Virus record (IMG/VR): IMGVR_UViG_3300044711_000046
Location: 1 to 55,694 of that record
Source of the DNA: a virus
Taxonomy: Duplodnaviria > Caudoviricetes
DNA length: 55,694 nt
Reading direction: 5' to 3' (one strand)
Below are positions 1 through 55,694 of the stretch, in pieces. Both the position numbers and the translations under genes were made by a program. The notes beneath the pieces were generated by a model, which saw only the letters and a program-made list of their open reading frames with translations, made no database searches and had not been told where the DNA came from. How positions within the stretch are numbered: the stretch's first letter is position 1; the number at the start of each line of letters is the position of its first letter.

Positions 1-148
1 CCGAGAACCCACACAACGGAAACACGTGGTGGACGTGTCGCAGTATTGGCGTGTTCGCCCCGACCATCGCGCCGGCCAGCGCTGACGATCTGGCAAAAAT
101 CGATTCGTTCCTCGCCGACTACCAGGGGGACGAGGTTCCGCAGCGAAC
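1..148. repeat. Terminal direct repeat, left copy (circular overlap)
   Basis: Identical to 55547-55694 except G127 vs A55673. Confidence 0.97.
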
Positions 149-227
149 GCAGCCGCAGCAGACGCAGGGCTACGGCACCTCGCAGTTCGACGCGCCACCG
201 GTCCACGAAGACGATTTGCCGTTCTGA
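1..227 (+). CDS. 3' part of SSB-like single-stranded DNA-binding protein (gene starts at 55255 and crosses the junction)
   Basis: Frame continues from 55255; Q/P-rich linker and acidic tail ending EDDLPF-stop, typical of SSBs; lies beside the Sak4-like ATPase. Confidence 0.75.
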   Translation, partial: ENPHNGNTWWTCRSIGVFAPTIAPASADDLAKIDSFLADYQGDEVPQRTQPQQTQGYGTSQFDAPPVHEDDLPF

Positions 228-235
228 GGTAGCCG

Positions 236-1435
236 ATGGCATTCAAACCAGCATACCGAGAGCAAGTCCGCCTTCGTCTCGCCCTGATGGGCCTTCCGGG
301 TTCGGGCAAGACTATGTCCGCGATGGCCGTCGCAGCATCGATCTCCTACGAGATCCGCAAGCGTGGCGGTGAAGGACGCATCGCCGTCATCGATACCGAG
401 CAGCAGTCGGCGAAGCTGTACGCGATGAGTCGTGCCGAGCGTCGCAGGTTCGACGCGATGTCCGTCGACGATGGTTACGAGTACATCAAGCAGCTTCGCA
501 AGTTCCCGATCGACGTGGACGACACCATGACAAGTTTCTCGCCGCTCGCGTACGTCGACAAGCTGCAGGAAGCAGCCAAGGAAGGCTACGACATCACGAT
601 CGCCGACTCCATCAGTCATGCCTGGGCAGGCACCGGTGGGGCTCTCGATCGCAAGGGCAAGGCCGAAGACCGCGGCGAGAACAGCTTCACGGCGTGGCGC
701 ACGGTGACCAAGGACCACAATGCGCTGGTCGATGCCATGCTCGCCATCCCAACGCATCTCATCGTCACGATGAGAATGAAGTCTGCACACGGGATGGAGA
801 CCGACGCCAAGGGCAAGGTCAAGATCGTCAGCCTTGGCGAGCAAGCTATCCAGCGCGATGGGATCCAGTACGAGTTCACGCTGGTCGCGGAGATCGACCA
901 GGACCACGTGGCGACGATCGTCAAGACGCGCCTCGATGGCGTGATCTCGAACGGCGAGAAGTTCGACAAGCCCGGCGACTCGTTCGGCCGTCGCGTCTAT
1001 TCCTGGGTCAACGATGGCGACGAGCCTGCACCGAAGGTAGAGGTTAAATCGGCACCGGCAGAGGTAAGGTCGACTCCGGCGGCATACCGCAGCGCGCGGT
1101 CTATCTACGACGACATCACCGCAGCCGCGTCGGTTGCCGAGCTTCAGGCGCTCGTTCCTGAGGTGACGCTGGCGGCAAAGTCTAACCCATCCGATGCCAA
1201 CGAGATCAAGGCGCGCTACAGCGCGCGCAAGGCGAAGCTGATCAAGGATGCAGATAAACTCTCGCAGCTGATGGCGTCGGAAACGGATGCGGCAATCGCT
1301 GCGGCAGACGCGAAGGAGGCTGCAGTCGACGATCACGGATATGGCGGCAAGAGCGAAGGGACTATTACCGGTCTGGTCGATCATCTTACGCCGCCACCGG
1401 ATGACAGACCGGAATACAACGAGGAAAGTCAATGA
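236..1435 (+). CDS. AAA ATPase, Sak4/AAA_24-like phage recombinase
   Basis: Walker A GLPGSGKT, IAVIDTE, Walker B-like IADSISH, QRDGIQYEF motif; between SSB and nuclease. Confidence 0.8.
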   Translation: MAFKPAYREQVRLRLALMGLPGSGKTMSAMAVAASISYEIRKRGGEGRIAVIDTEQQSAKLYAMSRAERRRFDAMSVDDGYEYIKQLRKFPIDVDDTMTSFSPLAYVDKLQEAAKEGYDITIADSISHAWAGTGGALDRKGKAEDRGENSFTAWRTVTKDHNALVDAMLAIPTHLIVTMRMKSAHGMETDAKGKVKIVSLGEQAIQRDGIQYEFTLVAEIDQDHVATIVKTRLDGVISNGEKFDKPGDSFGRRVYSWVNDGDEPAPKVEVKSAPAEVRSTPAAYRSARSIYDDITAAASVAELQALVPEVTLAAKSNPSDANEIKARYSARKAKLIKDADKLSQLMASETDAAIAAADAKEAAVDDHGYGGKSEGTITGLVDHLTPPPDDRPEYNEESQ

Positions 1436-1608
1436 CCTGGCAACAGATCGTCATTGCAATTTGCATGATCCTGTCTCTGTCCGTTGCGATGTTCAAATCG
1501 GGACGAGATCGTAGTATGTCAAGCGGTGTCGCGTGCTTGTCGATCATGATCTCGATCGCATATGGCATCGGATATTCGCTTGTGCTCCACGCTGGCGGGT
1601 TCTGGTGA
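1432..1608 (+). CDS. Small two-TM membrane protein (58 aa)
   Basis: Read manually: MTWQQIVIAICMILSLSVAMF...; ATGA overlap with the upstream stop. Confidence 0.6.
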   Translation: MTWQQIVIAICMILSLSVAMFKSGRDRSMSSGVACLSIMISIAYGIGYSLVLHAGGFW

Positions 1609-1703
1609 TGTTTGGCGACCGATGGTGGTGGTTCTGCTACACGTGGCGACGCATCGCCATCATGTACGATATCGGCTGGTTCAATGACGAGGACAAGAAT
1701 TAG

Positions 1704-2804
1704 ATGATCTCCGCATCCCGTCTCGAGCTCTGCATGCGATGCGAGGGCCACCTGACCTTGCCGCATGTCGACGAGCCCAACGAATGGAGCGACGCCGGAA
1801 ACAAGGCACATGCCGAGGACGAGGACGCCATCAACTCGGGTGACGTGCCCGAGGACTATACCGGCCGGTGGCCTGGCCTGACGTGGAGGTCGGAGGTCAG
1901 CTACGCGTATGACGTCGCGACCGATACGGCGCGGTTTCTCGGCGTCGGCATCAAGCGCGCCTACGGGGATCTGAGTCCGTTCGAGATCCCGGGAACGATC
2001 GACGCCGAAGGTCGCGGTCCGGGCATCCTTGTCGTCATCGATAAAAAGAGCTTCGAGGCGGTGACGCCGGCCAAGGAGAATCCTCAGGTTCGATTCCTGG
2101 CTCTGGCCGCTGCCCGCGCCGAACCGGCACAGCAGATCATCACGGCGATCAGTCACAAGCTCACCGGTCTCGACGTGTCGGAAATTGATTCCGACCTTGA
2201 CCTAGACGGCATCGCCTACGATGCGCGCAAGCTGCAGCTGGACGTTGCCGACGTGCTGGATCGTGCCAGGCGGGAGCTACCGGTGAAGTTCGAGACCGGC
2301 CGGTGGTGCCGATGGTGTCCGGCGTATCACGCATGTCCGAAACAGGCGGAACTCAAGGCATTGGCCACGCTGCCCGAGCATGAAATCGCGCTCAAGGCCT
2401 ACCTCGACGAGGAGTCGGCACCGGAGGTCTACGCGCTCTACCTCAAGATCAAGATCTTGAAGGCGCGCATCGGCCAGCAGTTGCAGAATTATGTTCTGAG
2501 CCGCCCAATTCCGCTTGGCAACGGGAAGATGTACGGGGCGCGCAATAAGGTCGGAAACACGAAACTGGACGGCGAGATCGTGCATGCCGCAATTAGCGAC
2601 CTGTACAGCACTGAATTAGCCGACAAAGCCGTGATTAGGACAGCCACAAAGAAAGCCATCGGCGAAGCTCTCAAGGGCAAGCGTGGCGCTGTCCCTGAAG
2701 TGCTGAGGGAAATAGAGAAACGTGGCGGGGTGACCCGCGGTACCAAGATAGTTTTCGAGGAATATCAGGTAGGTCCGGCGCTTCTGACCGATGGCGACGA
2801 ATAG
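1704..2804 (+). CDS. PD-(D/E)XK exonuclease, Cas4/RecB-like with Cys cluster
   Basis: GTIDA...VIDKKS nuclease motif; WCRWCPAYHACP plus N-terminal CMRC. Confidence 0.75.
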   Translation: MISASRLELCMRCEGHLTLPHVDEPNEWSDAGNKAHAEDEDAINSGDVPEDYTGRWPGLTWRSEVSYAYDVATDTARFLGVGIKRAYGDLSPFEIPGTIDAEGRGPGILVVIDKKSFEAVTPAKENPQVRFLALAAARAEPAQQIITAISHKLTGLDVSEIDSDLDLDGIAYDARKLQLDVADVLDRARRELPVKFETGRWCRWCPAYHACPKQAELKALATLPEHEIALKAYLDEESAPEVYALYLKIKILKARIGQQLQNYVLSRPIPLGNGKMYGARNKVGNTKLDGEIVHAAISDLYSTELADKAVIRTATKKAIGEALKGKRGAVPEVLREIEKRGGVTRGTKIVFEEYQVGPALLTDGDE

Positions 2805-2807
2805 CGA

Positions 2808-2836
2808 TTGACAAGGATGTCCATCGCGGTTAGGTT
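2808..2836 (+). promoter_or_regulatory. Sigma70-type promoter with palindromic operator
   Basis: TTGACA-17 bp-TAGGTT; operator TTGACA AGGA TGTCCA; ATG at 2843. Confidence 0.75.
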
Positions 2837-2842
2837 GTGTGT

Positions 2843-3007
2843 ATGAGCAACACGGAATTCATCGCAAGACTGATCGCAAACCGAGATGCCATCCGCGCGC
2901 GTCATAACGCGCTCGTGGCAGCAGGTAACCTTTTCGCGGCCCAGGACATGGCGCCAGAGTTGTCGTTCGCAACTCGCGCTGCCCACGATGCGCTGATGGG
3001 TCGCTAG
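2843..3007 (+). CDS. Hypothetical protein (54 aa)
   Basis: Read manually: MSNTEFIARLIANRD...; directly behind the promoter. Confidence 0.55.
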   Translation: MSNTEFIARLIANRDAIRARHNALVAAGNLFAAQDMAPELSFATRAAHDALMGR

Positions 3008-3009
3008 CC

Positions 3010-3228
3010 ATGGTCAGGGAAATTATTGAATTACTACGATCCTTCGCGCTCGACCGAAACGAGATCGCTTTCGGCCACCTCTGTACATCAGCATTGGCGG
3101 GTGAAGGATGGGCAATAGACAGAATCACACCGCTGATTGCAGAAGTAGAGTCAGGGATATGCTCGATGATCCGCGCCACCGACGCCTCGCGCCCGGATGG
3201 CGGCATCGCAAAGAGCTTCACGCCGTGA
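3010..3228 (+). CDS. Hypothetical protein, similar to 54378-54608
   Basis: Shares N[ED][IV]AxxxxCxSALxG with 54378-54608. Confidence 0.55.
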   Translation: MVREIIELLRSFALDRNEIAFGHLCTSALAGEGWAIDRITPLIAEVESGICSMIRATDASRPDGGIAKSFTP

Positions 3229-3479
3229 ACCTCGAAACCTATCGTAACCGAATCCTCGCCGACCTTACTGAGGAGGGTCCGCTATACGGCAGAGAGCTTG
3301 CGCCGAGACTTGCTCCGACGTACGTGCTGCAGGCCATGCAACGAGACGGACTCATCGAGCCATTCGAAACCGAGATGTTCGGTATGCTGTACAAAATCAG
3401 CAAAGCCGGACGCGCGATGTACCTTTCACAGTCACAGCCAGGCCGACTCGCTCGGCTCTGGAATAGGATTTTCAAATGA
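3225..3479 (+). CDS. Small winged-helix-like protein
   Basis: GTG start overlapping previous stop; ILADLTEEGPLYGRELA...YKISKAGR pattern. Confidence 0.5.
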   Translation: MNLETYRNRILADLTEEGPLYGRELAPRLAPTYVLQAMQRDGLIEPFETEMFGMLYKISKAGRAMYLSQSQPGRLARLWNRIFK

Positions 3480-4291
3480 GCAAGCACGGCAAGAGCGCTG
3501 GTCGAGCAGACCTGCCCAAGTATGATCCAAACGACGTCGTCATCATCGGACTCGACACCGATGATGGACCGCAGCACTATCTCTGCGACGAAGAGAGCAA
3601 TAAGGCGCCGCTCAATGAGTCCAGCGTGCTGTTCACGATGGTTCACGGCGTGCTTCAGCCACCGGTAGGCGAACGCGATGGCGAGAAAGTAGTCATCGTC
3701 GCCGGTCGTGGTCGTACGCGGCTCCTCCGCGAAGCCAATGCCCGCCTGGTCAAGGAGGGAAATCAGCCCTGGTCGATGCCGGTGATCATTAAGCGCGGAG
3801 ATGAGGCAACGATGATATCAATCCGGGCCGGCGAGAACCTTCACCGGCGAACCATCTCGCCGATGTGGCGAGCTCGACAGGCTCAGGATCTGCTCGACAA
3901 AGGGAAGTCCAAGCCGGAGGTAGCGGCCACCATTGGTGTCGACACCGGACAGCTGGACAACGTCCTGAAGCTGCTCTCGCTCGCGCCATCGGTCGGCAAG
4001 GCAGTTGTCAAAGGAGATCTGTCTGCTACTGCTGCGGTCCAGCTGGCTGACATGCCGCGCGACGAGCAAGAGACTCAGCTGAAAGAGTTGCTCGCCAACG
4101 GAAAGCCGACGGTCAAGGACACCATCAACAAGGTCCGCAAGGCCAAGGGTCAGGATGCCGTCGAGACGCCCAAGGATCGCATCAACAAGGCGATCGCGGT
4201 GCTCGACAAGCTGGAGGACGACGCGACGAAGGATGACCTATGGTCGGCTGTTAAACGGATCCGTAAGGCTTTAGACGCAAAGCGCGCGTAG
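3476..4291 (+). CDS. ParB-like protein (ParB N-domain plus HTH)
   Basis: HGVLQPP...IVAGRGRTR, ENLHRR, HTH KSKPEVAATIG; no parA seen. Confidence 0.8.
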   Translation: MSKHGKSAGRADLPKYDPNDVVIIGLDTDDGPQHYLCDEESNKAPLNESSVLFTMVHGVLQPPVGERDGEKVVIVAGRGRTRLLREANARLVKEGNQPWSMPVIIKRGDEATMISIRAGENLHRRTISPMWRARQAQDLLDKGKSKPEVAATIGVDTGQLDNVLKLLSLAPSVGKAVVKGDLSATAAVQLADMPRDEQETQLKELLANGKPTVKDTINKVRKAKGQDAVETPKDRINKAIAVLDKLEDDATKDDLWSAVKRIRKALDAKRA

Positions 4292-4984
4292 CGCGTCGAG
4301 TCCACCGGGCAGCGTGAGGGCCGAGATGTCGACAATGCCGCATCCTGGCGCAGTCATCGGATAGCCGACCGGACCTGTGGTCTGAGGTTCGGTCCCGCGG
4401 TACTGCCACAGCATCAGATGTTCGAGGTCCGTTCCGGTGCGCGCCAGAAACTGTGCCGTCGATTCACCGGTGCCATGTAACTCTGCCCCGTACAGAGCGA
4501 CGGCGCTCAGTCCGCATCCGAGGCGCGTCTTGATGCCAGCGCTGCGCAGGAGTTCACCGCCGTAGAGCGTTGCTTGTCGTCCGGTGAGCTGCTGGTACTT
4601 GGCAGCGAACCCGATCACGCGGTCCACGATCAGCTGTGAGCTTGGATCCTTGATGCGCTGACCACCACGCTCGACATCGACCATCATCGGCATCGTTCCG
4701 CCGCTCGGAGCACCGCACGCCCTGACGGCGTACTCGGCCTGCTTGGTGCCATCGATGCCGAGGTCCAGGTAGTGGTAGGCGCCTTCGAACATATCATGTC
4801 CGATTCGATCGCCTGCTGCTCGCAGAAACGCCCCACGCTCACCGCCATACTCGAGTGGCCGGTAGTAGGTGCCCTGGCTGCACTTGAAGATGGCGAAGTG
4901 CCATGGCGCGCCAGCCGCGCAGAACTTTATCCAGTCCTTGGGGCCATCCCCGGCATAAACGTCAACTCCGGTCGGGCTGATCAC
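4271..4984 (-). CDS. Endolysin, GH25 muramidase
   Basis: GVDVY, AIFKCSQG, GAYHY, VDVE, LWQY and VDIS motifs; last gene of the late module. Confidence 0.85.
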   Translation of the reverse strand: MISPTGVDVYAGDGPKDWIKFCAAGAPWHFAIFKCSQGTYYRPLEYGGERGAFLRAAGDRIGHDMFEGAYHYLDLGIDGTKQAEYAVRACGAPSGGTMPMMVDVERGGQRIKDPSSQLIVDRVIGFAAKYQQLTGRQATLYGGELLRSAGIKTRLGCGLSAVALYGAELHGTGESTAQFLARTGTDLEHLMLWQYRGTEPQTTGPVGYPMTAPGCGIVDISALTLPGGLDALRALCV

Positions 4985-5736
4985 TTCAGGCTTCCATCGG
5001 ATAGCTTGAACTGCACGCCACCGGCGTGCGCGCGCATCCGATCGAGCGCCGACACTTCAGCCGAGCGGGCCGCAAGCGTCGGAACCGGATCGGTAGACGG
5101 TGCGGTCGGATGCAGCCTGCTCCACACCTCGACGAAGGCGCACTCTCCGATCGCCGTGCCCTCATGCTCTGCCTGCGTCTCGAGACCGTCCCAATCGATT
5201 TTCGCTCCACCGGTGAGGCTCACCAGGATCTGCTTGGTGAAATCCAGGGCCAGGGTCAACAGTGGTCCGCCATCCTGCTTGGTGCAGTCGACAACAGCGC
5301 TAGCCGTTGCGGCAGGGACCGTCTTGACCGTAGCGCAGCCAGACAGCGCCATTGAGAATAGCAACAGGCCAAGCATCAGCGTGCCTGGCTTGGCGATGCC
5401 TCCGAGCAGCTCCTCGATCTTCACGAGCCGCGCATGAACCGAATCGAGTGCGTTGGCCGCGTTGTCGTCTACCTTGGTGACGGTGTGGGTCGAGATGGCC
5501 CGCAGGATCGCGGCGAGTCCGCGCACCGCCATGTCGGCGCCTACGACGGCAGCGATCAGCACGGTCAGCACGGTCATCCACGTTGGGACCGGCGTCTCGA
5601 TCGGCGGCACCGGTACGGTGACAGGATCGAGCGTGGCCCCATGTGCGATGGACGTAAGCCATGCGGTCAGGATCATGGAAAACAGGAGCGCACCTAGCGC
5701 GATACCGGAGATCTGGGCAAATCGAGTTCGAATCAT
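4981..5736 (-). CDS. Lysis-cassette membrane protein with internal lipobox (holin/spanin-like)
   Basis: Two N-terminal hydrophobic helices, THTVTKVDD, then LLLFSMALSGC; adjacent to endolysin. Confidence 0.5.
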   Translation of the reverse strand: MIRTRFAQISGIALGALLFSMILTAWLTSIAHGATLDPVTVPVPPIETPVPTWMTVLTVLIAAVVGADMAVRGLAAILRAISTHTVTKVDDNAANALDSVHARLVKIEELLGGIAKPGTLMLGLLLFSMALSGCATVKTVPAATASAVVDCTKQDGGPLLTLALDFTKQILVSLTGGAKIDWDGLETQAEHEGTAIGECAFVEVWSRLHPTAPSTDPVPTLAARSAEVSALDRMRAHAGGVQFKLSDGSLK

Positions 5737-6272
5737 CACGGGGACCTTTTCTGATTGAGAAGAAGCTGCTGCACGTCTTGCTGTAGACGCTGCTGTATAG
5801 CCTTGTTTTCGCCATCGTCTTTCGCATGGCTCACCATGAGGCCTACTCCGGTGACGATGGCACCGAGTGCAGGGATCAGGAGCACCATCGCGATTGCTCG
5901 CAGCCACGACCATGGCTTTTCAAGCTTCTCTACCTTGGCCTGCAGGATGCGCGTTGCCGCTGCCTGGCTATTGATCGCGTTGGCGACCTGCTGGCCAAGC
6001 TCTCCGACGCCAGATTTCTCCTTGCGAGCTCGCACGCGGTCGCGCCTCTGGACCTTCGCGACCTTCAGGATCATCTCATACGGATCCTGCGAATCGCGGC
6101 GGAGCCGCTCGACTACCTGTACGTCTTCTGGTTCGAGATCCGTCTCGAGCAGTAACTCAACCGGTGACGTGATCTCGCCCGTATCCTCATCGTCGTCGTC
6201 TTCGACTATGGTCGCCTTGATGCCGTACGGAAGCTGCCGTCTGCGCTCTGATGGTGGCCCTTGTCGACTCAT
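5736..6272 (-). CDS. Single-TM coiled-coil protein of the lysis region
   Basis: One TM (WLRAIAMVLLIPALGAIVTGVGLMV) between helical segments. Confidence 0.55.
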   Translation of the reverse strand: MSRQGPPSERRRQLPYGIKATIVEDDDDEDTGEITSPVELLLETDLEPEDVQVVERLRRDSQDPYEMILKVAKVQRRDRVRARKEKSGVGELGQQVANAINSQAAATRILQAKVEKLEKPWSWLRAIAMVLLIPALGAIVTGVGLMVSHAKDDGENKAIQQRLQQDVQQLLLNQKRSP

Positions 6273-7432
6273 GGGTACGGTAGGCTCACGTTTCCGCTCT
6301 CCGTGGTGTTGAGTGCTGGCATGCTTACCGCTGGCGATGTCGCTACTGAAGCAACGGACACCAATGTAACCGATGGGCTGTTCAGATGGAGCGTACTGTT
6401 GCTTAGCGTCAGCGTATTGACACCCTGTGCACTCACCACCGGCGAACCGGTTTCCTGATAGAGGTCGCTGGCCGTGATCGTGATGTTAGACAGATCGGCC
6501 TGGTAGTTGGCCCTGACCGGTCCGATTGCGATGACCGGTACAGATGCGACAGTTGATTGGATGAGATGCGCATCGCTCACCGTGATGTCGTGTGCCACCG
6601 TGCTTATCGATAGCGCGCTCACCCAGTCGGCATTGGAGTTCGTCGCCACGAGGTCGCCCACGCTGCTGTGCTGCAATGTAACTCGCTCGCAGTTGTACAG
6701 TAGGATCGTACGTCCATGCAGCGAGACATGATCGATGATGGTGTCTGTCATGTTCTGAATGCTCAACGCCGGAACATGGTTCCCCGGCGTAGCGGGGGCA
6801 TCGAATGTCAGGTGATCGAACGTCATCCCGCTGATGTTTCCGCCACCTTCGCTCCCGATCCCGCAGTCACCGGAGAATGTGCTGTTGGAGACTCCGTTAT
6901 CATGCACGCCGCGGGTTATCTGCACGGCGAATCGAGCGCACGATGCAAACTCCACGTGGTCGATGATGGGGCCCTCGATCGGAGAGGCGATCACCGGGGC
7001 GAGCACGTTGATGCTGTCGCCGGCCGTGGTCGCCCGTTTCGGATGACTCAGCTTGACGTCGCGAATCGAATGACCGCTCGTCATGATACGGATCAGATGG
7101 GTCTGCTCGTGCGTATTGTAGAGGCACGAGCCGTCCAGCTGCGCGTTGTGGATGTCCGCATCGGCAACGCCGACGTACGCCTGCATCGCAGTGTCGCCAC
7201 GGAATCTCACCAGCACATCGTCGCGCACGCCGCACAACGTGCCACCGGTGAGCATGGCGACGCGGCGTCGGCCGCCGACTAGTGGAGGAGGGTCGATATT
7301 GTACGTTCCCGGCGGCAGGCACATCCCAGCCGTCATCGCGGCCTGAACGATCGCGGAATGGTCTGGTCCATCGACACACGGATCAGCAGTCGCCGATCCA
7401 CACAACGCCAACATCACCAGGATTGGTTTCAT
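6269..7432 (-). CDS. Right-handed beta-helix (pectin-lyase-like) protein with signal peptide
   Basis: MKPILVMLALCGSATA leader, LPPGTYNI, GDSINV and repeated IDHV-type rungs. Confidence 0.65.
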   Translation of the reverse strand: MKPILVMLALCGSATADPCVDGPDHSAIVQAAMTAGMCLPPGTYNIDPPPLVGGRRRVAMLTGGTLCGVRDDVLVRFRGDTAMQAYVGVADADIHNAQLDGSCLYNTHEQTHLIRIMTSGHSIRDVKLSHPKRATTAGDSINVLAPVIASPIEGPIIDHVEFASCARFAVQITRGVHDNGVSNSTFSGDCGIGSEGGGNISGMTFDHLTFDAPATPGNHVPALSIQNMTDTIIDHVSLHGRTILLYNCERVTLQHSSVGDLVATNSNADWVSALSISTVAHDITVSDAHLIQSTVASVPVIAIGPVRANYQADLSNITITASDLYQETGSPVVSAQGVNTLTLSNSTLHLNSPSVTLVSVASVATSPAVSMPALNTTESGNVSLPYP

Positions 7433-7445
7433 TCCGCTCACTTTA

Positions 7446-8276
7446 TCACGTCCACCCGATGGTCCAACCCAATGTTTGCAGCAAGGTCTTGACTTGAGCG
7501 TCGGAAAGCTCTGCTGCAGTACCCGAGAACTCGGCAGCATAGAGAAACGCCGTGTCCGCCGCAACCGCTGGTGCAGTTCCGGCGAAGCCAATAAATGCAC
7601 CAGCCGCCGGAACCCCAAACGTCCCTGAGAATTTCTCCTGGTCGGTGAACACCTTGCTGGCCAGCGCGGTGAGTTGCGTCAAGAACATGATCGGCCGAGT
7701 CGCGCCGAGAATCGAGTTGACCAGATCCGACGTTCCGCCATCCACGAGCTGCAGTTTTCCGGTCGTATTGAGCGCAACTCGTGGTGTAGTGGCTGTCTTG
7801 GTGATGATTCCTCTGGCCGCAGCGGGCGCAGATGACGGAAACTGGACGACTGCAAATACGAGCGTGCTGGTTAGGGCGGGGTTCGGCGCAGCCGAGTTAT
7901 TGAACATTCTCTGCGACGCAGTCCCGTCGACGAATCGAATCCCGAACCGCGAGTACCCTGGCACCGGTGATTGATACGTCGGCGCTGCATTGACGCCGAG
8001 GACTACGCTTCCGCCCATGAAGTCGGTGGGATTTCCAGAGGCGTCCTGCAGCGTCCATGCAACGGTTGGGTTACCCGTGGCAAGTCCCGCCGCAGCCATC
8101 AACAGGGTCCACTCTGCTGCCGTAGCCGGAAAGTACTTTCCGCTTGCGGAGTCGCGCGTGACGCCAGGTATCACGGTTCCGCTAGACGGCGGAACGATGG
8201 CATCCGATAGGACTCCGACTGCAACGCCGCATCGAACGCCGGGAACCACGCCTGCACGTACGCCAATCGACATCAA
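7446..8276 (-). CDS. Putative virion protein (LamG/lectin-like)
   Basis: AWTLQDASG N-terminal and LSDAQVKTL C-terminal patterns; within the late module. Confidence 0.5.
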   Translation of the reverse strand: MMSIGVRAGVVPGVRCGVAVGVLSDAIVPPSSGTVIPGVTRDSASGKYFPATAAEWTLLMAAAGLATGNPTVAWTLQDASGNPTDFMGGSVVLGVNAAPTYQSPVPGYSRFGIRFVDGTASQRMFNNSAAPNPALTSTLVFAVVQFPSSAPAAARGIITKTATTPRVALNTTGKLQLVDGGTSDLVNSILGATRPIMFLTQLTALASKVFTDQEKFSGTFGVPAAGAFIGFAGTAPAVAADTAFLYAAEFSGTAAELSDAQVKTLLQTLGWTIGWT

Positions 8277-8527
8277 CTCACCGTGATCGTGAAATTGCCA
8301 GGCTGAGCGATATTATTGTTGACACATGTCCAACCAGCCGGAGCCATCGTCGACGTGATAAACGCATCCGCCTGCGCACTGGTCGCCGGCGCGTAGGCGA
8401 ACACAATCGAAACCTGACCAGCCGCCGCCGCAAGTCTGATCGCGTCCTCGATACGCTGCGGAATCGCCGCGAGTGTAGATGCAATCGCCGCGGACTGAAT
8501 GACGCCTGCTTGAGCCTTGGCGATCAT
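8273..8527 (-). CDS. Small late-region protein, similar to 45399-45662
   Basis: Coupled ORF; RIEDAIRLAAAAGQ...AGW. Confidence 0.6.
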   Translation of the reverse strand: MIAKAQAGVIQSAAIASTLAAIPQRIEDAIRLAAAAGQVSIVFAYAPATSAQADAFITSTMAPAGWTCVNNNIAQPGNFTITVS

Positions 8528-8529
8528 GC

Positions 8530-8949
8530 TCAGAACTTACCATTGGCTCGGATGCGAAGCGCGCCGGCTTGCGTGCACACAACCTGCACTAACAGCACAC
8601 GGTGTGAGAGGTTTCCGATATCCGGCGTCGCTCCGCCTGCGGTACCTCCCGGCACAGTGATCACCAGAGGCGTAGCCGTCGTCGCAGCACCGGTAGGAGA
8701 AACCGGGGTGTATCCGGTGGGTGGGTTTTGCTGAACCCAATTGCCATTGGCGCCACTTGGGACACCGTCCTGAAGGCCAACCTCCGGGAAATCACCAGAC
8801 CAGAATGTGACCACGCCGATGAAGGCAGCGTCCCATTTGATGTGGCACCCCTGTACCAGGGATGCATCGCCTCCAATGCCATAGCGGACGCCGGCTGACA
8901 CCGGGTGAAGACCATTGAATGCGTCGGTGGTTGCCTGTACTGCGGTCAT
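8530..8949 (-). CDS. Hypothetical virion protein
   Basis: Beta-rich 139-aa ORF coupled to the large ejection gene. Confidence 0.6.
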   Translation of the reverse strand: MTAVQATTDAFNGLHPVSAGVRYGIGGDASLVQGCHIKWDAAFIGVVTFWSGDFPEVGLQDGVPSGANGNWVQQNPPTGYTPVSPTGAATTATPLVITVPGGTAGGATPDIGNLSHRVLLVQVVCTQAGALRIRANGKF

Positions 8950-11900
8950 TGAGATGCCCTTCGATCGGTGGCCGGCATCGTCTGCTGGCCGATTTGTAGC
9001 TGTCCGAGGATGGCCGGACCAGCCTGAGGTGCTCCGCCGCCCATAGCGCCGCCTGCAACAGCGGTAGCTGCAGCTGCAGGCGGAGGATTCAGAAAGTTCA
9101 TGTGCGACGGCGTCATCGTCCCATCGACGGGTACCTGGTACATGATCGAGAGCGCTACGCGACGCGCGTACGGCAGCGTCTTCTGAAACGTGGCCGCATG
9201 CGATAGCAGCGTCTTCTGCGCCTCTGCGAACAGGTTCGGGTAGACGGTCCGCAGTGTCTCGGCGCCCTCGAGAGAAAGGTGGCCCTTGGCGAGGTCTTCG
9301 ATCACCGACGCCGGATCGTTGACGGCGTGGACGTACTTGGCAAATTCATTGATCGCCGCCATCGACGGTTTCCACGTGCCATCACCGGGCAGCATTCCGG
9401 GTAGCATCGTCTGCTTGGGACGCTTCGAGTCAAGGAACGCGATGCCCTTGCGAGTCTGCGCGATGATCGCATCCTGCATCTCAGCATTTGGCGTCTGCAT
9501 TCGATCTCCGATAGCATGCTCGACGGCGCCGGGCTGCATCGCTCGCGAAATTTCATTCGACCGAGCGTCGAACAGCACCCGCGGGTCCTTGGACTTCGTG
9601 TCCCCATCGCCGGGGAACAACTTGCTCGCCAGGAGCGCCGATGGGCCGGCCATGACGGCAGCTTTCTTGGCGCCGCGCGCACCGGTCTCGAGTAGCTCGG
9701 CGGTCGCTTTGGTGATCCGCTCGCGCGTCTGCGCCGCCTTGGATGCGATGACACCGTCGGCGGTCTTGCCGATCGATCCGCCCTTGCGGCCGAGGATCTT
9801 CATCGCGGCGCGCGCCTTGAGGAACAGGCTCAACACGGGTCCGATCACCGGTATGGCCGACACGTCTGGCGTGTGAACTCCGAGCGCATGGAGCACTTCC
9901 ATCGCGGTAGCCGCATCAGCCAGGATGCCCATCGCCTTGCCGGCGTTACCCTTGACGGCCGGAGCCAGTTTGTCGCCAAGGTCGCCGGCCATCTTGGCCG
10001 TGCTCGCGCCCTGCGACGCGGCCTGCTTCTGTGCTGCCTCTCGGTATGCTTTGGCGTTGGCCTTCGCAGTCGGAGGCGCCTTGTCGCCGAGTACGTCCAC
10101 GAGATCGGCGTTCGCGCGTTCGAATCCGTCAATCGCCTTCGCGGCGCGCGCGATGGATGGTCCGGCATCGACATTTTTACCGTCACGTGCCTTGAGGATG
10201 TCAGAGATCGGGCTGCCTTCGTTGTTCAGGATTCGCTTACCGAGCGACTGCCGCGTCGAGTACTCCGCCGAACTAACCGGAATGCCGATCGCCTCATCGG
10301 CCAGCGTGCGCTTGCCCAGCACGGAGGTTTTCTGCGGTCCTCCCATGCCTTCGATCAGCGCCCTGAGATCTTCTGGACCTCTAACGCCAGCCTCGCGCGG
10401 TCCGGCGTTGATCTTTCCCCACGCCTCCGCCGGACGCATCTCGCTTATCTCGGCTCTGGTGTATCCGAGTTCATCGAGTTGAGCTTTCATCTTGTTGGTC
10501 ATCATGACCGGGATGCTCTGCGATGGAATTTCCACCGGATGGGTCTTGGCCGCAGCCTCATCGAGCGCCATTTTCGAGCCGCTGTAATTGGCTTCGTTGG
10601 CCTTGGCACGAAAATGTTCGGCTGCAGCTGCAGTTTTCTCCGCCTTAGCCGTCACGTAGTCTGCGACGCTCGGAGCGCCCATATCACGAAGGCTAGTACC
10701 TGCATCGAGTTTAGACTTGGTGCCACGCAGGAGGCCGGTGAGCGTGTCGGTGGCCGCAGGAATCTCTACCTTGGGCGCCTTCGCGATCAGATCCTCAGCG
10801 CGAGCATGGATCGCCGCCTTGATTCGCTCGGTATCACCGTCACCAAATCTGGCATCATCGATCAGGTCATCGACGATCTTTTTGTTAGCTCTGTAGCTGT
10901 CGGCGAATCGTCGCAGCTGGGCATCGATCTCCTCTTGCGTAATACCTGAAAATGCCCGTCCGGCGGAACGCTTCGGATCGCGCATGGACTCCAGCTCCGA
11001 TACGAAATGCTTGAATTCCTTCTCACCGCCGGTCGCCTTCCAGATCATCGAACCGCCGTTATCGATCCGATACGCTTTGCCATCCTTGACCAGGATATTG
11101 TCCATCGATTGGCCAAGCACGTCGTGGTTTCCTAGCCATGCATCGACGACGAACCCATCCTTGATGTTCGTATGGGCGACATCCGCTGCGGTTTCAGCGA
11201 TCTTGCCTTCGATTTCCTTAGATAGCAGCGTCCGTTTCCCGTTGATCCACGCAACCTTAGTCTCAGGGGCGTCAACGCCGAATGTCCTGTACAGTCGATC
11301 GGAGAGATTTTCGCCGGAAAGGCGATCGTAATCTCCTTTGTACTGCTTACCGAACCATTGCTGGCCGTCCTTGTCTTTGTACCAAGATCCGCCCTGCGAT
11401 CCCCCAGCCGGTCGATCGGTCTTGACATACTCGGCAGGGGCCTCATTCCATTCCGCCCCTGCAGGCTCGGGAACGCGACCCTCCTTGATTGCCGATCGTC
11501 GGCTGTATGCTTGGTTGGATTTCTCCTTTGCTTCTTTGTATTCCGGTGATCTGTTTCCACTATATTTGAGCGCGTGATCCTCCTCGTTGCCGAGGATATC
11601 TCTGTACTTGTCGATTTGTTTTAGGTTCATTTCCTCAAGAGGTGGAACCCTTGGGGCATTGTTGAGTTCCGCGACCGATGATGTCTCACCGGGTGCAGCA
11701 TGGGACACATCGACATGAATAATCTTCCGGCCATTGCCACCGGTGTCGATCTTGGTAACCGTGTACTTTGTATTGCGAGGCAGCATGAGTTCGCTCTCCT
11801 TGGCGAACTCGCTCCCCGGTACCGGGGATGCTGGATACCCTTTGGGAATGTTGAGGACCAATTCTACCCCTTGCCTGACATCCATCCCCTTGGCATATGA

Positions 11901-13631
11901 ACTGCCGACCTTCGGATCCACCGATGTAGACCCGAATCCATGGTCCACAATTGAATCCCCGATCTCAGTCGGCAGCCATTGATTCGTAGACCGCTTGCCG
12001 GTGACCCCCCTAAAGAGGGTCATATCGCGCGGTGCGGGAGATTGCGCGATTCCTCGATCTAATTTTTCTGCGATCTCCTTGAGATGCTTGGGTAGCTTTT
12101 CAAGATCTCCGCTTTCGCGAAGAGGTGCGTTGATATGGGCAAACAGACCGTTATCGGACTGTGCGCGGAATGCTTCGGCGACGTCTGGATCGACACGCGC
12201 AGAGTGCTCGGCCAGATATGAACGATACTCCGCATCGTCCATTGGTTCGGCTTGTGGTTTTGGCTGCGCATGCTTCGCATCCGCTGCACGCATTTCATCG
12301 TGCATGCCGCGGACCTCATTCAGCAGAGCTTCCGGCGTCCTCGGTTCGACCCTCGGCTCGCCGTGATAGGTGTTCGAATTCGGATCGAACCCCAGGCCAG
12401 AGGAATCCATGTTGAAGATCGAAGTCTTGCCAGGCGGAGCCTGCGGTACCGGTTCGCCGAGGCTGGCGGGCGCGTTCGGATCGCGATAGCCGGCCATCTC
12501 GCGATCGGCCGCATGCATCGCGTCGTGAATCGTATCCGGCGTCTCGGGAAACCAACCCTGCAGCGTAGCCTCGGTCGGCTCGTATTTGACCGCACCGGGT
12601 CGCTGGACGCCTGGGGGCTTGAGGGTTCCCATCGCGGCTTCGAGATCTGGATCGATCTCGGTCCGGATCCAGTCATCCATCTGCGCTTTGGCGGCGTCGT
12701 ATCGCTTGAGCGCGCCCTGGATCTCGGCACGGTCGGCGCCACCGACGACCTGATCGGCCATCGACTCCGGGTCCGCGCCACCGAACATCCGCCGCGTGAT
12801 GTTTTCTCCTCCCTCGGCAACGCCGATCTTCGCCTCGGTCAGGTCAAGCTTTTGCTTGGCCGCAGCCGCCATCGCATCGCCATCGGAAACCGCCTGCTCG
12901 ACGGCCGATACGGCATCCTGATGGATGCCCGATGCATGCGCGGCGGTGATCTCTGACTTCGGAAACAAGCTGCGAGCTCGAATCAGCGCCGACTCGCCAA
13001 GGCTCAGCGTTCCGCCGACGGCGCCGCCGAATAGCGCCCCCTTGCCCATGGCGCCAACGAAGCCTTCAGCCGCCAACGGCTTGTCTTCGAGCGCGACTTG
13101 ACTCAGGTAGTCACCGCCGCCATAGAGCGAGCCCTCGGCTGCAGCGCCTAGCGCACCAACGCCTGCACGTTCCAGTACCCCAGCGCCTTCCCTGGCGAGC
13201 CCGGATGTCACGGCGTGACCAAGACTTGAGGTCATCCCCGCCGGTGTATTTGCGAGGATACGCGAGCCGATTCCTTCGGCCGCAGCGCTTTCCCCGCCCG
13301 TCAGAACAGCAGGCAGGAGGGCACCGGTGAACTGGCCAGCGGCGCTGATGCCTGGGTTGTTGGCCCGATCGGCTGCGATGTTCTTCCTGGTCCGCTCATC
13401 GGACAGCGCGGCGAGACCGACATCGCTCAGTCCAACGGTGAGACCCGAGAGCAGACTGGTCGCGCCGGCATTGATGGAGCCGACGATTCCGTTGTCGATC
13501 TTGGCCGGCGCGCCAGCGATTTGGCCTGCTTCCTGATCGGACAGCGGCGTATATCCGCTAGCGATTGCGGACCCGGACTGCTCGTCAGGGAGATCTATAA
13601 CGGTGCCGCTTGGTGAACGAAGGGTAGGCAT
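8946..13631 (-). CDS. Large ejection/internal virion protein with ADP-ribosyltransferase and HipA/PI3K-like kinase domains
   Basis: Gly/Ala-rich helical ends; ART motifs LFRGV, GFGSTS, ESELMLPR; kinase motifs GGSQGG, WLGNHD, NIL, RIDNGG. Confidence 0.8.
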   Translation of the reverse strand: MPTLRSPSGTVIDLPDEQSGSAIASGYTPLSDQEAGQIAGAPAKIDNGIVGSINAGATSLLSGLTVGLSDVGLAALSDERTRKNIAADRANNPGISAAGQFTGALLPAVLTGGESAAAEGIGSRILANTPAGMTSSLGHAVTSGLAREGAGVLERAGVGALGAAAEGSLYGGGDYLSQVALEDKPLAAEGFVGAMGKGALFGGAVGGTLSLGESALIRARSLFPKSEITAAHASGIHQDAVSAVEQAVSDGDAMAAAAKQKLDLTEAKIGVAEGGENITRRMFGGADPESMADQVVGGADRAEIQGALKRYDAAKAQMDDWIRTEIDPDLEAAMGTLKPPGVQRPGAVKYEPTEATLQGWFPETPDTIHDAMHAADREMAGYRDPNAPASLGEPVPQAPPGKTSIFNMDSSGLGFDPNSNTYHGEPRVEPRTPEALLNEVRGMHDEMRAADAKHAQPKPQAEPMDDAEYRSYLAEHSARVDPDVAEAFRAQSDNGLFAHINAPLRESGDLEKLPKHLKEIAEKLDRGIAQSPAPRDMTLFRGVTGKRSTNQWLPTEIGDSIVDHGFGSTSVDPKVGSSYAKGMDVRQGVELVLNIPKGYPASPVPGSEFAKESELMLPRNTKYTVTKIDTGGNGRKIIHVDVSHAAPGETSSVAELNNAPRVPPLEEMNLKQIDKYRDILGNEEDHALKYSGNRSPEYKEAKEKSNQAYSRRSAIKEGRVPEPAGAEWNEAPAEYVKTDRPAGGSQGGSWYKDKDGQQWFGKQYKGDYDRLSGENLSDRLYRTFGVDAPETKVAWINGKRTLLSKEIEGKIAETAADVAHTNIKDGFVVDAWLGNHDVLGQSMDNILVKDGKAYRIDNGGSMIWKATGGEKEFKHFVSELESMRDPKRSAGRAFSGITQEEIDAQLRRFADSYRANKKIVDDLIDDARFGDGDTERIKAAIHARAEDLIAKAPKVEIPAATDTLTGLLRGTKSKLDAGTSLRDMGAPSVADYVTAKAEKTAAAAEHFRAKANEANYSGSKMALDEAAAKTHPVEIPSQSIPVMMTNKMKAQLDELGYTRAEISEMRPAEAWGKINAGPREAGVRGPEDLRALIEGMGGPQKTSVLGKRTLADEAIGIPVSSAEYSTRQSLGKRILNNEGSPISDILKARDGKNVDAGPSIARAAKAIDGFERANADLVDVLGDKAPPTAKANAKAYREAAQKQAASQGASTAKMAGDLGDKLAPAVKGNAGKAMGILADAATAMEVLHALGVHTPDVSAIPVIGPVLSLFLKARAAMKILGRKGGSIGKTADGVIASKAAQTRERITKATAELLETGARGAKKAAVMAGPSALLASKLFPGDGDTKSKDPRVLFDARSNEISRAMQPGAVEHAIGDRMQTPNAEMQDAIIAQTRKGIAFLDSKRPKQTMLPGMLPGDGTWKPSMAAINEFAKYVHAVNDPASVIEDLAKGHLSLEGAETLRTVYPNLFAEAQKTLLSHAATFQKTLPYARRVALSIMYQVPVDGTMTPSHMNFLNPPPAAAATAVAGGAMGGGAPQAGPAILGQLQIGQQTMPATDRRASQ

Positions 13632-13634
13632 CTG

Positions 13635-16085
13635 CTACTTCAATGCCTCGTCGAGTTTACCTTTGCCGCGAACGAAACTGCGACGCTCGTCCTGCTTGGC
13701 CTTGTTCTGCGCGTAATCGAAGTTGTCGATCACCGATTGAGGAATGATTCCGCTCGGCGGCGCGCCACCGATGCGTTTTCCCTTGGCGTCAAATGTTGGA
13801 GCCGTGTCATAGAGCGACGAGATCTCATCGGCGCGTGCCTTTGGTAGCACGTTGAGGATCTCCTTGTACATGATCGGATCTCGGTCATGCACAAGACCCA
13901 TGAGGCCGTTTCCAAGCGACGTCCTCGGGTTGCCTTTTTCGTCCTCGGCAAATGCAACAGTGTTGCTGATGTTTTTCACGACCGACCTGTAGTCGGAGTC
14001 GCTCATGTTCTTGGCGCGATCTATCAGCGTGGTTGCCGAGACAACATCCTTGGGGTCGAGACCGTAGACGGATCCGGGACGCGAGTTCGCATCTGCGCGA
14101 GCTTCGTTTTGGGCGTCCCATTCCCCATTGCTAGGCGCGGCTCCAACCACATGAGCGAGCGCACGGTTGATAGCGTTCGGCTTCGCCTCATCGGCGGCCT
14201 CCTCAGTCGTCTTGCCCGGATATGCCGTCGCCGGGTTGTCCAGCGGCGAGGTCGGCACCCACTCGCTCTTGATCTTGTGACCCTTGAGCTCGCTGTTCAC
14301 CGCGCCTTTGGTTGCCTCCATGAGTCCCTCGATCGCGGCGATGCCCGGTCCCTTCTTCACGGTCCGGTCCCACAGCGAGTCCGGATCGAACTTGATGATA
14401 TCCTCACGGACGCCCTTGATCGCACCCTGCGTCACGCGCTCGCCGAGAAACTTGCCTTCCTGCGCGAACATCGTCTCCATCTTCGCGCGCTGCTTCGCCC
14501 AGCCTTCGCGGTCGGTGATGTCGGGGTCCTTTTTCAAGAAGTCTCTCGCCTCAGCGAGCGCGCCGTAGATGTTCTGGCCCTGCACCATCGTGTTAGTGAT
14601 TTCCTTCGCGGCGCCCTTGTCATCGATGTGCTCGACGCCTTCGGGACCGTACGCTTGCTCGCGTAGCTTCTGCGCTGGCGTCTTCAGCTGGTCGGGAACG
14701 TCCTCACCGGGATGTGCCGCCTCCCACTGCGAGCGCGCCATGTTGATTCTATCCGCCTGTGCGGCCTTGGCCGGGTCAGCGCGCGTCGCCGCCTCTTCCT
14801 TGGCCGCCGCCTCTGCCAGCTTTCTGCCCTTTTCGTTGAGCAAGGCGTTGCCCGTGTTCGGATCTCCGATAGCGGTATCTTTGTGCGCTTTCTGAGCCTC
14901 GCGGATCGCCTTCTGCTGATCGGCGAGTGCCTTGCGCGCTTCGTCGGCGGCCCGGAGGTCAAGTTCCTGCTGTTTGAATCCTTGCGGACCGTATTCGGCG
15001 TTGAATTGCTTGTTGGCGAGCGCGAGATGTCCGCCTGCGATCCCGAGCGTCGCCTGTTGATGCTGATGTTCGGCCTCTTTGTCGATCGCGGCCGACGCCT
15101 TATCCACCGACTGCTGACGCTGATCGGCGATTTTGGCGTCAGCGATCGCGCGCAGCTGCGGATCTTTAATGGATGCCGCGGCCACCGCAAGCGCGTTCGC
15201 ATTGATGCGATCGTTAATCGAGTCCCGACGGAGAATCTCGGCATCTCGATTTGCGAATTCGTTACCCGCATCGGTCCGTTGACCGCGCAATCGCGTGCCC
15301 TTCTCCTTCAACTGATCGCGCGCATCAACCTGCGCCACCACGGCCGCATGCTGCTTCTCTTGCAGCATGGCAAGTACCGGGTCGGGGCCTTTGTCGCCTG
15401 ATAGCGCGCGACCAAAGCTGGATAGCGCCATCGCGATAGCCCACTGAAAGGTACCGCCGACCCCTTGGTCGTGCATGTACTTGTTGGGGTCGATCTTGTA
15501 GTTGTCGATCGCCTTGTTGTTCGCGTCGATCTGCATCGTCAGCGCGGCGTAGGTCTTCTTTCGATTGTCCTCGTTCTCCTGGAGACGCTTGGTCGTCTCG
15601 AGATCCGCCGCTTGATGCTGCTTGATTGCGACAAGGTCGGCGGCATTCTTCGGGGCCTCGACGTCAACGGCTTCATTGATCGCCGCCTCTTTCTGCTGAT
15701 CAACGCCTGCCTGACGCTGCTCGATCCCGGCCTTCTGCTGCTCGTAGGTCTGCGGCTTGACGGGCTTGGCCTTGGCTTGCGGCGAGGCGACCAGTGGCGC
15801 GCCGATCTCCGACACCGGTACGACGTAGTCAGGGTGCGCAGGCGATGCCGGGGTGATGATAGATCCAGGTGTGACCAGCGGAGCGCCCTCGGGCGGCAGT
15901 TGAGTCACCGGTTCCGGTGCTGGGGGCACGTCAAGCTGACTCATGTCCCCCTGAGGCAACCCCTGGAGTTGGGAGTCCACCGGTGGTGGCGCAATCGGGG
16001 TTAGGCCGATCGACTGCGCGACGGCAGGATGCAGTCCGCCGATGTCGACGGCCTGCCCGTCTGGAGTCAACCACGGATCCGGCAT
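13635..16085 (-). CDS. Putative ejection/internal virion protein
   Basis: 816-aa helical, Ala/Gln/Lys-rich ORF between pilot-like and large ejection genes. Confidence 0.65.
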   Translation of the reverse strand: MPDPWLTPDGQAVDIGGLHPAVAQSIGLTPIAPPPVDSQLQGLPQGDMSQLDVPPAPEPVTQLPPEGAPLVTPGSIITPASPAHPDYVVPVSEIGAPLVASPQAKAKPVKPQTYEQQKAGIEQRQAGVDQQKEAAINEAVDVEAPKNAADLVAIKQHQAADLETTKRLQENEDNRKKTYAALTMQIDANNKAIDNYKIDPNKYMHDQGVGGTFQWAIAMALSSFGRALSGDKGPDPVLAMLQEKQHAAVVAQVDARDQLKEKGTRLRGQRTDAGNEFANRDAEILRRDSINDRINANALAVAAASIKDPQLRAIADAKIADQRQQSVDKASAAIDKEAEHQHQQATLGIAGGHLALANKQFNAEYGPQGFKQQELDLRAADEARKALADQQKAIREAQKAHKDTAIGDPNTGNALLNEKGRKLAEAAAKEEAATRADPAKAAQADRINMARSQWEAAHPGEDVPDQLKTPAQKLREQAYGPEGVEHIDDKGAAKEITNTMVQGQNIYGALAEARDFLKKDPDITDREGWAKQRAKMETMFAQEGKFLGERVTQGAIKGVREDIIKFDPDSLWDRTVKKGPGIAAIEGLMEATKGAVNSELKGHKIKSEWVPTSPLDNPATAYPGKTTEEAADEAKPNAINRALAHVVGAAPSNGEWDAQNEARADANSRPGSVYGLDPKDVVSATTLIDRAKNMSDSDYRSVVKNISNTVAFAEDEKGNPRTSLGNGLMGLVHDRDPIMYKEILNVLPKARADEISSLYDTAPTFDAKGKRIGGAPPSGIIPQSVIDNFDYAQNKAKQDERRSFVRGKGKLDEALK

Positions 16086-16958
16086 CTACTTGCGGCTCGC
16101 GATGATGGTCCCAGCGGTCTGGATTCCGGCACCAAGCAGTGCGTTGTTCTGCTGGTTCTGTGCCATGTTGTTCGCGTTCTGAGCCGCGAAGGTTCCGGCA
16201 TTCATCGCCGTCAGCTGTGCCAGCAGATCCTTGTAGTTCTGGCTGTTCAACTGGTTGTTCTGAAGCTGATATCCAGCATTCGCGTTGCCGATGCTGATGT
16301 CGGCGTTGCGACCTGCCGAACTGACGCTGGCGAGTTGGTTCTGCGCCGCCTGCTGGTCCTGCAGCGCGGATTGCTGGCCCATGCCGGCGCCGCTGATGCC
16401 GAGCGCTGCGCTCTGATTCGCCGCGTTTCGATAGGCCATCGGGGCCATGCCGCCGCCACGTGCCATGCGAGCCTGTGCCTGCTGCGCGGCAAGCGCGTTC
16501 TGAACCTGGCGTTGCGCGGCAAGCTCGCCAGCGCCCTGCTGTTGGCCGCTGGCGATACCCTGAAGTTGCTGCATCTGCGCCAGCTGTCCAGTTCGGAATG
16601 GGCTGGCACTCGAGACCCGAGGGGCGTCATACCCGGTGATGTTTTGCGCGCCACCACCTCCGAACGCTCCGCCGACACCGGAGACGTCTACGCCGCCGAC
16701 CCTGATCGGCTGCCCGTTGCCGAGCCGGCCACCACCCTGACCAAATCCGCCATTGATCAGGCTTAGGATCCGATCGCGGTCCTGGTATTGGGCCGGTGCA
16801 TCGTCATGGTGGCTGAAGTAGCCACCAATGCCGCCGATGAGGCCGCCGATGCCGGCACCAATCGCAGTCCCGTAACCTGGAACAACGGAACCGATGGTCG
16901 CTCCGGTAGCAGCGCCGCCAAGTGCGCCCTTTGCGGTATCAGATGCCCTGCTGCCCAT
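16086..16958 (-). CDS. Putative DNA pilot/ejection protein
   Basis: Glycine-zipper N-terminus (GAATGATIGSVVPGYGTAIGAGIGG), Gln/Asn/Ala-rich body. Confidence 0.7.
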   Translation of the reverse strand: MGSRASDTAKGALGGAATGATIGSVVPGYGTAIGAGIGGLIGGIGGYFSHHDDAPAQYQDRDRILSLINGGFGQGGGRLGNGQPIRVGGVDVSGVGGAFGGGGAQNITGYDAPRVSSASPFRTGQLAQMQQLQGIASGQQQGAGELAAQRQVQNALAAQQAQARMARGGGMAPMAYRNAANQSAALGISGAGMGQQSALQDQQAAQNQLASVSSAGRNADISIGNANAGYQLQNNQLNSQNYKDLLAQLTAMNAGTFAAQNANNMAQNQQNNALLGAGIQTAGTIIASRK

Positions 16959-16968
16959 GTGATTTTCC

Positions 16969-19900
16969 TTACGCGGACCTAGAAGGTCCCACTTTGAAGT
17001 CTGGACCGAGACCCCCGCCAATCAAAAGCAATTCGGACAATTCGAAGCTAGCACCTCCATCACCTGTGGCCTCGATATCCTGGATAAGGAACGAAATAGC
17101 TTGACATCTCTTGTTGAGATGGATCCGGCGCTGGTACCGGGTTCCATCGAGCCCCGTACCGCCGTAGCTGCCGACGCCATAGCTGCCACCGCCGTACACC
17201 GACGGGTTCCAGTTGGCGTTCACGTTGTTCAGAATCGCCGAGCTGTAGGCGTCGTTGTAGTCGAGCCGGAAGCGGACGCTCAGCGTGTGCGCCGATTTGA
17301 ACGAGCCGAGGAAGTACGCCCATAGGATCTTCTGCCAACCCTGCAGATACGGCGCGAAATGTATCCATGCCGTCTCGATCACCATCGGAATCTGGCTGTT
17401 GTCGTCGAGGTACAAACCAGGCGTCTCGGCGAACACGCGTGAATCGGTCCGCAGATAGTAGTAGGTACCATCAACGGTAACGGCATCGAGTCCGGTGTGG
17501 TTGGTGAACGTGCTCCACTGATCGCGGTTGTAGTCCCAGAGCAGACTGCGGCCCGCATCGGTCAGGTAAATGATTCGCTGCACCGTCGTTGATAGCGTCG
17601 CGCGTGTGATCGTCTGGCTATCGTACGCCTCGACCGGATTTCCGATGTTGACGAGTTGTCGCCCACGGTTGAGCAACATGATGCCTTTGGCGGACTGGAA
17701 CGTGATCCCGGCCGGCGAATCACAAATCGACATCTGAGAGGTGCAACCGACGTCACCGGTGACACGCTCGGGCAGCGTGAATGCGTTCGACTCTGGCGCC
17801 GCCGACGGATCGGCGAGCGGACCCGGACCACCAAACGCATAGATCGATCCCGATTTGAACGGCAAGATCACGTCGTCCATCACGCCGATTGCCGTTACCG
17901 GTCCGCCAATTGGGTCAACCTGGACCGCGAGTCCTACTGGTGCCTCCATCGCGGTGTCATCGGCACGCTGCTGCGTGAAGCAGACCTGCAGCGGATCCGA
18001 GCTGCTGTCGAAAAACAATCGATTCTTGGCGACGGCCAGCATCTTGCCGCCCCATGGCGCCGGATCGTTGCTGAGGATTCCGCCATTGGTGTAGAGCGGC
18101 TCGCGCGTGAGCAACTGGGCATCGGTGAGGTTGTCGGACAGGACGATGCTGTCGGCCGTGACGTCATTGTTGACGTACCGGTTATCTCCGGTCGTGACCG
18201 TGACGTCGTTGCTGGTGATGCGATACAGCGCCAGCTGCGAATCAGCACCGGTCGCGCCCTGGATCGATCGAGCCGCGCACAGGCGAACGTTGGAGAAATT
18301 GGTCAAGCGACACGTCGGGATTCCGAGGTTGAACTTGCCAAGCGCGCCGATGGTTCCAACCATCTTGGTGCTGACGCCGCTCCGATGGAGTTCGCCCTGT
18401 GCATCCACGGCCTCATACCAGTAGGCGTATAGGTAGGTCCCAGCCGGGATGACCCCCGCGCCTCCGGGTACTGGCGTAATTGTCGCAGCCATTGCGATCG
18501 CGGCACCGGTAGCATCAAATCCGAGGTCCGGTCCGGCATTGAAGTCGGCTTCGTGCCACGCATCTCCGTCATAGTGCTTCGGTGCAGCGCTGGCAAGGTA
18601 GAGCCCGCGACCAAGCTGTGCCGTCTGATATTGGACGTCGAAGTCAAGGATGCAAAGCTTGAGGCCTTGCTCGCTGAACTGATCGCCGAATTGCGAGCTC
18701 AGCTGGATCCGGTACGGCAAGATCACCGCATGTTGGCGCGAAAAGATGTCGGTCGTCGCCATGTTGAGCGGCTGCACGGACGGCAGATGCTGCGTCCAGG
18801 CTCGCGTACCTGCACCGGTGACGCGCATAAGCGACCCACTGCAGTCGCCTGGCATCAGACGCGCAACGATCGTGTTGCCGGGGCTATTGATGCCGGACGA
18901 ATCCGACAAGCGAAGTGCCGCAATGTACGGGTTGAATCGCACGGTGTGCGCGACCATGACATAGGCATCACCGTCAGGAGTTCCTAGCCCCACCGAGGTT
19001 CCAGCGCCATCGTGCCATGCGCGGGATACTAATCCGTGTCCTTTGAGTCTAGTTACTGCGCCAGGAGTAACCGAACCCAAATCGAGCAGCCCGGACTCTA
19101 CTGCCGTCAAATCGGAACGCGCCGCAGTCACCTCTGCCGCCCAGTACAGGCCGGCGAATCCGCTCGGTAGCGCGGCGCCCCAGGCGAGCGTAATCCTCGA
19201 ATATCCAGCCGACACCGAGACCGGATCATAGAACGCACTGGAACCAAGCGCGCTTGAGTTCACAAAACGAACCCGGATCGTCGTCCCGCCGGCTACCGCA
19301 ATCCATCCAATAGCGATCTGTGCATCAGACGCATTGAACGAGATCGCCATCGGTCCGGTCACTACGTCGACAAATGTCGTCGCTGATGGAAGCCCAGTAA
19401 CGCCAGATCCGATTACGCCTGACGGATGAATATACGCAACACGGAATCCGCCACCGTTACGTACCCAAGCAATAATTCCGGGACGCTGCACGATTCCGGT
19501 CGGTGCCGCGATCGCTGCCTCGGCATCATAGAAAGGCTTGGTACCATCGAGGTCAGCCGTGAAGATCGACACGACCGGGGCGGTCGCTGGAGTCACCGGG
19601 TTGACGATGGCGATCTTGATCTGCCCGAGATCTTCGCGCGTCCATAGGACATGGAGCACATCTCCACATGCAATGCATCGAGGATTCTTGGCGTTCGCCG
19701 ACGAATCGATTTGTGTCTGGCTCTGGAGGATGCGACCAGTGGCTTCCTCGATCACCGACAGCCACACTCCGCCGCGTGAGTCCTCCCAGGCAACCACGGC
19801 CACGCCATTGCGCACCGCGTAATCCGGCTGGGTCTGGTAGGTTCCCGTGCGGGCGATCGGCAGCGTTGACGCGGTCGTGGCTGCGACCTCACCGGTGTCA

Positions 19901-20187
19901 GCCCATCGGTCTGCGCTCGGCCGCTGGCTGTAGCAGCGCTTGTCCGTGAAGAGGAGGATCTCACCGTCACGCTCGCCGAGCCCGCGGGCGCCGGTGATGC
20001 TGCCGCCTGCGTTCTGGATCTGGGTCGAGAGCACCCGGTACCCGTTGCGCTTGCTTAGCGTCGTCTGCTTCGTAAATACGCAATTTTGCAGGTCTAATAG
20101 CTTCGTAGTCGGAACCTGCTTCGCCTCGGTGCGAGTATCTACGCCCCCTTCGAATTGCATGGCCAGCGGCGCCTTGCGGATGCTCAC
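16969..20187 (-). CDS. Tail nozzle/tubular protein (podovirus-like)
   Basis: FEGGVDT...LQNCVF...LSKRNG start; VIETAWI...WQKI and SELLL C-terminal region; position after adaptor. Confidence 0.7.
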   Translation of the reverse strand: MSIRKAPLAMQFEGGVDTRTEAKQVPTTKLLDLQNCVFTKQTTLSKRNGYRVLSTQIQNAGGSITGARGLGERDGEILLFTDKRCYSQRPSADRWADTGEVAATTASTLPIARTGTYQTQPDYAVRNGVAVVAWEDSRGGVWLSVIEEATGRILQSQTQIDSSANAKNPRCIACGDVLHVLWTREDLGQIKIAIVNPVTPATAPVVSIFTADLDGTKPFYDAEAAIAAPTGIVQRPGIIAWVRNGGGFRVAYIHPSGVIGSGVTGLPSATTFVDVVTGPMAISFNASDAQIAIGWIAVAGGTTIRVRFVNSSALGSSAFYDPVSVSAGYSRITLAWGAALPSGFAGLYWAAEVTAARSDLTAVESGLLDLGSVTPGAVTRLKGHGLVSRAWHDGAGTSVGLGTPDGDAYVMVAHTVRFNPYIAALRLSDSSGINSPGNTIVARLMPGDCSGSLMRVTGAGTRAWTQHLPSVQPLNMATTDIFSRQHAVILPYRIQLSSQFGDQFSEQGLKLCILDFDVQYQTAQLGRGLYLASAAPKHYDGDAWHEADFNAGPDLGFDATGAAIAMAATITPVPGGAGVIPAGTYLYAYWYEAVDAQGELHRSGVSTKMVGTIGALGKFNLGIPTCRLTNFSNVRLCAARSIQGATGADSQLALYRITSNDVTVTTGDNRYVNNDVTADSIVLSDNLTDAQLLTREPLYTNGGILSNDPAPWGGKMLAVAKNRLFFDSSSDPLQVCFTQQRADDTAMEAPVGLAVQVDPIGGPVTAIGVMDDVILPFKSGSIYAFGGPGPLADPSAAPESNAFTLPERVTGDVGCTSQMSICDSPAGITFQSAKGIMLLNRGRQLVNIGNPVEAYDSQTITRATLSTTVQRIIYLTDAGRSLLWDYNRDQWSTFTNHTGLDAVTVDGTYYYLRTDSRVFAETPGLYLDDNSQIPMVIETAWIHFAPYLQGWQKILWAYFLGSFKSAHTLSVRFRLDYNDAYSSAILNNVNANWNPSVYGGGSYGVGSYGGTGLDGTRYQRRIHLNKRCQAISFLIQDIEATGDGGASFELSELLLIGGGLGPDFKVGPSRSA

Positions 20188-20215
20188 TTGACAACTCCGT
20201 CCATTGTGGTAAGGT
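20188..20215 (+). promoter_or_regulatory. Promoter plus operator driving an antisense-oriented gene
   Basis: TTGACA ACTC CGTCCA, then TAAGGT; ATG at 20223. Confidence 0.7.
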
Positions 20216-20222
20216 TGTTGGC

Positions 20223-20474
20223 ATGAAGATCATGATCCTGATACTTGCGATGGCTGGTTGCGCTAACCTTGACGATCCCCCGATCGTGGAACGCCAGACG
20301 GTCGTAGTGGTTCACTCCTTGGCCCATGAATGCCCAAGCATTACACCGGAGCCGCGACTTGATATTATCTCCAACGTTGACGATAACGTAATCATATCGG
20401 AAGCCCAGCTGCATGCTGCAGAAGCCTGGATCGGTGAGATGCGCAGGTGGACCCTTTGCGCTCAAGGCTACTGA
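20223..20474 (+). CDS. Small lipoprotein (moron-like)
   Basis: MKIMILILAMAGC lipobox; fills the gap between two minus-strand tail genes. Confidence 0.7.
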   Translation: MKIMILILAMAGCANLDDPPIVERQTVVVVHSLAHECPSITPEPRLDIISNVDDNVIISEAQLHAAEAWIGEMRRWTLCAQGY

Positions 20475-20475
20475 T

Positions 20476-21636
20476 TCATGGAACATCGTAGTCTACTGCC
20501 ATAGATATAACGATCGGGTTCACAGCAGGAGCCGCTGTGAACTGAATATGATAAGTTCTAGATCCTGACGGTGTAAGGTTTACGCCATTTGCATTTTGAA
20601 TAGCGGTACCAGAGTTGGTCAAGGAGAAACCTGTAGTTGCATATGCAGTTCCGGCAGGATCGGCGGAACTCGTCTGAAATATAACCGCAGATGTCATATT
20701 TGTACGATCTGTTGCGCTCGCATAGTAGACGCGAACATTTACAATCCTACAATGTTGCGGTAACTCAGGTAACGGAAAGACTGCCTGAGCAGATGCACCG
20801 AACGTTGCGCCAGCACCCCCGCCAGCGGTTGGTGTCAGTGAGCCTGATTGGACATTAGCCATTCCGTTTGTAAGCATTCTCGAGACCGTCTTGATACCCT
20901 GCTTATAAACTCCAGTACCAGACAACACAAAGTTTGCATTCGCGGACAACGCGGGAGAGGTTGGAACAGTTAGGTTACCTGCAGAATCAGACGCTAAAAG
21001 TCCAATCGCGGCCGGCAACGCGGCCGGAAGTGTAAACGCATAGCTAGCCGCAAGTGCCGCAGGCGACGCTAGACGCACCCTATTCGTTGGCACACCGGCA
21101 GTCGGGTTCGCCTTGAACTCATACAGGTCTACGTCGGCGCACCGCATGCGAGCATATTGGCGGACCGCAGCTCCGATCTGCTGCTGAAACCAATAGCTGT
21201 CCGTGGCGTCATCGAATAACTCCAGCGCGCCGGCCGTCGAGTAGTCTCCGCCGATGCCACCGGCGAACCCTGCAACGTTGAGTGCAGCACCGATCGTGAC
21301 CTGAACATTGCTGCCAGCCGTCGTCCGGTAGTACAAGTTCGAATCTACGTTGCTGATGAACAGCGCGCCCGCAAGACTGGTCACCGACGATGGAGCCACC
21401 GTTACGAAATCGATCGCCGTCAGGTCCGTGATGGCGTGGCTCGTTCCGCCGCTCGACCATGATACGTCTGCGTTGATGTTCAGCGCGGCAGCGGCAATCT
21501 TGACGCCTTTCCCGGTGGTGTGATCATGCGAATCGATCAGACCGAACGCGGTATCCAGGATGACATCCCAAATCTCGGCGCTGTCGTGGTCCGAAGGGAG
21601 CACGAGCCCCATGTTTGCGGTAGGTGGCTGGCTCAT
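20476..21636 (-). CDS. Tail fibre-like protein
   Basis: TANMGLVLP...IDSHDHTTGKG attachment-like N-terminus; AT-richer 3' part. Confidence 0.65.
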   Translation of the reverse strand: MSQPPTANMGLVLPSDHDSAEIWDVILDTAFGLIDSHDHTTGKGVKIAAAALNINADVSWSSGGTSHAITDLTAIDFVTVAPSSVTSLAGALFISNVDSNLYYRTTAGSNVQVTIGAALNVAGFAGGIGGDYSTAGALELFDDATDSYWFQQQIGAAVRQYARMRCADVDLYEFKANPTAGVPTNRVRLASPAALAASYAFTLPAALPAAIGLLASDSAGNLTVPTSPALSANANFVLSGTGVYKQGIKTVSRMLTNGMANVQSGSLTPTAGGGAGATFGASAQAVFPLPELPQHCRIVNVRVYYASATDRTNMTSAVIFQTSSADPAGTAYATTGFSLTNSGTAIQNANGVNLTPSGSRTYHIQFTAAPAVNPIVISMAVDYDVP

Positions 21637-21974
21637 CCGTAGACCTCGATCGATGCACCGGGCTGTGCGACCCCGACACACGTAATGGTTACCTGTGTCG
21701 TCGTCGGCGACTTCATGGCCCACGCCCACGTGGCGTTGGCGACCGACGGCGTGATCGTCAGCCCGGCTGGTGTACGGCCGAGACCGTGATTTATGACGTT
21801 GTCTCCGACGATCAGATCCATGGTCAGCGTCGCCCGATCGCGGATCTGGTCGGCGGCGCGCTGCGCCGTAGCTGCGATTTGGCGGACCGTGAATGCATCG
21901 ATCTCCTCACCGTTGACTGGCGCGATTTGGCGTTGGCGTGTCGCTGGTCGCGTTGGTTTCAAGGCTGGCATCAA
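21633..21974 (-). CDS. Small tail-associated protein
   Basis: INHGLGRTPAG motif; coupled to neighbours. Confidence 0.55.
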   Translation of the reverse strand: MMPALKPTRPATRQRQIAPVNGEEIDAFTVRQIAATAQRAADQIRDRATLTMDLIVGDNVINHGLGRTPAGLTITPSVANATWAWAMKSPTTTQVTITCVGVAQPGASIEVYG

Positions 21975-22672
21975 TAGTACCCATCATCCTCATCGCCGTA
22001 GCCCCAGCGACCAGGCGGACCATTTGGATCGAGCGAGAAGGGCTCACCCGCGTCTCGACTGTCGGACGAGGAACGCAGCCCGGCGATATCCTCGGCGATC
22101 TGGCGGTTGATGCCGGACACATCGAGATCCGAGCGATCGAGACACGCGCGCTGCGCGAGGTGCACCACAAGCTCCTCTTCGGCTGGGACGTCGAAGGTCA
22201 CCGGCGTAACATCCGCGATACTGGCGAACTGCACCGGTAGGGGGATCCAGAAGATCCGCGCGGTCGCAGTCGGCGGAACGGGAACGAACACGAGGTTCTG
22301 GCCTTGCATCCGGTAGCGCAGTCGACTTACCGACGTCGCGGTGTTGGTCGTGTAGCGATACGCGACCTCAAGGTCATGCGGAAAGCAGCGACGGAACGAG
22401 GTTCCGTTTTGGCTGACGTCGAGGTGACGCAGCTTGTAAAAATTTGGCGCGACCGTCGACAGCACGTACGAGCTCGTGCCGGCGACGATCGCAAAGGTCG
22501 CGTCGAGTGTATAGTAGTCCGCCCATTTCTTGACCATCTCGTCGTACCCACGGATCAGCCCGTAGTTGATCGCCTGCAACAACACCGTGCCGGTGATGTC
22601 CGCAGAATTCTCCCACTGGCCAGCCTGTTGTACGGCCAGGCTGAGTTGAGCGAAGGTACGCGTGATGGCCAT
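21971..22672 (-). CDS. Head-tail adaptor
   Basis: TFAQL...INYG...YVL...NFYKL, YRMQGQNLVFVPVP; position after head genes. Confidence 0.7.
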   Translation of the reverse strand: MAITRTFAQLSLAVQQAGQWENSADITGTVLLQAINYGLIRGYDEMVKKWADYYTLDATFAIVAGTSSYVLSTVAPNFYKLRHLDVSQNGTSFRRCFPHDLEVAYRYTTNTATSVSRLRYRMQGQNLVFVPVPPTATARIFWIPLPVQFASIADVTPVTFDVPAEEELVVHLAQRACLDRSDLDVSGINRQIAEDIAGLRSSSDSRDAGEPFSLDPNGPPGRWGYGDEDDGYY

Positions 22673-22675
22673 GGG

Positions 22676-22972
22676 TTAACCGCAGACCTCGCGGCGGCAC
22701 CAGGTGCCGGGAACGAACGCCGAGTTTGATGACTCCGGGGTCCCCGCATTGATCTCGGCAACGGTGGCGACTTCGGTCAGTCCGGATAACGCACCCATCC
22801 CGCCCAGCACCCCGTTATTTGGGTTGATGGCTGCGCAGACCACATCGATCACGTTGCTATCGTGAACTCGTACGACGATCGCCGGAGTGATGATACCTCC
22901 GAATGGTCCATCGCCTTCCGGTCGGTAGAACATCGCGAGCACCATGTCTCCGATTCTAGGATTACTTGCCAT
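22676..22972 (-). CDS. Hypothetical protein
   Basis: PRIGDMV...PAIVVRVH...PGTWC ORF in the late operon. Confidence 0.6.
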   Translation of the reverse strand: MASNPRIGDMVLAMFYRPEGDGPFGGIITPAIVVRVHDSNVIDVVCAAINPNNGVLGGMGALSGLTEVATVAEINAGTPESSNSAFVPGTWCRREVCG

Positions 22973-22975
22973 GGG

Positions 22976-23404
22976 CTAGTACCCCGGAATCGATTTCTGG
23001 CCCTTGATCTCAAAGATCACAAAGTCGGCCGCTGCGAGATCGGTCGGAGCATTCGTCGAGTCGAGGGTAACAGTGAACGAGAGCACTCTCGTCGTCGGAT
23101 TGTAGTCCTGAATGATCGCGCTCTTTGATGTCGCCTGCGGACACCAGACGTCGGCGTTGATGCCGAGAACATTCGCCGTCGAATCACGAAGCTTCATCGT
23201 GTAAACGCCAGCGCTTGCGCGCGTGATGTCGGTAGCGACCGTCGAGCACCAGTTGTTCGATGCCGCCATATAGCCGATTGCCGACGTCGCCGAGAACGTC
23301 GTAGGGGCGCGCACCGGAGGCGTCGCTCCGGTACCCTGGATTTTTGCGTAGAACGTGATGTGCTCGGGTGACATCGCATAGGCAAGACTCTCTGAACTGT
23401 TCAT
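22976..23404 (-). CDS. Head decoration-like protein, paralog B
   Basis: Shares TTFSATS, DITRxSAGxYT and DYNPTTRVL with the upstream gene. Confidence 0.6.
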   Translation of the reverse strand: MNSSESLAYAMSPEHITFYAKIQGTGATPPVRAPTTFSATSAIGYMAASNNWCSTVATDITRASAGVYTMKLRDSTANVLGINADVWCPQATSKSAIIQDYNPTTRVLSFTVTLDSTNAPTDLAAADFVIFEIKGQKSIPGY

Positions 23405-23820
23405 TATTCAACTGCCAGACTGCCGGTGATCGTAAACTTCACGAACTCGGCTGTAGTGATGTCGGTCAGGGTACCGCCAGCGTTGCGTGTGTTGAACGTT
23501 AACACCCGAGTCGTAGGATTGTAGTCGGTATCCTGCGACCACATCCCGGATGTTCCCCACACGTTTACCGAGATATCGAACACGACGGGAATCGTATCCT
23601 TGAACTTCACGGTATAGATTCCTGCGCTCGTACGCGTGATATCGCCGGCTGTCGAACTCACGAAGTTATTCGTCGCCGACATGAACGAAAGCGACGACGT
23701 AGCACTGAACGTCGTCGTTGGGATCGTCGGTGGGTTCGTCCCATTGCCCTGAACGGACCCAAACGCGACGACCACTTCACGGCTTACCGTGAACGATTCA
23801 GAGTACAGGGTCCTCAACAT
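23404..23820 (-). CDS. Head decoration-like protein, paralog A
   Basis: Directly after the major capsid gene; clear paralog of 22976-23404. Confidence 0.6.
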   Translation of the reverse strand: MLRTLYSESFTVSREVVVAFGSVQGNGTNPPTIPTTTFSATSSLSFMSATNNFVSSTAGDITRTSAGIYTVKFKDTIPVVFDISVNVWGTSGMWSQDTDYNPTTRVLTFNTRNAGGTLTDITTAEFVKFTITGSLAVE

Positions 23821-23829
23821 GACAAGACC

Positions 23830-25092
23830 TTACGGCAGCAGGATGACGCAGTTGTAGCCCGGGGCCTTGCAACTGAAGTTGTAGTACTCGCCGATGCGGG
23901 CCTCGTAGCCGTCGTTCGCCTCGGAGACCTTGATGATGCTACCCGCGCGCTTCTGGAGGAAGTTCGGCGCAGGACCGGCCGAGAACATGCACCAGGTCGA
24001 CCACGTGAGCACGTAGATGCGCTTCACAGGGCAGCAGCGATCCGTGTAGAGCGTCAGGTTCTTCCCGTTGAGGTTCACACGGAACCCGTCGAACCCGACG
24101 GTCGCCATCTTCTTTCCGTCGTAGCCGACGGCCGAGCTGATAACCCACTTGCCTTCGAGTTGCTTGGTCAGCGTCCCGAAGGTGATCGGATTCATCCACA
24201 CGACATCGGGATCTCCGCCAATGTTGTCGACGGCAGCGACGGCATCGACGAGCAGATTCGGAATCGAACGGCCATCCGTACCGTCGATTCGAATGCCGCC
24301 GAGATAGTCTGACTCCGTGGTGCGGTCGACGTTGTAAAACAGCGTCGCGCTCGGCGCCGCATCGGGAACCCAGTCAGCGAGGCCGGACGATGCCAGGAAG
24401 CTACCAGCGGCAAGGATGTCACCGTTGAGGTATAGGAAGTCCGATGCCGCAATCGCGGCGATACCGGCCGATAGGTTGCCCGTCGCGGTGAACGTGCCGA
24501 GAACCCGGTTGACGGTAGCGATCGTGAAGAACGTACCCGCCGAGCGAAGCGCGCCGCCGAGCGTGGCGCTCGCGACAATGTTTTCGCCCTGTCGAATGCC
24601 CCACATCGAGCTGATGTCGACAAACGCACCGTTCACCGACGCGACGGTAGTCGTCGAGGTAAGCTGTCCAACTTCACCCGCAGCGGTGCGGAAGAAACGG
24701 AAGTTGATGTAGTTACCCTCGGCCTCGATGCCGTTGTCGAACTCATCGAATGCCGATTCGAACGCGTCCTCGTCACCGGTGGCAGTCGCCTCGATCGCCT
24801 GGTTGTCGACCTTGGCGATCCGGTAGTGCGTCTTGCGGGTGACGTTGAAATTCTTGTACGAGCTGATGTTGTTCTGCGCGTTCGTGACCGCGGTAGCGAA
24901 CACCGATGCGCCGCCACCGGGCAGCGCGGTCATGATGGGCTGCACCCATTCGCGACCGCCCACGAGCTTCTTCTGGCTCTTGGCGAGCATGCCGGTCGCC
25001 TTGTTTTTCTGCATCGCCATACGGGCGATTTCGAACGGGGAATAGTGCTCCTTGACCATCGGGTCAAAGGCGGTGAGATCCATAACAGCCAT
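23830..25092 (-). CDS. Major capsid protein
   Basis: 420 aa after portal and scaffold; GLADWVP, PDVVWMNP, YNFSCKAPGYN; strongly biased codons. Confidence 0.85.
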   Translation of the reverse strand: MAVMDLTAFDPMVKEHYSPFEIARMAMQKNKATGMLAKSQKKLVGGREWVQPIMTALPGGGASVFATAVTNAQNNISSYKNFNVTRKTHYRIAKVDNQAIEATATGDEDAFESAFDEFDNGIEAEGNYINFRFFRTAAGEVGQLTSTTTVASVNGAFVDISSMWGIRQGENIVASATLGGALRSAGTFFTIATVNRVLGTFTATGNLSAGIAAIAASDFLYLNGDILAAGSFLASSGLADWVPDAAPSATLFYNVDRTTESDYLGGIRIDGTDGRSIPNLLVDAVAAVDNIGGDPDVVWMNPITFGTLTKQLEGKWVISSAVGYDGKKMATVGFDGFRVNLNGKNLTLYTDRCCPVKRIYVLTWSTWCMFSAGPAPNFLQKRAGSIIKVSEANDGYEARIGEYYNFSCKAPGYNCVILLP

Positions 25093-25104
25093 GAGATTTG
25101 GTCC

Positions 25105-26424
25105 TTACGCTTGCTTTTTGAAGTGTTTGGCGAACAGCGCTTTGGCACTGGCCGCACGTCGGTCTCGCCGATCCATCGGATAATCCCGATCGTCGGCGTT
25201 CTCCTCCTCGACACGAGCGACGGGTAGCGAGGCTGGCTTCGCGGCTGGACCTGGTGCCGCACCTGTGGAAGCTACTTTCGCCGCTGGCGCCTTCGTCGGA
25301 GGAACGAGATATGGTTTCGATTTGAGTGCTTCGGCTTTCTTGAGGTCAGCCTCTGCCTTTTGCCGATAGAATTCGTTCGCCGCCTTCGTGGCGGTTTCGA
25401 GGTTCGGTTTCATCGTGTCGGGCAGCTGGTAGCCCGGGTTTTCGCGCTTCCACTTGTTCGCGGCTTCATCCTGCGCCTTGATCACGTCCCACACGATCAC
25501 GTTGGCAGCAAGGCCACCGGTGATGTCCGGATCATGCAGGTACGGATACGTCGCCTTGGCCGGCGCGATCAGTTGAGCGACCTGCGCAAGCGCATTCTGC
25601 TCGTGCGCGTGAGTCTCGGCTGCAGCCTTCGCATCGGCCGCAGCCTTCTCCGTCGCGATGCGTTGCTCGGCGAGTGCAGCTTCGCGCTTGCCGACGTCCG
25701 AGCGCATCGCCCGCATCGCCCGCATCGCCTTGCGAGAGTCAAGTCCGGCCTTGTAGTCGGGCGGCAGCTTGGCGTCGAGGGCCGTCTCGGAAAGCTCGGC
25801 GGTAATGTCAGCGATAAGCGTCTTCGCTTCCTCGGGATCCGTAACGCCGTACACGCTCTTGAGCCAGTTAATCAGCGTTGAGCCCGGCTTGTCGATCAGC
25901 GCGGCGAGGTCCGGTAGCAGTTTCTCGCGCTCGGCGAACTGCTTCTCCTTCTCCGCAAAGGTCCGCTCGCGCTCGTCCTGTAGTGCCTTAGCCTGAGCGA
26001 CGGCGGGATCGGGACCCGTCGGAGCGGGCGCCATCGGCAACGGGATGAGCGGGATAGGAAGCGGCGCCGCAGGAGCAGTAGGAGCAGCTACGGCAGGAGC
26101 CGCAGCGACAGCCGCAGGAGCAACCTCAGCCGCCTCAGTGCCCATCGGTTCGAGGTCGTCACCGACCACGACGACCGGATCGCCAGCTGCTTCGGCCTTG
26201 GCACCGGCCTCCGCCATGGCCCGAATCTTCGCCCGCACGCTGTCGCTGATGACGCGCTGGCCGCGTGGCTCACGGCCTGGTGGTGCCTCTGGATTGTCAC
26301 CCTTTTCGCCGTCGACGAGGACAGGCTGGACGCGTTCCGCTGGCGCGCGCGTGGTGATTGTGGATTCGGCGCCGTCCTCGTTGGTGGCGGTTTCTGTTAC
26401 TGCGGGCTCGAAGTCATCGCTCAT
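25105..26424 (-). CDS. Capsid scaffolding protein
   Basis: Ala/Pro/Glu-rich helical protein between portal and capsid; basic C-terminal helix. Confidence 0.7.
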   Translation of the reverse strand: MSDDFEPAVTETATNEDGAESTITTRAPAERVQPVLVDGEKGDNPEAPPGREPRGQRVISDSVRAKIRAMAEAGAKAEAAGDPVVVVGDDLEPMGTEAAEVAPAAVAAAPAVAAPTAPAAPLPIPLIPLPMAPAPTGPDPAVAQAKALQDERERTFAEKEKQFAEREKLLPDLAALIDKPGSTLINWLKSVYGVTDPEEAKTLIADITAELSETALDAKLPPDYKAGLDSRKAMRAMRAMRSDVGKREAALAEQRIATEKAAADAKAAAETHAHEQNALAQVAQLIAPAKATYPYLHDPDITGGLAANVIVWDVIKAQDEAANKWKRENPGYQLPDTMKPNLETATKAANEFYRQKAEADLKKAEALKSKPYLVPPTKAPAAKVASTGAAPGPAAKPASLPVARVEEENADDRDYPMDRRDRRAASAKALFAKHFKKQA

Positions 26425-28421
26425 GAGACACCTGGGGGTAGAGCACCTGGGGGTAGGGACAGCGGCATTCCGGCCGCTAACTGAGAAGTGGCACCCATCA
26501 TTGGGTCCGTGATTCCGGGCGGCGCGGTCATGGCCGCCATATCAGGCGGCGCTGGCATTCCGGCATCAGGCGGCGGCGCACCAGCGCCAGGAGGCATAGC
26601 CGGCGCAGCATTCTTCATGCTGTTGCTCGCATCGAGCATCTGGAGGAACCACCGGTAGCGACCGAGCGCCGCATCCTTGGCGCCGCGCGAGAACGCATCG
26701 CCGAGAGTTCCCTTGGCCATCTCGAGGGCAAGTACCGGGTCCATCTCCGGGGTGGGCGCGCAATCCTCAAGAGGGATATCCTCGTTGCCGAGCATCTCCA
26801 TGACCTTTTCGATCATCCGCTTGGGTCCGAGGATGTGTCTGAACTCGCGCGCGATGTCCGGCTCCTCGAACAACGAGGCCGTCTGAAGCGGCGAGGTCAA
26901 GAGGCCGGGAATCTTGCCGAGGTCACCGAGCGCATCGAGTTTGCCGGCTCGCGAATCGGGCAGGAAGTTGATCGGCTCGATGTTGAGGTGGTATCCGCCG
27001 CTATCGAAATCGAATTTCTTCCACTCGATCTCCCTGATCCACGACGCTTTCTCACCTTCAAAGTCTTTGTCGTCGGCGAGATCCTTCGCTTCGTCGAGAA
27101 GGACCATCCCGATGTCCACGCGGCTCATCGCCTGTTGCGACTCTAGGAGGCTAAACCGGTCGGACTGGATGTCTTCCATCGTATCGAGCGCCTTGCCCGA
27201 CGCGTTTGGTCCGAGGCTGCTACGGCTGCTAGCGGATGCCTGACTGATGCCTGAAATCTCGTACATCTGCTGGATCAGCCATCGCAGGCTGTCCATCGCC
27301 TGGGTGCTGGCCGGATTTGGAGCGATATACTCGGGTTTCGCGCCATCGAACTCGATCGCGATTGGATGGCGAGCTCGCAGGTGGTGCTTGTTGACGTCGG
27401 AACCGCGCTGCATGAACACCTTGAGGCCCGAACCCCAGTACAGGGCCTCCTGGTGATCGTTCCACAACTCGTTGACCTTGTTCTGGCTACCGCCAAGCTG
27501 CTGGATCAGCCCGATGCCGTAGAAACCGCGCATCGCCGGTGTCCATTGGATGCGCGCGACCGGGAATCGAGTCCGATTCCACTGGTATTCATCGAGTGGC
27601 TTGCCGCCATCACGGATCGTGACTACGCAGAGGCCGTCCTCGGCACCGGGATACGACGGAAGCGACCAGCCGGTGATCATCTCGATCTGGTCGCTGTCGA
27701 TCGGTGAGTCGTAGTCGTACGGGTCCCAGTAATCGCGTGGCGCTTGACTCACCTTGCGGATTCGAGCAGCAGCGTCGGGGTACTGCGCCGCCAAACGGTC
27801 GCGATCTACGCGCTTAACGCGCGCGAGCCGCAGCGGCATGCCATCACGCGCCTCGCCATCGTCGAAAACCAGCTCAGATCGCGGGAATTTCTCGATGCCG
27901 ACGTCTCCGCCCTGGCGAACCGCCTGAACGAAACCATCTCCGCGCACCACGCCATCGCGCAGGAACATCGGCATCATCCGCTCGATGGACGGCTGACCCA
28001 TCTTGCGGCGCAGGATGCGGCTCGCGGACTCCGCGTAGAGTTTTTCGCTGTATTCCGCGTCGTCGCAGCTGATGATCGGCATCGGTCGGCGTTTCGCCAC
28101 ACGGCTGACTACCGTGTCCACCATCGACTGAAGGACGTTGAGATAGCTGGACGCCTTGCTCTGCGCGCGAAGGAAGTCCATCGCCGCTGTAGCGATACGT
28201 CTGCCCACAGGCCTGCCCTCGTAGATGGCCTCGTGGATCAGATCGAGCGTGTTGTACCCGCGGAGAAACGCGCGACGCGTCTCGACCCACGAGATCAAGC
28301 CATCAGAAGTCGGCTTACCCGATTGCTTCCACCACCGATCGGTGGTTAGCGTCGGTTCCTCGGGCAACTCACGGCCCGGACGTGTATCGGCGACGTCCTT
28401 AGGTTTGCGGACCGACGCCAA
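26421..28421 (-). CDS. Portal protein
   Basis: 666 aa; NVLQSMVDT, GFYGIGLIQQL, YEISGISQ, NASGKAL; Pro/Met-rich tail. Confidence 0.85.
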   Translation of the reverse strand: MASVRKPKDVADTRPGRELPEEPTLTTDRWWKQSGKPTSDGLISWVETRRAFLRGYNTLDLIHEAIYEGRPVGRRIATAAMDFLRAQSKASSYLNVLQSMVDTVVSRVAKRRPMPIISCDDAEYSEKLYAESASRILRRKMGQPSIERMMPMFLRDGVVRGDGFVQAVRQGGDVGIEKFPRSELVFDDGEARDGMPLRLARVKRVDRDRLAAQYPDAAARIRKVSQAPRDYWDPYDYDSPIDSDQIEMITGWSLPSYPGAEDGLCVVTIRDGGKPLDEYQWNRTRFPVARIQWTPAMRGFYGIGLIQQLGGSQNKVNELWNDHQEALYWGSGLKVFMQRGSDVNKHHLRARHPIAIEFDGAKPEYIAPNPASTQAMDSLRWLIQQMYEISGISQASASSRSSLGPNASGKALDTMEDIQSDRFSLLESQQAMSRVDIGMVLLDEAKDLADDKDFEGEKASWIREIEWKKFDFDSGGYHLNIEPINFLPDSRAGKLDALGDLGKIPGLLTSPLQTASLFEEPDIAREFRHILGPKRMIEKVMEMLGNEDIPLEDCAPTPEMDPVLALEMAKGTLGDAFSRGAKDAALGRYRWFLQMLDASNSMKNAAPAMPPGAGAPPPDAGMPAPPDMAAMTAPPGITDPMMGATSQLAAGMPLSLPPGALPPGVS

Positions 28422-28860
28422 TCATAGGCACGTGCGCATTCCCTGGGGCGCAGTTGCTACGGTCGCACGGATACTTCACGACTCGCGGCTCGGTCGTGAG
28501 CGTTGACGTAAAATCGACCCACGGCGAACGTGTCACCTTGATCTCGAAGCACAACTCGCCGAGCACGTACAGCCGATCGTACTCAACGCTCGGACGGTCC
28601 ATGCTGTGAGTTCCCTGCTGATACTCGAGCAGGCATTCGCTCGGCTGGTATCCAAGCGCCAGTACGTGGCGAGCGAACTCCTCCATCATGTTGCGGCGCG
28701 GCGCCATCTGCTCGCTGACGGACTTCATGATCTCGTCGGAGATTTCCTTGCCACGCGCAAAATCATCCTTGAGCGTCCGTCGCTTGCTCGGTTTTGGCTT
28801 GACCCAGTCCGGTACGTTGGTCCGTAGATGATCGAACATCTTCAGGTCCATGGCCGGCAT
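28399..28860 (-). CDS. Hypothetical protein with capsid-like N-terminus
   Basis: MPAMDLKMFD vs capsid MAVMDLTAFD. Confidence 0.6.
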   Translation of the reverse strand: MPAMDLKMFDHLRTNVPDWVKPKPSKRRTLKDDFARGKEISDEIMKSVSEQMAPRRNMMEEFARHVLALGYQPSECLLEYQQGTHSMDRPSVEYDRLYVLGELCFEIKVTRSPWVDFTSTLTTEPRVVKYPCDRSNCAPGNAHVPMIGVGPQT

Positions 28861-29253
28861 CTACCTGTGCTCCGTACGGATGCCGTGGTCGAGCAGCCAG
28901 CCTTCGAGCTCCGAATGCACCGTCTCGACACCCTTGGCCATCGTATCCTGAGCCTTCGTCGTCGCGACGTACGGCTTGTGCAGGTAGATGACCTTGTCGA
29001 CAGGCGGACGCTCACCGGGATGCTTGTCGCGCCACTTGCGAAGTGCGCGGGATGCCGATACGCCTTCGACGATCCATGGACCCGGTTCGTCGAGCCATCC
29101 GGACACATGTGCAGAGCTGGACGACCAATCGAGACCCATGGTCAGCGTATCATCGGTGTGCTTGATGTTGTTGTGGCCGCTCGAATCGGCGAGCGACTCG
29201 GACAGCGAGGTCTTGCCGGTCCGTGGTCCACCGGTGATGAGGATGCGGGTCAT
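28861..29253 (-). CDS. Small P-loop kinase-like protein
   Basis: ILITGGPRTGKT, HTDD, WIVEGV. Confidence 0.7.
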   Translation of the reverse strand: MTRILITGGPRTGKTSLSESLADSSGHNNIKHTDDTLTMGLDWSSSSAHVSGWLDEPGPWIVEGVSASRALRKWRDKHPGERPPVDKVIYLHKPYVATTKAQDTMAKGVETVHSELEGWLLDHGIRTEHR

Positions 29254-29396
29254 CGGACCCGAGACCCTGCGCCAGCATCCCGGACGTGCGTCGCCGAATC
29301 GCAGTTGCCGGTCAAGTCGAGTCCGCCGCGGACCTCGGCGAGGAGGCGAACATTGATGACGCGGACCGTGTCGGTCTTTAGCTTGAGCTTCTTCAT
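29250..29396 (-). CDS. 48-aa peptide resembling a double-glycine RiPP precursor
   Basis: MKKLKLKTDTVRVINVRLLAEVRGG then a 23-aa core; ATGA overlaps at both ends. Confidence 0.55.
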   Translation of the reverse strand: MKKLKLKTDTVRVINVRLLAEVRGGLDLTGNCDSATHVRDAGAGSRVR

Positions 29397-29644
29397 CGGT
29401 TCCTTACAGCCGGCTCGAACTCGCCCTCGACCTCTGGCTTGTCGACCAAATCCTTGAACAGCTTGCCACCGAATTGACTGTAGGCCGTGTTGGCCTGGCG
29501 CTCCGGCATCTGCGTAGAGCGAGACCGTGGCGGCATCAGGGTAACGGTGCACGCGCCGATGGCGACCGAGGACATCTCAACGCCAACCGACGCGGCCCAC
29601 TCGATCATGAGGCGAACCTGCTCGGCGTCGCCCTCAAGACTCAA
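29393..29644 (-). CDS. Hypothetical protein between terL and portal
   Basis: 83-aa coupled ORF. Confidence 0.6.
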   Translation of the reverse strand: MSLEGDAEQVRLMIEWAASVGVEMSSVAIGACTVTLMPPRSRSTQMPERQANTAYSQFGGKLFKDLVDKPEVEGEFEPAVRNR

Positions 29645-29836
29645 GACACGACCTCAACGAGGGCAGAGGGCTCTACATCGCCAAGGCAACATTTGCCGCC
29701 ACGCCAGAACCCGATCTCGGTCGTCTTGTCGATGACGATCAGGACGTCGGTCGGACGCCTCAGACCAAACGCCCCAAGAATTGGGTACGCGAGAACGAAC
29801 ATCTGACCCGGCCGCAGAGCGCTGCGCTCTACAAAC

Positions 29837-31624
29837 CTATGAGTCGTAGTGGAAGTCAAGTGCGACATCTTCCAATTCCCTTTCCTCTCGTAGCACGTAA
29901 GCAGGCGTACCTGCAACAATCTTCGGTGGCTCCTCGCGGAACCTGTGATGGTAACTCTCACGGTGCCCATAGAGACCGGCATCGCTTGCATCCCTAGGGG
30001 TCGAGTCCTCGATTTCCTTACCCTCGGAACTTCGCAACGGCTTCCACCTATGCACCTTCCACTCATTCATGATAACCGAATCCTTACGAAGCTTTACGAA
30101 GCCACGACGGATGTCGTTGTTCATTTGCTTGATGGCCAGGCTTGACTTGTGATGCTTTGTCGCTTCCTGGATCGGAATACTGTACCTGGCCAGCCATTTC
30201 TTCGACCAACCCATCACGGCTGGCTTGCCGCCGCCACCGGCATCCGCGGTGATGAGGCTGATCACGATCTGCGAGCGCGCAGCGTTGAGCCACAGGGCCA
30301 TCTCGTCGTAGTCGAGACCGCTGCGCTTCCAGCTGCCGACCTCGTACAGGATCGGATCATGGAGCGACCACGCCCACGTGACCATCGCAAACGCAGCCCG
30401 GGTCCCGAGGTCGGCGCCAGTCGCGGTGAAGTAGTCGATCTTGCCGAAATTGGGCAGGTCCGCCATCGCGGCACGCAGGTCAAGAAAGCCATCGGGCGCG
30501 AGTCGCACCGGTGCGTAGACGATCTCGTGCTCAGGCACGGCATGGAGCGCGTAGACGTAGCGCGCATCATCCTTGATCCAGCGAGCAAAGTATTCTCGCA
30601 ACAGGTCAGGATCGTCGGTGGACCAGCCGTTTTCCCGGATCGCCTCACCGGCCGAACGTTCCCATCGGACCTTGATAGCAATGGCTTCGCACTCGGCCTC
30701 GCTGGCGAATGGGCCCCACCTATGGGCGTCGGTCTCGATGACATCGACCCAGGTCTCGGGCATGTCATCTGTAGCTGGTCGTAACTCTCGCTTCCACGTG
30801 TGCGTAGTTCGATCAGATCCAGGCTTGCCGAAGATGTTGTCCTCAACAAACCATTCGCCAGCCTCCCAAACGACTCGTCCAAAGAATGGGTTATCGACGG
30901 CCGCAATTCGATGGACCTCCCATCCCTTGGCTCGATCCTCCTCCTCTTCCTTGGTCACCTCATAGAACAGCCCGACGCAATCCTTACCCGGCGTACCGGT
31001 GAGCCAACACTCAGCCGCGAAGTCCTGCATCGCGGGAACGATGACGCTCTTGTAAAAGTCGTCCAGCGTCGGAAGATCCTGCGCCTCGTCGATCCAGAAC
31101 ACATCCTTGGCAATGCCGCGGAGTCGATCGGCTACGCCTTCCTGATCGGCACCGAACAGATCGATCTGTGAGCCGTTACTGAAGTCGACGATCAATTCAC
31201 CCTTGCGAATCCAAGCGGTCACACCGGCAAGGTCCCAGGCCTCGACTCCAGCCTGACGAAGTCGTTTACCCTTCTGTCGGATGATGTCGACGAATCCGGT
31301 CTTGGTGTCGTTGGCCCACGCGCGCTTGCGTGCATCCTTGAGTTTACCGGTGATGTACGTTGCGCGATGATTCGGCTGCTCAAGGCTTCTGCCGAGCAAC
31401 TCACGACAGCCACCGGCTGTAGCGCCGCTGCGTCGGGTTTTCTTTGTCGCCTTGCGCTTGGCTGGCGAGCGGAAATACGCGCGCTGCTTCGGGTAGAAGA
31501 ATCCGCGGATGTCCTCTACCAGCTTTGCGATTAGCGCCGTCGCTTCGGCGACGGCATCCGGCGCCGACTCGCGAGCTGCACGCGCGGCAAGCAATCGAGC
31601 GACGTCGAAGCGGTCCAGATCCAT
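29837..31624 (-). CDS. terL: Terminase large subunit
   Basis: YPKQ Q-motif, TRRSGAT (atypical Walker A), LRG...WIDEAQD, LTGTPG, DNPF, GADLG and DASDA nuclease motifs. Confidence 0.9.
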   Translation of the reverse strand: MDLDRFDVARLLAARAARESAPDAVAEATALIAKLVEDIRGFFYPKQRAYFRSPAKRKATKKTRRSGATAGGCRELLGRSLEQPNHRATYITGKLKDARKRAWANDTKTGFVDIIRQKGKRLRQAGVEAWDLAGVTAWIRKGELIVDFSNGSQIDLFGADQEGVADRLRGIAKDVFWIDEAQDLPTLDDFYKSVIVPAMQDFAAECWLTGTPGKDCVGLFYEVTKEEEEDRAKGWEVHRIAAVDNPFFGRVVWEAGEWFVEDNIFGKPGSDRTTHTWKRELRPATDDMPETWVDVIETDAHRWGPFASEAECEAIAIKVRWERSAGEAIRENGWSTDDPDLLREYFARWIKDDARYVYALHAVPEHEIVYAPVRLAPDGFLDLRAAMADLPNFGKIDYFTATGADLGTRAAFAMVTWAWSLHDPILYEVGSWKRSGLDYDEMALWLNAARSQIVISLITADAGGGGKPAVMGWSKKWLARYSIPIQEATKHHKSSLAIKQMNNDIRRGFVKLRKDSVIMNEWKVHRWKPLRSSEGKEIEDSTPRDASDAGLYGHRESYHHRFREEPPKIVAGTPAYVLREERELEDVALDFHYDS

Positions 31625-31626
31625 CC

Positions 31627-31875
31627 CTACTCGATGGTAGCGAAGCCTTCATCGGTCACGGTCAGGATGCCATCGGCGCGAATCCATGCGCTCGGCTTGC
31701 CGTCGTCGTCATCGGGGGAATCCTTCGGGAGGTTCTCCGTGCGGGACTTGCACGCAAGAATGACGCTGCGTAACGCGATCTCCCAACTGCCGTTCCATGG
31801 CGATATGCACCACAGCAATGGTGATGCGCCATGCCGATTGAAGTACACACGCCAGGCCCCGCGCATCTGGATCAT
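31627..31875 (-). CDS. Hypothetical protein
   Basis: MIQMRGAWRVYFN...; coupled to upstream ORF. Confidence 0.55.
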   Translation of the reverse strand: MIQMRGAWRVYFNRHGASPLLWCISPWNGSWEIALRSVILACKSRTENLPKDSPDDDDGKPSAWIRADGILTVTDEGFATIE

Positions 31876-32105
31876 GACGCCTCCTCCGCGTTCCGTGCCT
31901 CGATCTTCATGCCCATGCGGGCGAGCGCTATCGTGGCGCTGTCTCCGAGCATGAAGATGCGCAGCAGGCACTGCGGACACGTGGCGCGCTGAATCGATTC
32001 GGGCTCCAAGATCCAATCGCCGACAAAGATGGCACTGTCACCTACGACAAGTTTTTCATCGCAAAAGATCTCGCCATCACGTGCATCTGCCTCGACGTGG
32101 ATCAT
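31872..32105 (-). CDS. Hypothetical protein with CxxC
   Basis: ATCPQCL; coupled ORF. Confidence 0.55.
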   Translation of the reverse strand: MIHVEADARDGEIFCDEKLVVGDSAIFVGDWILEPESIQRATCPQCLLRIFMLGDSATIALARMGMKIEARNAEEAS

Positions 32106-32196
32106 TTCTTGGCCGCCTTGATTCGCGCCAGGATCTCTCTCGCCTTGGCCGACAGGCCGGACGGTGCGCCCTTGGGTTTGTCGATCTTGCGGTTGC

Positions 32197-32511
32197 TCAC
32201 GTCGGCGCCATCAGCTTGCAGAAGCTCTCGAACGCTGACCGCAGCCGAACGCCAGCGGCCTGTTGCGCGTTCTGCGCGGCGAGAGAAGCCAAAGCTGCCG
32301 CCTTGAGCTCGGCATAGCAGTCGGCCTCGGAACCGGTCAGGGTGACTCCGACCGGGGGATCGATCGCAGCCGAGGTCTTGGCGAACTCCTCGCTGGATTG
32401 GTCCCAGGGGCGCTGGGCAGCTTCCGCTGGTTCGTGCTTGAGCCGCTTGCGGTCGACCAAGGGAAGGCCAATCATGGTCGTTTCGTCCAGCTTCTTGAGG
32501 TAGTCCGTCAC
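32197..32511 (-). CDS. Small protein with a portal-like segment
   Basis: VDRKRLKHEPAEAAQR vs portal VDRDRLAAQYPDAAAR. Confidence 0.55.
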   Translation of the reverse strand: MTDYLKKLDETTMIGLPLVDRKRLKHEPAEAAQRPWDQSSEEFAKTSAAIDPPVGVTLTGSEADCYAELKAAALASLAAQNAQQAAGVRLRSAFESFCKLMAPT

Positions 32512-32747
32512 GGTGCGTCACCCTGATCGAAGATCGGCCACTTCTCAGCTTGCTGCCTGGTCCAACACAACTCCGGGAACGGCAGATCCTCGGTCGAGCC
32601 TTCAACCCGATACGTTCGGTCCTTGAAGTTAACCCTGCCGATCCTCCGACCGCTGGCATCTCGACAACCAATATCCAGATGGATCGCGCTATCGGGAACT
32701 TCACTGAATCGTACAGTGCCATCCCCCATCGGGCAGTATATCTTCAC
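32508..32747 (-). CDS. Small protein resembling portal fragments
   Basis: 13 of 38 positions identical to the portal GGDVGIEKFPRSE...RVKRVDR segment. Confidence 0.6.
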   Translation of the reverse strand: MKIYCPMGDGTVRFSEVPDSAIHLDIGCRDASGRRIGRVNFKDRTYRVEGSTEDLPFPELCWTRQQAEKWPIFDQGDAP

Positions 32748-32932
32748 TTGCCGTACCCAGGCAGCTTCGTCGGCGCCCCGGGATGTGACTCCGGTGGCGA
32801 CTCGGCCGTCTTGACCTGATCGGAGTCCTCACGCAGGCGGTCGACGCCGGCCGTCGATTCCCAGGTTTTTGGCATCACGCGTGCCTCGGAGATATCCGTA
32901 GATGCGCCCTTGTCTCGTGGTGCGAGTCCCAT
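32744..32932 (-). CDS. Small hydrophilic protein (PRD pair, B)
   Basis: PRD-x6-I[TS]xA[KR]xMP shared with the neighbour. Confidence 0.6.
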   Translation of the reverse strand: MGLAPRDKGASTDISEARVMPKTWESTAGVDRLREDSDQVKTAESPPESHPGAPTKLPGYGK

Positions 32933-32933
32933 G

Positions 32934-33092
32934 TTACTTGCTGCCTTTCTTGCCGCCGCTCGGTGCCGTCATGGCATCCGCAACGGCTAGCGAATTGATT
33001 GGGTTACCGGCGTTGTCGACCGGTGCGGACGGCATCTTCTTTGCCGCCGTGATCTGATCTTCGGAAATTGGGTCACGTGGAACCATGGTCAT
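32934..33092 (-). CDS. Small hydrophilic protein (PRD pair, A)
   Basis: MTMVPRDPISEDQITAAKKMPS. Confidence 0.6.
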   Translation of the reverse strand: MTMVPRDPISEDQITAAKKMPSAPVDNAGNPINSLAVADAMTAPSGGKKGSK

Positions 33093-33097
33093 AGGAA

Positions 33098-33832
33098 TCA
33101 GTCCTCCTCGCAATAGGTTACCTGATTCCGCTTGGCGATGCGATCTACTTCGGCGGTCGCCTTGACCTTGAGCCGCAGCTGCGCCGACCAGTGAGCCGAG
33201 ACGGCATCCTTCTGGTTCTGGGTCCACGTCCATGGGTCGGCGTTACGCCACGACATGCCAGCACCGAGATTCTTTTCTCGATCGGCATGCTGGCGTAGCT
33301 CGATCAGGTCTCGCAACGTTACTCCATCGTACTGGACGTCGAGCGGATCGATTGGATACATCCCAGTTGTGATCGTTCCGCGATCCGGATCTACCGCGGT
33401 GACGATACCCAGATCGATCGGTCCAGCCGAGATCGTACATGTGCCGTCCTGGACCAACGTCGTATAGCGGATCTTCATGATCCTAGCCGGCGAGACATCA
33501 TGATCGTGACGATTGCACTCGGCCACGAACTTGTCCCACGTATCACGATCCAGCGCCAGATACGGCGTCCTCCTGGTTCCGATAATCTCACTATCTTCCT
33601 TGCGCATCTGCGCGATCATGTTGTCGGCCTCATCGAAGATGGTGTTGAGCGCAGCATGCTCACAGCGCGCTGCTTTCTCGACGATAGTCCGCGCGATTGT
33701 ACGTCCATCCCTTCGAGCGCCACGCTGAACGAGCAGGACGAACTGTGAAATTTTCACCATCTCGATCCACACCCTTGAGTCCGGGTAGTGCTCGCGGAAC
33801 ACAGGCGTGAAGACTGCGTGTAGGTCAATCAC
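33098..33832 (-). CDS. Internally deleted major-capsid-like protein with unrelated C-terminus
   Basis: DLHAVFTPVFREHY and IFDEADNMI match capsid DLTAFDPMVKEHY and AFDEFDNGI. Confidence 0.6.
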   Translation of the reverse strand: MIDLHAVFTPVFREHYPDSRVWIEMVKISQFVLLVQRGARRDGRTIARTIVEKAARCEHAALNTIFDEADNMIAQMRKEDSEIIGTRRTPYLALDRDTWDKFVAECNRHDHDVSPARIMKIRYTTLVQDGTCTISAGPIDLGIVTAVDPDRGTITTGMYPIDPLDVQYDGVTLRDLIELRQHADREKNLGAGMSWRNADPWTWTQNQKDAVSAHWSAQLRLKVKATAEVDRIAKRNQVTYCEED

Positions 33833-34086
33833 TTCTTCGCTCCTTGGACCGGTGCCACAACTACGATGGCGCGACGAATCTGCTTGACGTTGTGACGTGG
33901 GATGACATCCACGACCGGGTCTTTTCCACCGGTCCAGGTCATCTGAATATCGCCGTCATCAAGTTCGACCATATCGATGGTCTTCATGAGCCCGTCGGTC
34001 TCGCTCATGCGATCGGTCCAGCGGTCACGGTCGTAGTTGCCCATGGAGATATCGCCATTGAATCGTACGAAGGTTAGTTTCTTCAC
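33829..34086 (-). CDS. Hypothetical protein
   Basis: GTG start overlapping previous stop; KKLTFVRF...IPRHNVK. Confidence 0.55.
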   Translation of the reverse strand: MKKLTFVRFNGDISMGNYDRDRWTDRMSETDGLMKTIDMVELDDGDIQMTWTGGKDPVVDVIPRHNVKQIRRAIVVVAPVQGAKK

Positions 34087-34319
34087 GAAGCATCCTTGTT
34101 GATCAGACCAAGCATCGGATGCCTCCGGCCGGCCATCTCGGTGATAGTGTCGCTGTTGTAGTAGCTGGCGTACATCTCGGCCGTCATCGAGACGTCCATC
34201 ACCTCGAGTTGATGACGACGAGCGTCCCATGCGCGGCGCGCGAATGGTCGCCACCATGGCGGACGTGGCGACATCGCCGCAAGCTGCTCGTCTCGGACCT
34301 CGCGAAGCGACTTCCTCAC
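34083..34319 (-). CDS. Small protein whose C-terminal half resembles the capsid N-terminus
   Basis: 10 of 36 ungapped identities to capsid residues 3-38. Confidence 0.55.
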   Translation of the reverse strand: MRKSLREVRDEQLAAMSPRPPWWRPFARRAWDARRHQLEVMDVSMTAEMYASYYNSDTITEMAGRRHPMLGLINKDAS

Positions 34320-34690
34320 GAAGACACCACTAGTCGCCCTCGCGGCGAGGTCGTATCCTGCACGATGGCCGACATGCCCTCGACAATGGTGGTCACATGC
34401 GACTCGCGAATGATCATGAGTTCCTTGCTGCCATCCTCGGGATCGGGAAACACGAGCTGCTCGCCTCCGTTGGCCAGGCGAAAGAACGTGATGGTATCGC
34501 CGTCCTTGACCTTGAGCGGAACGACAGAACCGGTGTTGGTGATCCGGCCATGGCCGGCGCTCACAACCTCAGCGAAGAGGAACGGCGTGTTATCCAGCGC
34601 GGTCTGCGGGATGTAGAGGCCACCCGAGGTGCGCTCGCCTTGGCTGAGCACGCGGATGATGAGGCGATCGTAGAGAGGTGTCATTTTCAC
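34316..34690 (-). CDS. groES: Co-chaperonin GroES
   Basis: PLYDRLII, ERTSGGLYIP mobile loop, EVVSAGHGR, LKVKDGD, IIRESHV. Confidence 0.9.
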   Translation of the reverse strand: MKMTPLYDRLIIRVLSQGERTSGGLYIPQTALDNTPFLFAEVVSAGHGRITNTGSVVPLKVKDGDTITFFRLANGGEQLVFPDPEDGSKELMIIRESHVTTIVEGMSAIVQDTTSPRGRLVVSS

Positions 34691-35145
34691 TTCAGAAACT
34701 CCTCGATAGGTACATACCTGGACCCACGGTAAGCAGAACGCATGGCGTCGGATGACGGACCATGCGAGGTACAGATGACAGGAACGCCGGGCTCGACGCC
34801 GATGACTTCGAGCATCGCACGCGCGATGCCTTTGCCGCGTTCCATTTGACGGACCCACAGATAGTGGACCGTCGGACACGGCTGATTGACTCCAAACGCA
34901 ATCCAACCAAGGATCACATCGTCGTTTTCATCCCACGCGGTGATCAGGCACCGGCTCCCTGGCAGGTCCATCAGCCGGTCCACGTAGGCGTTGACCTGTC
35001 TCCCAATAGGAGCCCCCATCGAGCGATCGAGCCCGTGTCGCCGCTGGTGATGCGGCACCGCCTTGTGGGCGTGCGTCGACACCATCGAGCGTACCCAAGT
35101 GGATGCCACGAAGGCCTGATCGGAGTCGCGTGGCTGGCGGATCAC
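34687..35145 (-). CDS. GNAT acetyltransferase
   Basis: VHYLWVRQMERGKGIARAML acetyl-CoA binding motif. Confidence 0.8.
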   Translation of the reverse strand: MIRQPRDSDQAFVASTWVRSMVSTHAHKAVPHHQRRHGLDRSMGAPIGRQVNAYVDRLMDLPGSRCLITAWDENDDVILGWIAFGVNQPCPTVHYLWVRQMERGKGIARAMLEVIGVEPGVPVICTSHGPSSDAMRSAYRGSRYVPIEEFLK

Positions 35146-35323
35146 TTCGGATCCTCGAAGTCGCTAAGCGGAAGAGGAACCGTAGCGCCTCGCTGCGTCG
35201 CGCGCAGATTCCGATAGCCTGGGTTCAGCACGAACATCGCAGCATCAGCCTTGCGTACCCTCTCGATGAGGTCATCGACCTCGGCATCGGTCATCGGAAT
35301 GACGCGGAGCCAGTCCGGACGGA

Positions 35324-35704
35324 TCACTTGGGCACCTTGAATAGGGTTGCCCAATCGGATTCGAACTCGTTCGAGAGCTTCGAGCGATCCGATTCGATCG
35401 GAGGAAGCTTGGCTCGCTCGGACTTCCACGCGATGATATCCGGCCATTCGGCCGCCTGCTCCATCAGATCGTTACAGATATGACACGCATCATGGTCGAG
35501 ATACGACCATCGAGTCGGTCCCGAGTTTCTGCATCGTGACTCGCAGTTGTCGTCGTGAACCGGAACGTCAACCATTGGACACGTCTCGCGCTCCCATTTT
35601 CCATTGCGACGCGAGTCGACAACCCATTGCTTGAGCCGCGCGCCAGGCAAGGCGTACATGTCCATGAGCATCGGATCGAACGCCTCGAGGTCCAGCTTGG
35701 CCAT
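35324..35704 (-). CDS. Cys/His-containing protein with capsid-like N-terminus
   Basis: MAKLDLEAFDPMLMDMY vs capsid MAVMDLTAFDPMVKEHY (10/17). Confidence 0.65.
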   Translation of the reverse strand: MAKLDLEAFDPMLMDMYALPGARLKQWVVDSRRNGKWERETCPMVDVPVHDDNCESRCRNSGPTRWSYLDHDACHICNDLMEQAAEWPDIIAWKSERAKLPPIESDRSKLSNEFESDWATLFKVPK

Positions 35705-35985
35705 TAGCGCAACGCCTTTCGCAAAGCCTGGCCGGCCTCGCTGGTATCGGACCACAGCACAGCGCGCTGGTCCGGTGTGAGTTCCTTGGCAACCTTGGCG
35801 ATCTGCTTGCCGCGCAACTGCGCCATGCCAAGACCGTAGGCCGTCATGCCCCATTCCCAGCGCGACGGATGGCCATGCCATGGCACTGGGTATCGCACGC
35901 CGGTGGCGACCAGCGCTTCATACCACTCGCTGCCCGGTCGTAGTGGTTGCAACTGCAGCTGGTCGTCAAGAGACAAGAGACTCAT
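35704..35985 (-). CDS. Hypothetical protein
   Basis: MSLLSLDD...; TAATG overlap with the next gene. Confidence 0.5.
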   Translation of the reverse strand: MSLLSLDDQLQLQPLRPGSEWYEALVATGVRYPVPWHGHPSRWEWGMTAYGLGMAQLRGKQIAKVAKELTPDQRAVLWSDTSEAGQALRKALR

Positions 35986-36342
35986 CGCTTCCCCCTCGGC
36001 AGCTGGTTCGCCGTCAGCTTGCGGCACTTCTCCTGTAAAGGTCGCAGTTGCTGCGTGGTGCAGCGCTGCGTGTCCTCGCCCCAGGGACTCGAGCCGTCAA
36101 GCCAGGTCCATTGCTGCGGCTCGTACTCGACCCATTGGTCGTCTGGCTGATTCATGAGTCCGCCCCGATCACCCATTCGTTTACCGAGCGAGATTTCTGA
36201 TGAAAATAGCTAAGTAACTTCTCTTTTTCATCGCATCGACTCACATATCGATCTGCTTCGTCCTTGCTCAAAAACACAGCCTCTACCTCCTCGCCCGGAC
36301 AGCAGACATTGCCATCTTCGGCCATGACGATCCAGACCGTAC

Positions 36343-36885
36343 TCACTTCAACTCCATAAGCTGGAACCGCCGCTCGGCTCCGCTCTCGTCCGTCGTGGTA
36401 ACCACCGGTGTGGCTTCGCCACCAAACTTGCGGTCCAGGAGATCCTTCGTGGTCTGCGCCCAATCGATTGGTAGCGCATTGGCCTCCACTGGTGCGTGCA
36501 GCGTCTTGCCAGGTACGAACTCCGTTCCGATGGCGCACGCGTGGGCGTCGTACTCGCGACGCGCCAGCTCGGGATCTGTCACGCGCAGCCCACACCAGCC
36601 ACATGCGCACTGGGTGAAAAACTGTTCGATGCCATCGGCACCGAGCACCGACAGCTGTAGCGCGGCGGCTCGGTTGCGCTTGCCGATCCCGGTCCGCAAC
36701 TCGTTCGTGGACTTGGCCGTCAGCGCGTTCTGCTTCGCCTTGAGCTCGATGGCGCGATTGTACTGCGCCTCGCTCAGGTATCCTTCGCGCCTCAGGTCAC
36801 GCGGCGTGCAGTCGACATCGGTGATGCCAATACCGTCGTTGTTGTCGACGAAACCGAAACGGGCACGGGCGATGTCGTCGGTCAT
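36343..36885 (-). CDS. Hypothetical zinc-finger-like protein
   Basis: CACGWCG...YDAHAC; ends RFQLMELK. Confidence 0.55.
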   Translation of the reverse strand: MTDDIARARFGFVDNNDGIGITDVDCTPRDLRREGYLSEAQYNRAIELKAKQNALTAKSTNELRTGIGKRNRAAALQLSVLGADGIEQFFTQCACGWCGLRVTDPELARREYDAHACAIGTEFVPGKTLHAPVEANALPIDWAQTTKDLLDRKFGGEATPVVTTTDESGAERRFQLMELK

Positions 36886-37302
36886 GGCCTTGACTCCACG
36901 AGAAACTTGAGCGCGCTCTCGAGTTCCGTCCATTGCATCACCGATCGCCTGTGGGCATCGGCGTATGCGTCGCGATCGTCACAGGCATCAGCGCGGTGAA
37001 CGCGCTCACGATACGCGGCGTACTTGCGAACCATTCGCATCAAAGATTTGACGCTAACCGGCTCCAGGATCTCTTGCTCATCGGCGCTCATGGCGACGCC
37101 CCGCATCCGCAATGCCAACACACGGGAACGTTGACCTCTCCGTCCGCAAAGCCATCACGTTCGGGTTCGCCTTCTCGCAGCCTGGCTCGCAAGTCTTCCT
37201 CTAGCTTCCGCTCGCCCTCGCTACCCTTCTCCGCGGTGCCATACGCCCATGCGAGCCGCTTCAGCGACCAGTTAGAGGTGTCACCGAGAGGCTGTGGCTC
37301 GC

Positions 37303-37506
37303 TCATCGCAACCCCCACGTCGCGCGCCATTGCTTGACTTCAGCGTCGCGTTCCGAATCCGACGATCGATGCAGCCGATGATTCAGTCCAGCAGCTGCGA
37401 AGACCAGCGACCACTCGTGCTCATTAGCCGGGGTCGCGATGTTGGTTGTGGCGTCGTATGTGACGCCCACGATTCTGTCTTGCTGCGAAGTACCTGGGTC
37501 GCGCAT
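37303..37506 (-). CDS. Small protein with a fragment similar to virion protein 7446-8276
   Basis: 15 of 30 ungapped identities. Confidence 0.6.
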   Translation of the reverse strand: MRDPGTSQQDRIVGVTYDATTNIATPANEHEWSLVFAAAGLNHRLHRSSDSERDAEVKQWRATWGLR

Positions 37507-37512
37507 GTCAAC

Positions 37513-37544
37513 AAGTTACGCACAGGTGTGCGCCGATGTCAACT
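37513..37544 (-). promoter_or_regulatory. Putative promoter (second class)
   Basis: TTGACA-18 bp-TAACTT; spacer contains CGCACA-CC-TGTGCG; AGTTGACATCGGCG recurs at 38780-38793. Confidence 0.6.
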
Positions 37545-37899
37545 AGGATTCCATCCTGCTACGTCGATCGATTTCCATGGCGAGCTCGGACGTGGACATC
37601 TGGCGCATCGCCTCGTCGCGGAGCTTGACCATGCCAGCCTCGTATTCCGCGTCGCTCAGCACTTGCTGGCCTTTGGGCAGGGCTTGCAGCCTGACCCTGG
37701 TCCGGTCCGTGTCCAGCTGCGCGATGGCCGTGACAGCCTTCGCAATCTTCGTGATGGCGTCAGTGACCCAGGGCGGCGGGAACCGCCTCGCCTGATCCGT
37801 CTCGTCGTCGGTGTCGACGATCCACTCGGAGATCCGACGCTGCAACCGGATCAGGGTCGAGGTCAGACTTTCGAGATCTACATCGGAGACAAGGGCCAC
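37543..37899 (-). CDS. Helical protein, terminase small subunit candidate
   Basis: 118-aa helical ORF ending MSTSEL; call rests on position and size only. Confidence 0.35.
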   Translation of the reverse strand: MALVSDVDLESLTSTLIRLQRRISEWIVDTDDETDQARRFPPPWVTDAITKIAKAVTAIAQLDTDRTRVRLQALPKGQQVLSDAEYEAGMVKLRDEAMRQMSTSELAMEIDRRSRMES

Positions 37900-37903
37900 A
37901 TGG

Positions 37904-38680
37904 CTAGCCTAGCGTCTGTAGGCCTTGACGCACAATGGAAAACGTAGGCGTACCCGTGTCGTTCGTGCTCTGCATCTTGCACCGGTGCGCTGCAGGGACG
38001 CGCCAGCGGAGCAGCATCGTGGAGCTGGTCTGCAAGGCCAGGCCGATGGTGAGCGTCCCGGTGCTCTCACTCTGCACCGATTGGACGACCGTCGTAGGGT
38101 TCGTGTTCGCATCGCACAGCAGGTCCACATGGCCGGCGGAACCACCGGTAAGGCTGAGGCTGTTCACGATCTTGACGTTGACCGAGTACTCGGTGTCGTG
38201 AGTCGCATCGAACTGGACGGCCGACCCGCCGATCGTTAGGCTTGGCGTACTTGAACTGGTCACCAGCGCTCCTGGACCAATGGCGCCCTGCATGCCCGTG
38301 CTTCCCGTTGCACCGGTGGTACCCGTAGATCCGGTCGCTCCGATGGGACCCTGCGGGCCGGTTGCGCCCTGCGGGCCGGTAGCCCCAAGGCCGATGTTCG
38401 GGTTGGTGTGAAACTGTCCGTCACCGTTGCCCTCAACGGAACCGGATACGTACACTGCGGCAAGCGCGAGCTGCGAGCTCAGTCCCACTGGCATCACGTA
38501 GCTGCTGGTGCCCAAGGTGAACACGACGATGTTGTAGCTGCCGTCGTTGTTGTCCCCAGTAACTACCGCCGCGTAGCTGTTCGAACTGTTGTACCGGTAG
38601 ATCACCGACTGCCCGATTACCGGCGTTGCCAAGGCCTCGGTCGACCATGCAAGCAAGCAGAACGTCAACAGATATCTCAC
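37904..38680 (-). CDS. Collagen-repeat protein with signal peptide
   Basis: MRYLLTFCLLAWSTEALA leader; GATGPQ-type Gly-X-Y run. Confidence 0.75.
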   Translation of the reverse strand: MRYLLTFCLLAWSTEALATPVIGQSVIYRYNSSNSYAAVVTGDNNDGSYNIVVFTLGTSSYVMPVGLSSQLALAAVYVSGSVEGNGDGQFHTNPNIGLGATGPQGATGPQGPIGATGSTGTTGATGSTGMQGAIGPGALVTSSSTPSLTIGGSAVQFDATHDTEYSVNVKIVNSLSLTGGSAGHVDLLCDANTNPTTVVQSVQSESTGTLTIGLALQTSSTMLLRWRVPAAHRCKMQSTNDTGTPTFSIVRQGLQTLG

Positions 38681-39004
38681 CTTGGCCTCCGGTCAACAAG
38701 CAACACAAACGATGCAACGACTGCGACAGTAGCCACCGAGATCAGAATCTGAAATCCCATGACCGCGAGCATGAAGCATCGCCGATGTCAACTGTCAGGA
38801 TAAGGCCTACTAACGATAGATCAGGCCTACTACCCGACCGCTACCCGTGCCATGAGGGACCGTGGTCAGCGGATACAAGGCTCACGCGAAAGCAGGGCTT
38901 TGCCATAGTTGCAATAGACCTGCAGCAAAAGGCCGCACAAGATGCAAGATATGCGGAGCCAAGGAGGCTGCACGTCAAGCGCTGGTCAGAGCCAGACGCA
39001 AGGC

Positions 39005-39346
39005 TCAGTCGATTCCAGAATGACACGTGTCGTCGCCATCCTCGCCGGCCGAGAAGTCGCACGACACCCAGTACGTGTGGCCAAGGAACGTCCCGTAGGA
39101 GCTGCAATGCACGTGGCCCTGAAACGTGACGTCGCACAGGTATCGATTCGGGTCGTCCGCACCGGTGATACCCTGCAACGCCGCGTAGTCGAGCGTAGGC
39201 TGCAGCCCGATGTCATACGGATTCGGCTGGTCACCGCAACTCGGGCACGAGCAGGCGGTATCGCCATCCGCGCAGAAACTCGGGTCCGTCGGAACGGAGG
39301 CGTAGGCAGCGGCGGACAGGATGAGAAGAATGACTAGGGATTTCAT
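39005..39346 (-). CDS. Secreted Cys-rich protein
   Basis: MKSLVILLILSAAAYA leader; eight Cys; acidic. Confidence 0.7.
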   Translation of the reverse strand: MKSLVILLILSAAAYASVPTDPSFCADGDTACSCPSCGDQPNPYDIGLQPTLDYAALQGITGADDPNRYLCDVTFQGHVHCSSYGTFLGHTYWVSCDFSAGEDGDDTCHSGID

Positions 39347-39356
39347 TCCAAGATAT

Positions 39357-39650
39357 TTACCACTTGGGCCTACCATGGCCAGACTTCTTGCCATGTTTCC
39401 TCCGCTCACGCTGGCGGCTGTCGCCCTCCCATCGCCTCCGCTCCTTCGGATCTTGGACCTTGGGCGATGCTGGCATCGGCAAAACCGTTCCGGCTGAGCC
39501 GTGGCTAGTCAGATGCCAGCCTCGACAATACGCGCAGCCGTATACGCTGAGGTTGGCACCGGACTCGTTCAGCGCCGCCGCCTCACCGGAGGCTATCACC
39601 TCGGTCGCGTATCTTACCTTGCGCGTGCAGCTGGTGTACTCGTGGCTCAC
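39357..39650 (-). CDS. Small zinc-binding phage protein
   Basis: CTRKVRY...YGCAYCRGWHLTS. Confidence 0.7.
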   Translation of the reverse strand: MSHEYTSCTRKVRYATEVIASGEAAALNESGANLSVYGCAYCRGWHLTSHGSAGTVLPMPASPKVQDPKERRRWEGDSRQRERRKHGKKSGHGRPKW

Positions 39651-39652
39651 GG

Positions 39653-40141
39653 CTATCTGAATCCCTCCGCAACAGGTTGCAACTTAGCAAGAGCTTTGAC
39701 CTCTTGCTGCCTAACAGCCTCAACCGTCAGGTTGATCCAGCGGCTGATCACGGTCAAGCCTTGACCACCTAGGTCGGCCACGTCCAGCGAGCACGTCTGC
39801 TCGAGCTCGTCCCACTCGAGCGACGGGAAATTGAATTTGATGCTGCCGTTAGCCGGATTCACGTCCAAGTACAAGTGATGTTTGCATCCCAGCCACGGAC
39901 ACGGACGAGGTCCGTCCTTGCAGTCCGCTCGAGTAGTCGGTGCCTCTTCACTACGCTCAGTCAGTGGACCTTCGATCTCGACGCGCCTCACGCTGAGCGT
40001 CTTGTTACGCAGCATGGCCGGGTCTCGATTCGGACGACGCTTCCAGATGCCGGTACGGCGATGGACCTCACCGGTGCAAGTCTTCGTCGGATGTGCCCGA
40101 CGCGGCTCGCCACACGGACATTTGGTTATCTTGTTGTTCAC
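39653..40141 (-). CDS. Cys-rich sigma70 region-4-like DNA-binding protein
   Basis: TRADCKDGPRPCPWLGCKHHLYLDV...TCSLDVAD...NLTVEAVRQQEVKALAKL. Confidence 0.75.
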   Translation of the reverse strand: MNNKITKCPCGEPRRAHPTKTCTGEVHRRTGIWKRRPNRDPAMLRNKTLSVRRVEIEGPLTERSEEAPTTRADCKDGPRPCPWLGCKHHLYLDVNPANGSIKFNFPSLEWDELEQTCSLDVADLGGQGLTVISRWINLTVEAVRQQEVKALAKLQPVAEGFR

Positions 40142-40470
40142 AGCTTGCTCTTTGCCAGCCTATCCCTTAGGCCAAGCGCGCCATCGATTGCCAGAAAGTT
40201 TCCGTTGGCATCCATCCACGCATCAAGCGCTCGGACGACCAACTTCACCTCCTCGTCGCTCAGCTTGCGCCAGTCGTCGTTGTCAACCAATTCGACCTCG
40301 GCACACCACCACGTACCTCCGTCCCTGAAGCGTAAAAGATACGGCATTCCCTCGGAATCCTCGCGGTCTATCTCGGTGACGATCCCTGTGTCGCCAACAT
40401 ATCGCTTCTGATTGAAGTTGCGATCCCCAACGATCACCTTAACTAGGTCTCCTACTTTGATTTTGCTCAT
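40138..40470 (-). CDS. SH3/KOW-like small protein
   Basis: IKVGDLVKV...GIVTEID...PYLLRF. Confidence 0.6.
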   Translation of the reverse strand: MSKIKVGDLVKVIVGDRNFNQKRYVGDTGIVTEIDREDSEGMPYLLRFRDGGTWWCAEVELVDNDDWRKLSDEEVKLVVRALDAWMDANGNFLAIDGALGLRDRLAKSKL

Positions 40471-41210
40471 GACACGGTCAGAATGGCGCGCTTGAACGCT
40501 GCGATCGTAGCCAGGACGATTGGCCTACAGGCGTCGGAGGCGGCGTAGGCGTAGGCGGCGCCGGAGGCGGCGTAGGCGTAGGCGGAGGCGGCGTAGGCGG
40601 AGGCGGCGGCGGCGTCGGAGGCGGCGGAGGCGGCGGCGGAGGCGTAGGCGGCGTCGGCGTCGGCGTCGGCGGAGGCGGCGTAGGCGGAGGCGGCGGCGTA
40701 GGCGGCGGCGGCGTCGGCGTCGGCGTAGGCGGAGGCGGCGTAGGCGGAGGCGGCGGCGGATCTACGTTCACGCGCTTGATTCCGCACCTCCGCTGTTACC
40801 GCCGCCGCATCCGTTGCGCTGTCTCGGTCAACAATCGGAAGAATGGCACGAAGCCGCAATGCGAGATCATTCCATCCGCGATCCTCCAGCGCCATTGGAA
40901 CGATCTCGCGGATCGCCGCATCCACCATCACATACGACCGCTTAAGTTCGACGTCAGCGTATGCACGCGTCCCCACCAAGAGCGTAATCATCTCAGTCAA
41001 AAGCTGTCGCTCCTCATCGTTGTATCGGTCATTCAATCGGCGACCAATATCCGCCAGAATCGGCGATGCGCATGCCGGGCTATCGCTGTGCGGTTCACCA
41101 GCGACATAGGCGACAGCCTCCATTAGACACATGCCCTCCTCGTAAGACTTATGGCTTCCATGGCCAAGGACAAGACCAATGGGCAACTCTCTCGATATTT
41201 GATTTGTCAT
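40467..41210 (-). CDS. Phage protein with Ala/Tyr/Ser low-complexity tract
   Basis: GSH...CLMEAVAYVAGEPHSDSPAC N-domain; AAAYA-type tract; own promoter at 41246. Confidence 0.8.
   Translation of the reverse strand: MTNQISRELPIGLVLGHGSHKSYEEGMCLMEAVAYVAGEPHSDSPACASPILADIGRRLNDRYNDEERQLLTEMITLLVGTRAYADVELKRSYVMVDAAIREIVPMALEDRGWNDLALRLRAILPIVDRDSATDAAAVTAEVRNQARERRSAAASAYAASAYADADAAAAYAAASAYAASADADADAAYASAAASAASDAAAASAYAASAYAYAASGAAYAYAASDACRPIVLATIAAFKRAILTVS
40531..40760. repeat. Low-complexity coding repeat (GCC/TCC/TAC/GAC codons on the minus strand)
   Basis: Visible GGCGGCG/TAGGCG/GAGGCG units. Confidence 0.9.
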
Positions 41211-41217
41211 CCCAGTC

Positions 41218-41309
41218 AGCCTAGCAAGGATGGACCATGCTGTCAACCAAAGACTAACCTGAGCTTCGCACAAGAAAGACTTGACAACCTTGTCCAGTTG
41301 ACCCATAGT
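41218..41309. promoter_or_regulatory. Divergent promoter pair, each with operator
   Basis: Minus: TTGACA GCAT GGTCCA...TAGGCT (41246); plus: TTGACA ACCT TGTCCA...CATAGT (41281); both 17-bp spacers. Confidence 0.8.
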
Positions 41310-41315
41310 GTCCTC

Positions 41316-41576
41316 ATGACCGCCAAACAAATCGCCGCCATCATCGAGAGCTGCTGCAAGGCAGCGCTGAGCCAGGTCGAGATCTCCACCGAGGACGGCA
41401 TCTTGCTTCCGCTCGCCGATTGCCTTGTCGATACCGACCTCCTTGGACTCTGCCGCGCTATCGCCGGCAACGCCGCACAGATCCTGGCCACGGATGACGA
41501 GAGCGACGGCATCCCGATGCAACCCGTGGTCGACCTCGACACCGGCGTAACGGAGAGCGTGAAGGTGAGCCTGTGA
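41316..41576 (+). CDS. Hypothetical protein
   Basis: MTAKQIAAII... directly behind the promoter. Confidence 0.6.
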   Translation: MTAKQIAAIIESCCKAALSQVEISTEDGILLPLADCLVDTDLLGLCRAIAGNAAQILATDDESDGIPMQPVVDLDTGVTESVKVSL

Positions 41577-42206
41577 GCGATAAGCCAAGACGCAAAGACG
41601 ATGCGCTTGATGACTACGCGTTCGCTAAGACGGTTCTGGACAATTCTGCTGCGCCAGCAGATCGGTACGCGATGCTGACGATGCTCGGCAACATCGCCGT
41701 CACCCTGGCCATGATCTACGACAAGATGGAGGTGCGCAAATGACCTACCTAAACCTACAGCTCTCACATGTCACGTTGCCCTCAATCGGCGTCGCCGCAC
41801 ACCGGGTATGCCTCAGCCACCGTCCAGGATTGCGTAGGCTCACGCCTGCCGCATCGGAACCACAGGTCGGCCCATCCGTGACGCCGGACCTGGATAACGC
41901 GTCCCAGGGCATCTGGGGCCTGATTTCGCTGGTCATGGTCGCCATGCTGGTGGCCGGCTGCACTGCCGTGGCCATGGTGCACCGGTGAGGCTCAAGGTCG
42001 GGCCGGTCAGCTACGAGTTGTACGTGCTTGGAATGCGACCGGAGACATTCCGTCTCAGCAAATGGGCAGTATCGCATTCTGCAGGCTGGAGTTGGTTTGC
42101 AACTCTGGACTCAGTAGTCAGTGACTATGCATCTGATAGGCAGTGCACCTTGACTCAGGCCAGGCTGGTGATCGAAGCCTTGGCCTTCGAGTCGGTGGCT
42201 GAGTAG

Positions 42207-42445
42207 GATTCATTGCTACCCGGGGGTAGTACCGGGGTAGGAGCAGGTAAGTCTCTGTTTACTATTACTATTCTACTACTATTACTATCCCTACTATCCC
42301 TTAGAGGCTTAAAGACTTGGGGACGACCTCTGGAATTGTAAGCTAGACCCCCCTTTTTGAGCTTCCAATGAAACTCCAGGAAAGGGGGGTGCACGGGGCA
42401 GCAGGGGTAGCAACGACTCCGTAACTTCCTGTAATATAAGACTAA
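42207..42445. other. Putative replication origin
   Basis: Non-coding, AT-richer, TACTAT repeats, nested inverted repeats; directly downstream of the primase-helicase gene. Confidence 0.55.
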
Positions 42446-44488
42446 CTACACTACAGTACATGTAGCACCACCACCTGAGCCTGCTACCCTCAAAATCTGG
42501 GGCGAATTGCCCCGAGTGTAATACGACTTACGTTCTCCGTTGACCATAATTTGCTTGGGGGGTAGGAAGCCGCATCGCCTCATGGCGGCGCCAAACCGCT
42601 CCAATTCCTTCTGGTCAAGCGGCCTGTTCGGATAGATACCCGTCACTCGCCAGGCGTCTGATACTTTCACCTTTCCTTCCAAGTCGCCAAAGCAGTCAGA
42701 GATCATCTCTTCCATGGAGTCGCCGATCATGCGCGCCTCTTGTTGCTCTGCAGCCGCTGCATAGAGCGACTTGTCGAGCCTGATGCTCTCGCCGGCTGTC
42801 TCGGCTGCTACGGCTTCAGCCCAGAGCTGGTCAACATCGCGACGCATTGCCGGTAGATCGAACTGGGTGATGGACACCGGCCAGTACTTGCGGTTGCCGG
42901 TGATATCCCGGAAATACCCACTGTCGCAGTTGGTGGTTCCCGCCAGGACGAATTGTCGTGGCGTGCTCTCGCTGTCCTCTCGGTAGGCTAGGCGTGAGCT
43001 GTCTCGCGTACGGCTCACATAGCTCTTGAGTTTGTCGTGTCCTGCCTTGCCGAAACCCTTTAACTCCTCGCAGACGACAATCAGCGCGCCGTTTGTCTGC
43101 TCCATCAACTCCTTGGTATCTCCGTTGATGGGCAGGTCGTCGCAGAGCCACTCAGGCCGTATGGCCAGGATCCCGAACATCTGGCTCTTGTCCTTACCCG
43201 GTGGACTTTCCAGGATGAGCATCTCGTCGAACTTGCAGCCTGGCTGGCGCACTCTACGCACTGCAGCGACGAGCCACAGGCGACCGACGGCGCGGGTGTA
43301 CGGGCTATCGGTGGCTCCTCCGTAGGTGGTCAGCCAGCTCGGAGTGTTGCCGCCACCAATACGCTTCCCCCCGTCCCATGCGAGGCTCGAGAAGTAGTCG
43401 CGCACCGGGTGAAACCGGTTTGACCATGCCTCGTTGGCCACGACGTCTGCCCATAACTCCTTGCTGAGCCTGAACCCCCACTTTTCGTCGACGGCAAGCC
43501 GTAGACGGTTCTTTGCGGTCTGGTCAAGTTTGGGGCCTGCGTCGGCCATCCCTTCGACCACGTTGTGGTGCGCGAACATGTCATGCTTGAGCTGCACGCC
43601 GAGTTTCGCCAGCGCCAGCCGGATGTTTACCTGGCTGTGGTAGATCTTTCCGTCCTCGTCACGGGCGAAGTCCTTGCTTGGATCAACCGACGCGCCGACT
43701 TCGGGAACCGGTGCCTCTGGCGCATCCGCGAGCGCGGCCAGCGCCTCCGCGGTCCCTCCCCCTGCCACCCAATCCGCGCTGTCCTTGCCGCCTGGGAGCT
43801 CCAACACGCGCACTGAAGCCACCACACCGGTGAGCCTGGCCTTGACGTCGGCGGCATGCTTGCGCCCGCGCTCGTCCGCGTCGGCGATGACCACGACCCG
43901 CCGGCCGGCAAGCGCACGGCTCGCACAGTCCATGACCGCGGCCCACTTACCGGCGCCCTGCGGGTTACACGTGGCGACCAGCCCCAAGACCTCAAGAGCC
44001 TCGACGTCCTTCTCGCCCTCCACCACATAGACCGTACCCTCGGACTCTATCACCCGGTCGAGGTGGTACAGAACCCGACGTACGGTGATCCCCTTGTCCG
44101 GCTCGTCGAGCTTCCATACCCACTTGCCGGCCACCTCCTTGCGCTGCGCGAAGCCCTTGGGTTCGTAGCGAACGACTTGGTATACAAGCTGTCCGCTCTC
44201 GTCTAAGTAGTCGTATTCCTTGACTATACGCTTAGGACGGACGGGTTCGGCAGCGGTATGCTGCACCCCGCACCGGCACGGACCGGCCAACCGGTGGCCG
44301 TAGGTTTGGCTCTGCGCCACTGGGATGGAACCGGCCTTCTCCTCACGGCTGCAGTGCGCGAACAGCCCGTCCTCGGAGAGGAATCCGAAGCACCGACGCT
44401 CCGCTCCGCGAGGATCCTGATCCGCGCCGTCACAGACCGGGCAACGCCTGCCACCTCTGTACCGTCGGTCCGTCGGGACCGCTGTCAT
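42446..44488 (-). CDS. Primase-helicase (Zn ribbon, Toprim, VirE/VapE-like ATPase)
   Basis: CPVC; VVEGEKD; IADADERG; HPVRDY; PGCKFDEMLILESPPGKDKS; GTTN; TGNRKYWPV. Confidence 0.9.
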   Translation of the reverse strand: MTAVPTDRRYRGGRRCPVCDGADQDPRGAERRCFGFLSEDGLFAHCSREEKAGSIPVAQSQTYGHRLAGPCRCGVQHTAAEPVRPKRIVKEYDYLDESGQLVYQVVRYEPKGFAQRKEVAGKWVWKLDEPDKGITVRRVLYHLDRVIESEGTVYVVEGEKDVEALEVLGLVATCNPQGAGKWAAVMDCASRALAGRRVVVIADADERGRKHAADVKARLTGVVASVRVLELPGGKDSADWVAGGGTAEALAALADAPEAPVPEVGASVDPSKDFARDEDGKIYHSQVNIRLALAKLGVQLKHDMFAHHNVVEGMADAGPKLDQTAKNRLRLAVDEKWGFRLSKELWADVVANEAWSNRFHPVRDYFSSLAWDGGKRIGGGNTPSWLTTYGGATDSPYTRAVGRLWLVAAVRRVRQPGCKFDEMLILESPPGKDKSQMFGILAIRPEWLCDDLPINGDTKELMEQTNGALIVVCEELKGFGKAGHDKLKSYVSRTRDSSRLAYREDSESTPRQFVLAGTTNCDSGYFRDITGNRKYWPVSITQFDLPAMRRDVDQLWAEAVAAETAGESIRLDKSLYAAAAEQQEARMIGDSMEEMISDCFGDLEGKVKVSDAWRVTGIYPNRPLDQKELERFGAAMRRCGFLPPKQIMVNGERKSYYTRGNSPQILRVAGSGGGATCTVV

Positions 44489-45084
44489 GACCTCACGCTC
44501 CGCGCCATGGAGATGAGCAGGTCACGGAATTCGATTGGAGAGGCAGACCTCTCGCGCTTGCCGAGTCGTTCTACGGGTGTCCGCCGATAGAATGAACCAT
44601 CACCTCGTTTGCTGCACGACCCGACCACCATCTCGGGTGCCGCCCCGCGCCCCCAGCGCATCTCCGGTAACTCGCATCGGACGGCGTAGAGCCATGTGTC
44701 CTTGCGTGCTCGGTGTCCATATTGTCGCTGGCTTACGTGACAGCTGTGTCCGCTGTCCCACAGTGACCGTCGCCATCCGGCGTGAAGCGGAGATGGAAGA
44801 TCGAACCTCGCCCAAGCATCGCTGAATGCCGGGTGTTCAAGCACTCCTCCGTGCTCTCGGACGCTGGCGAGGGCAGCAGCGAAGCATCCTCCGTCGTCGC
44901 CGCGCTTGTAGCCCCATCGGTGCTCTACTAAGCCGGCAAGACGACACCAGCGAGCGCATGGCGGATGTGCAACTACCGGCCAAGGACCATTATACTTGCG
45001 CGCGTCGCGTGCTTCGTCCCATGGATCAACGCCGTCTAAGCCAAAGTAACAGCCGCCTTTTTGGACGTAGAGGGCAGCGATCAT
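44485..45084 (-). CDS. DNA cytosine-methyltransferase-like protein
   Basis: AHPPC catalytic-like motif, VLEHP, KDTWLY. Confidence 0.65.
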   Translation of the reverse strand: MIAALYVQKGGCYFGLDGVDPWDEARDARKYNGPWPVVAHPPCARWCRLAGLVEHRWGYKRGDDGGCFAAALASVREHGGVLEHPAFSDAWARFDLPSPLHAGWRRSLWDSGHSCHVSQRQYGHRARKDTWLYAVRCELPEMRWGRGAAPEMVVGSCSKRGDGSFYRRTPVERLGKRERSASPIEFRDLLISMARSVRS

Positions 45085-45360
45085 CTAGGCCACCTGCTTG
45101 GTGATCCGCCACTGATAATTGCGACCGGACCACGGACGCCGATCTAGTACACCAGCGCCATGTAGGGAGGTGAGCTGGTTCGTCAGCGTGGTCGAGACCG
45201 TGCTGGCACCGGTGAGCCTCGCGGAAATCTCGTTACTCGTGGTCCACTCCGGTCCTACCGCGGCAACGGTGAGCCTCTGAGACTCAGTGAGCGGCCTCTT
45301 TCCGCATCCGCCGCACTTCTCACAGGGTATCCGTAACTCAACCGGTTCTGAAAGCGACAT
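45085..45360 (-). CDS. Cys-motif plus winged-helix protein
   Basis: CEKCGGCG, then helix-turn-helix-like LTSLHGAGVLDRR. Confidence 0.55.
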   Translation of the reverse strand: MSLSEPVELRIPCEKCGGCGKRPLTESQRLTVAAVGPEWTTSNEISARLTGASTVSTTLTNQLTSLHGAGVLDRRPWSGRNYQWRITKQVA

Positions 45361-45398
45361 GGGCGCTCACCGTGACACGGGAGCGCGCCGGAAGTCAA

Positions 45399-45662
45399 CT
45401 ACCCAGGCGGGCGAGAGATGATCGCGATGGCGTTACTGATAAATCCAGCGGAGACGACCCAGCCTTCGGCTTTGTACTTGCCTACAACCGCCTCGATGGC
45501 GGAATACGGCATCGCGTCACGTGCACGTCCTACAACGGCAGGCCACTGCCCGGTCCGGTCAGCGCTACGGATCGCAGCATCGAACCGCTCCTCTAGAGAT
45601 TCCAGCTGCTCCTGCGTATGGAACGGCGCGTTAGCTGGCTTGATTTCGCTTGGCTTGATCAT
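45399..45662 (-). CDS. Small protein similar to 8273-8527
   Basis: RFDAAIRSADRTGQ...EGWVV. Confidence 0.55.
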   Translation of the reverse strand: MIKPSEIKPANAPFHTQEQLESLEERFDAAIRSADRTGQWPAVVGRARDAMPYSAIEAVVGKYKAEGWVVSAGFISNAIAIISRPPG

Positions 45663-45726
45663 GGATATTCCTTCTGGACGCTGAGGTCCACATAGAGCAC
45701 CAGCCTCCTGATGCGCCAAGCGCGCC

Positions 45727-46023
45727 TCATTCCATCGTGCCGGCGGCTCGGCAAGCGTCGACGATCTTGTTGATGACCGACTGGCGGTCATCTAAGCTTA
45801 GTACCCACTGGGCCAGCGTTTGAGATGCCCACGCATCGACCGAGCCACCGAACGTCGTCAACTCGGATCCGTTGACGTCGAGATCAGGGCACAGCGTTAC
45901 CTCTCCGATGATTTTCCTTCCGGAGACATCGATCTCGACATCGAAATCGTATCCGATAGTCCCCTCATCGAGGACGGTGGACGGGGTTCCAACGGACGAG
46001 TAAACCGCAATTGATTTGTTCAT
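45727..46023 (-). CDS. Hypothetical protein
   Basis: MNKSIAVY... behind the operator-promoter at 46058. Confidence 0.6.
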   Translation of the reverse strand: MNKSIAVYSSVGTPSTVLDEGTIGYDFDVEIDVSGRKIIGEVTLCPDLDVNGSELTTFGGSVDAWASQTLAQWVLSLDDRQSVINKIVDACRAAGTME

Positions 46024-46029
46024 GGGTCT

Positions 46030-46058
46030 ACCATGACACCGATGGACAAGCTTGTCAA
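46030..46058 (-). promoter_or_regulatory. Promoter plus operator
   Basis: TTGACA AGCT TGTCCA...CATGGT; the most symmetric copy. Confidence 0.75.
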
Positions 46059-46951
46059 GCACTAGTCGTCGCCGTATAGGATTTGACGCGCCAGCCATCC
46101 AGATATGCGCGACGGTCCGGGGTACGCCAACTCAAGCCCTTGTTTGTGCACTTGATATCCGTCTTGCTCTTGCTCGCCCATGGAATGGCCAGATGCAATC
46201 TCCGCGGCCCTGATCTCGATCTTCACCTCCATCGGTTCGTCGTTGCTCGGACCCAGACTCAGTCGCTCCTTGCAGTCGACGCAGTGACGCGCGAAAGCTA
46301 CCGGTGGTCGGCTAGAATCCTTGCCATAACTCCATGTGAACTCAGACTGCATGTGTTTGCAATTACTCATCCTCCACGATCCTTCGTTGCAGCTTCGCGA
46401 CCCGCCAGGCGTAGTCGTCGATGGACTCACCTAACTCGCGATAAGGGACTCTCCTAGAGCCGCACCATCTGACAAGGCGGGCGACGAATTCCGGGTCCGT
46501 CTCCATCCGCTTGAAGCCGTGACGGATAGGATGGTTCACCGGTGTACCTTATCCAGGTTCCGGGCCAAGTCCGCCATCGCTGCCTCATCGATCTTGTGCG
46601 TAGAGGTCCGGCTCACGACCGGCTCACATAGGTCCGAAACGTCGACATCGTACTCCCATACGAGACCCATCTCGTTGCCGTCGGTGCCATCGCTCCATCG
46701 TTTGATCGGGATGAGTGGATGGCTCATGGCTACCAGTACTTCAGCATGAAGTGAAAGACGATATAGACCGGTAGAACGGCCAGCGATGCTACGCAGAGAA
46801 TTGCGATCAGATACGCCAGTCCTGCGAAAACATTGAAAACACCGCTAGCTACCTTGTTGCCTTTAGATCTCAGATCCACGTTGCACCTTCTTTCGTCCTC
46901 TCCAATACGCCAGCGTCGAGCACGCTGCGCAGATACAGAGCCACAGCAGGG

Positions 46952-47107
46952 TTAGTCGATACATGGAATCACCTCCAGAACGTCAACCTTGAGCTTGGCG
47001 TTAGCTCGCATGGTCGCGTACGCCGTGAATCGAATGTACTTGCTGCTCCACGGACAACGCCACATGTCGAGCAACGCCAGGGTCAGGGTGTACTTGTTGC
47101 GGTCCAT
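46952..47107 (-). CDS. Hypothetical protein (51 aa)
   Basis: Read manually: MDRNKYTLTL... behind the promoter at 47142. Confidence 0.5.
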   Translation of the reverse strand: MDRNKYTLTLALLDMWRCPWSSKYIRFTAYATMRANAKLKVDVLEVIPCID

Positions 47108-47113
47108 GCAGCT

Positions 47114-47142
47114 AACCTAGTACTACTGGACAGCCTTGTCAA
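47114..47142 (-). promoter_or_regulatory. Promoter plus operator
   Basis: TTGACA AGGC TGTCCA; 17-bp spacer; TAGGTT. Confidence 0.75.
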
Positions 47143-47378
47143 GTATCTCCTGCGCACTCCTAAGAATGATCTGATCTTCCGGCGACATATATCCGCCGAT
47201 TTTATTGATAAGCTTGAGCAGTGAAGAGATAGTCAACTCTAATGGTTTGTCGTCATGGACCGTACCGTTCCTAAGAGCATTCTGTACCTCACACTTTAGA
47301 CAATCCGAGCTGCAATCACCTGGACCGCCCATTCCGCCGGGACCATGCTTGGTACGGTTCTCGATACTCTTATAGAAT

Positions 47379-47702
47379 TTAATCATATTCTGCCTTTAGC
47401 TTCTGCAACAGTTCGTTTGCATCCAGCGCACACCGGACAATCCGGTACACGCCACCCTGACGAATCACCAATGCTTCCCATCGCTTCTGCGCATCCGACT
47501 GCCGACCCGTCTTGGTCTTGAACTCAACCCCGACGAACCGGCCACCCTTGTAAAGCCCCACGTAGTCGCTTGACCCATCACCCAGCCCGTACCGAACGGT
47601 TCTGGCCGAATCGAATCCTTGTGGATTCTTCCACAATACCAAGCCGGTGCCCTGGCTGCACAGGATCTGCAGCATCACCGGTACGAGTTGCTGTTCGAGC
47701 AC
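47379..47702 (-). CDS. VRR-NUC nuclease
   Basis: GSSDYVG...VEFKTKTGRQSDAQKRW...GGVY. Confidence 0.85.
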   Translation of the reverse strand: MLEQQLVPVMLQILCSQGTGLVLWKNPQGFDSARTVRYGLGDGSSDYVGLYKGGRFVGVEFKTKTGRQSDAQKRWEALVIRQGGVYRIVRCALDANELLQKLKAEYD

Positions 47703-47775
47703 CTTGCCAAGGCAGGCGGTACAGCTGCCGCCGTCCTGGGTCCAGCGGCGTTGCTCCTCACTACAGATGCAGCTG

Positions 47776-47973
47776 CTAGACAAGGCGCCATCCTCCGTAC
47801 GGGCTGCGCAGCGGTCCATCCCGACGCACCCTGCCATCCGCATGCAGCTTGCGGAGGTGGCGCTCTACGGTACGTCGGCTCTCGTCGTAGCCACAGCTCA
47901 GAATTCTCTCGTACAGGTGGCCGACCTGATGCGAGTAATTCTTTCGTAGTAGCCCAAGGATCACTTCAGACAC
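47776..47973 (-). CDS. Winged-helix protein B
   Basis: RRTVERHLRKLHADGRVRRDG...GGWRLV. Confidence 0.65.
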   Translation of the reverse strand: MSEVILGLLRKNYSHQVGHLYERILSCGYDESRRTVERHLRKLHADGRVRRDGPLRSPYGGWRLV

Positions 47974-48175
47974 GTAGCCATCCTCCGTTCTGGTCGCCTA
48001 GCTTGCCGTGTCGCTTGACGATTCCTTCTGCAGCCATCCTTGCGAGATACCTGCAGATGGTTCTCTCGGTCACGTAGTAGATCACCGTACGAATCTCGCG
48101 TACCGGCGTGACGGTCTCGCGCTCTAGCATCTTCAGGATCTTGGCCTGGAGTTTCAGGTCTATGGAACTACTCAT
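47966..48175 (-). CDS. Winged-helix protein A
   Basis: ERTICRYLARMAAEGIVKRHG...GGWLRV. Confidence 0.65.
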   Translation of the reverse strand: MSSSIDLKLQAKILKMLERETVTPVREIRTVIYYVTERTICRYLARMAAEGIVKRHGKLGDQNGGWLRV

Positions 48176-49258
48176 TTAAATCCTCATGGGCATGATCACC
48201 CCAAGATACCCGTCATTGGACTCGACCAGGAACGGATCGAGCTCGCCACCAAGCGAGCACCGAATGCTGTCCGATGGGCAAGCCTGCAGCCATTCGGCCA
48301 GGTACTGATGCTTGAATCCGATCTCCATTTCCGGGCTAGAGTAACTTGCCTCAATCTCGTCGCTGACCTGGCCCATGTCGGCGTTGACCACGGAAATCTC
48401 GACCGTATCCTTGGTCAGCCGCATCTTGACCGGGATCGTCTCCTTGGTCATCAGACTGGCCCGCTTGAGCGCCCCAAGGAGCGCCAGCCGGTCGACCACA
48501 AGGATCTTGCCGTCTCGACTTGGTATCACCTGATCGATCGGCGGATAAACGCCATCGATCAGCTTGACGCTAACCGTCACGCCGTCCTGCTGCACGTGGA
48601 GATAGCCTGCAGCCACGGCAAGCTTGCATCCTGGACCTTGGCCGGCCAGCGCCAAGACAGCCTTTGCTCCATCGGTCGGCAGGATCACCGGTGAGGTCTT
48701 GATGCCAGGCGCCAGCATCGACATCCGCGTGCATCGGTGTCCATCGGTTGACGTCATCGTGAGCCGCGTCGTATTGCTGGTGATCAGAACGCCGCACATC
48801 TGGTACCGGTTCGTATCCCGGCTGCAGGCGTAGACCGTCCGCTCTATCAGGGTGGCCAGCACCTCGCTCTCGATACTGACCCAGTCCGCCTTGCTGGTGT
48901 CTGGCATCTTCGGAAAATCGCGACCAGGCAGCGCTGCGAGCTTGTACTTGGCCTTGCCGCTCTTGACGTCGGCGAAGCCATTCGGCGTGGTGGTTAGGCT
49001 GATCTCTTCGCCCGGTGCGTTGGCGACCAGGTCATGCAGGTTACCGGCGTTGACCGCCATGTCGCCAGTATCAACCACGCTGGCGATCAATTCAGCCGTT
49101 ACGCTGACGCAGAGGTCGGTGGCGCAGACCAGCAGGCGACCCTGCACCGTGCGCAGCAAAACATGCTGCAGCATCGGAATCGTGCTCTTGGTGGACGCGA
49201 CGCCCTTGGCCAGCTTGAGCGCGCGCAGGAGGTCGAGGCGGGGTACGGAAAGTTTCAT
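48176..49258 (-). CDS. dnaN: DNA polymerase III beta sliding clamp
   Basis: TIPMLQHVLL, ATDL, DFPKMP, STDGHR, LIDGVYP, IGFK, VIMPMRI. Confidence 0.95.
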   Translation of the reverse strand: MKLSVPRLDLLRALKLAKGVASTKSTIPMLQHVLLRTVQGRLLVCATDLCVSVTAELIASVVDTGDMAVNAGNLHDLVANAPGEEISLTTTPNGFADVKSGKAKYKLAALPGRDFPKMPDTSKADWVSIESEVLATLIERTVYACSRDTNRYQMCGVLITSNTTRLTMTSTDGHRCTRMSMLAPGIKTSPVILPTDGAKAVLALAGQGPGCKLAVAAGYLHVQQDGVTVSVKLIDGVYPPIDQVIPSRDGKILVVDRLALLGALKRASLMTKETIPVKMRLTKDTVEISVVNADMGQVSDEIEASYSSPEMEIGFKHQYLAEWLQACPSDSIRCSLGGELDPFLVESNDGYLGVIMPMRI

Positions 49259-49479
49259 CGCATACTCCAAGTACTATGGACCGAGGCCTCGTCCAGCGCG
49301 ATGCTGAGTCTCTCAGTCGCCAGCTCCTTGTTGGCATGCAGGCTACGCTCGGTACCGCACACCACGGCAAGACCTGACGGCTTGTGGATGGCGCAGACCG
49401 AGGTATCCGTTCGGCTCACCTGCTGCCCGCCACGCGGATCGAGTACCGCGTAGATGTAAAGGATGTCCTCGGGGTTCAT
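49255..49479 (-). CDS. Stand-alone GGQ release-factor (RF-1) domain
   Basis: GGQQVSRTDTSVCAIHKPSGLAVVCGTERSLHANKELA aligns with class I release-factor domain 3. Confidence 0.85.
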   Translation of the reverse strand: MNPEDILYIYAVLDPRGGQQVSRTDTSVCAIHKPSGLAVVCGTERSLHANKELATERLSIALDEASVHSTWSMR

Positions 49480-49482
49480 GGC

Positions 49483-50094
49483 TTAGTACGCCTTTCCGTT
49501 GGCGGCAGCCCTGGCCTCCGGTTTGTGATCGGCTCGCGTGGCGTTGTAAGCCATCTTCTCGGCGATGGCGCCTCCGAGGTCCAGCCCGAGCGCACCGGCA
49601 AGGTCCGCGATGCGGATAATCGCATCGGCAAGCTCAACCTCGATCATCGGACGATGCGGAAGATGGTCATCCATCAGGCTCTTGCGATGCCCCTCCATCG
49701 CCTCACTGATCTCGCTATGGATCAGGCATAGCTTCGTCGGCACAACGCCGGCATCAGTGACGTTTACGCCATTCCACCATCCAGCGCTGGAACTTGCCCC
49801 GTGGCATGCGTTCTGTAAGAGGGTGCCAGCTGTCGCTATTCCGGTCGCATCCAAACCATCGATCCCGAAATGTTTCCTGACCGCGAATTCGTATTCCTTG
49901 GTCTCCAGTCTAAGCTCGCATTCGTTCTCCATGAGAACATAGCTTCCATATGGAATCATGAGAACCCGATGGGCCTCGACGAATGCATGCTTGGCATCGG
50001 ACGCGTTTGCAAACGTAATCTTTGGCCAGCCGACCGATGCGTCTGCCCAGCTGCCAGCGTATTGTAGTGAAGGATCGTTTGGATCTATAGGCAT
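49483..50094 (-). CDS. MazG-like NTP pyrophosphohydrolase with N-terminal extension
   Basis: LIHSEISEAMEGHRK...VELADAIIRIADLAG...EKMAYN. Confidence 0.8.
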   Translation of the reverse strand: MPIDPNDPSLQYAGSWADASVGWPKITFANASDAKHAFVEAHRVLMIPYGSYVLMENECELRLETKEYEFAVRKHFGIDGLDATGIATAGTLLQNACHGASSSAGWWNGVNVTDAGVVPTKLCLIHSEISEAMEGHRKSLMDDHLPHRPMIEVELADAIIRIADLAGALGLDLGGAIAEKMAYNATRADHKPEARAAANGKAY

Positions 50095-50599
50095 TTCAGT
50101 TATTCCCCGTCGCGCGAAAGATGTTTCCGTGCCAGCTGATCAGCTCGGCCATGTAGCCCTCCGCCGCATAGCTGGCGCCGTTGGCGGTAGAGGTCCGCCA
50201 CAACGCGTACATGAGGCACAGGGTGGTGGATTTCTTCACTTGCTCCTCTTAGTTGGAGAGATTGGATTGCTCAACGCCAGCCACGAATCGAATGGAGCGG
50301 CGCATGAAACAACTCTCGCGCCGGTCAGCTTGGTCTCTTTAGTCTTCCGGTTGCGGCTGAAAATAGTTGTGGTCCGCTCGGACTTCCTGGGCATATCCAT
50401 GAACATGTAGCCGTGTTCAACCTGCAGTTGAAGCAGCAACTTAGCTTCGGCCTTCTTTGCCTTGTCTGTTTTCACTATTTCTTCTCCCCGTAGTCGTTTG
50501 GCTCGTGGACCTCGGACGGATACGCGTTGAGGTTCGCACCGGCCACAAGGACTGCCCAGATTCCGAAGGCCATGAGGCCGAGGATGGTAGCAAGAGCGG

Positions 50600-50917
50600 T
50601 CACAGGCTCACCTTGGCGAGCGCGGCGATGAGCTTGAGCGCGTGATCTGTGCTGATAGGTACCGCTTCGTCGACGGCATTATCTCTCCATGCCAGCGCAA
50701 CCTCAACGATCTCGATCAGGACGTCGGCTGCGTTGTGGGTGGCGATGATGCCTGCCGCGTCAGCCACGGGGTTCGATGACTCTCGGAGATCTGCCACCGG
50801 GTTCTCGGATGGCATCGCCAGGATCTGATCCTCTGGGCCGTCGTACATGCTGCCGAGAACAAACTCACCGTCGCTCATCTTCTGTCGTGCGGCCTTCAGC
50901 TCGCTGAGTTTGATCAC
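50600..50917 (-). CDS. Hypothetical protein (MIKLS pair, B)
   Basis: MIKLSELK...DVLIEIVE...VSL. Confidence 0.6.
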   Translation of the reverse strand: MIKLSELKAARQKMSDGEFVLGSMYDGPEDQILAMPSENPVADLRESSNPVADAAGIIATHNAADVLIEIVEVALAWRDNAVDEAVPISTDHALKLIAALAKVSL

Positions 50918-51177
50918 AGGCTCACCATCTTTGCAGCGGCATCGAACCGCTTCTCCGCCGCTTCTAGATCGCAGTACTTGGCTTCCTGGTCAGCAACCAG
51001 CTGGCGCTCCACTGACGGAGGAGTCGTCGAGTTAGACTCTTCGACCAGAACGGATGCAGCAACCGCCGCAGCGAAGGCTTGCTCCTTGAGGAGATACGCT
51101 TCGACGAATTCGATCAATGTATCTACCCAGTTATATGTAGTTACCGTTCCGTTCTTCAGATCACTCAGCTTGATCAT
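50914..51177 (-). CDS. Hypothetical protein (MIKLS pair, A)
   Basis: MIKLSDLK...DTLIEFVE...VSL. Confidence 0.6.
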   Translation of the reverse strand: MIKLSDLKNGTVTTYNWVDTLIEFVEAYLLKEQAFAAAVAASVLVEESNSTTPPSVERQLVADQEAKYCDLEAAEKRFDAAAKMVSL

Positions 51178-51710
51178 TTCTTCTTACCTTTCTCGTTACC
51201 TGGGGGTTTCGCTAGGCTTGGTTTCCAACATTCCTTGCAAAGGCTCCACTCCTTGCCGCGATGTACCAGCACGACGGCAAGCCAGATCGGTTTGTCGCAA
51301 CTCGAGCACGTACTCACTTCGCCTTGGCCTTGCGGATACGCGGCTTCTTAGACGCAACGAAGAATTGAACCGGTTGGTCATCGTTCATGGCATCGGAGAA
51401 CTCCTGCAGGTCGTCGATTCTATTCTGAATCATGATCTTGCGGTCGACCTCAGAGAGCGACGGCCATGGTCCAGAGATGAGATGCTCGAGAGGAATCATC
51501 AGTTCACGCTCCCATCTTCCTTGTCAGCGAGACGCCATTCGATTTCGTGGTTGTGCATCAGACCTTCATCGATTCGCTTGTTGGTTCTGGAGATATCCCC
51601 GGCCGAGATCCTGGATCCATCCTCTCGTCCGTGTCGGTAACTACGCTTGCCGTGCCACACGACGATCGCGATCCACATGAGGCAGATGAGTAGCCATCCA
51701 ATGATTTCCA

Positions 51711-51926
51711 TCACCCAGGCCCCGTAGTGCTAGCGGAGGTTCGCAGTTGCGCGACGCAGTCTTCCCATGAAGTCCCGTTCGCCATCAGCAGAGATCCCGA
51801 CGGCGTAGATACACTGATCTCGAATCGCTTGATGATGTTTTTGCGTCTAATGGTGACGAAGACGTCTCTTCCGAGAATACGATCAGCGTGAGACTTCGCA
51901 TCCCATCGATTCATTTTGATTGCCAT
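51711..51926 (-). CDS. Hypothetical protein
   Basis: MAIKMNRWDAK... behind the operator at 51962. Confidence 0.55.
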   Translation of the reverse strand: MAIKMNRWDAKSHADRILGRDVFVTIRRKNIIKRFEISVSTPSGSLLMANGTSWEDCVAQLRTSASTTGPG

Positions 51927-51933
51927 AAGTAAC

Positions 51934-51962
51934 ATCCTTGCACCAATGGACGGTGTTGTCAA
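51934..51962 (-). promoter_or_regulatory. Promoter plus operator
   Basis: TTGACA ACAC CGTCCA; weak -10. Confidence 0.65.
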
Positions 51963-53293
51963 GTGCGGCAATAGCGATGCGACGCGTGGCCGCTTCCGAC
52001 GGTCCATAAGATCTCGTCACCGATTGCGATGACGCCTCGGCAACTGTCACACCAGCCACGCCTTTTGCTGATGATTGCCTTGACCATGACGCGCTGAGAC
52101 TTGGGCGCCATCGGTCCGTTGACCTTGACCAAGTCCATACCGAGAGCTTGCGGCGGCGCGAACGGCTCAGCTGGCACCTCGCAGCCGTTGGGGCAAGGTC
52201 TACCGACGGCACGGATGCAGCCGCAGACCTTGCACTGCCTGATCTTATCCTTGACGACGCCAGCGGAGATCGCTTTGCCGTCGAGGCTGTAGGTCCGGTC
52301 CCAGTCGGGTGACCCATGGTCCCAGCAGTTTCCGACGAGATCGATGATGATGGCCTTGGTCTTGCCTGGAGATGGACGCAGCACGCGTCCGCAACATTGA
52401 AGCCATAGACCGGGATGTCCGAACCCGCGAGCCATGATGGCCACGGTGACACCCGGATCGTCGTACCCCTCGGTGAGTACCCCGATCGAGGTGAGCACGC
52501 GGAGCTCGCCGCACCGGTGCCGCCGCAGGGTATCTCGGCGTAACCCTGCTGCCATGGAGCCGTCGATGACAGCTGCGGCCATCCCCGCGTCATTGAACTC
52601 CGCTGCGGTCATCGTAGCGTGCGCACGAGACACGCAGAACACGATGGCGCGCTCGCCCTCGCCATGGCGCTGGTACGCCGCCACCGGGTCCAGGGCTACC
52701 TGGGTCGGGTCCAGCTTTTCTCCGCCGGCCGGCGGGTAGACGTGAGGCTGCACGAGATGCCCGAGGTCAATCAGCTCGCGCACCGATGGACCGGCTACCA
52801 GGGATTCGAATAGGTCACCCAGCGGCTTGCCATCGGCACGCTCGGGGGTTGCGGTCAGGCCGAGCTTGTGTGCATGCGGATAGCGCTCGAGGAATCTGAA
52901 CCAGGTTTTTGCGGATCCGTGATGTGATTCGTCGCAGATCAGGAGGTCAGCCGGAGGAAGTCTGCTTGCCCATCGTTCGGTCTTGACGGTGTCGATGCTT
53001 GCCACGCAAACATCTGCATCGGCCGGACCTTCGTCGCGCTTGCCCTGGATCACGCGGATGCCGTCGATGCCTGCCTCACGTAATTTCTTGACGGTCTGCT
53101 CTACGAGTTCGATGCGTCCAGCGACAAAGAGCGATTTCCGTCCGCGATCTCTAGCGGCATCGATCACCCATGCGGCACATACCGTTTTACCCGACCCCGT
53201 CGGCAACACAGCGAGAACACTACGTTTTCCGGCTGCGTACTGAGCGCGCACGGCTTCGATCAGCGCATGCTGATATGGACGCGGAGAGAGCAC
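51959..53293 (-). CDS. Superfamily 2 helicase with C-terminal Cys motifs
   Basis: RPYQ, LPTGSGKT, DESHH, LTATPER, QCCGRVLR. Confidence 0.92.
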   Translation of the reverse strand: MLSPRPYQHALIEAVRAQYAAGKRSVLAVLPTGSGKTVCAAWVIDAARDRGRKSLFVAGRIELVEQTVKKLREAGIDGIRVIQGKRDEGPADADVCVASIDTVKTERWASRLPPADLLICDESHHGSAKTWFRFLERYPHAHKLGLTATPERADGKPLGDLFESLVAGPSVRELIDLGHLVQPHVYPPAGGEKLDPTQVALDPVAAYQRHGEGERAIVFCVSRAHATMTAAEFNDAGMAAAVIDGSMAAGLRRDTLRRHRCGELRVLTSIGVLTEGYDDPGVTVAIMARGFGHPGLWLQCCGRVLRPSPGKTKAIIIDLVGNCWDHGSPDWDRTYSLDGKAISAGVVKDKIRQCKVCGCIRAVGRPCPNGCEVPAEPFAPPQALGMDLVKVNGPMAPKSQRVMVKAIISKRRGWCDSCRGVIAIGDEILWTVGSGHASHRYCRT

Positions 53294-53295
53294 GA

Positions 53296-53847
53296 CTAGC
53301 CCTTGCGACGCGGTACGCCAAGAGCGGCACCAGTGATCTTGACCTTGTCGCAGTCGACATCCTCCAGATCGCGCCACCACACGATGCCCTCGATCTTATG
53401 GATCTTGAAGTACTCGATCAGTTCGGCATGGGTACGTGGCGCATCGAGCAGAATATCGGCCCCATGGCGGATGAGTCTGTGCTCGGTCAGACCTTCGGCG
53501 TTGCCGCCGATTCTTGGGCCGCACGCCTCGTAGGTTCCGTCCTGCCAGGTCAGATCACCGGCGGCCGCCCGGATCCATTTATCCTCTGGACGCTGGGCAG
53601 GCACCCACCCTGGATGATGGCAGGTGATCGGATCCGGATCCTGGCATGGCTGGAATCCGGGCGGGGTAGGTTTTCCTGCCTTGGCATCGTAGCGCGCCCA
53701 TAGCGCGCCCTGCTGCCAGCGAACGGCGGTTCCGTCCCATTTGCGAGTTGCAACACCTTCTCCTTGGACGACCCATAGCGCGGCCGGGTTGTAGTCGGTG
53801 GTAAGAATCGATCCGTCTCGAGCGAACAATGATGGAATCTTGCGCAT
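53296..53847 (-). CDS. ATP-dependent RNA ligase-like protein (DUF5565/Rlig1-like)
   Basis: MRKIPSLF, ATRKWDGT (KxDG), GTYEACGP, IEGIVW, KVK. Confidence 0.75.
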   Translation of the reverse strand: MRKIPSLFARDGSILTTDYNPAALWVVQGEGVATRKWDGTAVRWQQGALWARYDAKAGKPTPPGFQPCQDPDPITCHHPGWVPAQRPEDKWIRAAAGDLTWQDGTYEACGPRIGGNAEGLTEHRLIRHGADILLDAPRTHAELIEYFKIHKIEGIVWWRDLEDVDCDKVKITGAALGVPRRKG

Positions 53848-53848
53848 C

Positions 53849-54088
53849 TTAACCCTTCCTCTCAGTCTTCCAGACCCAGGCGTCCACGGGTACCTCACCA
53901 CCGGTGACCTTCGCCGCCTTTGGTCTCAGATACTCGGGCATCCGTCGCTTACCGCGCTCGATCTTGCTGTACGTTTCGGGGGCCAGGCCAAGCTTGGCCG
54001 CAACGTCTCGGCACAAGTACTGATTGGTCTCGCGCCATTTTACCAAGGCCTTGCGGCCCGGTAGGTTGATCCATGGGGGGTCTTGCAT
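53849..54088 (-). CDS. XRE/Cro-family HTH regulator
   Basis: DVAAKLGLAPETYSKIERGKRRMP...TGGEVPVDAW. Confidence 0.8.
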   Translation of the reverse strand: MQDPPWINLPGRKALVKWRETNQYLCRDVAAKLGLAPETYSKIERGKRRMPEYLRPKAAKVTGGEVPVDAWVWKTERKG

Positions 54089-54109
54089 GTTTTGCCAGGC
54101 TAACACTGC

Positions 54110-54138
54110 TTGACTTGGTTGTCCAGTGATGGCAGGTT
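54110..54138 (+). promoter_or_regulatory. Promoter plus operator, divergent from the HTH gene
   Basis: TTGACT TGGT TGTCCA; 17-bp spacer; CAGGTT; ATG at 54146. Confidence 0.65.
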
Positions 54139-54145
54139 GCGGTCC

Positions 54146-54343
54146 ATGGACATCGAAGATAAATTGTTCGCGGCATTCGTTGCAGTCCTCATCGCTGCAC
54201 TGGTCGGTCTTGTCGTGGTCATGTTTTGGTGCATAGCTCGCGATCAAGGCGCAAAATTCTCATGTCGCGATCGAGGTGGATACGTTAAGGATGAAGGTAA
54301 CTCGTGGCGATGCTCCATGTCGATGCCAGAAAAGACTCCTTGA
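54146..54343 (+). CDS. Small single-TM protein
   Basis: LFAAFVAVLIAALVGLVVVMFW, then CRDRGG...C. Confidence 0.6.
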   Translation: MDIEDKLFAAFVAVLIAALVGLVVVMFWCIARDQGAKFSCRDRGGYVKDEGNSWRCSMSMPEKTP

Positions 54344-54368
54344 CAACTCCGTCCATCTAGCGCATCTT
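54340..54368 (+). promoter_or_regulatory. Promoter plus operator
   Basis: TTGACAACTCCGTCCAT, identical to the 20188 copy; -10 CATCTT. Confidence 0.75.
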
Positions 54369-54377
54369 CACTTTCAG

Positions 54378-54608
54378 ATGACGGAAGCAGAAATCAACGC
54401 GCGACTCGAAGCGGCCAGGCGAGATAACGACGTCGCCATGGTGGCGCGCTGTCGCTCGGCGCTCGAAGGCAACGTCCAACAACTGATCGACGCCATGGAG
54501 ATCGAGCGCATCATGGGTCGCAGCCCGACCGTTCCGGTCAACTGGACGGATTCGGACATCTATTTCGATCCGGAAACCAAGCAGTCTTTTCATAAGGAAG
54601 AAAAGTGA
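54378..54608 (+). CDS. Hypothetical protein, similar to 3010-3228
   Basis: NDVAMVARCRSALEG. Confidence 0.6.
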   Translation: MTEAEINARLEAARRDNDVAMVARCRSALEGNVQQLIDAMEIERIMGRSPTVPVNWTDSDIYFDPETKQSFHKEEK

Positions 54609-55258
54609 CCACAATACAAATCAAGCATCGCCGTACCGATGGCATCCTGTATTCCTGTGAGGTTGAGGATTCGGATCTATTTCCGATTCGTACTGCCATC
54701 AGGGACGCCTACCTCAGGGATGCCGACCTCAGGGGCGCCAACCTCAGGAGCGCCGACCTCAGGAGCGCCGACCTCAGGAGCGCCAACCTCAGGAGCGCCG
54801 ACCTCAGGAGCGCCGACCTCAGGAGCGCCAACCTCAGGAGCGCCGACCTCAGGGATGCCGACCTCAGGGGCGCCAACCTCAGGAGCGCCTACCTCAGGAG
54901 CGCCGACCTCAGGGATGCCGTTGGCGTTATCATGGGAGCGCCAGTCGTCCCGAATCTGGACGCGCGTATCCTCGCGGCGATCGGAGAAATGGCTCCACTA
55001 AGCGAACCGCCGCCGTCCCATGTCGGAGGGTCGCTGGACATGGGATCGTGGCATAGCTGCGAAACTACACACTGCCGTGCCGGATGGGCAATCACTCTGG
55101 CGGGTGAGGCAGGACGAGAACTCGAAGCAAAGCATGGCCCGCAGCTCGCAGGCGGACTGATCTACTTGGCGTCTACTGGTCGGATTCCGAATTTCTTCGC
55201 GACCGATGAGGAAGCGATCGAAGACATGAAGCAACAGGCAGCAAAGGACATCAAATGA
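54605..55258 (+). CDS. Pentapeptide-repeat protein with His/Cys C-terminal domain
   Basis: 14 RxA[DNY]L repeats; WHSCETTHCRAGWA. Confidence 0.9.
   Translation: MTTIQIKHRRTDGILYSCEVEDSDLFPIRTAIRDAYLRDADLRGANLRSADLRSADLRSANLRSADLRSADLRSANLRSADLRDADLRGANLRSAYLRSADLRDAVGVIMGAPVVPNLDARILAAIGEMAPLSEPPPSHVGGSLDMGSWHSCETTHCRAGWAITLAGEAGRELEAKHGPQLAGGLIYLASTGRIPNFFATDEEAIEDMKQQAAKDIK
54701..54919 (+). repeat. 15-bp tandem repeat, about 14.5 copies
   Basis: Consensus AGGAGCGCCGACCTC. Confidence 0.95.
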
Positions 55259-55694
55259 GCAACACACCAGTCAGCGGCGAAAAGTACATGGGAATTCCGA
55301 CTGATCCGAAGGTCGGCACGTCAGGCAATAAGCTCGTCATCTCGGTAACGATGCTGATCACCGAGGGTGAACTAAAGGGATGGAAATTCCCGTTCAAGGT
55401 TGATCGTTGGACCAACGAAACCCTGCGGTGGGACATGCCAAGCCTTCGCGCGGCGGGGTGGCGCACCAAGGAATCTTCGACGTTCGTCGCGGACGTCCTC
55501 GCGTTTGCGAAGCAGGGTGTCCCTGTCCAGTTCGAGGCCAAGCTGGCCGAGAACCCACACAACGGAAACACGTGGTGGACGTGTCGCAGTATTGGCGTGT
55601 TCGCCCCGACCATCGCGCCGGCCAGCGCTGACGATCTGGCAAAAATCGATTCGTTCCTCGCCGACTACCAGGAGGACGAGGTTCCGCAGCGAAC
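55255..55694 (+). CDS. 5' part of SSB-like protein (172 aa in total, ends at 227)
   Basis: ATGA overlap with the pentapeptide gene; open frame through the terminal repeat. Confidence 0.75.
   Translation, partial: MSNTPVSGEKYMGIPTDPKVGTSGNKLVISVTMLITEGELKGWKFPFKVDRWTNETLRWDMPSLRAAGWRTKESSTFVADVLAFAKQGVPVQFEAKLAENPHNGNTWWTCRSIGVFAPTIAPASADDLAKIDSFLADYQEDEVPQR
55547..55694. repeat. Terminal direct repeat, right copy
   Basis: Matches 1-148 with one mismatch. Confidence 0.97.

Follow-up and report, generated by a model that had tools for sequence, protein, structure and literature searches.

Small proteins encoded by a soil phage are related in sequence to the N-terminal arm (N-arm) of the phage's own major capsid protein; the relationship is conserved across relatives and the carriers have a modular architecture. 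The N-arm (residues 1-40, in one family together with the start of the spine helix) appears to have been copied and kept in three or more families of small proteins that are unrelated to each other (F1, F2 and F3). With a probability of roughly 0.4 we assume that it is reused as a portable binding module, by which accessory proteins would be attached to the scaffold or the capsid lattice while the head is being assembled, and we infer from the sequences that the carriers may bind there, may be recruited to the head and may have some later role.

Capsid-related segments in small genes

The window analyzed here is a complete 55.7-kb phage contig, which encodes its own terL, portal and capsid genes. 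The following features, all on the minus strand, are relevant for the analysis:

7446-8276, minus strand: protein of the late gene block, predicted LamG-like jellyroll (atlas structure rows)
23830-25092, minus strand: major capsid protein, 420 aa, predicted HK97 fold (AlphaFold2, Foldseek), source of the copied segments
24718-24825, minus strand: capsid residues 90-125, second block common to F2 (hhalign, modelled secondary structure)
24973-25092, minus strand: capsid residues 1-40, the N-arm, resembled in F1, F2 and F3 (secondary structure from the AlphaFold2 model)
25105-26424, minus strand: scaffold-like protein of 439 aa, encoded between portal and capsid (position, composition, C-terminal alignment of 21 sequences)
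26421-28421, minus strand: portal protein (phrog_156, E 2.7e-8)
28399-28860, minus strand: gene of 153 aa immediately upstream of portal, similarity to the capsid unsupported past the first 10 residues
32197-32511 and 32508-32747, minus strand: two small ORFs, claimed portal likeness not supported
33098-33832, minus strand: F2, 244 aa; residues 1-90 (33563-33832) resemble a cut-down capsid N-terminal region
34083-34319, minus strand: F3, 78 aa; basic, Trp-rich leader followed by capsid-like residues 39-77
34316 to about 34690, minus strand: GroES-like co-chaperonin (Cpn10 E 1.6e-13; PHROGs)
34687-35145, minus strand: GNAT acetyltransferase (Acetyltransf_1 E 8.6e-6; PHROGs)
35324-35704, minus strand: F1, 126 aa; residues 1-18 (35651-35704) are N-arm-like and precede a Cys/His-rich core
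37303-37506, minus strand: 67-aa ORF; similar in residues 7-42 (37381-37488) to the N-terminus of the 7446-8276 family

The AlphaFold2 model of the capsid protein, based on 84 sequences, reached a pLDDT of 92.6 and a pTM of 0.90. Foldseek placed the SU10 capsid first (7z48_F, E 1.6e-10), followed by HK97 and encapsulins, and returned 252 PDB matches at E<=0.001 with phage capsids and encapsulins at the top. According to this model 23830-25092 is an HK97-fold major capsid protein with N-arm, E-loop, spine helix and A and P domains; helices are predicted in the N-arm at residues 6-16, 19-27 and 31-39, and residues 90-125 run from the end of an E-loop strand through a short helix into the first part of the spine helix. 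The protein has no Pfam or PHROG family match and its family comprises 2100 library representatives at E<=0.001. Conservation of its N-terminus extends over 22 relatives and the wider family, in which K14 and K38 both reach at least 90%. No family match was obtained for the scaffold-like protein, in which the alignment revealed a conserved basic C-terminal helix (last 80 residues encoded by 25108-25347).

The initial annotation had described seven small ORFs around terL as diverged fragments of the phage's own virion proteins. All seven are open reading frames at the positions given, and Pfam and PHROGs contain no match for any of them. Most are coupled as described, by 4-nt GTGA overlaps at 32511, 32747, 33832 and 34319 and a 1-nt TAATG overlap at 35704, but a 36-nt gap is located at 37506; at the 28860 junction the ATG directly follows the TAG. 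In a Smith-Waterman screen of 64 small ORFs against 18 structural proteins with 60 shuffles each, just two ORFs stood out, namely 37303-37506 and 35324-35704, and the other five were in the noise. Comparison with structural-protein profiles, controlled by shuffled, reversed and real-ORF sets, confirmed the relationship to the capsid or to 7446-8276 for four of the seven (F1, F2, F3 and 37303-37506) and rescued 33098-33832 and 34083-34319 beyond the single-sequence noise. It had been overlooked that the copied capsid piece is specifically the N-arm, joined in F2 by the spine helix start.

In F1 the first 18 residues match capsid residues 1-18 (z 3.3, score reached by 1 of 60 shuffles), and other members of the family end in a motif resembling capsid residues 19-42, which the copy in the window does not have; this copy also carries a Met at the position of the nearly invariant Lys of the capsid family (K14). 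The F1 family scored 39.5 against the capsid profile (decoy maximum 26.4), and an alignment of 13 sequences matched the broad capsid family in two colinear blocks with scores of 38.6 and 24.9, for which the maxima of 40 decoys were 21.4 and 16.3.

As a single sequence F2 was indistinguishable from noise (z -0.99), but its first 90 residues matched the capsid at the family level in two colinear blocks, with scores of 38.6 and 29.9, where none of 60 column-shuffled decoys exceeded 21.1. Block 1 corresponds to the N-arm and block 2 to the spine helix start, with columns 40-75 aligned to capsid residues 90-125 at a score of 38.6 and E 4.8e-5 (hhalign of the F2 family with the capsid profile). An alignment of six F2 sequences has five columns that are still invariant, and four of these (P10, V11, Y16 and P17) are located in the N-arm block. 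The model of residues 1-90 is of moderate confidence (pLDDT 73), and Foldseek found no fold match for it. F3, which was also in the noise as a single sequence (z 1.19), resembles capsid residues 2-40 in its residues 39-77 (34089-34205); the family scored 28.9 against the capsid (maximum of 60 decoys 17.4), and 36.1 with more members. A fourth N-arm carrier was found in the relative G003 (32.2 versus 17.4). For comparison, the next-best real small-ORF family among 22 scored 19.2 against the capsid.

The remaining assignments could not be upheld. The supposedly capsid-like ORF 28399-28860 (z 0.44) has an anchored 10-residue match with a score of 25, but this N-terminus is not common to its two homologues and the family scored 8.1 against the capsid. 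For the two supposedly portal-like ORFs 32508-32747 (z 0.55) and 32197-32511 (z 1.25), the portal was not the top match of either among the 18 structural proteins, and their scores against the portal profile, 15.0 and 17.0, are below the decoy maximum of 23.6.

The claimed resemblance of 37303-37506 to 7446-8276 was clearly reproduced (z 6.6, score in 0 of 60 shuffles; profile score 45.8, decoy maximum 18.7), with the copied segment at residues 31-66 (8079-8186) of the latter. Its residues 26-240 align to Laminin_G_3 domains with a TM of 0.71-0.76, which predicts a concanavalin-like or LamG-like jellyroll; the start is probably at 8174, Pfam and a PDB sequence search returned nothing, homologues are present in three of five relatives, and gene position alone suggests that it is a virion protein. 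The small ORF itself has a weak coding signal (0.022 per codon), no orthologues in the five relatives and clear similarity limited to its N-terminal block. It is a case separate from the N-arm carriers and may be a remnant only.

Age, distribution and architecture of the carriers

Judged by their sequences, the F1, F2 and F3 copies appear to be old and maintained. As the initial annotation had proposed, the DNA has diverged beyond a recent duplication: six of eight identical non-Met residues shared by the capsid and 35704 are encoded by different synonymous codons, and no direct DNA repeats of at least 40 nt exist between the genes. F1 is found at nine metagenome loci as well as in G002 and L007, and some of these phages have capsids that are only about 25-50% identical to that of the window (L044 45-54%, L042 25%); seven pairs with at least 50% identity gave a dN of 0.40-0.49 at a dS of 0.9-1.4. 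In a 4 x 4 score matrix of four phages the own-clade capsid N-terminus was the top score for each F1 N-terminus, so that the F1 tag tends to follow the N-terminus of its own capsid; this covariation comprises three independent clades only.

Each of the three families occurs in other phages, and all three are missing from three of five complete relatives (G001, G004 and G005) and are therefore dispensable. The module is N-terminal in F1 and F2 and C-terminal in F3 and the G003 carrier. The payloads differ as well, and consist of a Cys/His-rich core in F1, of a separate domain in F2 (residues 161-244; homologues in three of five relatives), which is preceded by other N-termini in relatives, and of a long C-terminal extension in two F2 members. 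The phage clade is mosaic, and the interval between terL and the portal gene holds variable genes. In G002 and G003 the F2 gene is located directly upstream of the portal gene, and in G002 the F1 gene lies between terL and portal. In the window the N-arm mini-genes adjoin GroES and are interleaved with the GroES-like and GNAT genes, which are present in five of five relatives. These positions are consistent with a role in head assembly; a portal-vertex location for F2, based on gene position, is speculation.

Possible docking to the assembling head

In several other phages the N-arm of the capsid protein is a scaffold-binding element: the N-arm in the prohead state binds the scaffold protein (PMC11922011), and in 80alpha its helix alpha-1 is contacted by the C-terminal helix of the scaffold (PMC5644958). 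Since the scaffolding protein holds the N-arm in such procapsids and the N-arm also packs against neighboring subunits, carriers of the module would be expected to seek out this partner too. It could be the scaffold protein (25105-26424), with its conserved basic helix at the C-terminus, or the site on capsid subunits that receives the N-arm, and either one might bring the carriers to the head under assembly, where they would be minor proteins, cargo or proteins associated with a vertex. If they dock to the scaffold, cargo might exit with it at packaging and not stay in the head. Among the functions proposed in the initial annotation (sensor decoys, dominant-negative inhibitors, docking tags for cargo), docking tags fit this anatomy best, because one N-arm module is combined with unrelated payloads at either end of the carrier and is patchily present among relatives.

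By description, the N-arm-like segment in three or four unrelated families can be set beside the capsid targeting sequence (CTS) on internal proteins of T4, a short shared peptide that sends unrelated, dispensable and diverse proteins into the prohead scaffolding core (PMC3012670). Both have the logic of a module plus payload and an accessory distribution. In contrast to the CTS, the shared piece of the mini-genes is a copy of the capsid's own N-arm (18-40 residues, plus the spine helix start in one family), which is N-terminal in just two families and also occurs at the C-terminus of carriers. Unlike in the T4 system, no prohead protease was detected among the 39 proteins scanned; the only protease label, phrog_595, was on the ADP-ribosyltransferase-like region of a 1561-aa protein. 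Encapsulins, which are not viruses, use short cargo-loading peptides to attach different kinds of cargo to the inside of a shell with the HK97 fold. A short docking piece for such a shell would be common to them and the mini-genes, but these peptides are not known to be copies of a shell-protein segment, whereas the module derives from the capsid itself.

SaPI1 CpmB is a small protein that mimics the C-terminus of the 80alpha scaffold and binds the capsid N-arm (PMC5644958), and SaPIbov5 Ccm is a diverged, satellite-encoded capsid homologue with the full HK97 fold that forms pentons (PMC8569155). Like CpmB, the mini-genes reuse a putative contact element of an assembly protein in a small protein; CpmB, the product of a satellite, copies the scaffold side of the contact, whereas the mini-genes, which belong to the phage itself, copy its capsid side. 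Mimicry of the CpmB type was not found in the Smith-Waterman screen, in which the scaffold was the top match for 3 of 64 small ORFs (28399-28860, 2843-3007 and 46536-46727), all at noise level with z <=0.44. With Ccm as described the mini-genes share the use of a diverged capsid copy outside its normal role, but F1, F2 and F3 have 78-244 aa and contain the N-arm only, with or without the spine helix start. A full-length HK97 paralogue was rejected, as the carriers match just capsid residues 1-40 with or without 90-125, and so was a satellite or island origin, as the genes sit in the phage contig and in related phage contigs. Furthermore, the F2 gene upstream of the portal in two relatives can be set, by description, beside the portal vertex protein (PVP) of phage P74-26, a minor component of the head that inserts its N-arm into the lattice of the capsid at this vertex (PMC12407722). 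Nothing like capsid N-arm mini-genes was found in the literature searched.

Alternative explanations and implications

The same sequence evidence would also be expected if the N-arm copies capped the scaffold or capsid subunits without being built in, and thereby timed or chaperoned the phage's own assembly or poisoned that of co-infecting relatives. The structural mimics of SaPI1 and SaPIbov5 that redirect assembly (PMC5644958, PMC8569155) are a precedent, the genes adjoin the conserved GroES gene, and a tag that tracks the capsid N-terminus of its own phage would be expected of a self-directed regulator. Nevertheless, we regard such modulators as unlikely: capping a site needs no diverse payload domains, and a dominant-negative protein directed against relatives would also strike the phage's own very similar N-arm. 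A decoy function, in which the fragments soak up capsid-recognizing host sensors without triggering them, seems quite improbable. Some defence systems sense capsid proteins, and the mini-genes resemble counter-defence genes in their accessory distribution among relatives, but there is no link to a defence system in the window, the copied part is an internal assembly arm and not the whole fold or a surface, and a literature search on capsid decoys found no such case.

It is also improbable that the mini-genes are functionless remains of past events that duplicated or recombined structural genes at their 5' ends. The mosaic clade with its variable genes between terL and portal would be in line with this idea, which fits 37303-37506 best (weak coding signal, no orthologues in five relatives, N-terminal block only), but F1, F2 and F3 are intact, translationally coupled and conserved in divergent phages with the capsid-like block kept. 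Chance or a shared composition, for example of an amphipathic helix, is hardly credible and already disfavoured. The matched stretches are short (18-40 residues) and the single-sequence scores of 33098-33832 (22.9) and 34083-34319 (17.7) are near the decoy range (maximum 21.4), but no decoy and none of the 22 real-family controls reached the family-level scores, two colinear blocks are present in F1 as well as in F2, and one and the same capsid segment is matched again in independent genomes.

Going beyond the docking of accessory proteins, we tentatively suggest, as a doubtful but possible extension, that the N-arm might be a genetic address label: a protein that has the module at one of its two ends would enter the procapsid or be attached to it via the capsid's own contact, and the label would co-evolve with the capsid. 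If true, this would be a protease-independent cargo-loading and vertex-decorating system based on a self-derived mimic, and it would offer a natural template by which proteins of choice could be packaged into HK97-fold shells. In addition, by searching for partial self-paralogues of structural proteins one can recover small genes that are real and conserved but missed by family databases. The rules by which minor and cargo proteins enter the heads of tailed phages are known in few model systems only, and carrying a copy of the capsid N-arm is a sequence-defined candidate for such a rule, which recurs in several gene families and phages and is therefore directly testable.

The phage contig and its capsid protein

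The window, 55,694 bases long, is a complete contig. Its GC content is about 60%, and from 4.2 kb onward the minus strand carries nearly all genes. A direct repeat of 148 nt (1-148 and 55547-55694, 99% identical) at both contig ends represents a terminal repeat or, if the genome is circular or permuted, an assembly overlap. A megablast search of the phage collection with 23830-31624 returned no match and no close phage record. Identifiable proteins of the window include the following:

23830-25092, capsid protein, 420 aa, HK97-type by model
25105-26424, scaffold-like protein, Ala/Pro-rich
26421-28421, portal
29837-31624, large terminase (terL)

The 420-aa protein had no match among Pfam and PHROG families. 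Its AlphaFold2 model, built from 84 sequences, reached a pLDDT of 92.6 and a pTM of 0.90, and Foldseek returned 252 matches in the PDB at E<=0.001, the SU10 capsid, HK97 and encapsulins ranking first. On this model the protein is an HK97-type capsid protein with a fold of high confidence, in which the N-arm (residues 1-40) forms helices at 6-16, 19-27 and 31-39, followed by the E-loop hairpin (78-96) and the spine helix (108-133). The family comprises 2100 library representatives at E<=0.001, and its N-terminus is conserved: K14 and K38 occur in 90% or more of the 84 sequences. Capsid proteins 53-86% identical to that of the window are encoded by 22 IMG/VR loci, and five complete relatives (G001-G005) were fetched for comparison. 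A further capsid protein, 75% identical, is encoded by an 8.5-kb contig binned with a Chloroflexota MAG (L051, single MAG contig, genome scan with alignment A3); the bin hints only weakly at the host, and the phage contig may have been placed in it wrongly. In a distant relative (L044, 9041-10389) the capsid gene is divided over two reading frames; a sequencing error, a frameshift or a programmed shift could account for this.

Several other genes of the contig deserve mention. The two adjoining genes just downstream of the capsid gene (22976-23820) are paralogues with 41% identity over 135 residues, and no PHROG family matched them. Between the terL and portal genes lies a P-loop kinase-like protein (28861-29253; AAA_18, E 7.4e-5), whose homologues occupy the same slot in G001, G004 and G005. 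The late 1561-aa protein (8946-13631) is ADP-ribosyltransferase-like at residues 479-642 (phrog_3895, E 4.8e-13), residues that also match a PHROG labelled head maturation protease. The protein probably belongs to the virion, as an internal or ejected component. A collagen-like (Gly-X-Y), tail-fibre-like protein (37904-38680) is encoded far from the late structural block, and its G004 homologue inside the structural block. Short in-gene repeats were found at 40497-40787 (period 9-15 nt, 17 copies) and at 54654-54953 (15 nt period, 14 copies), the latter suggesting a pentapeptide-repeat protein.

Small ORFs resembling structural proteins

The initial annotation had described seven small ORFs as carrying segments that resemble the capsid, the portal and the protein 7446-8276. 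All seven are open, and six are coupled to the upstream gene, in keeping with that description; the seventh is not. When 64 small ORFs were screened by Smith-Waterman against 18 structural proteins (60 shuffles each), none of 60 shuffles reached the score of 37303-37506 against 7446-8276 (z 6.6), and one of 60 reached that of 35324-35704 against the capsid (z 3.3). The remaining five claimed ORFs did not rise above noise. A six-frame scan with capsid residues 2-18 scored 49 at the ATG of 35704, compared with 39 for the best of 300 shuffled queries. An anchored match to the capsid N-terminus was also scored at all 2187 possible start sites.

Start sites among the best non-self anchored matches to the capsid N-terminus
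35704, score 49, real gene start
33832, score 34, real gene start
11948, score 26, internal site, no gene start
28860, score 25, real gene start

The proposed DNA divergence of the N-terminal copies was confirmed for 35704, where six of the eight non-Met residues identical to the capsid differ in their synonymous codon. The DNA upstream of 35704 is unrelated to that upstream of the capsid gene, and a shared translation-initiation DNA element is out, there being no DNA similarity upstream or at the codon level.

An HMM was built from 13 distinct capsid N-terminal 20-mers and run against the six-frame translations of 23 sources, 930,000 residues in all. Besides capsids, it found 35704 with its G002 orthologue, one G003 ORF and a group of ORF starts in L008, G002, the window (33832) and G003, and this group forms one family of about 90 residues, here called F2. 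The families of 35324-35704 (F1), 33098-33832 (F2) and 34083-34319 (F3) were then compared with the capsid profile using column-shuffled decoys.

Profile-profile comparison of the three families with the capsid protein
F1, columns 1-18 vs capsid 1-18: score 39.5; decoy maximum 26.4 (60 decoys)
F1, 13 sequences vs broad 84-sequence capsid alignment, N-terminal block: 38.6; decoy maximum 21.4 (40 decoys)
F1, 13 sequences vs broad capsid alignment, F1 C-terminus vs capsid 19-42: 24.9; decoy maximum 16.3 (40 decoys)
F2 block 1, columns 3-23 vs capsid 4-23: 29.9; decoy maximum 21.1 (60 decoys), reversed alignment 19.3
F2 block 2, columns 40-75 vs capsid 90-125, colinear with block 1: 38.6; decoy maximum 21.1, reversed 19.3
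F3 (34083-34319 and homologues), residues 39-77 vs capsid 2-40: 28.9, 36.1 with more members; decoy maximum 17.4 (60 decoys)

F1, F2 and F3 thus exceeded their decoy maxima, and the capsid likeness of 35704, 33832 and 34319 was borne out at the family level. In a real-sequence control with 22 small-ORF families of the window, F1 scored 43.9 and F3 36.1 against the capsid profile and the rest at most 19.2, among them 33098-33832 with 14.1, for which the automatic family held only its C-terminal homologues. A fourth carrier in G003 is a 144-aa ORF just upstream of terL, residues 96-120 of which match capsid 4-28 (score 32.2; maximum of 25 shuffles 17.4). The sole new locus from a scan with alignment A1 (L041) reads as a chance match in a non-coding frame of an unrelated phage. 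Taken together, these comparisons establish, at the level of sequence, the relationship of the modules to the capsid N-arm and its conservation.

Three of the proposed likenesses were not recovered. The portal profile scored 15.0 and 17.0 with 32508-32747 and 32197-32511, within the range of 128 decoys (maximum 23.6), and the top Smith-Waterman match of both ORFs is not the portal. The capsid likeness of 28399-28860 is unsupported because its N-terminus has no hhalign match, its only homologues (in L007 and L022) have residues 34-132 in common and not the N-terminus, and its family scores 8.1 against the capsid. A protein database search with this ORF returned only itself. Its slot lies directly upstream of the portal gene and is held by F2 in G002 and G003.

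For 37303-37506, a 67-aa ORF, the likeness to 7446-8276 was substantiated: residues 7-42 align with the N-termini of the four proteins that make up the 7446-8276 family (hhalign 45.8, E 1.8e-7; decoy maximum 18.7). Atlas structure rows (TM 0.71-0.76) point to a LamG-like jellyroll for 7446-8276, a PDB sequence search with the family found nothing, and its putative role as a virion protein is deduced solely from position. An internal-deletion copy was considered for 37303-37506, and its tail scored 11.8 against the C-terminus of 7446-8276 (shuffled-tail maximum 11.3), too weak to claim.

Distribution and upkeep of the three families

F1 has three relatives in a collection of 5.8 billion proteins and nine metagenome loci, plus copies in G002 and L007; the phages carrying it include L044 and L042, whose capsid proteins are 45-54% and 25% identical to that of the window. 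Its Cys/His-rich core is conserved. In seven pairs with at least 50% identity, dN is 0.40-0.49 and dS 0.9-1.4; with dS close to saturation, no more can be read from this than that dN lies well under dS. There are five distinct F2 members, and four of the five invariant columns of the six-sequence F2 alignment (P10, V11, Y16, P17) fall within the N-arm block. Every one of the six F3 sequences (two are identical) retains an internal segment resembling the outermost N-terminus of the capsid protein. When viral contigs were scanned with patterns for 35324-35704 and 34083-34319, no relatives emerged. Conservation in related phages is partial: each family occurs in some relatives, and all three are absent from G001, G004 and G005. 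All five complete relatives have the GroES-like co-chaperonin and the GNAT acetyltransferase beside it (34316-35145), two genes that sit amid otherwise variable small ones and might be linked to the folding or modification of the capsid.

In a 4 x 4 matrix every F1 N-terminus scores highest with the capsid N-terminus of its own clade (window F1 tag 47 and 44 vs 14 and -2; L044 31 vs 20-23; L042 20 vs 12-16). That the tag tracks the capsid of its own clade is suggestive only, because the matrix amounts to three independent clades. Two DNA runs match the window exactly wherever they cover it, so no population dN/dS was obtainable. In the rhizosphere run, some contigs have 1 nt inserted at 34356, near the GroES gene end, and 3 nt at 37377-37378, inside 37303-37506; at the low depth these may be errors.

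A possible binding module for the assembling head

Several rival explanations to a binding module can be considered for the carriers. They might be remnants, and for 37303-37506, with its weak coding signal and no orthologue in the five complete relatives, a decaying remnant is a fair reading. They might also serve as immune decoys, or have a modulator or interference role without incorporation into the head. An N-terminal processing or degradation signal was set aside, because F3 and the G003 carrier have the module at an internal or C-terminal position. Complex prediction with the C-terminal 80 residues of the scaffold-like protein (alignment A6) and the F2 domain (A5) gave 0.18 at a mark of 0.32 and speaks neither for nor against a contact. 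A Foldseek search of the PDB with the F2 domain model had no match at E<=0.001, and the Atlas search with 35324-35704 was uninformative (top feature score 0.77).

In the literature searched, we came across no phage described as encoding partial copies of a capsid N-arm. The nearest working analogy is the T4 capsid targeting sequence (PMC3012670). In contrast to T4, the putative label here reproduces the arm of the phage's own capsid protein and is N-terminal in some carriers only, and a scan of 39 proteins turned up no prohead protease. Two satellite proteins differ as well: CpmB imitates the scaffold in the contact between scaffold and capsid N-arm (PMC5644958), and Ccm is a full-length capsid homologue (PMC8569155). 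For F2, the P74-26 portal vertex protein (PMC12407722) suggests a variant in which the protein might fill contacts missing at the portal vertex, going by gene position only.

In several phages the N-arm binds the scaffold protein in the prohead state (PMC11922011), and in 80alpha the C-terminal scaffold helix packs on N-arm helix alpha-1 (PMC5644958). At the C-terminus of the scaffold-like protein 25105-26424, a Pro/Ala-rich linker leads into a conserved basic helix, and the copied capsid segment has conserved acidic residues. Carriers have the module at one end or the other, fused to payloads that are unrelated to each other, among them a domain (33098-33832, residues 161-244) that stands behind other N-termini in relatives. 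From this contact in other phages, the basic helix, the acidic segment and the variable position and varied payloads of the module, we infer, with a probability of roughly two in five, that the copied N-arm is a binding module. It would bring its carrier to whatever the capsid N-arm itself binds, either the scaffold helix or the N-arm site of capsid subunits, and by this contact the carrier would reach the assembling head.
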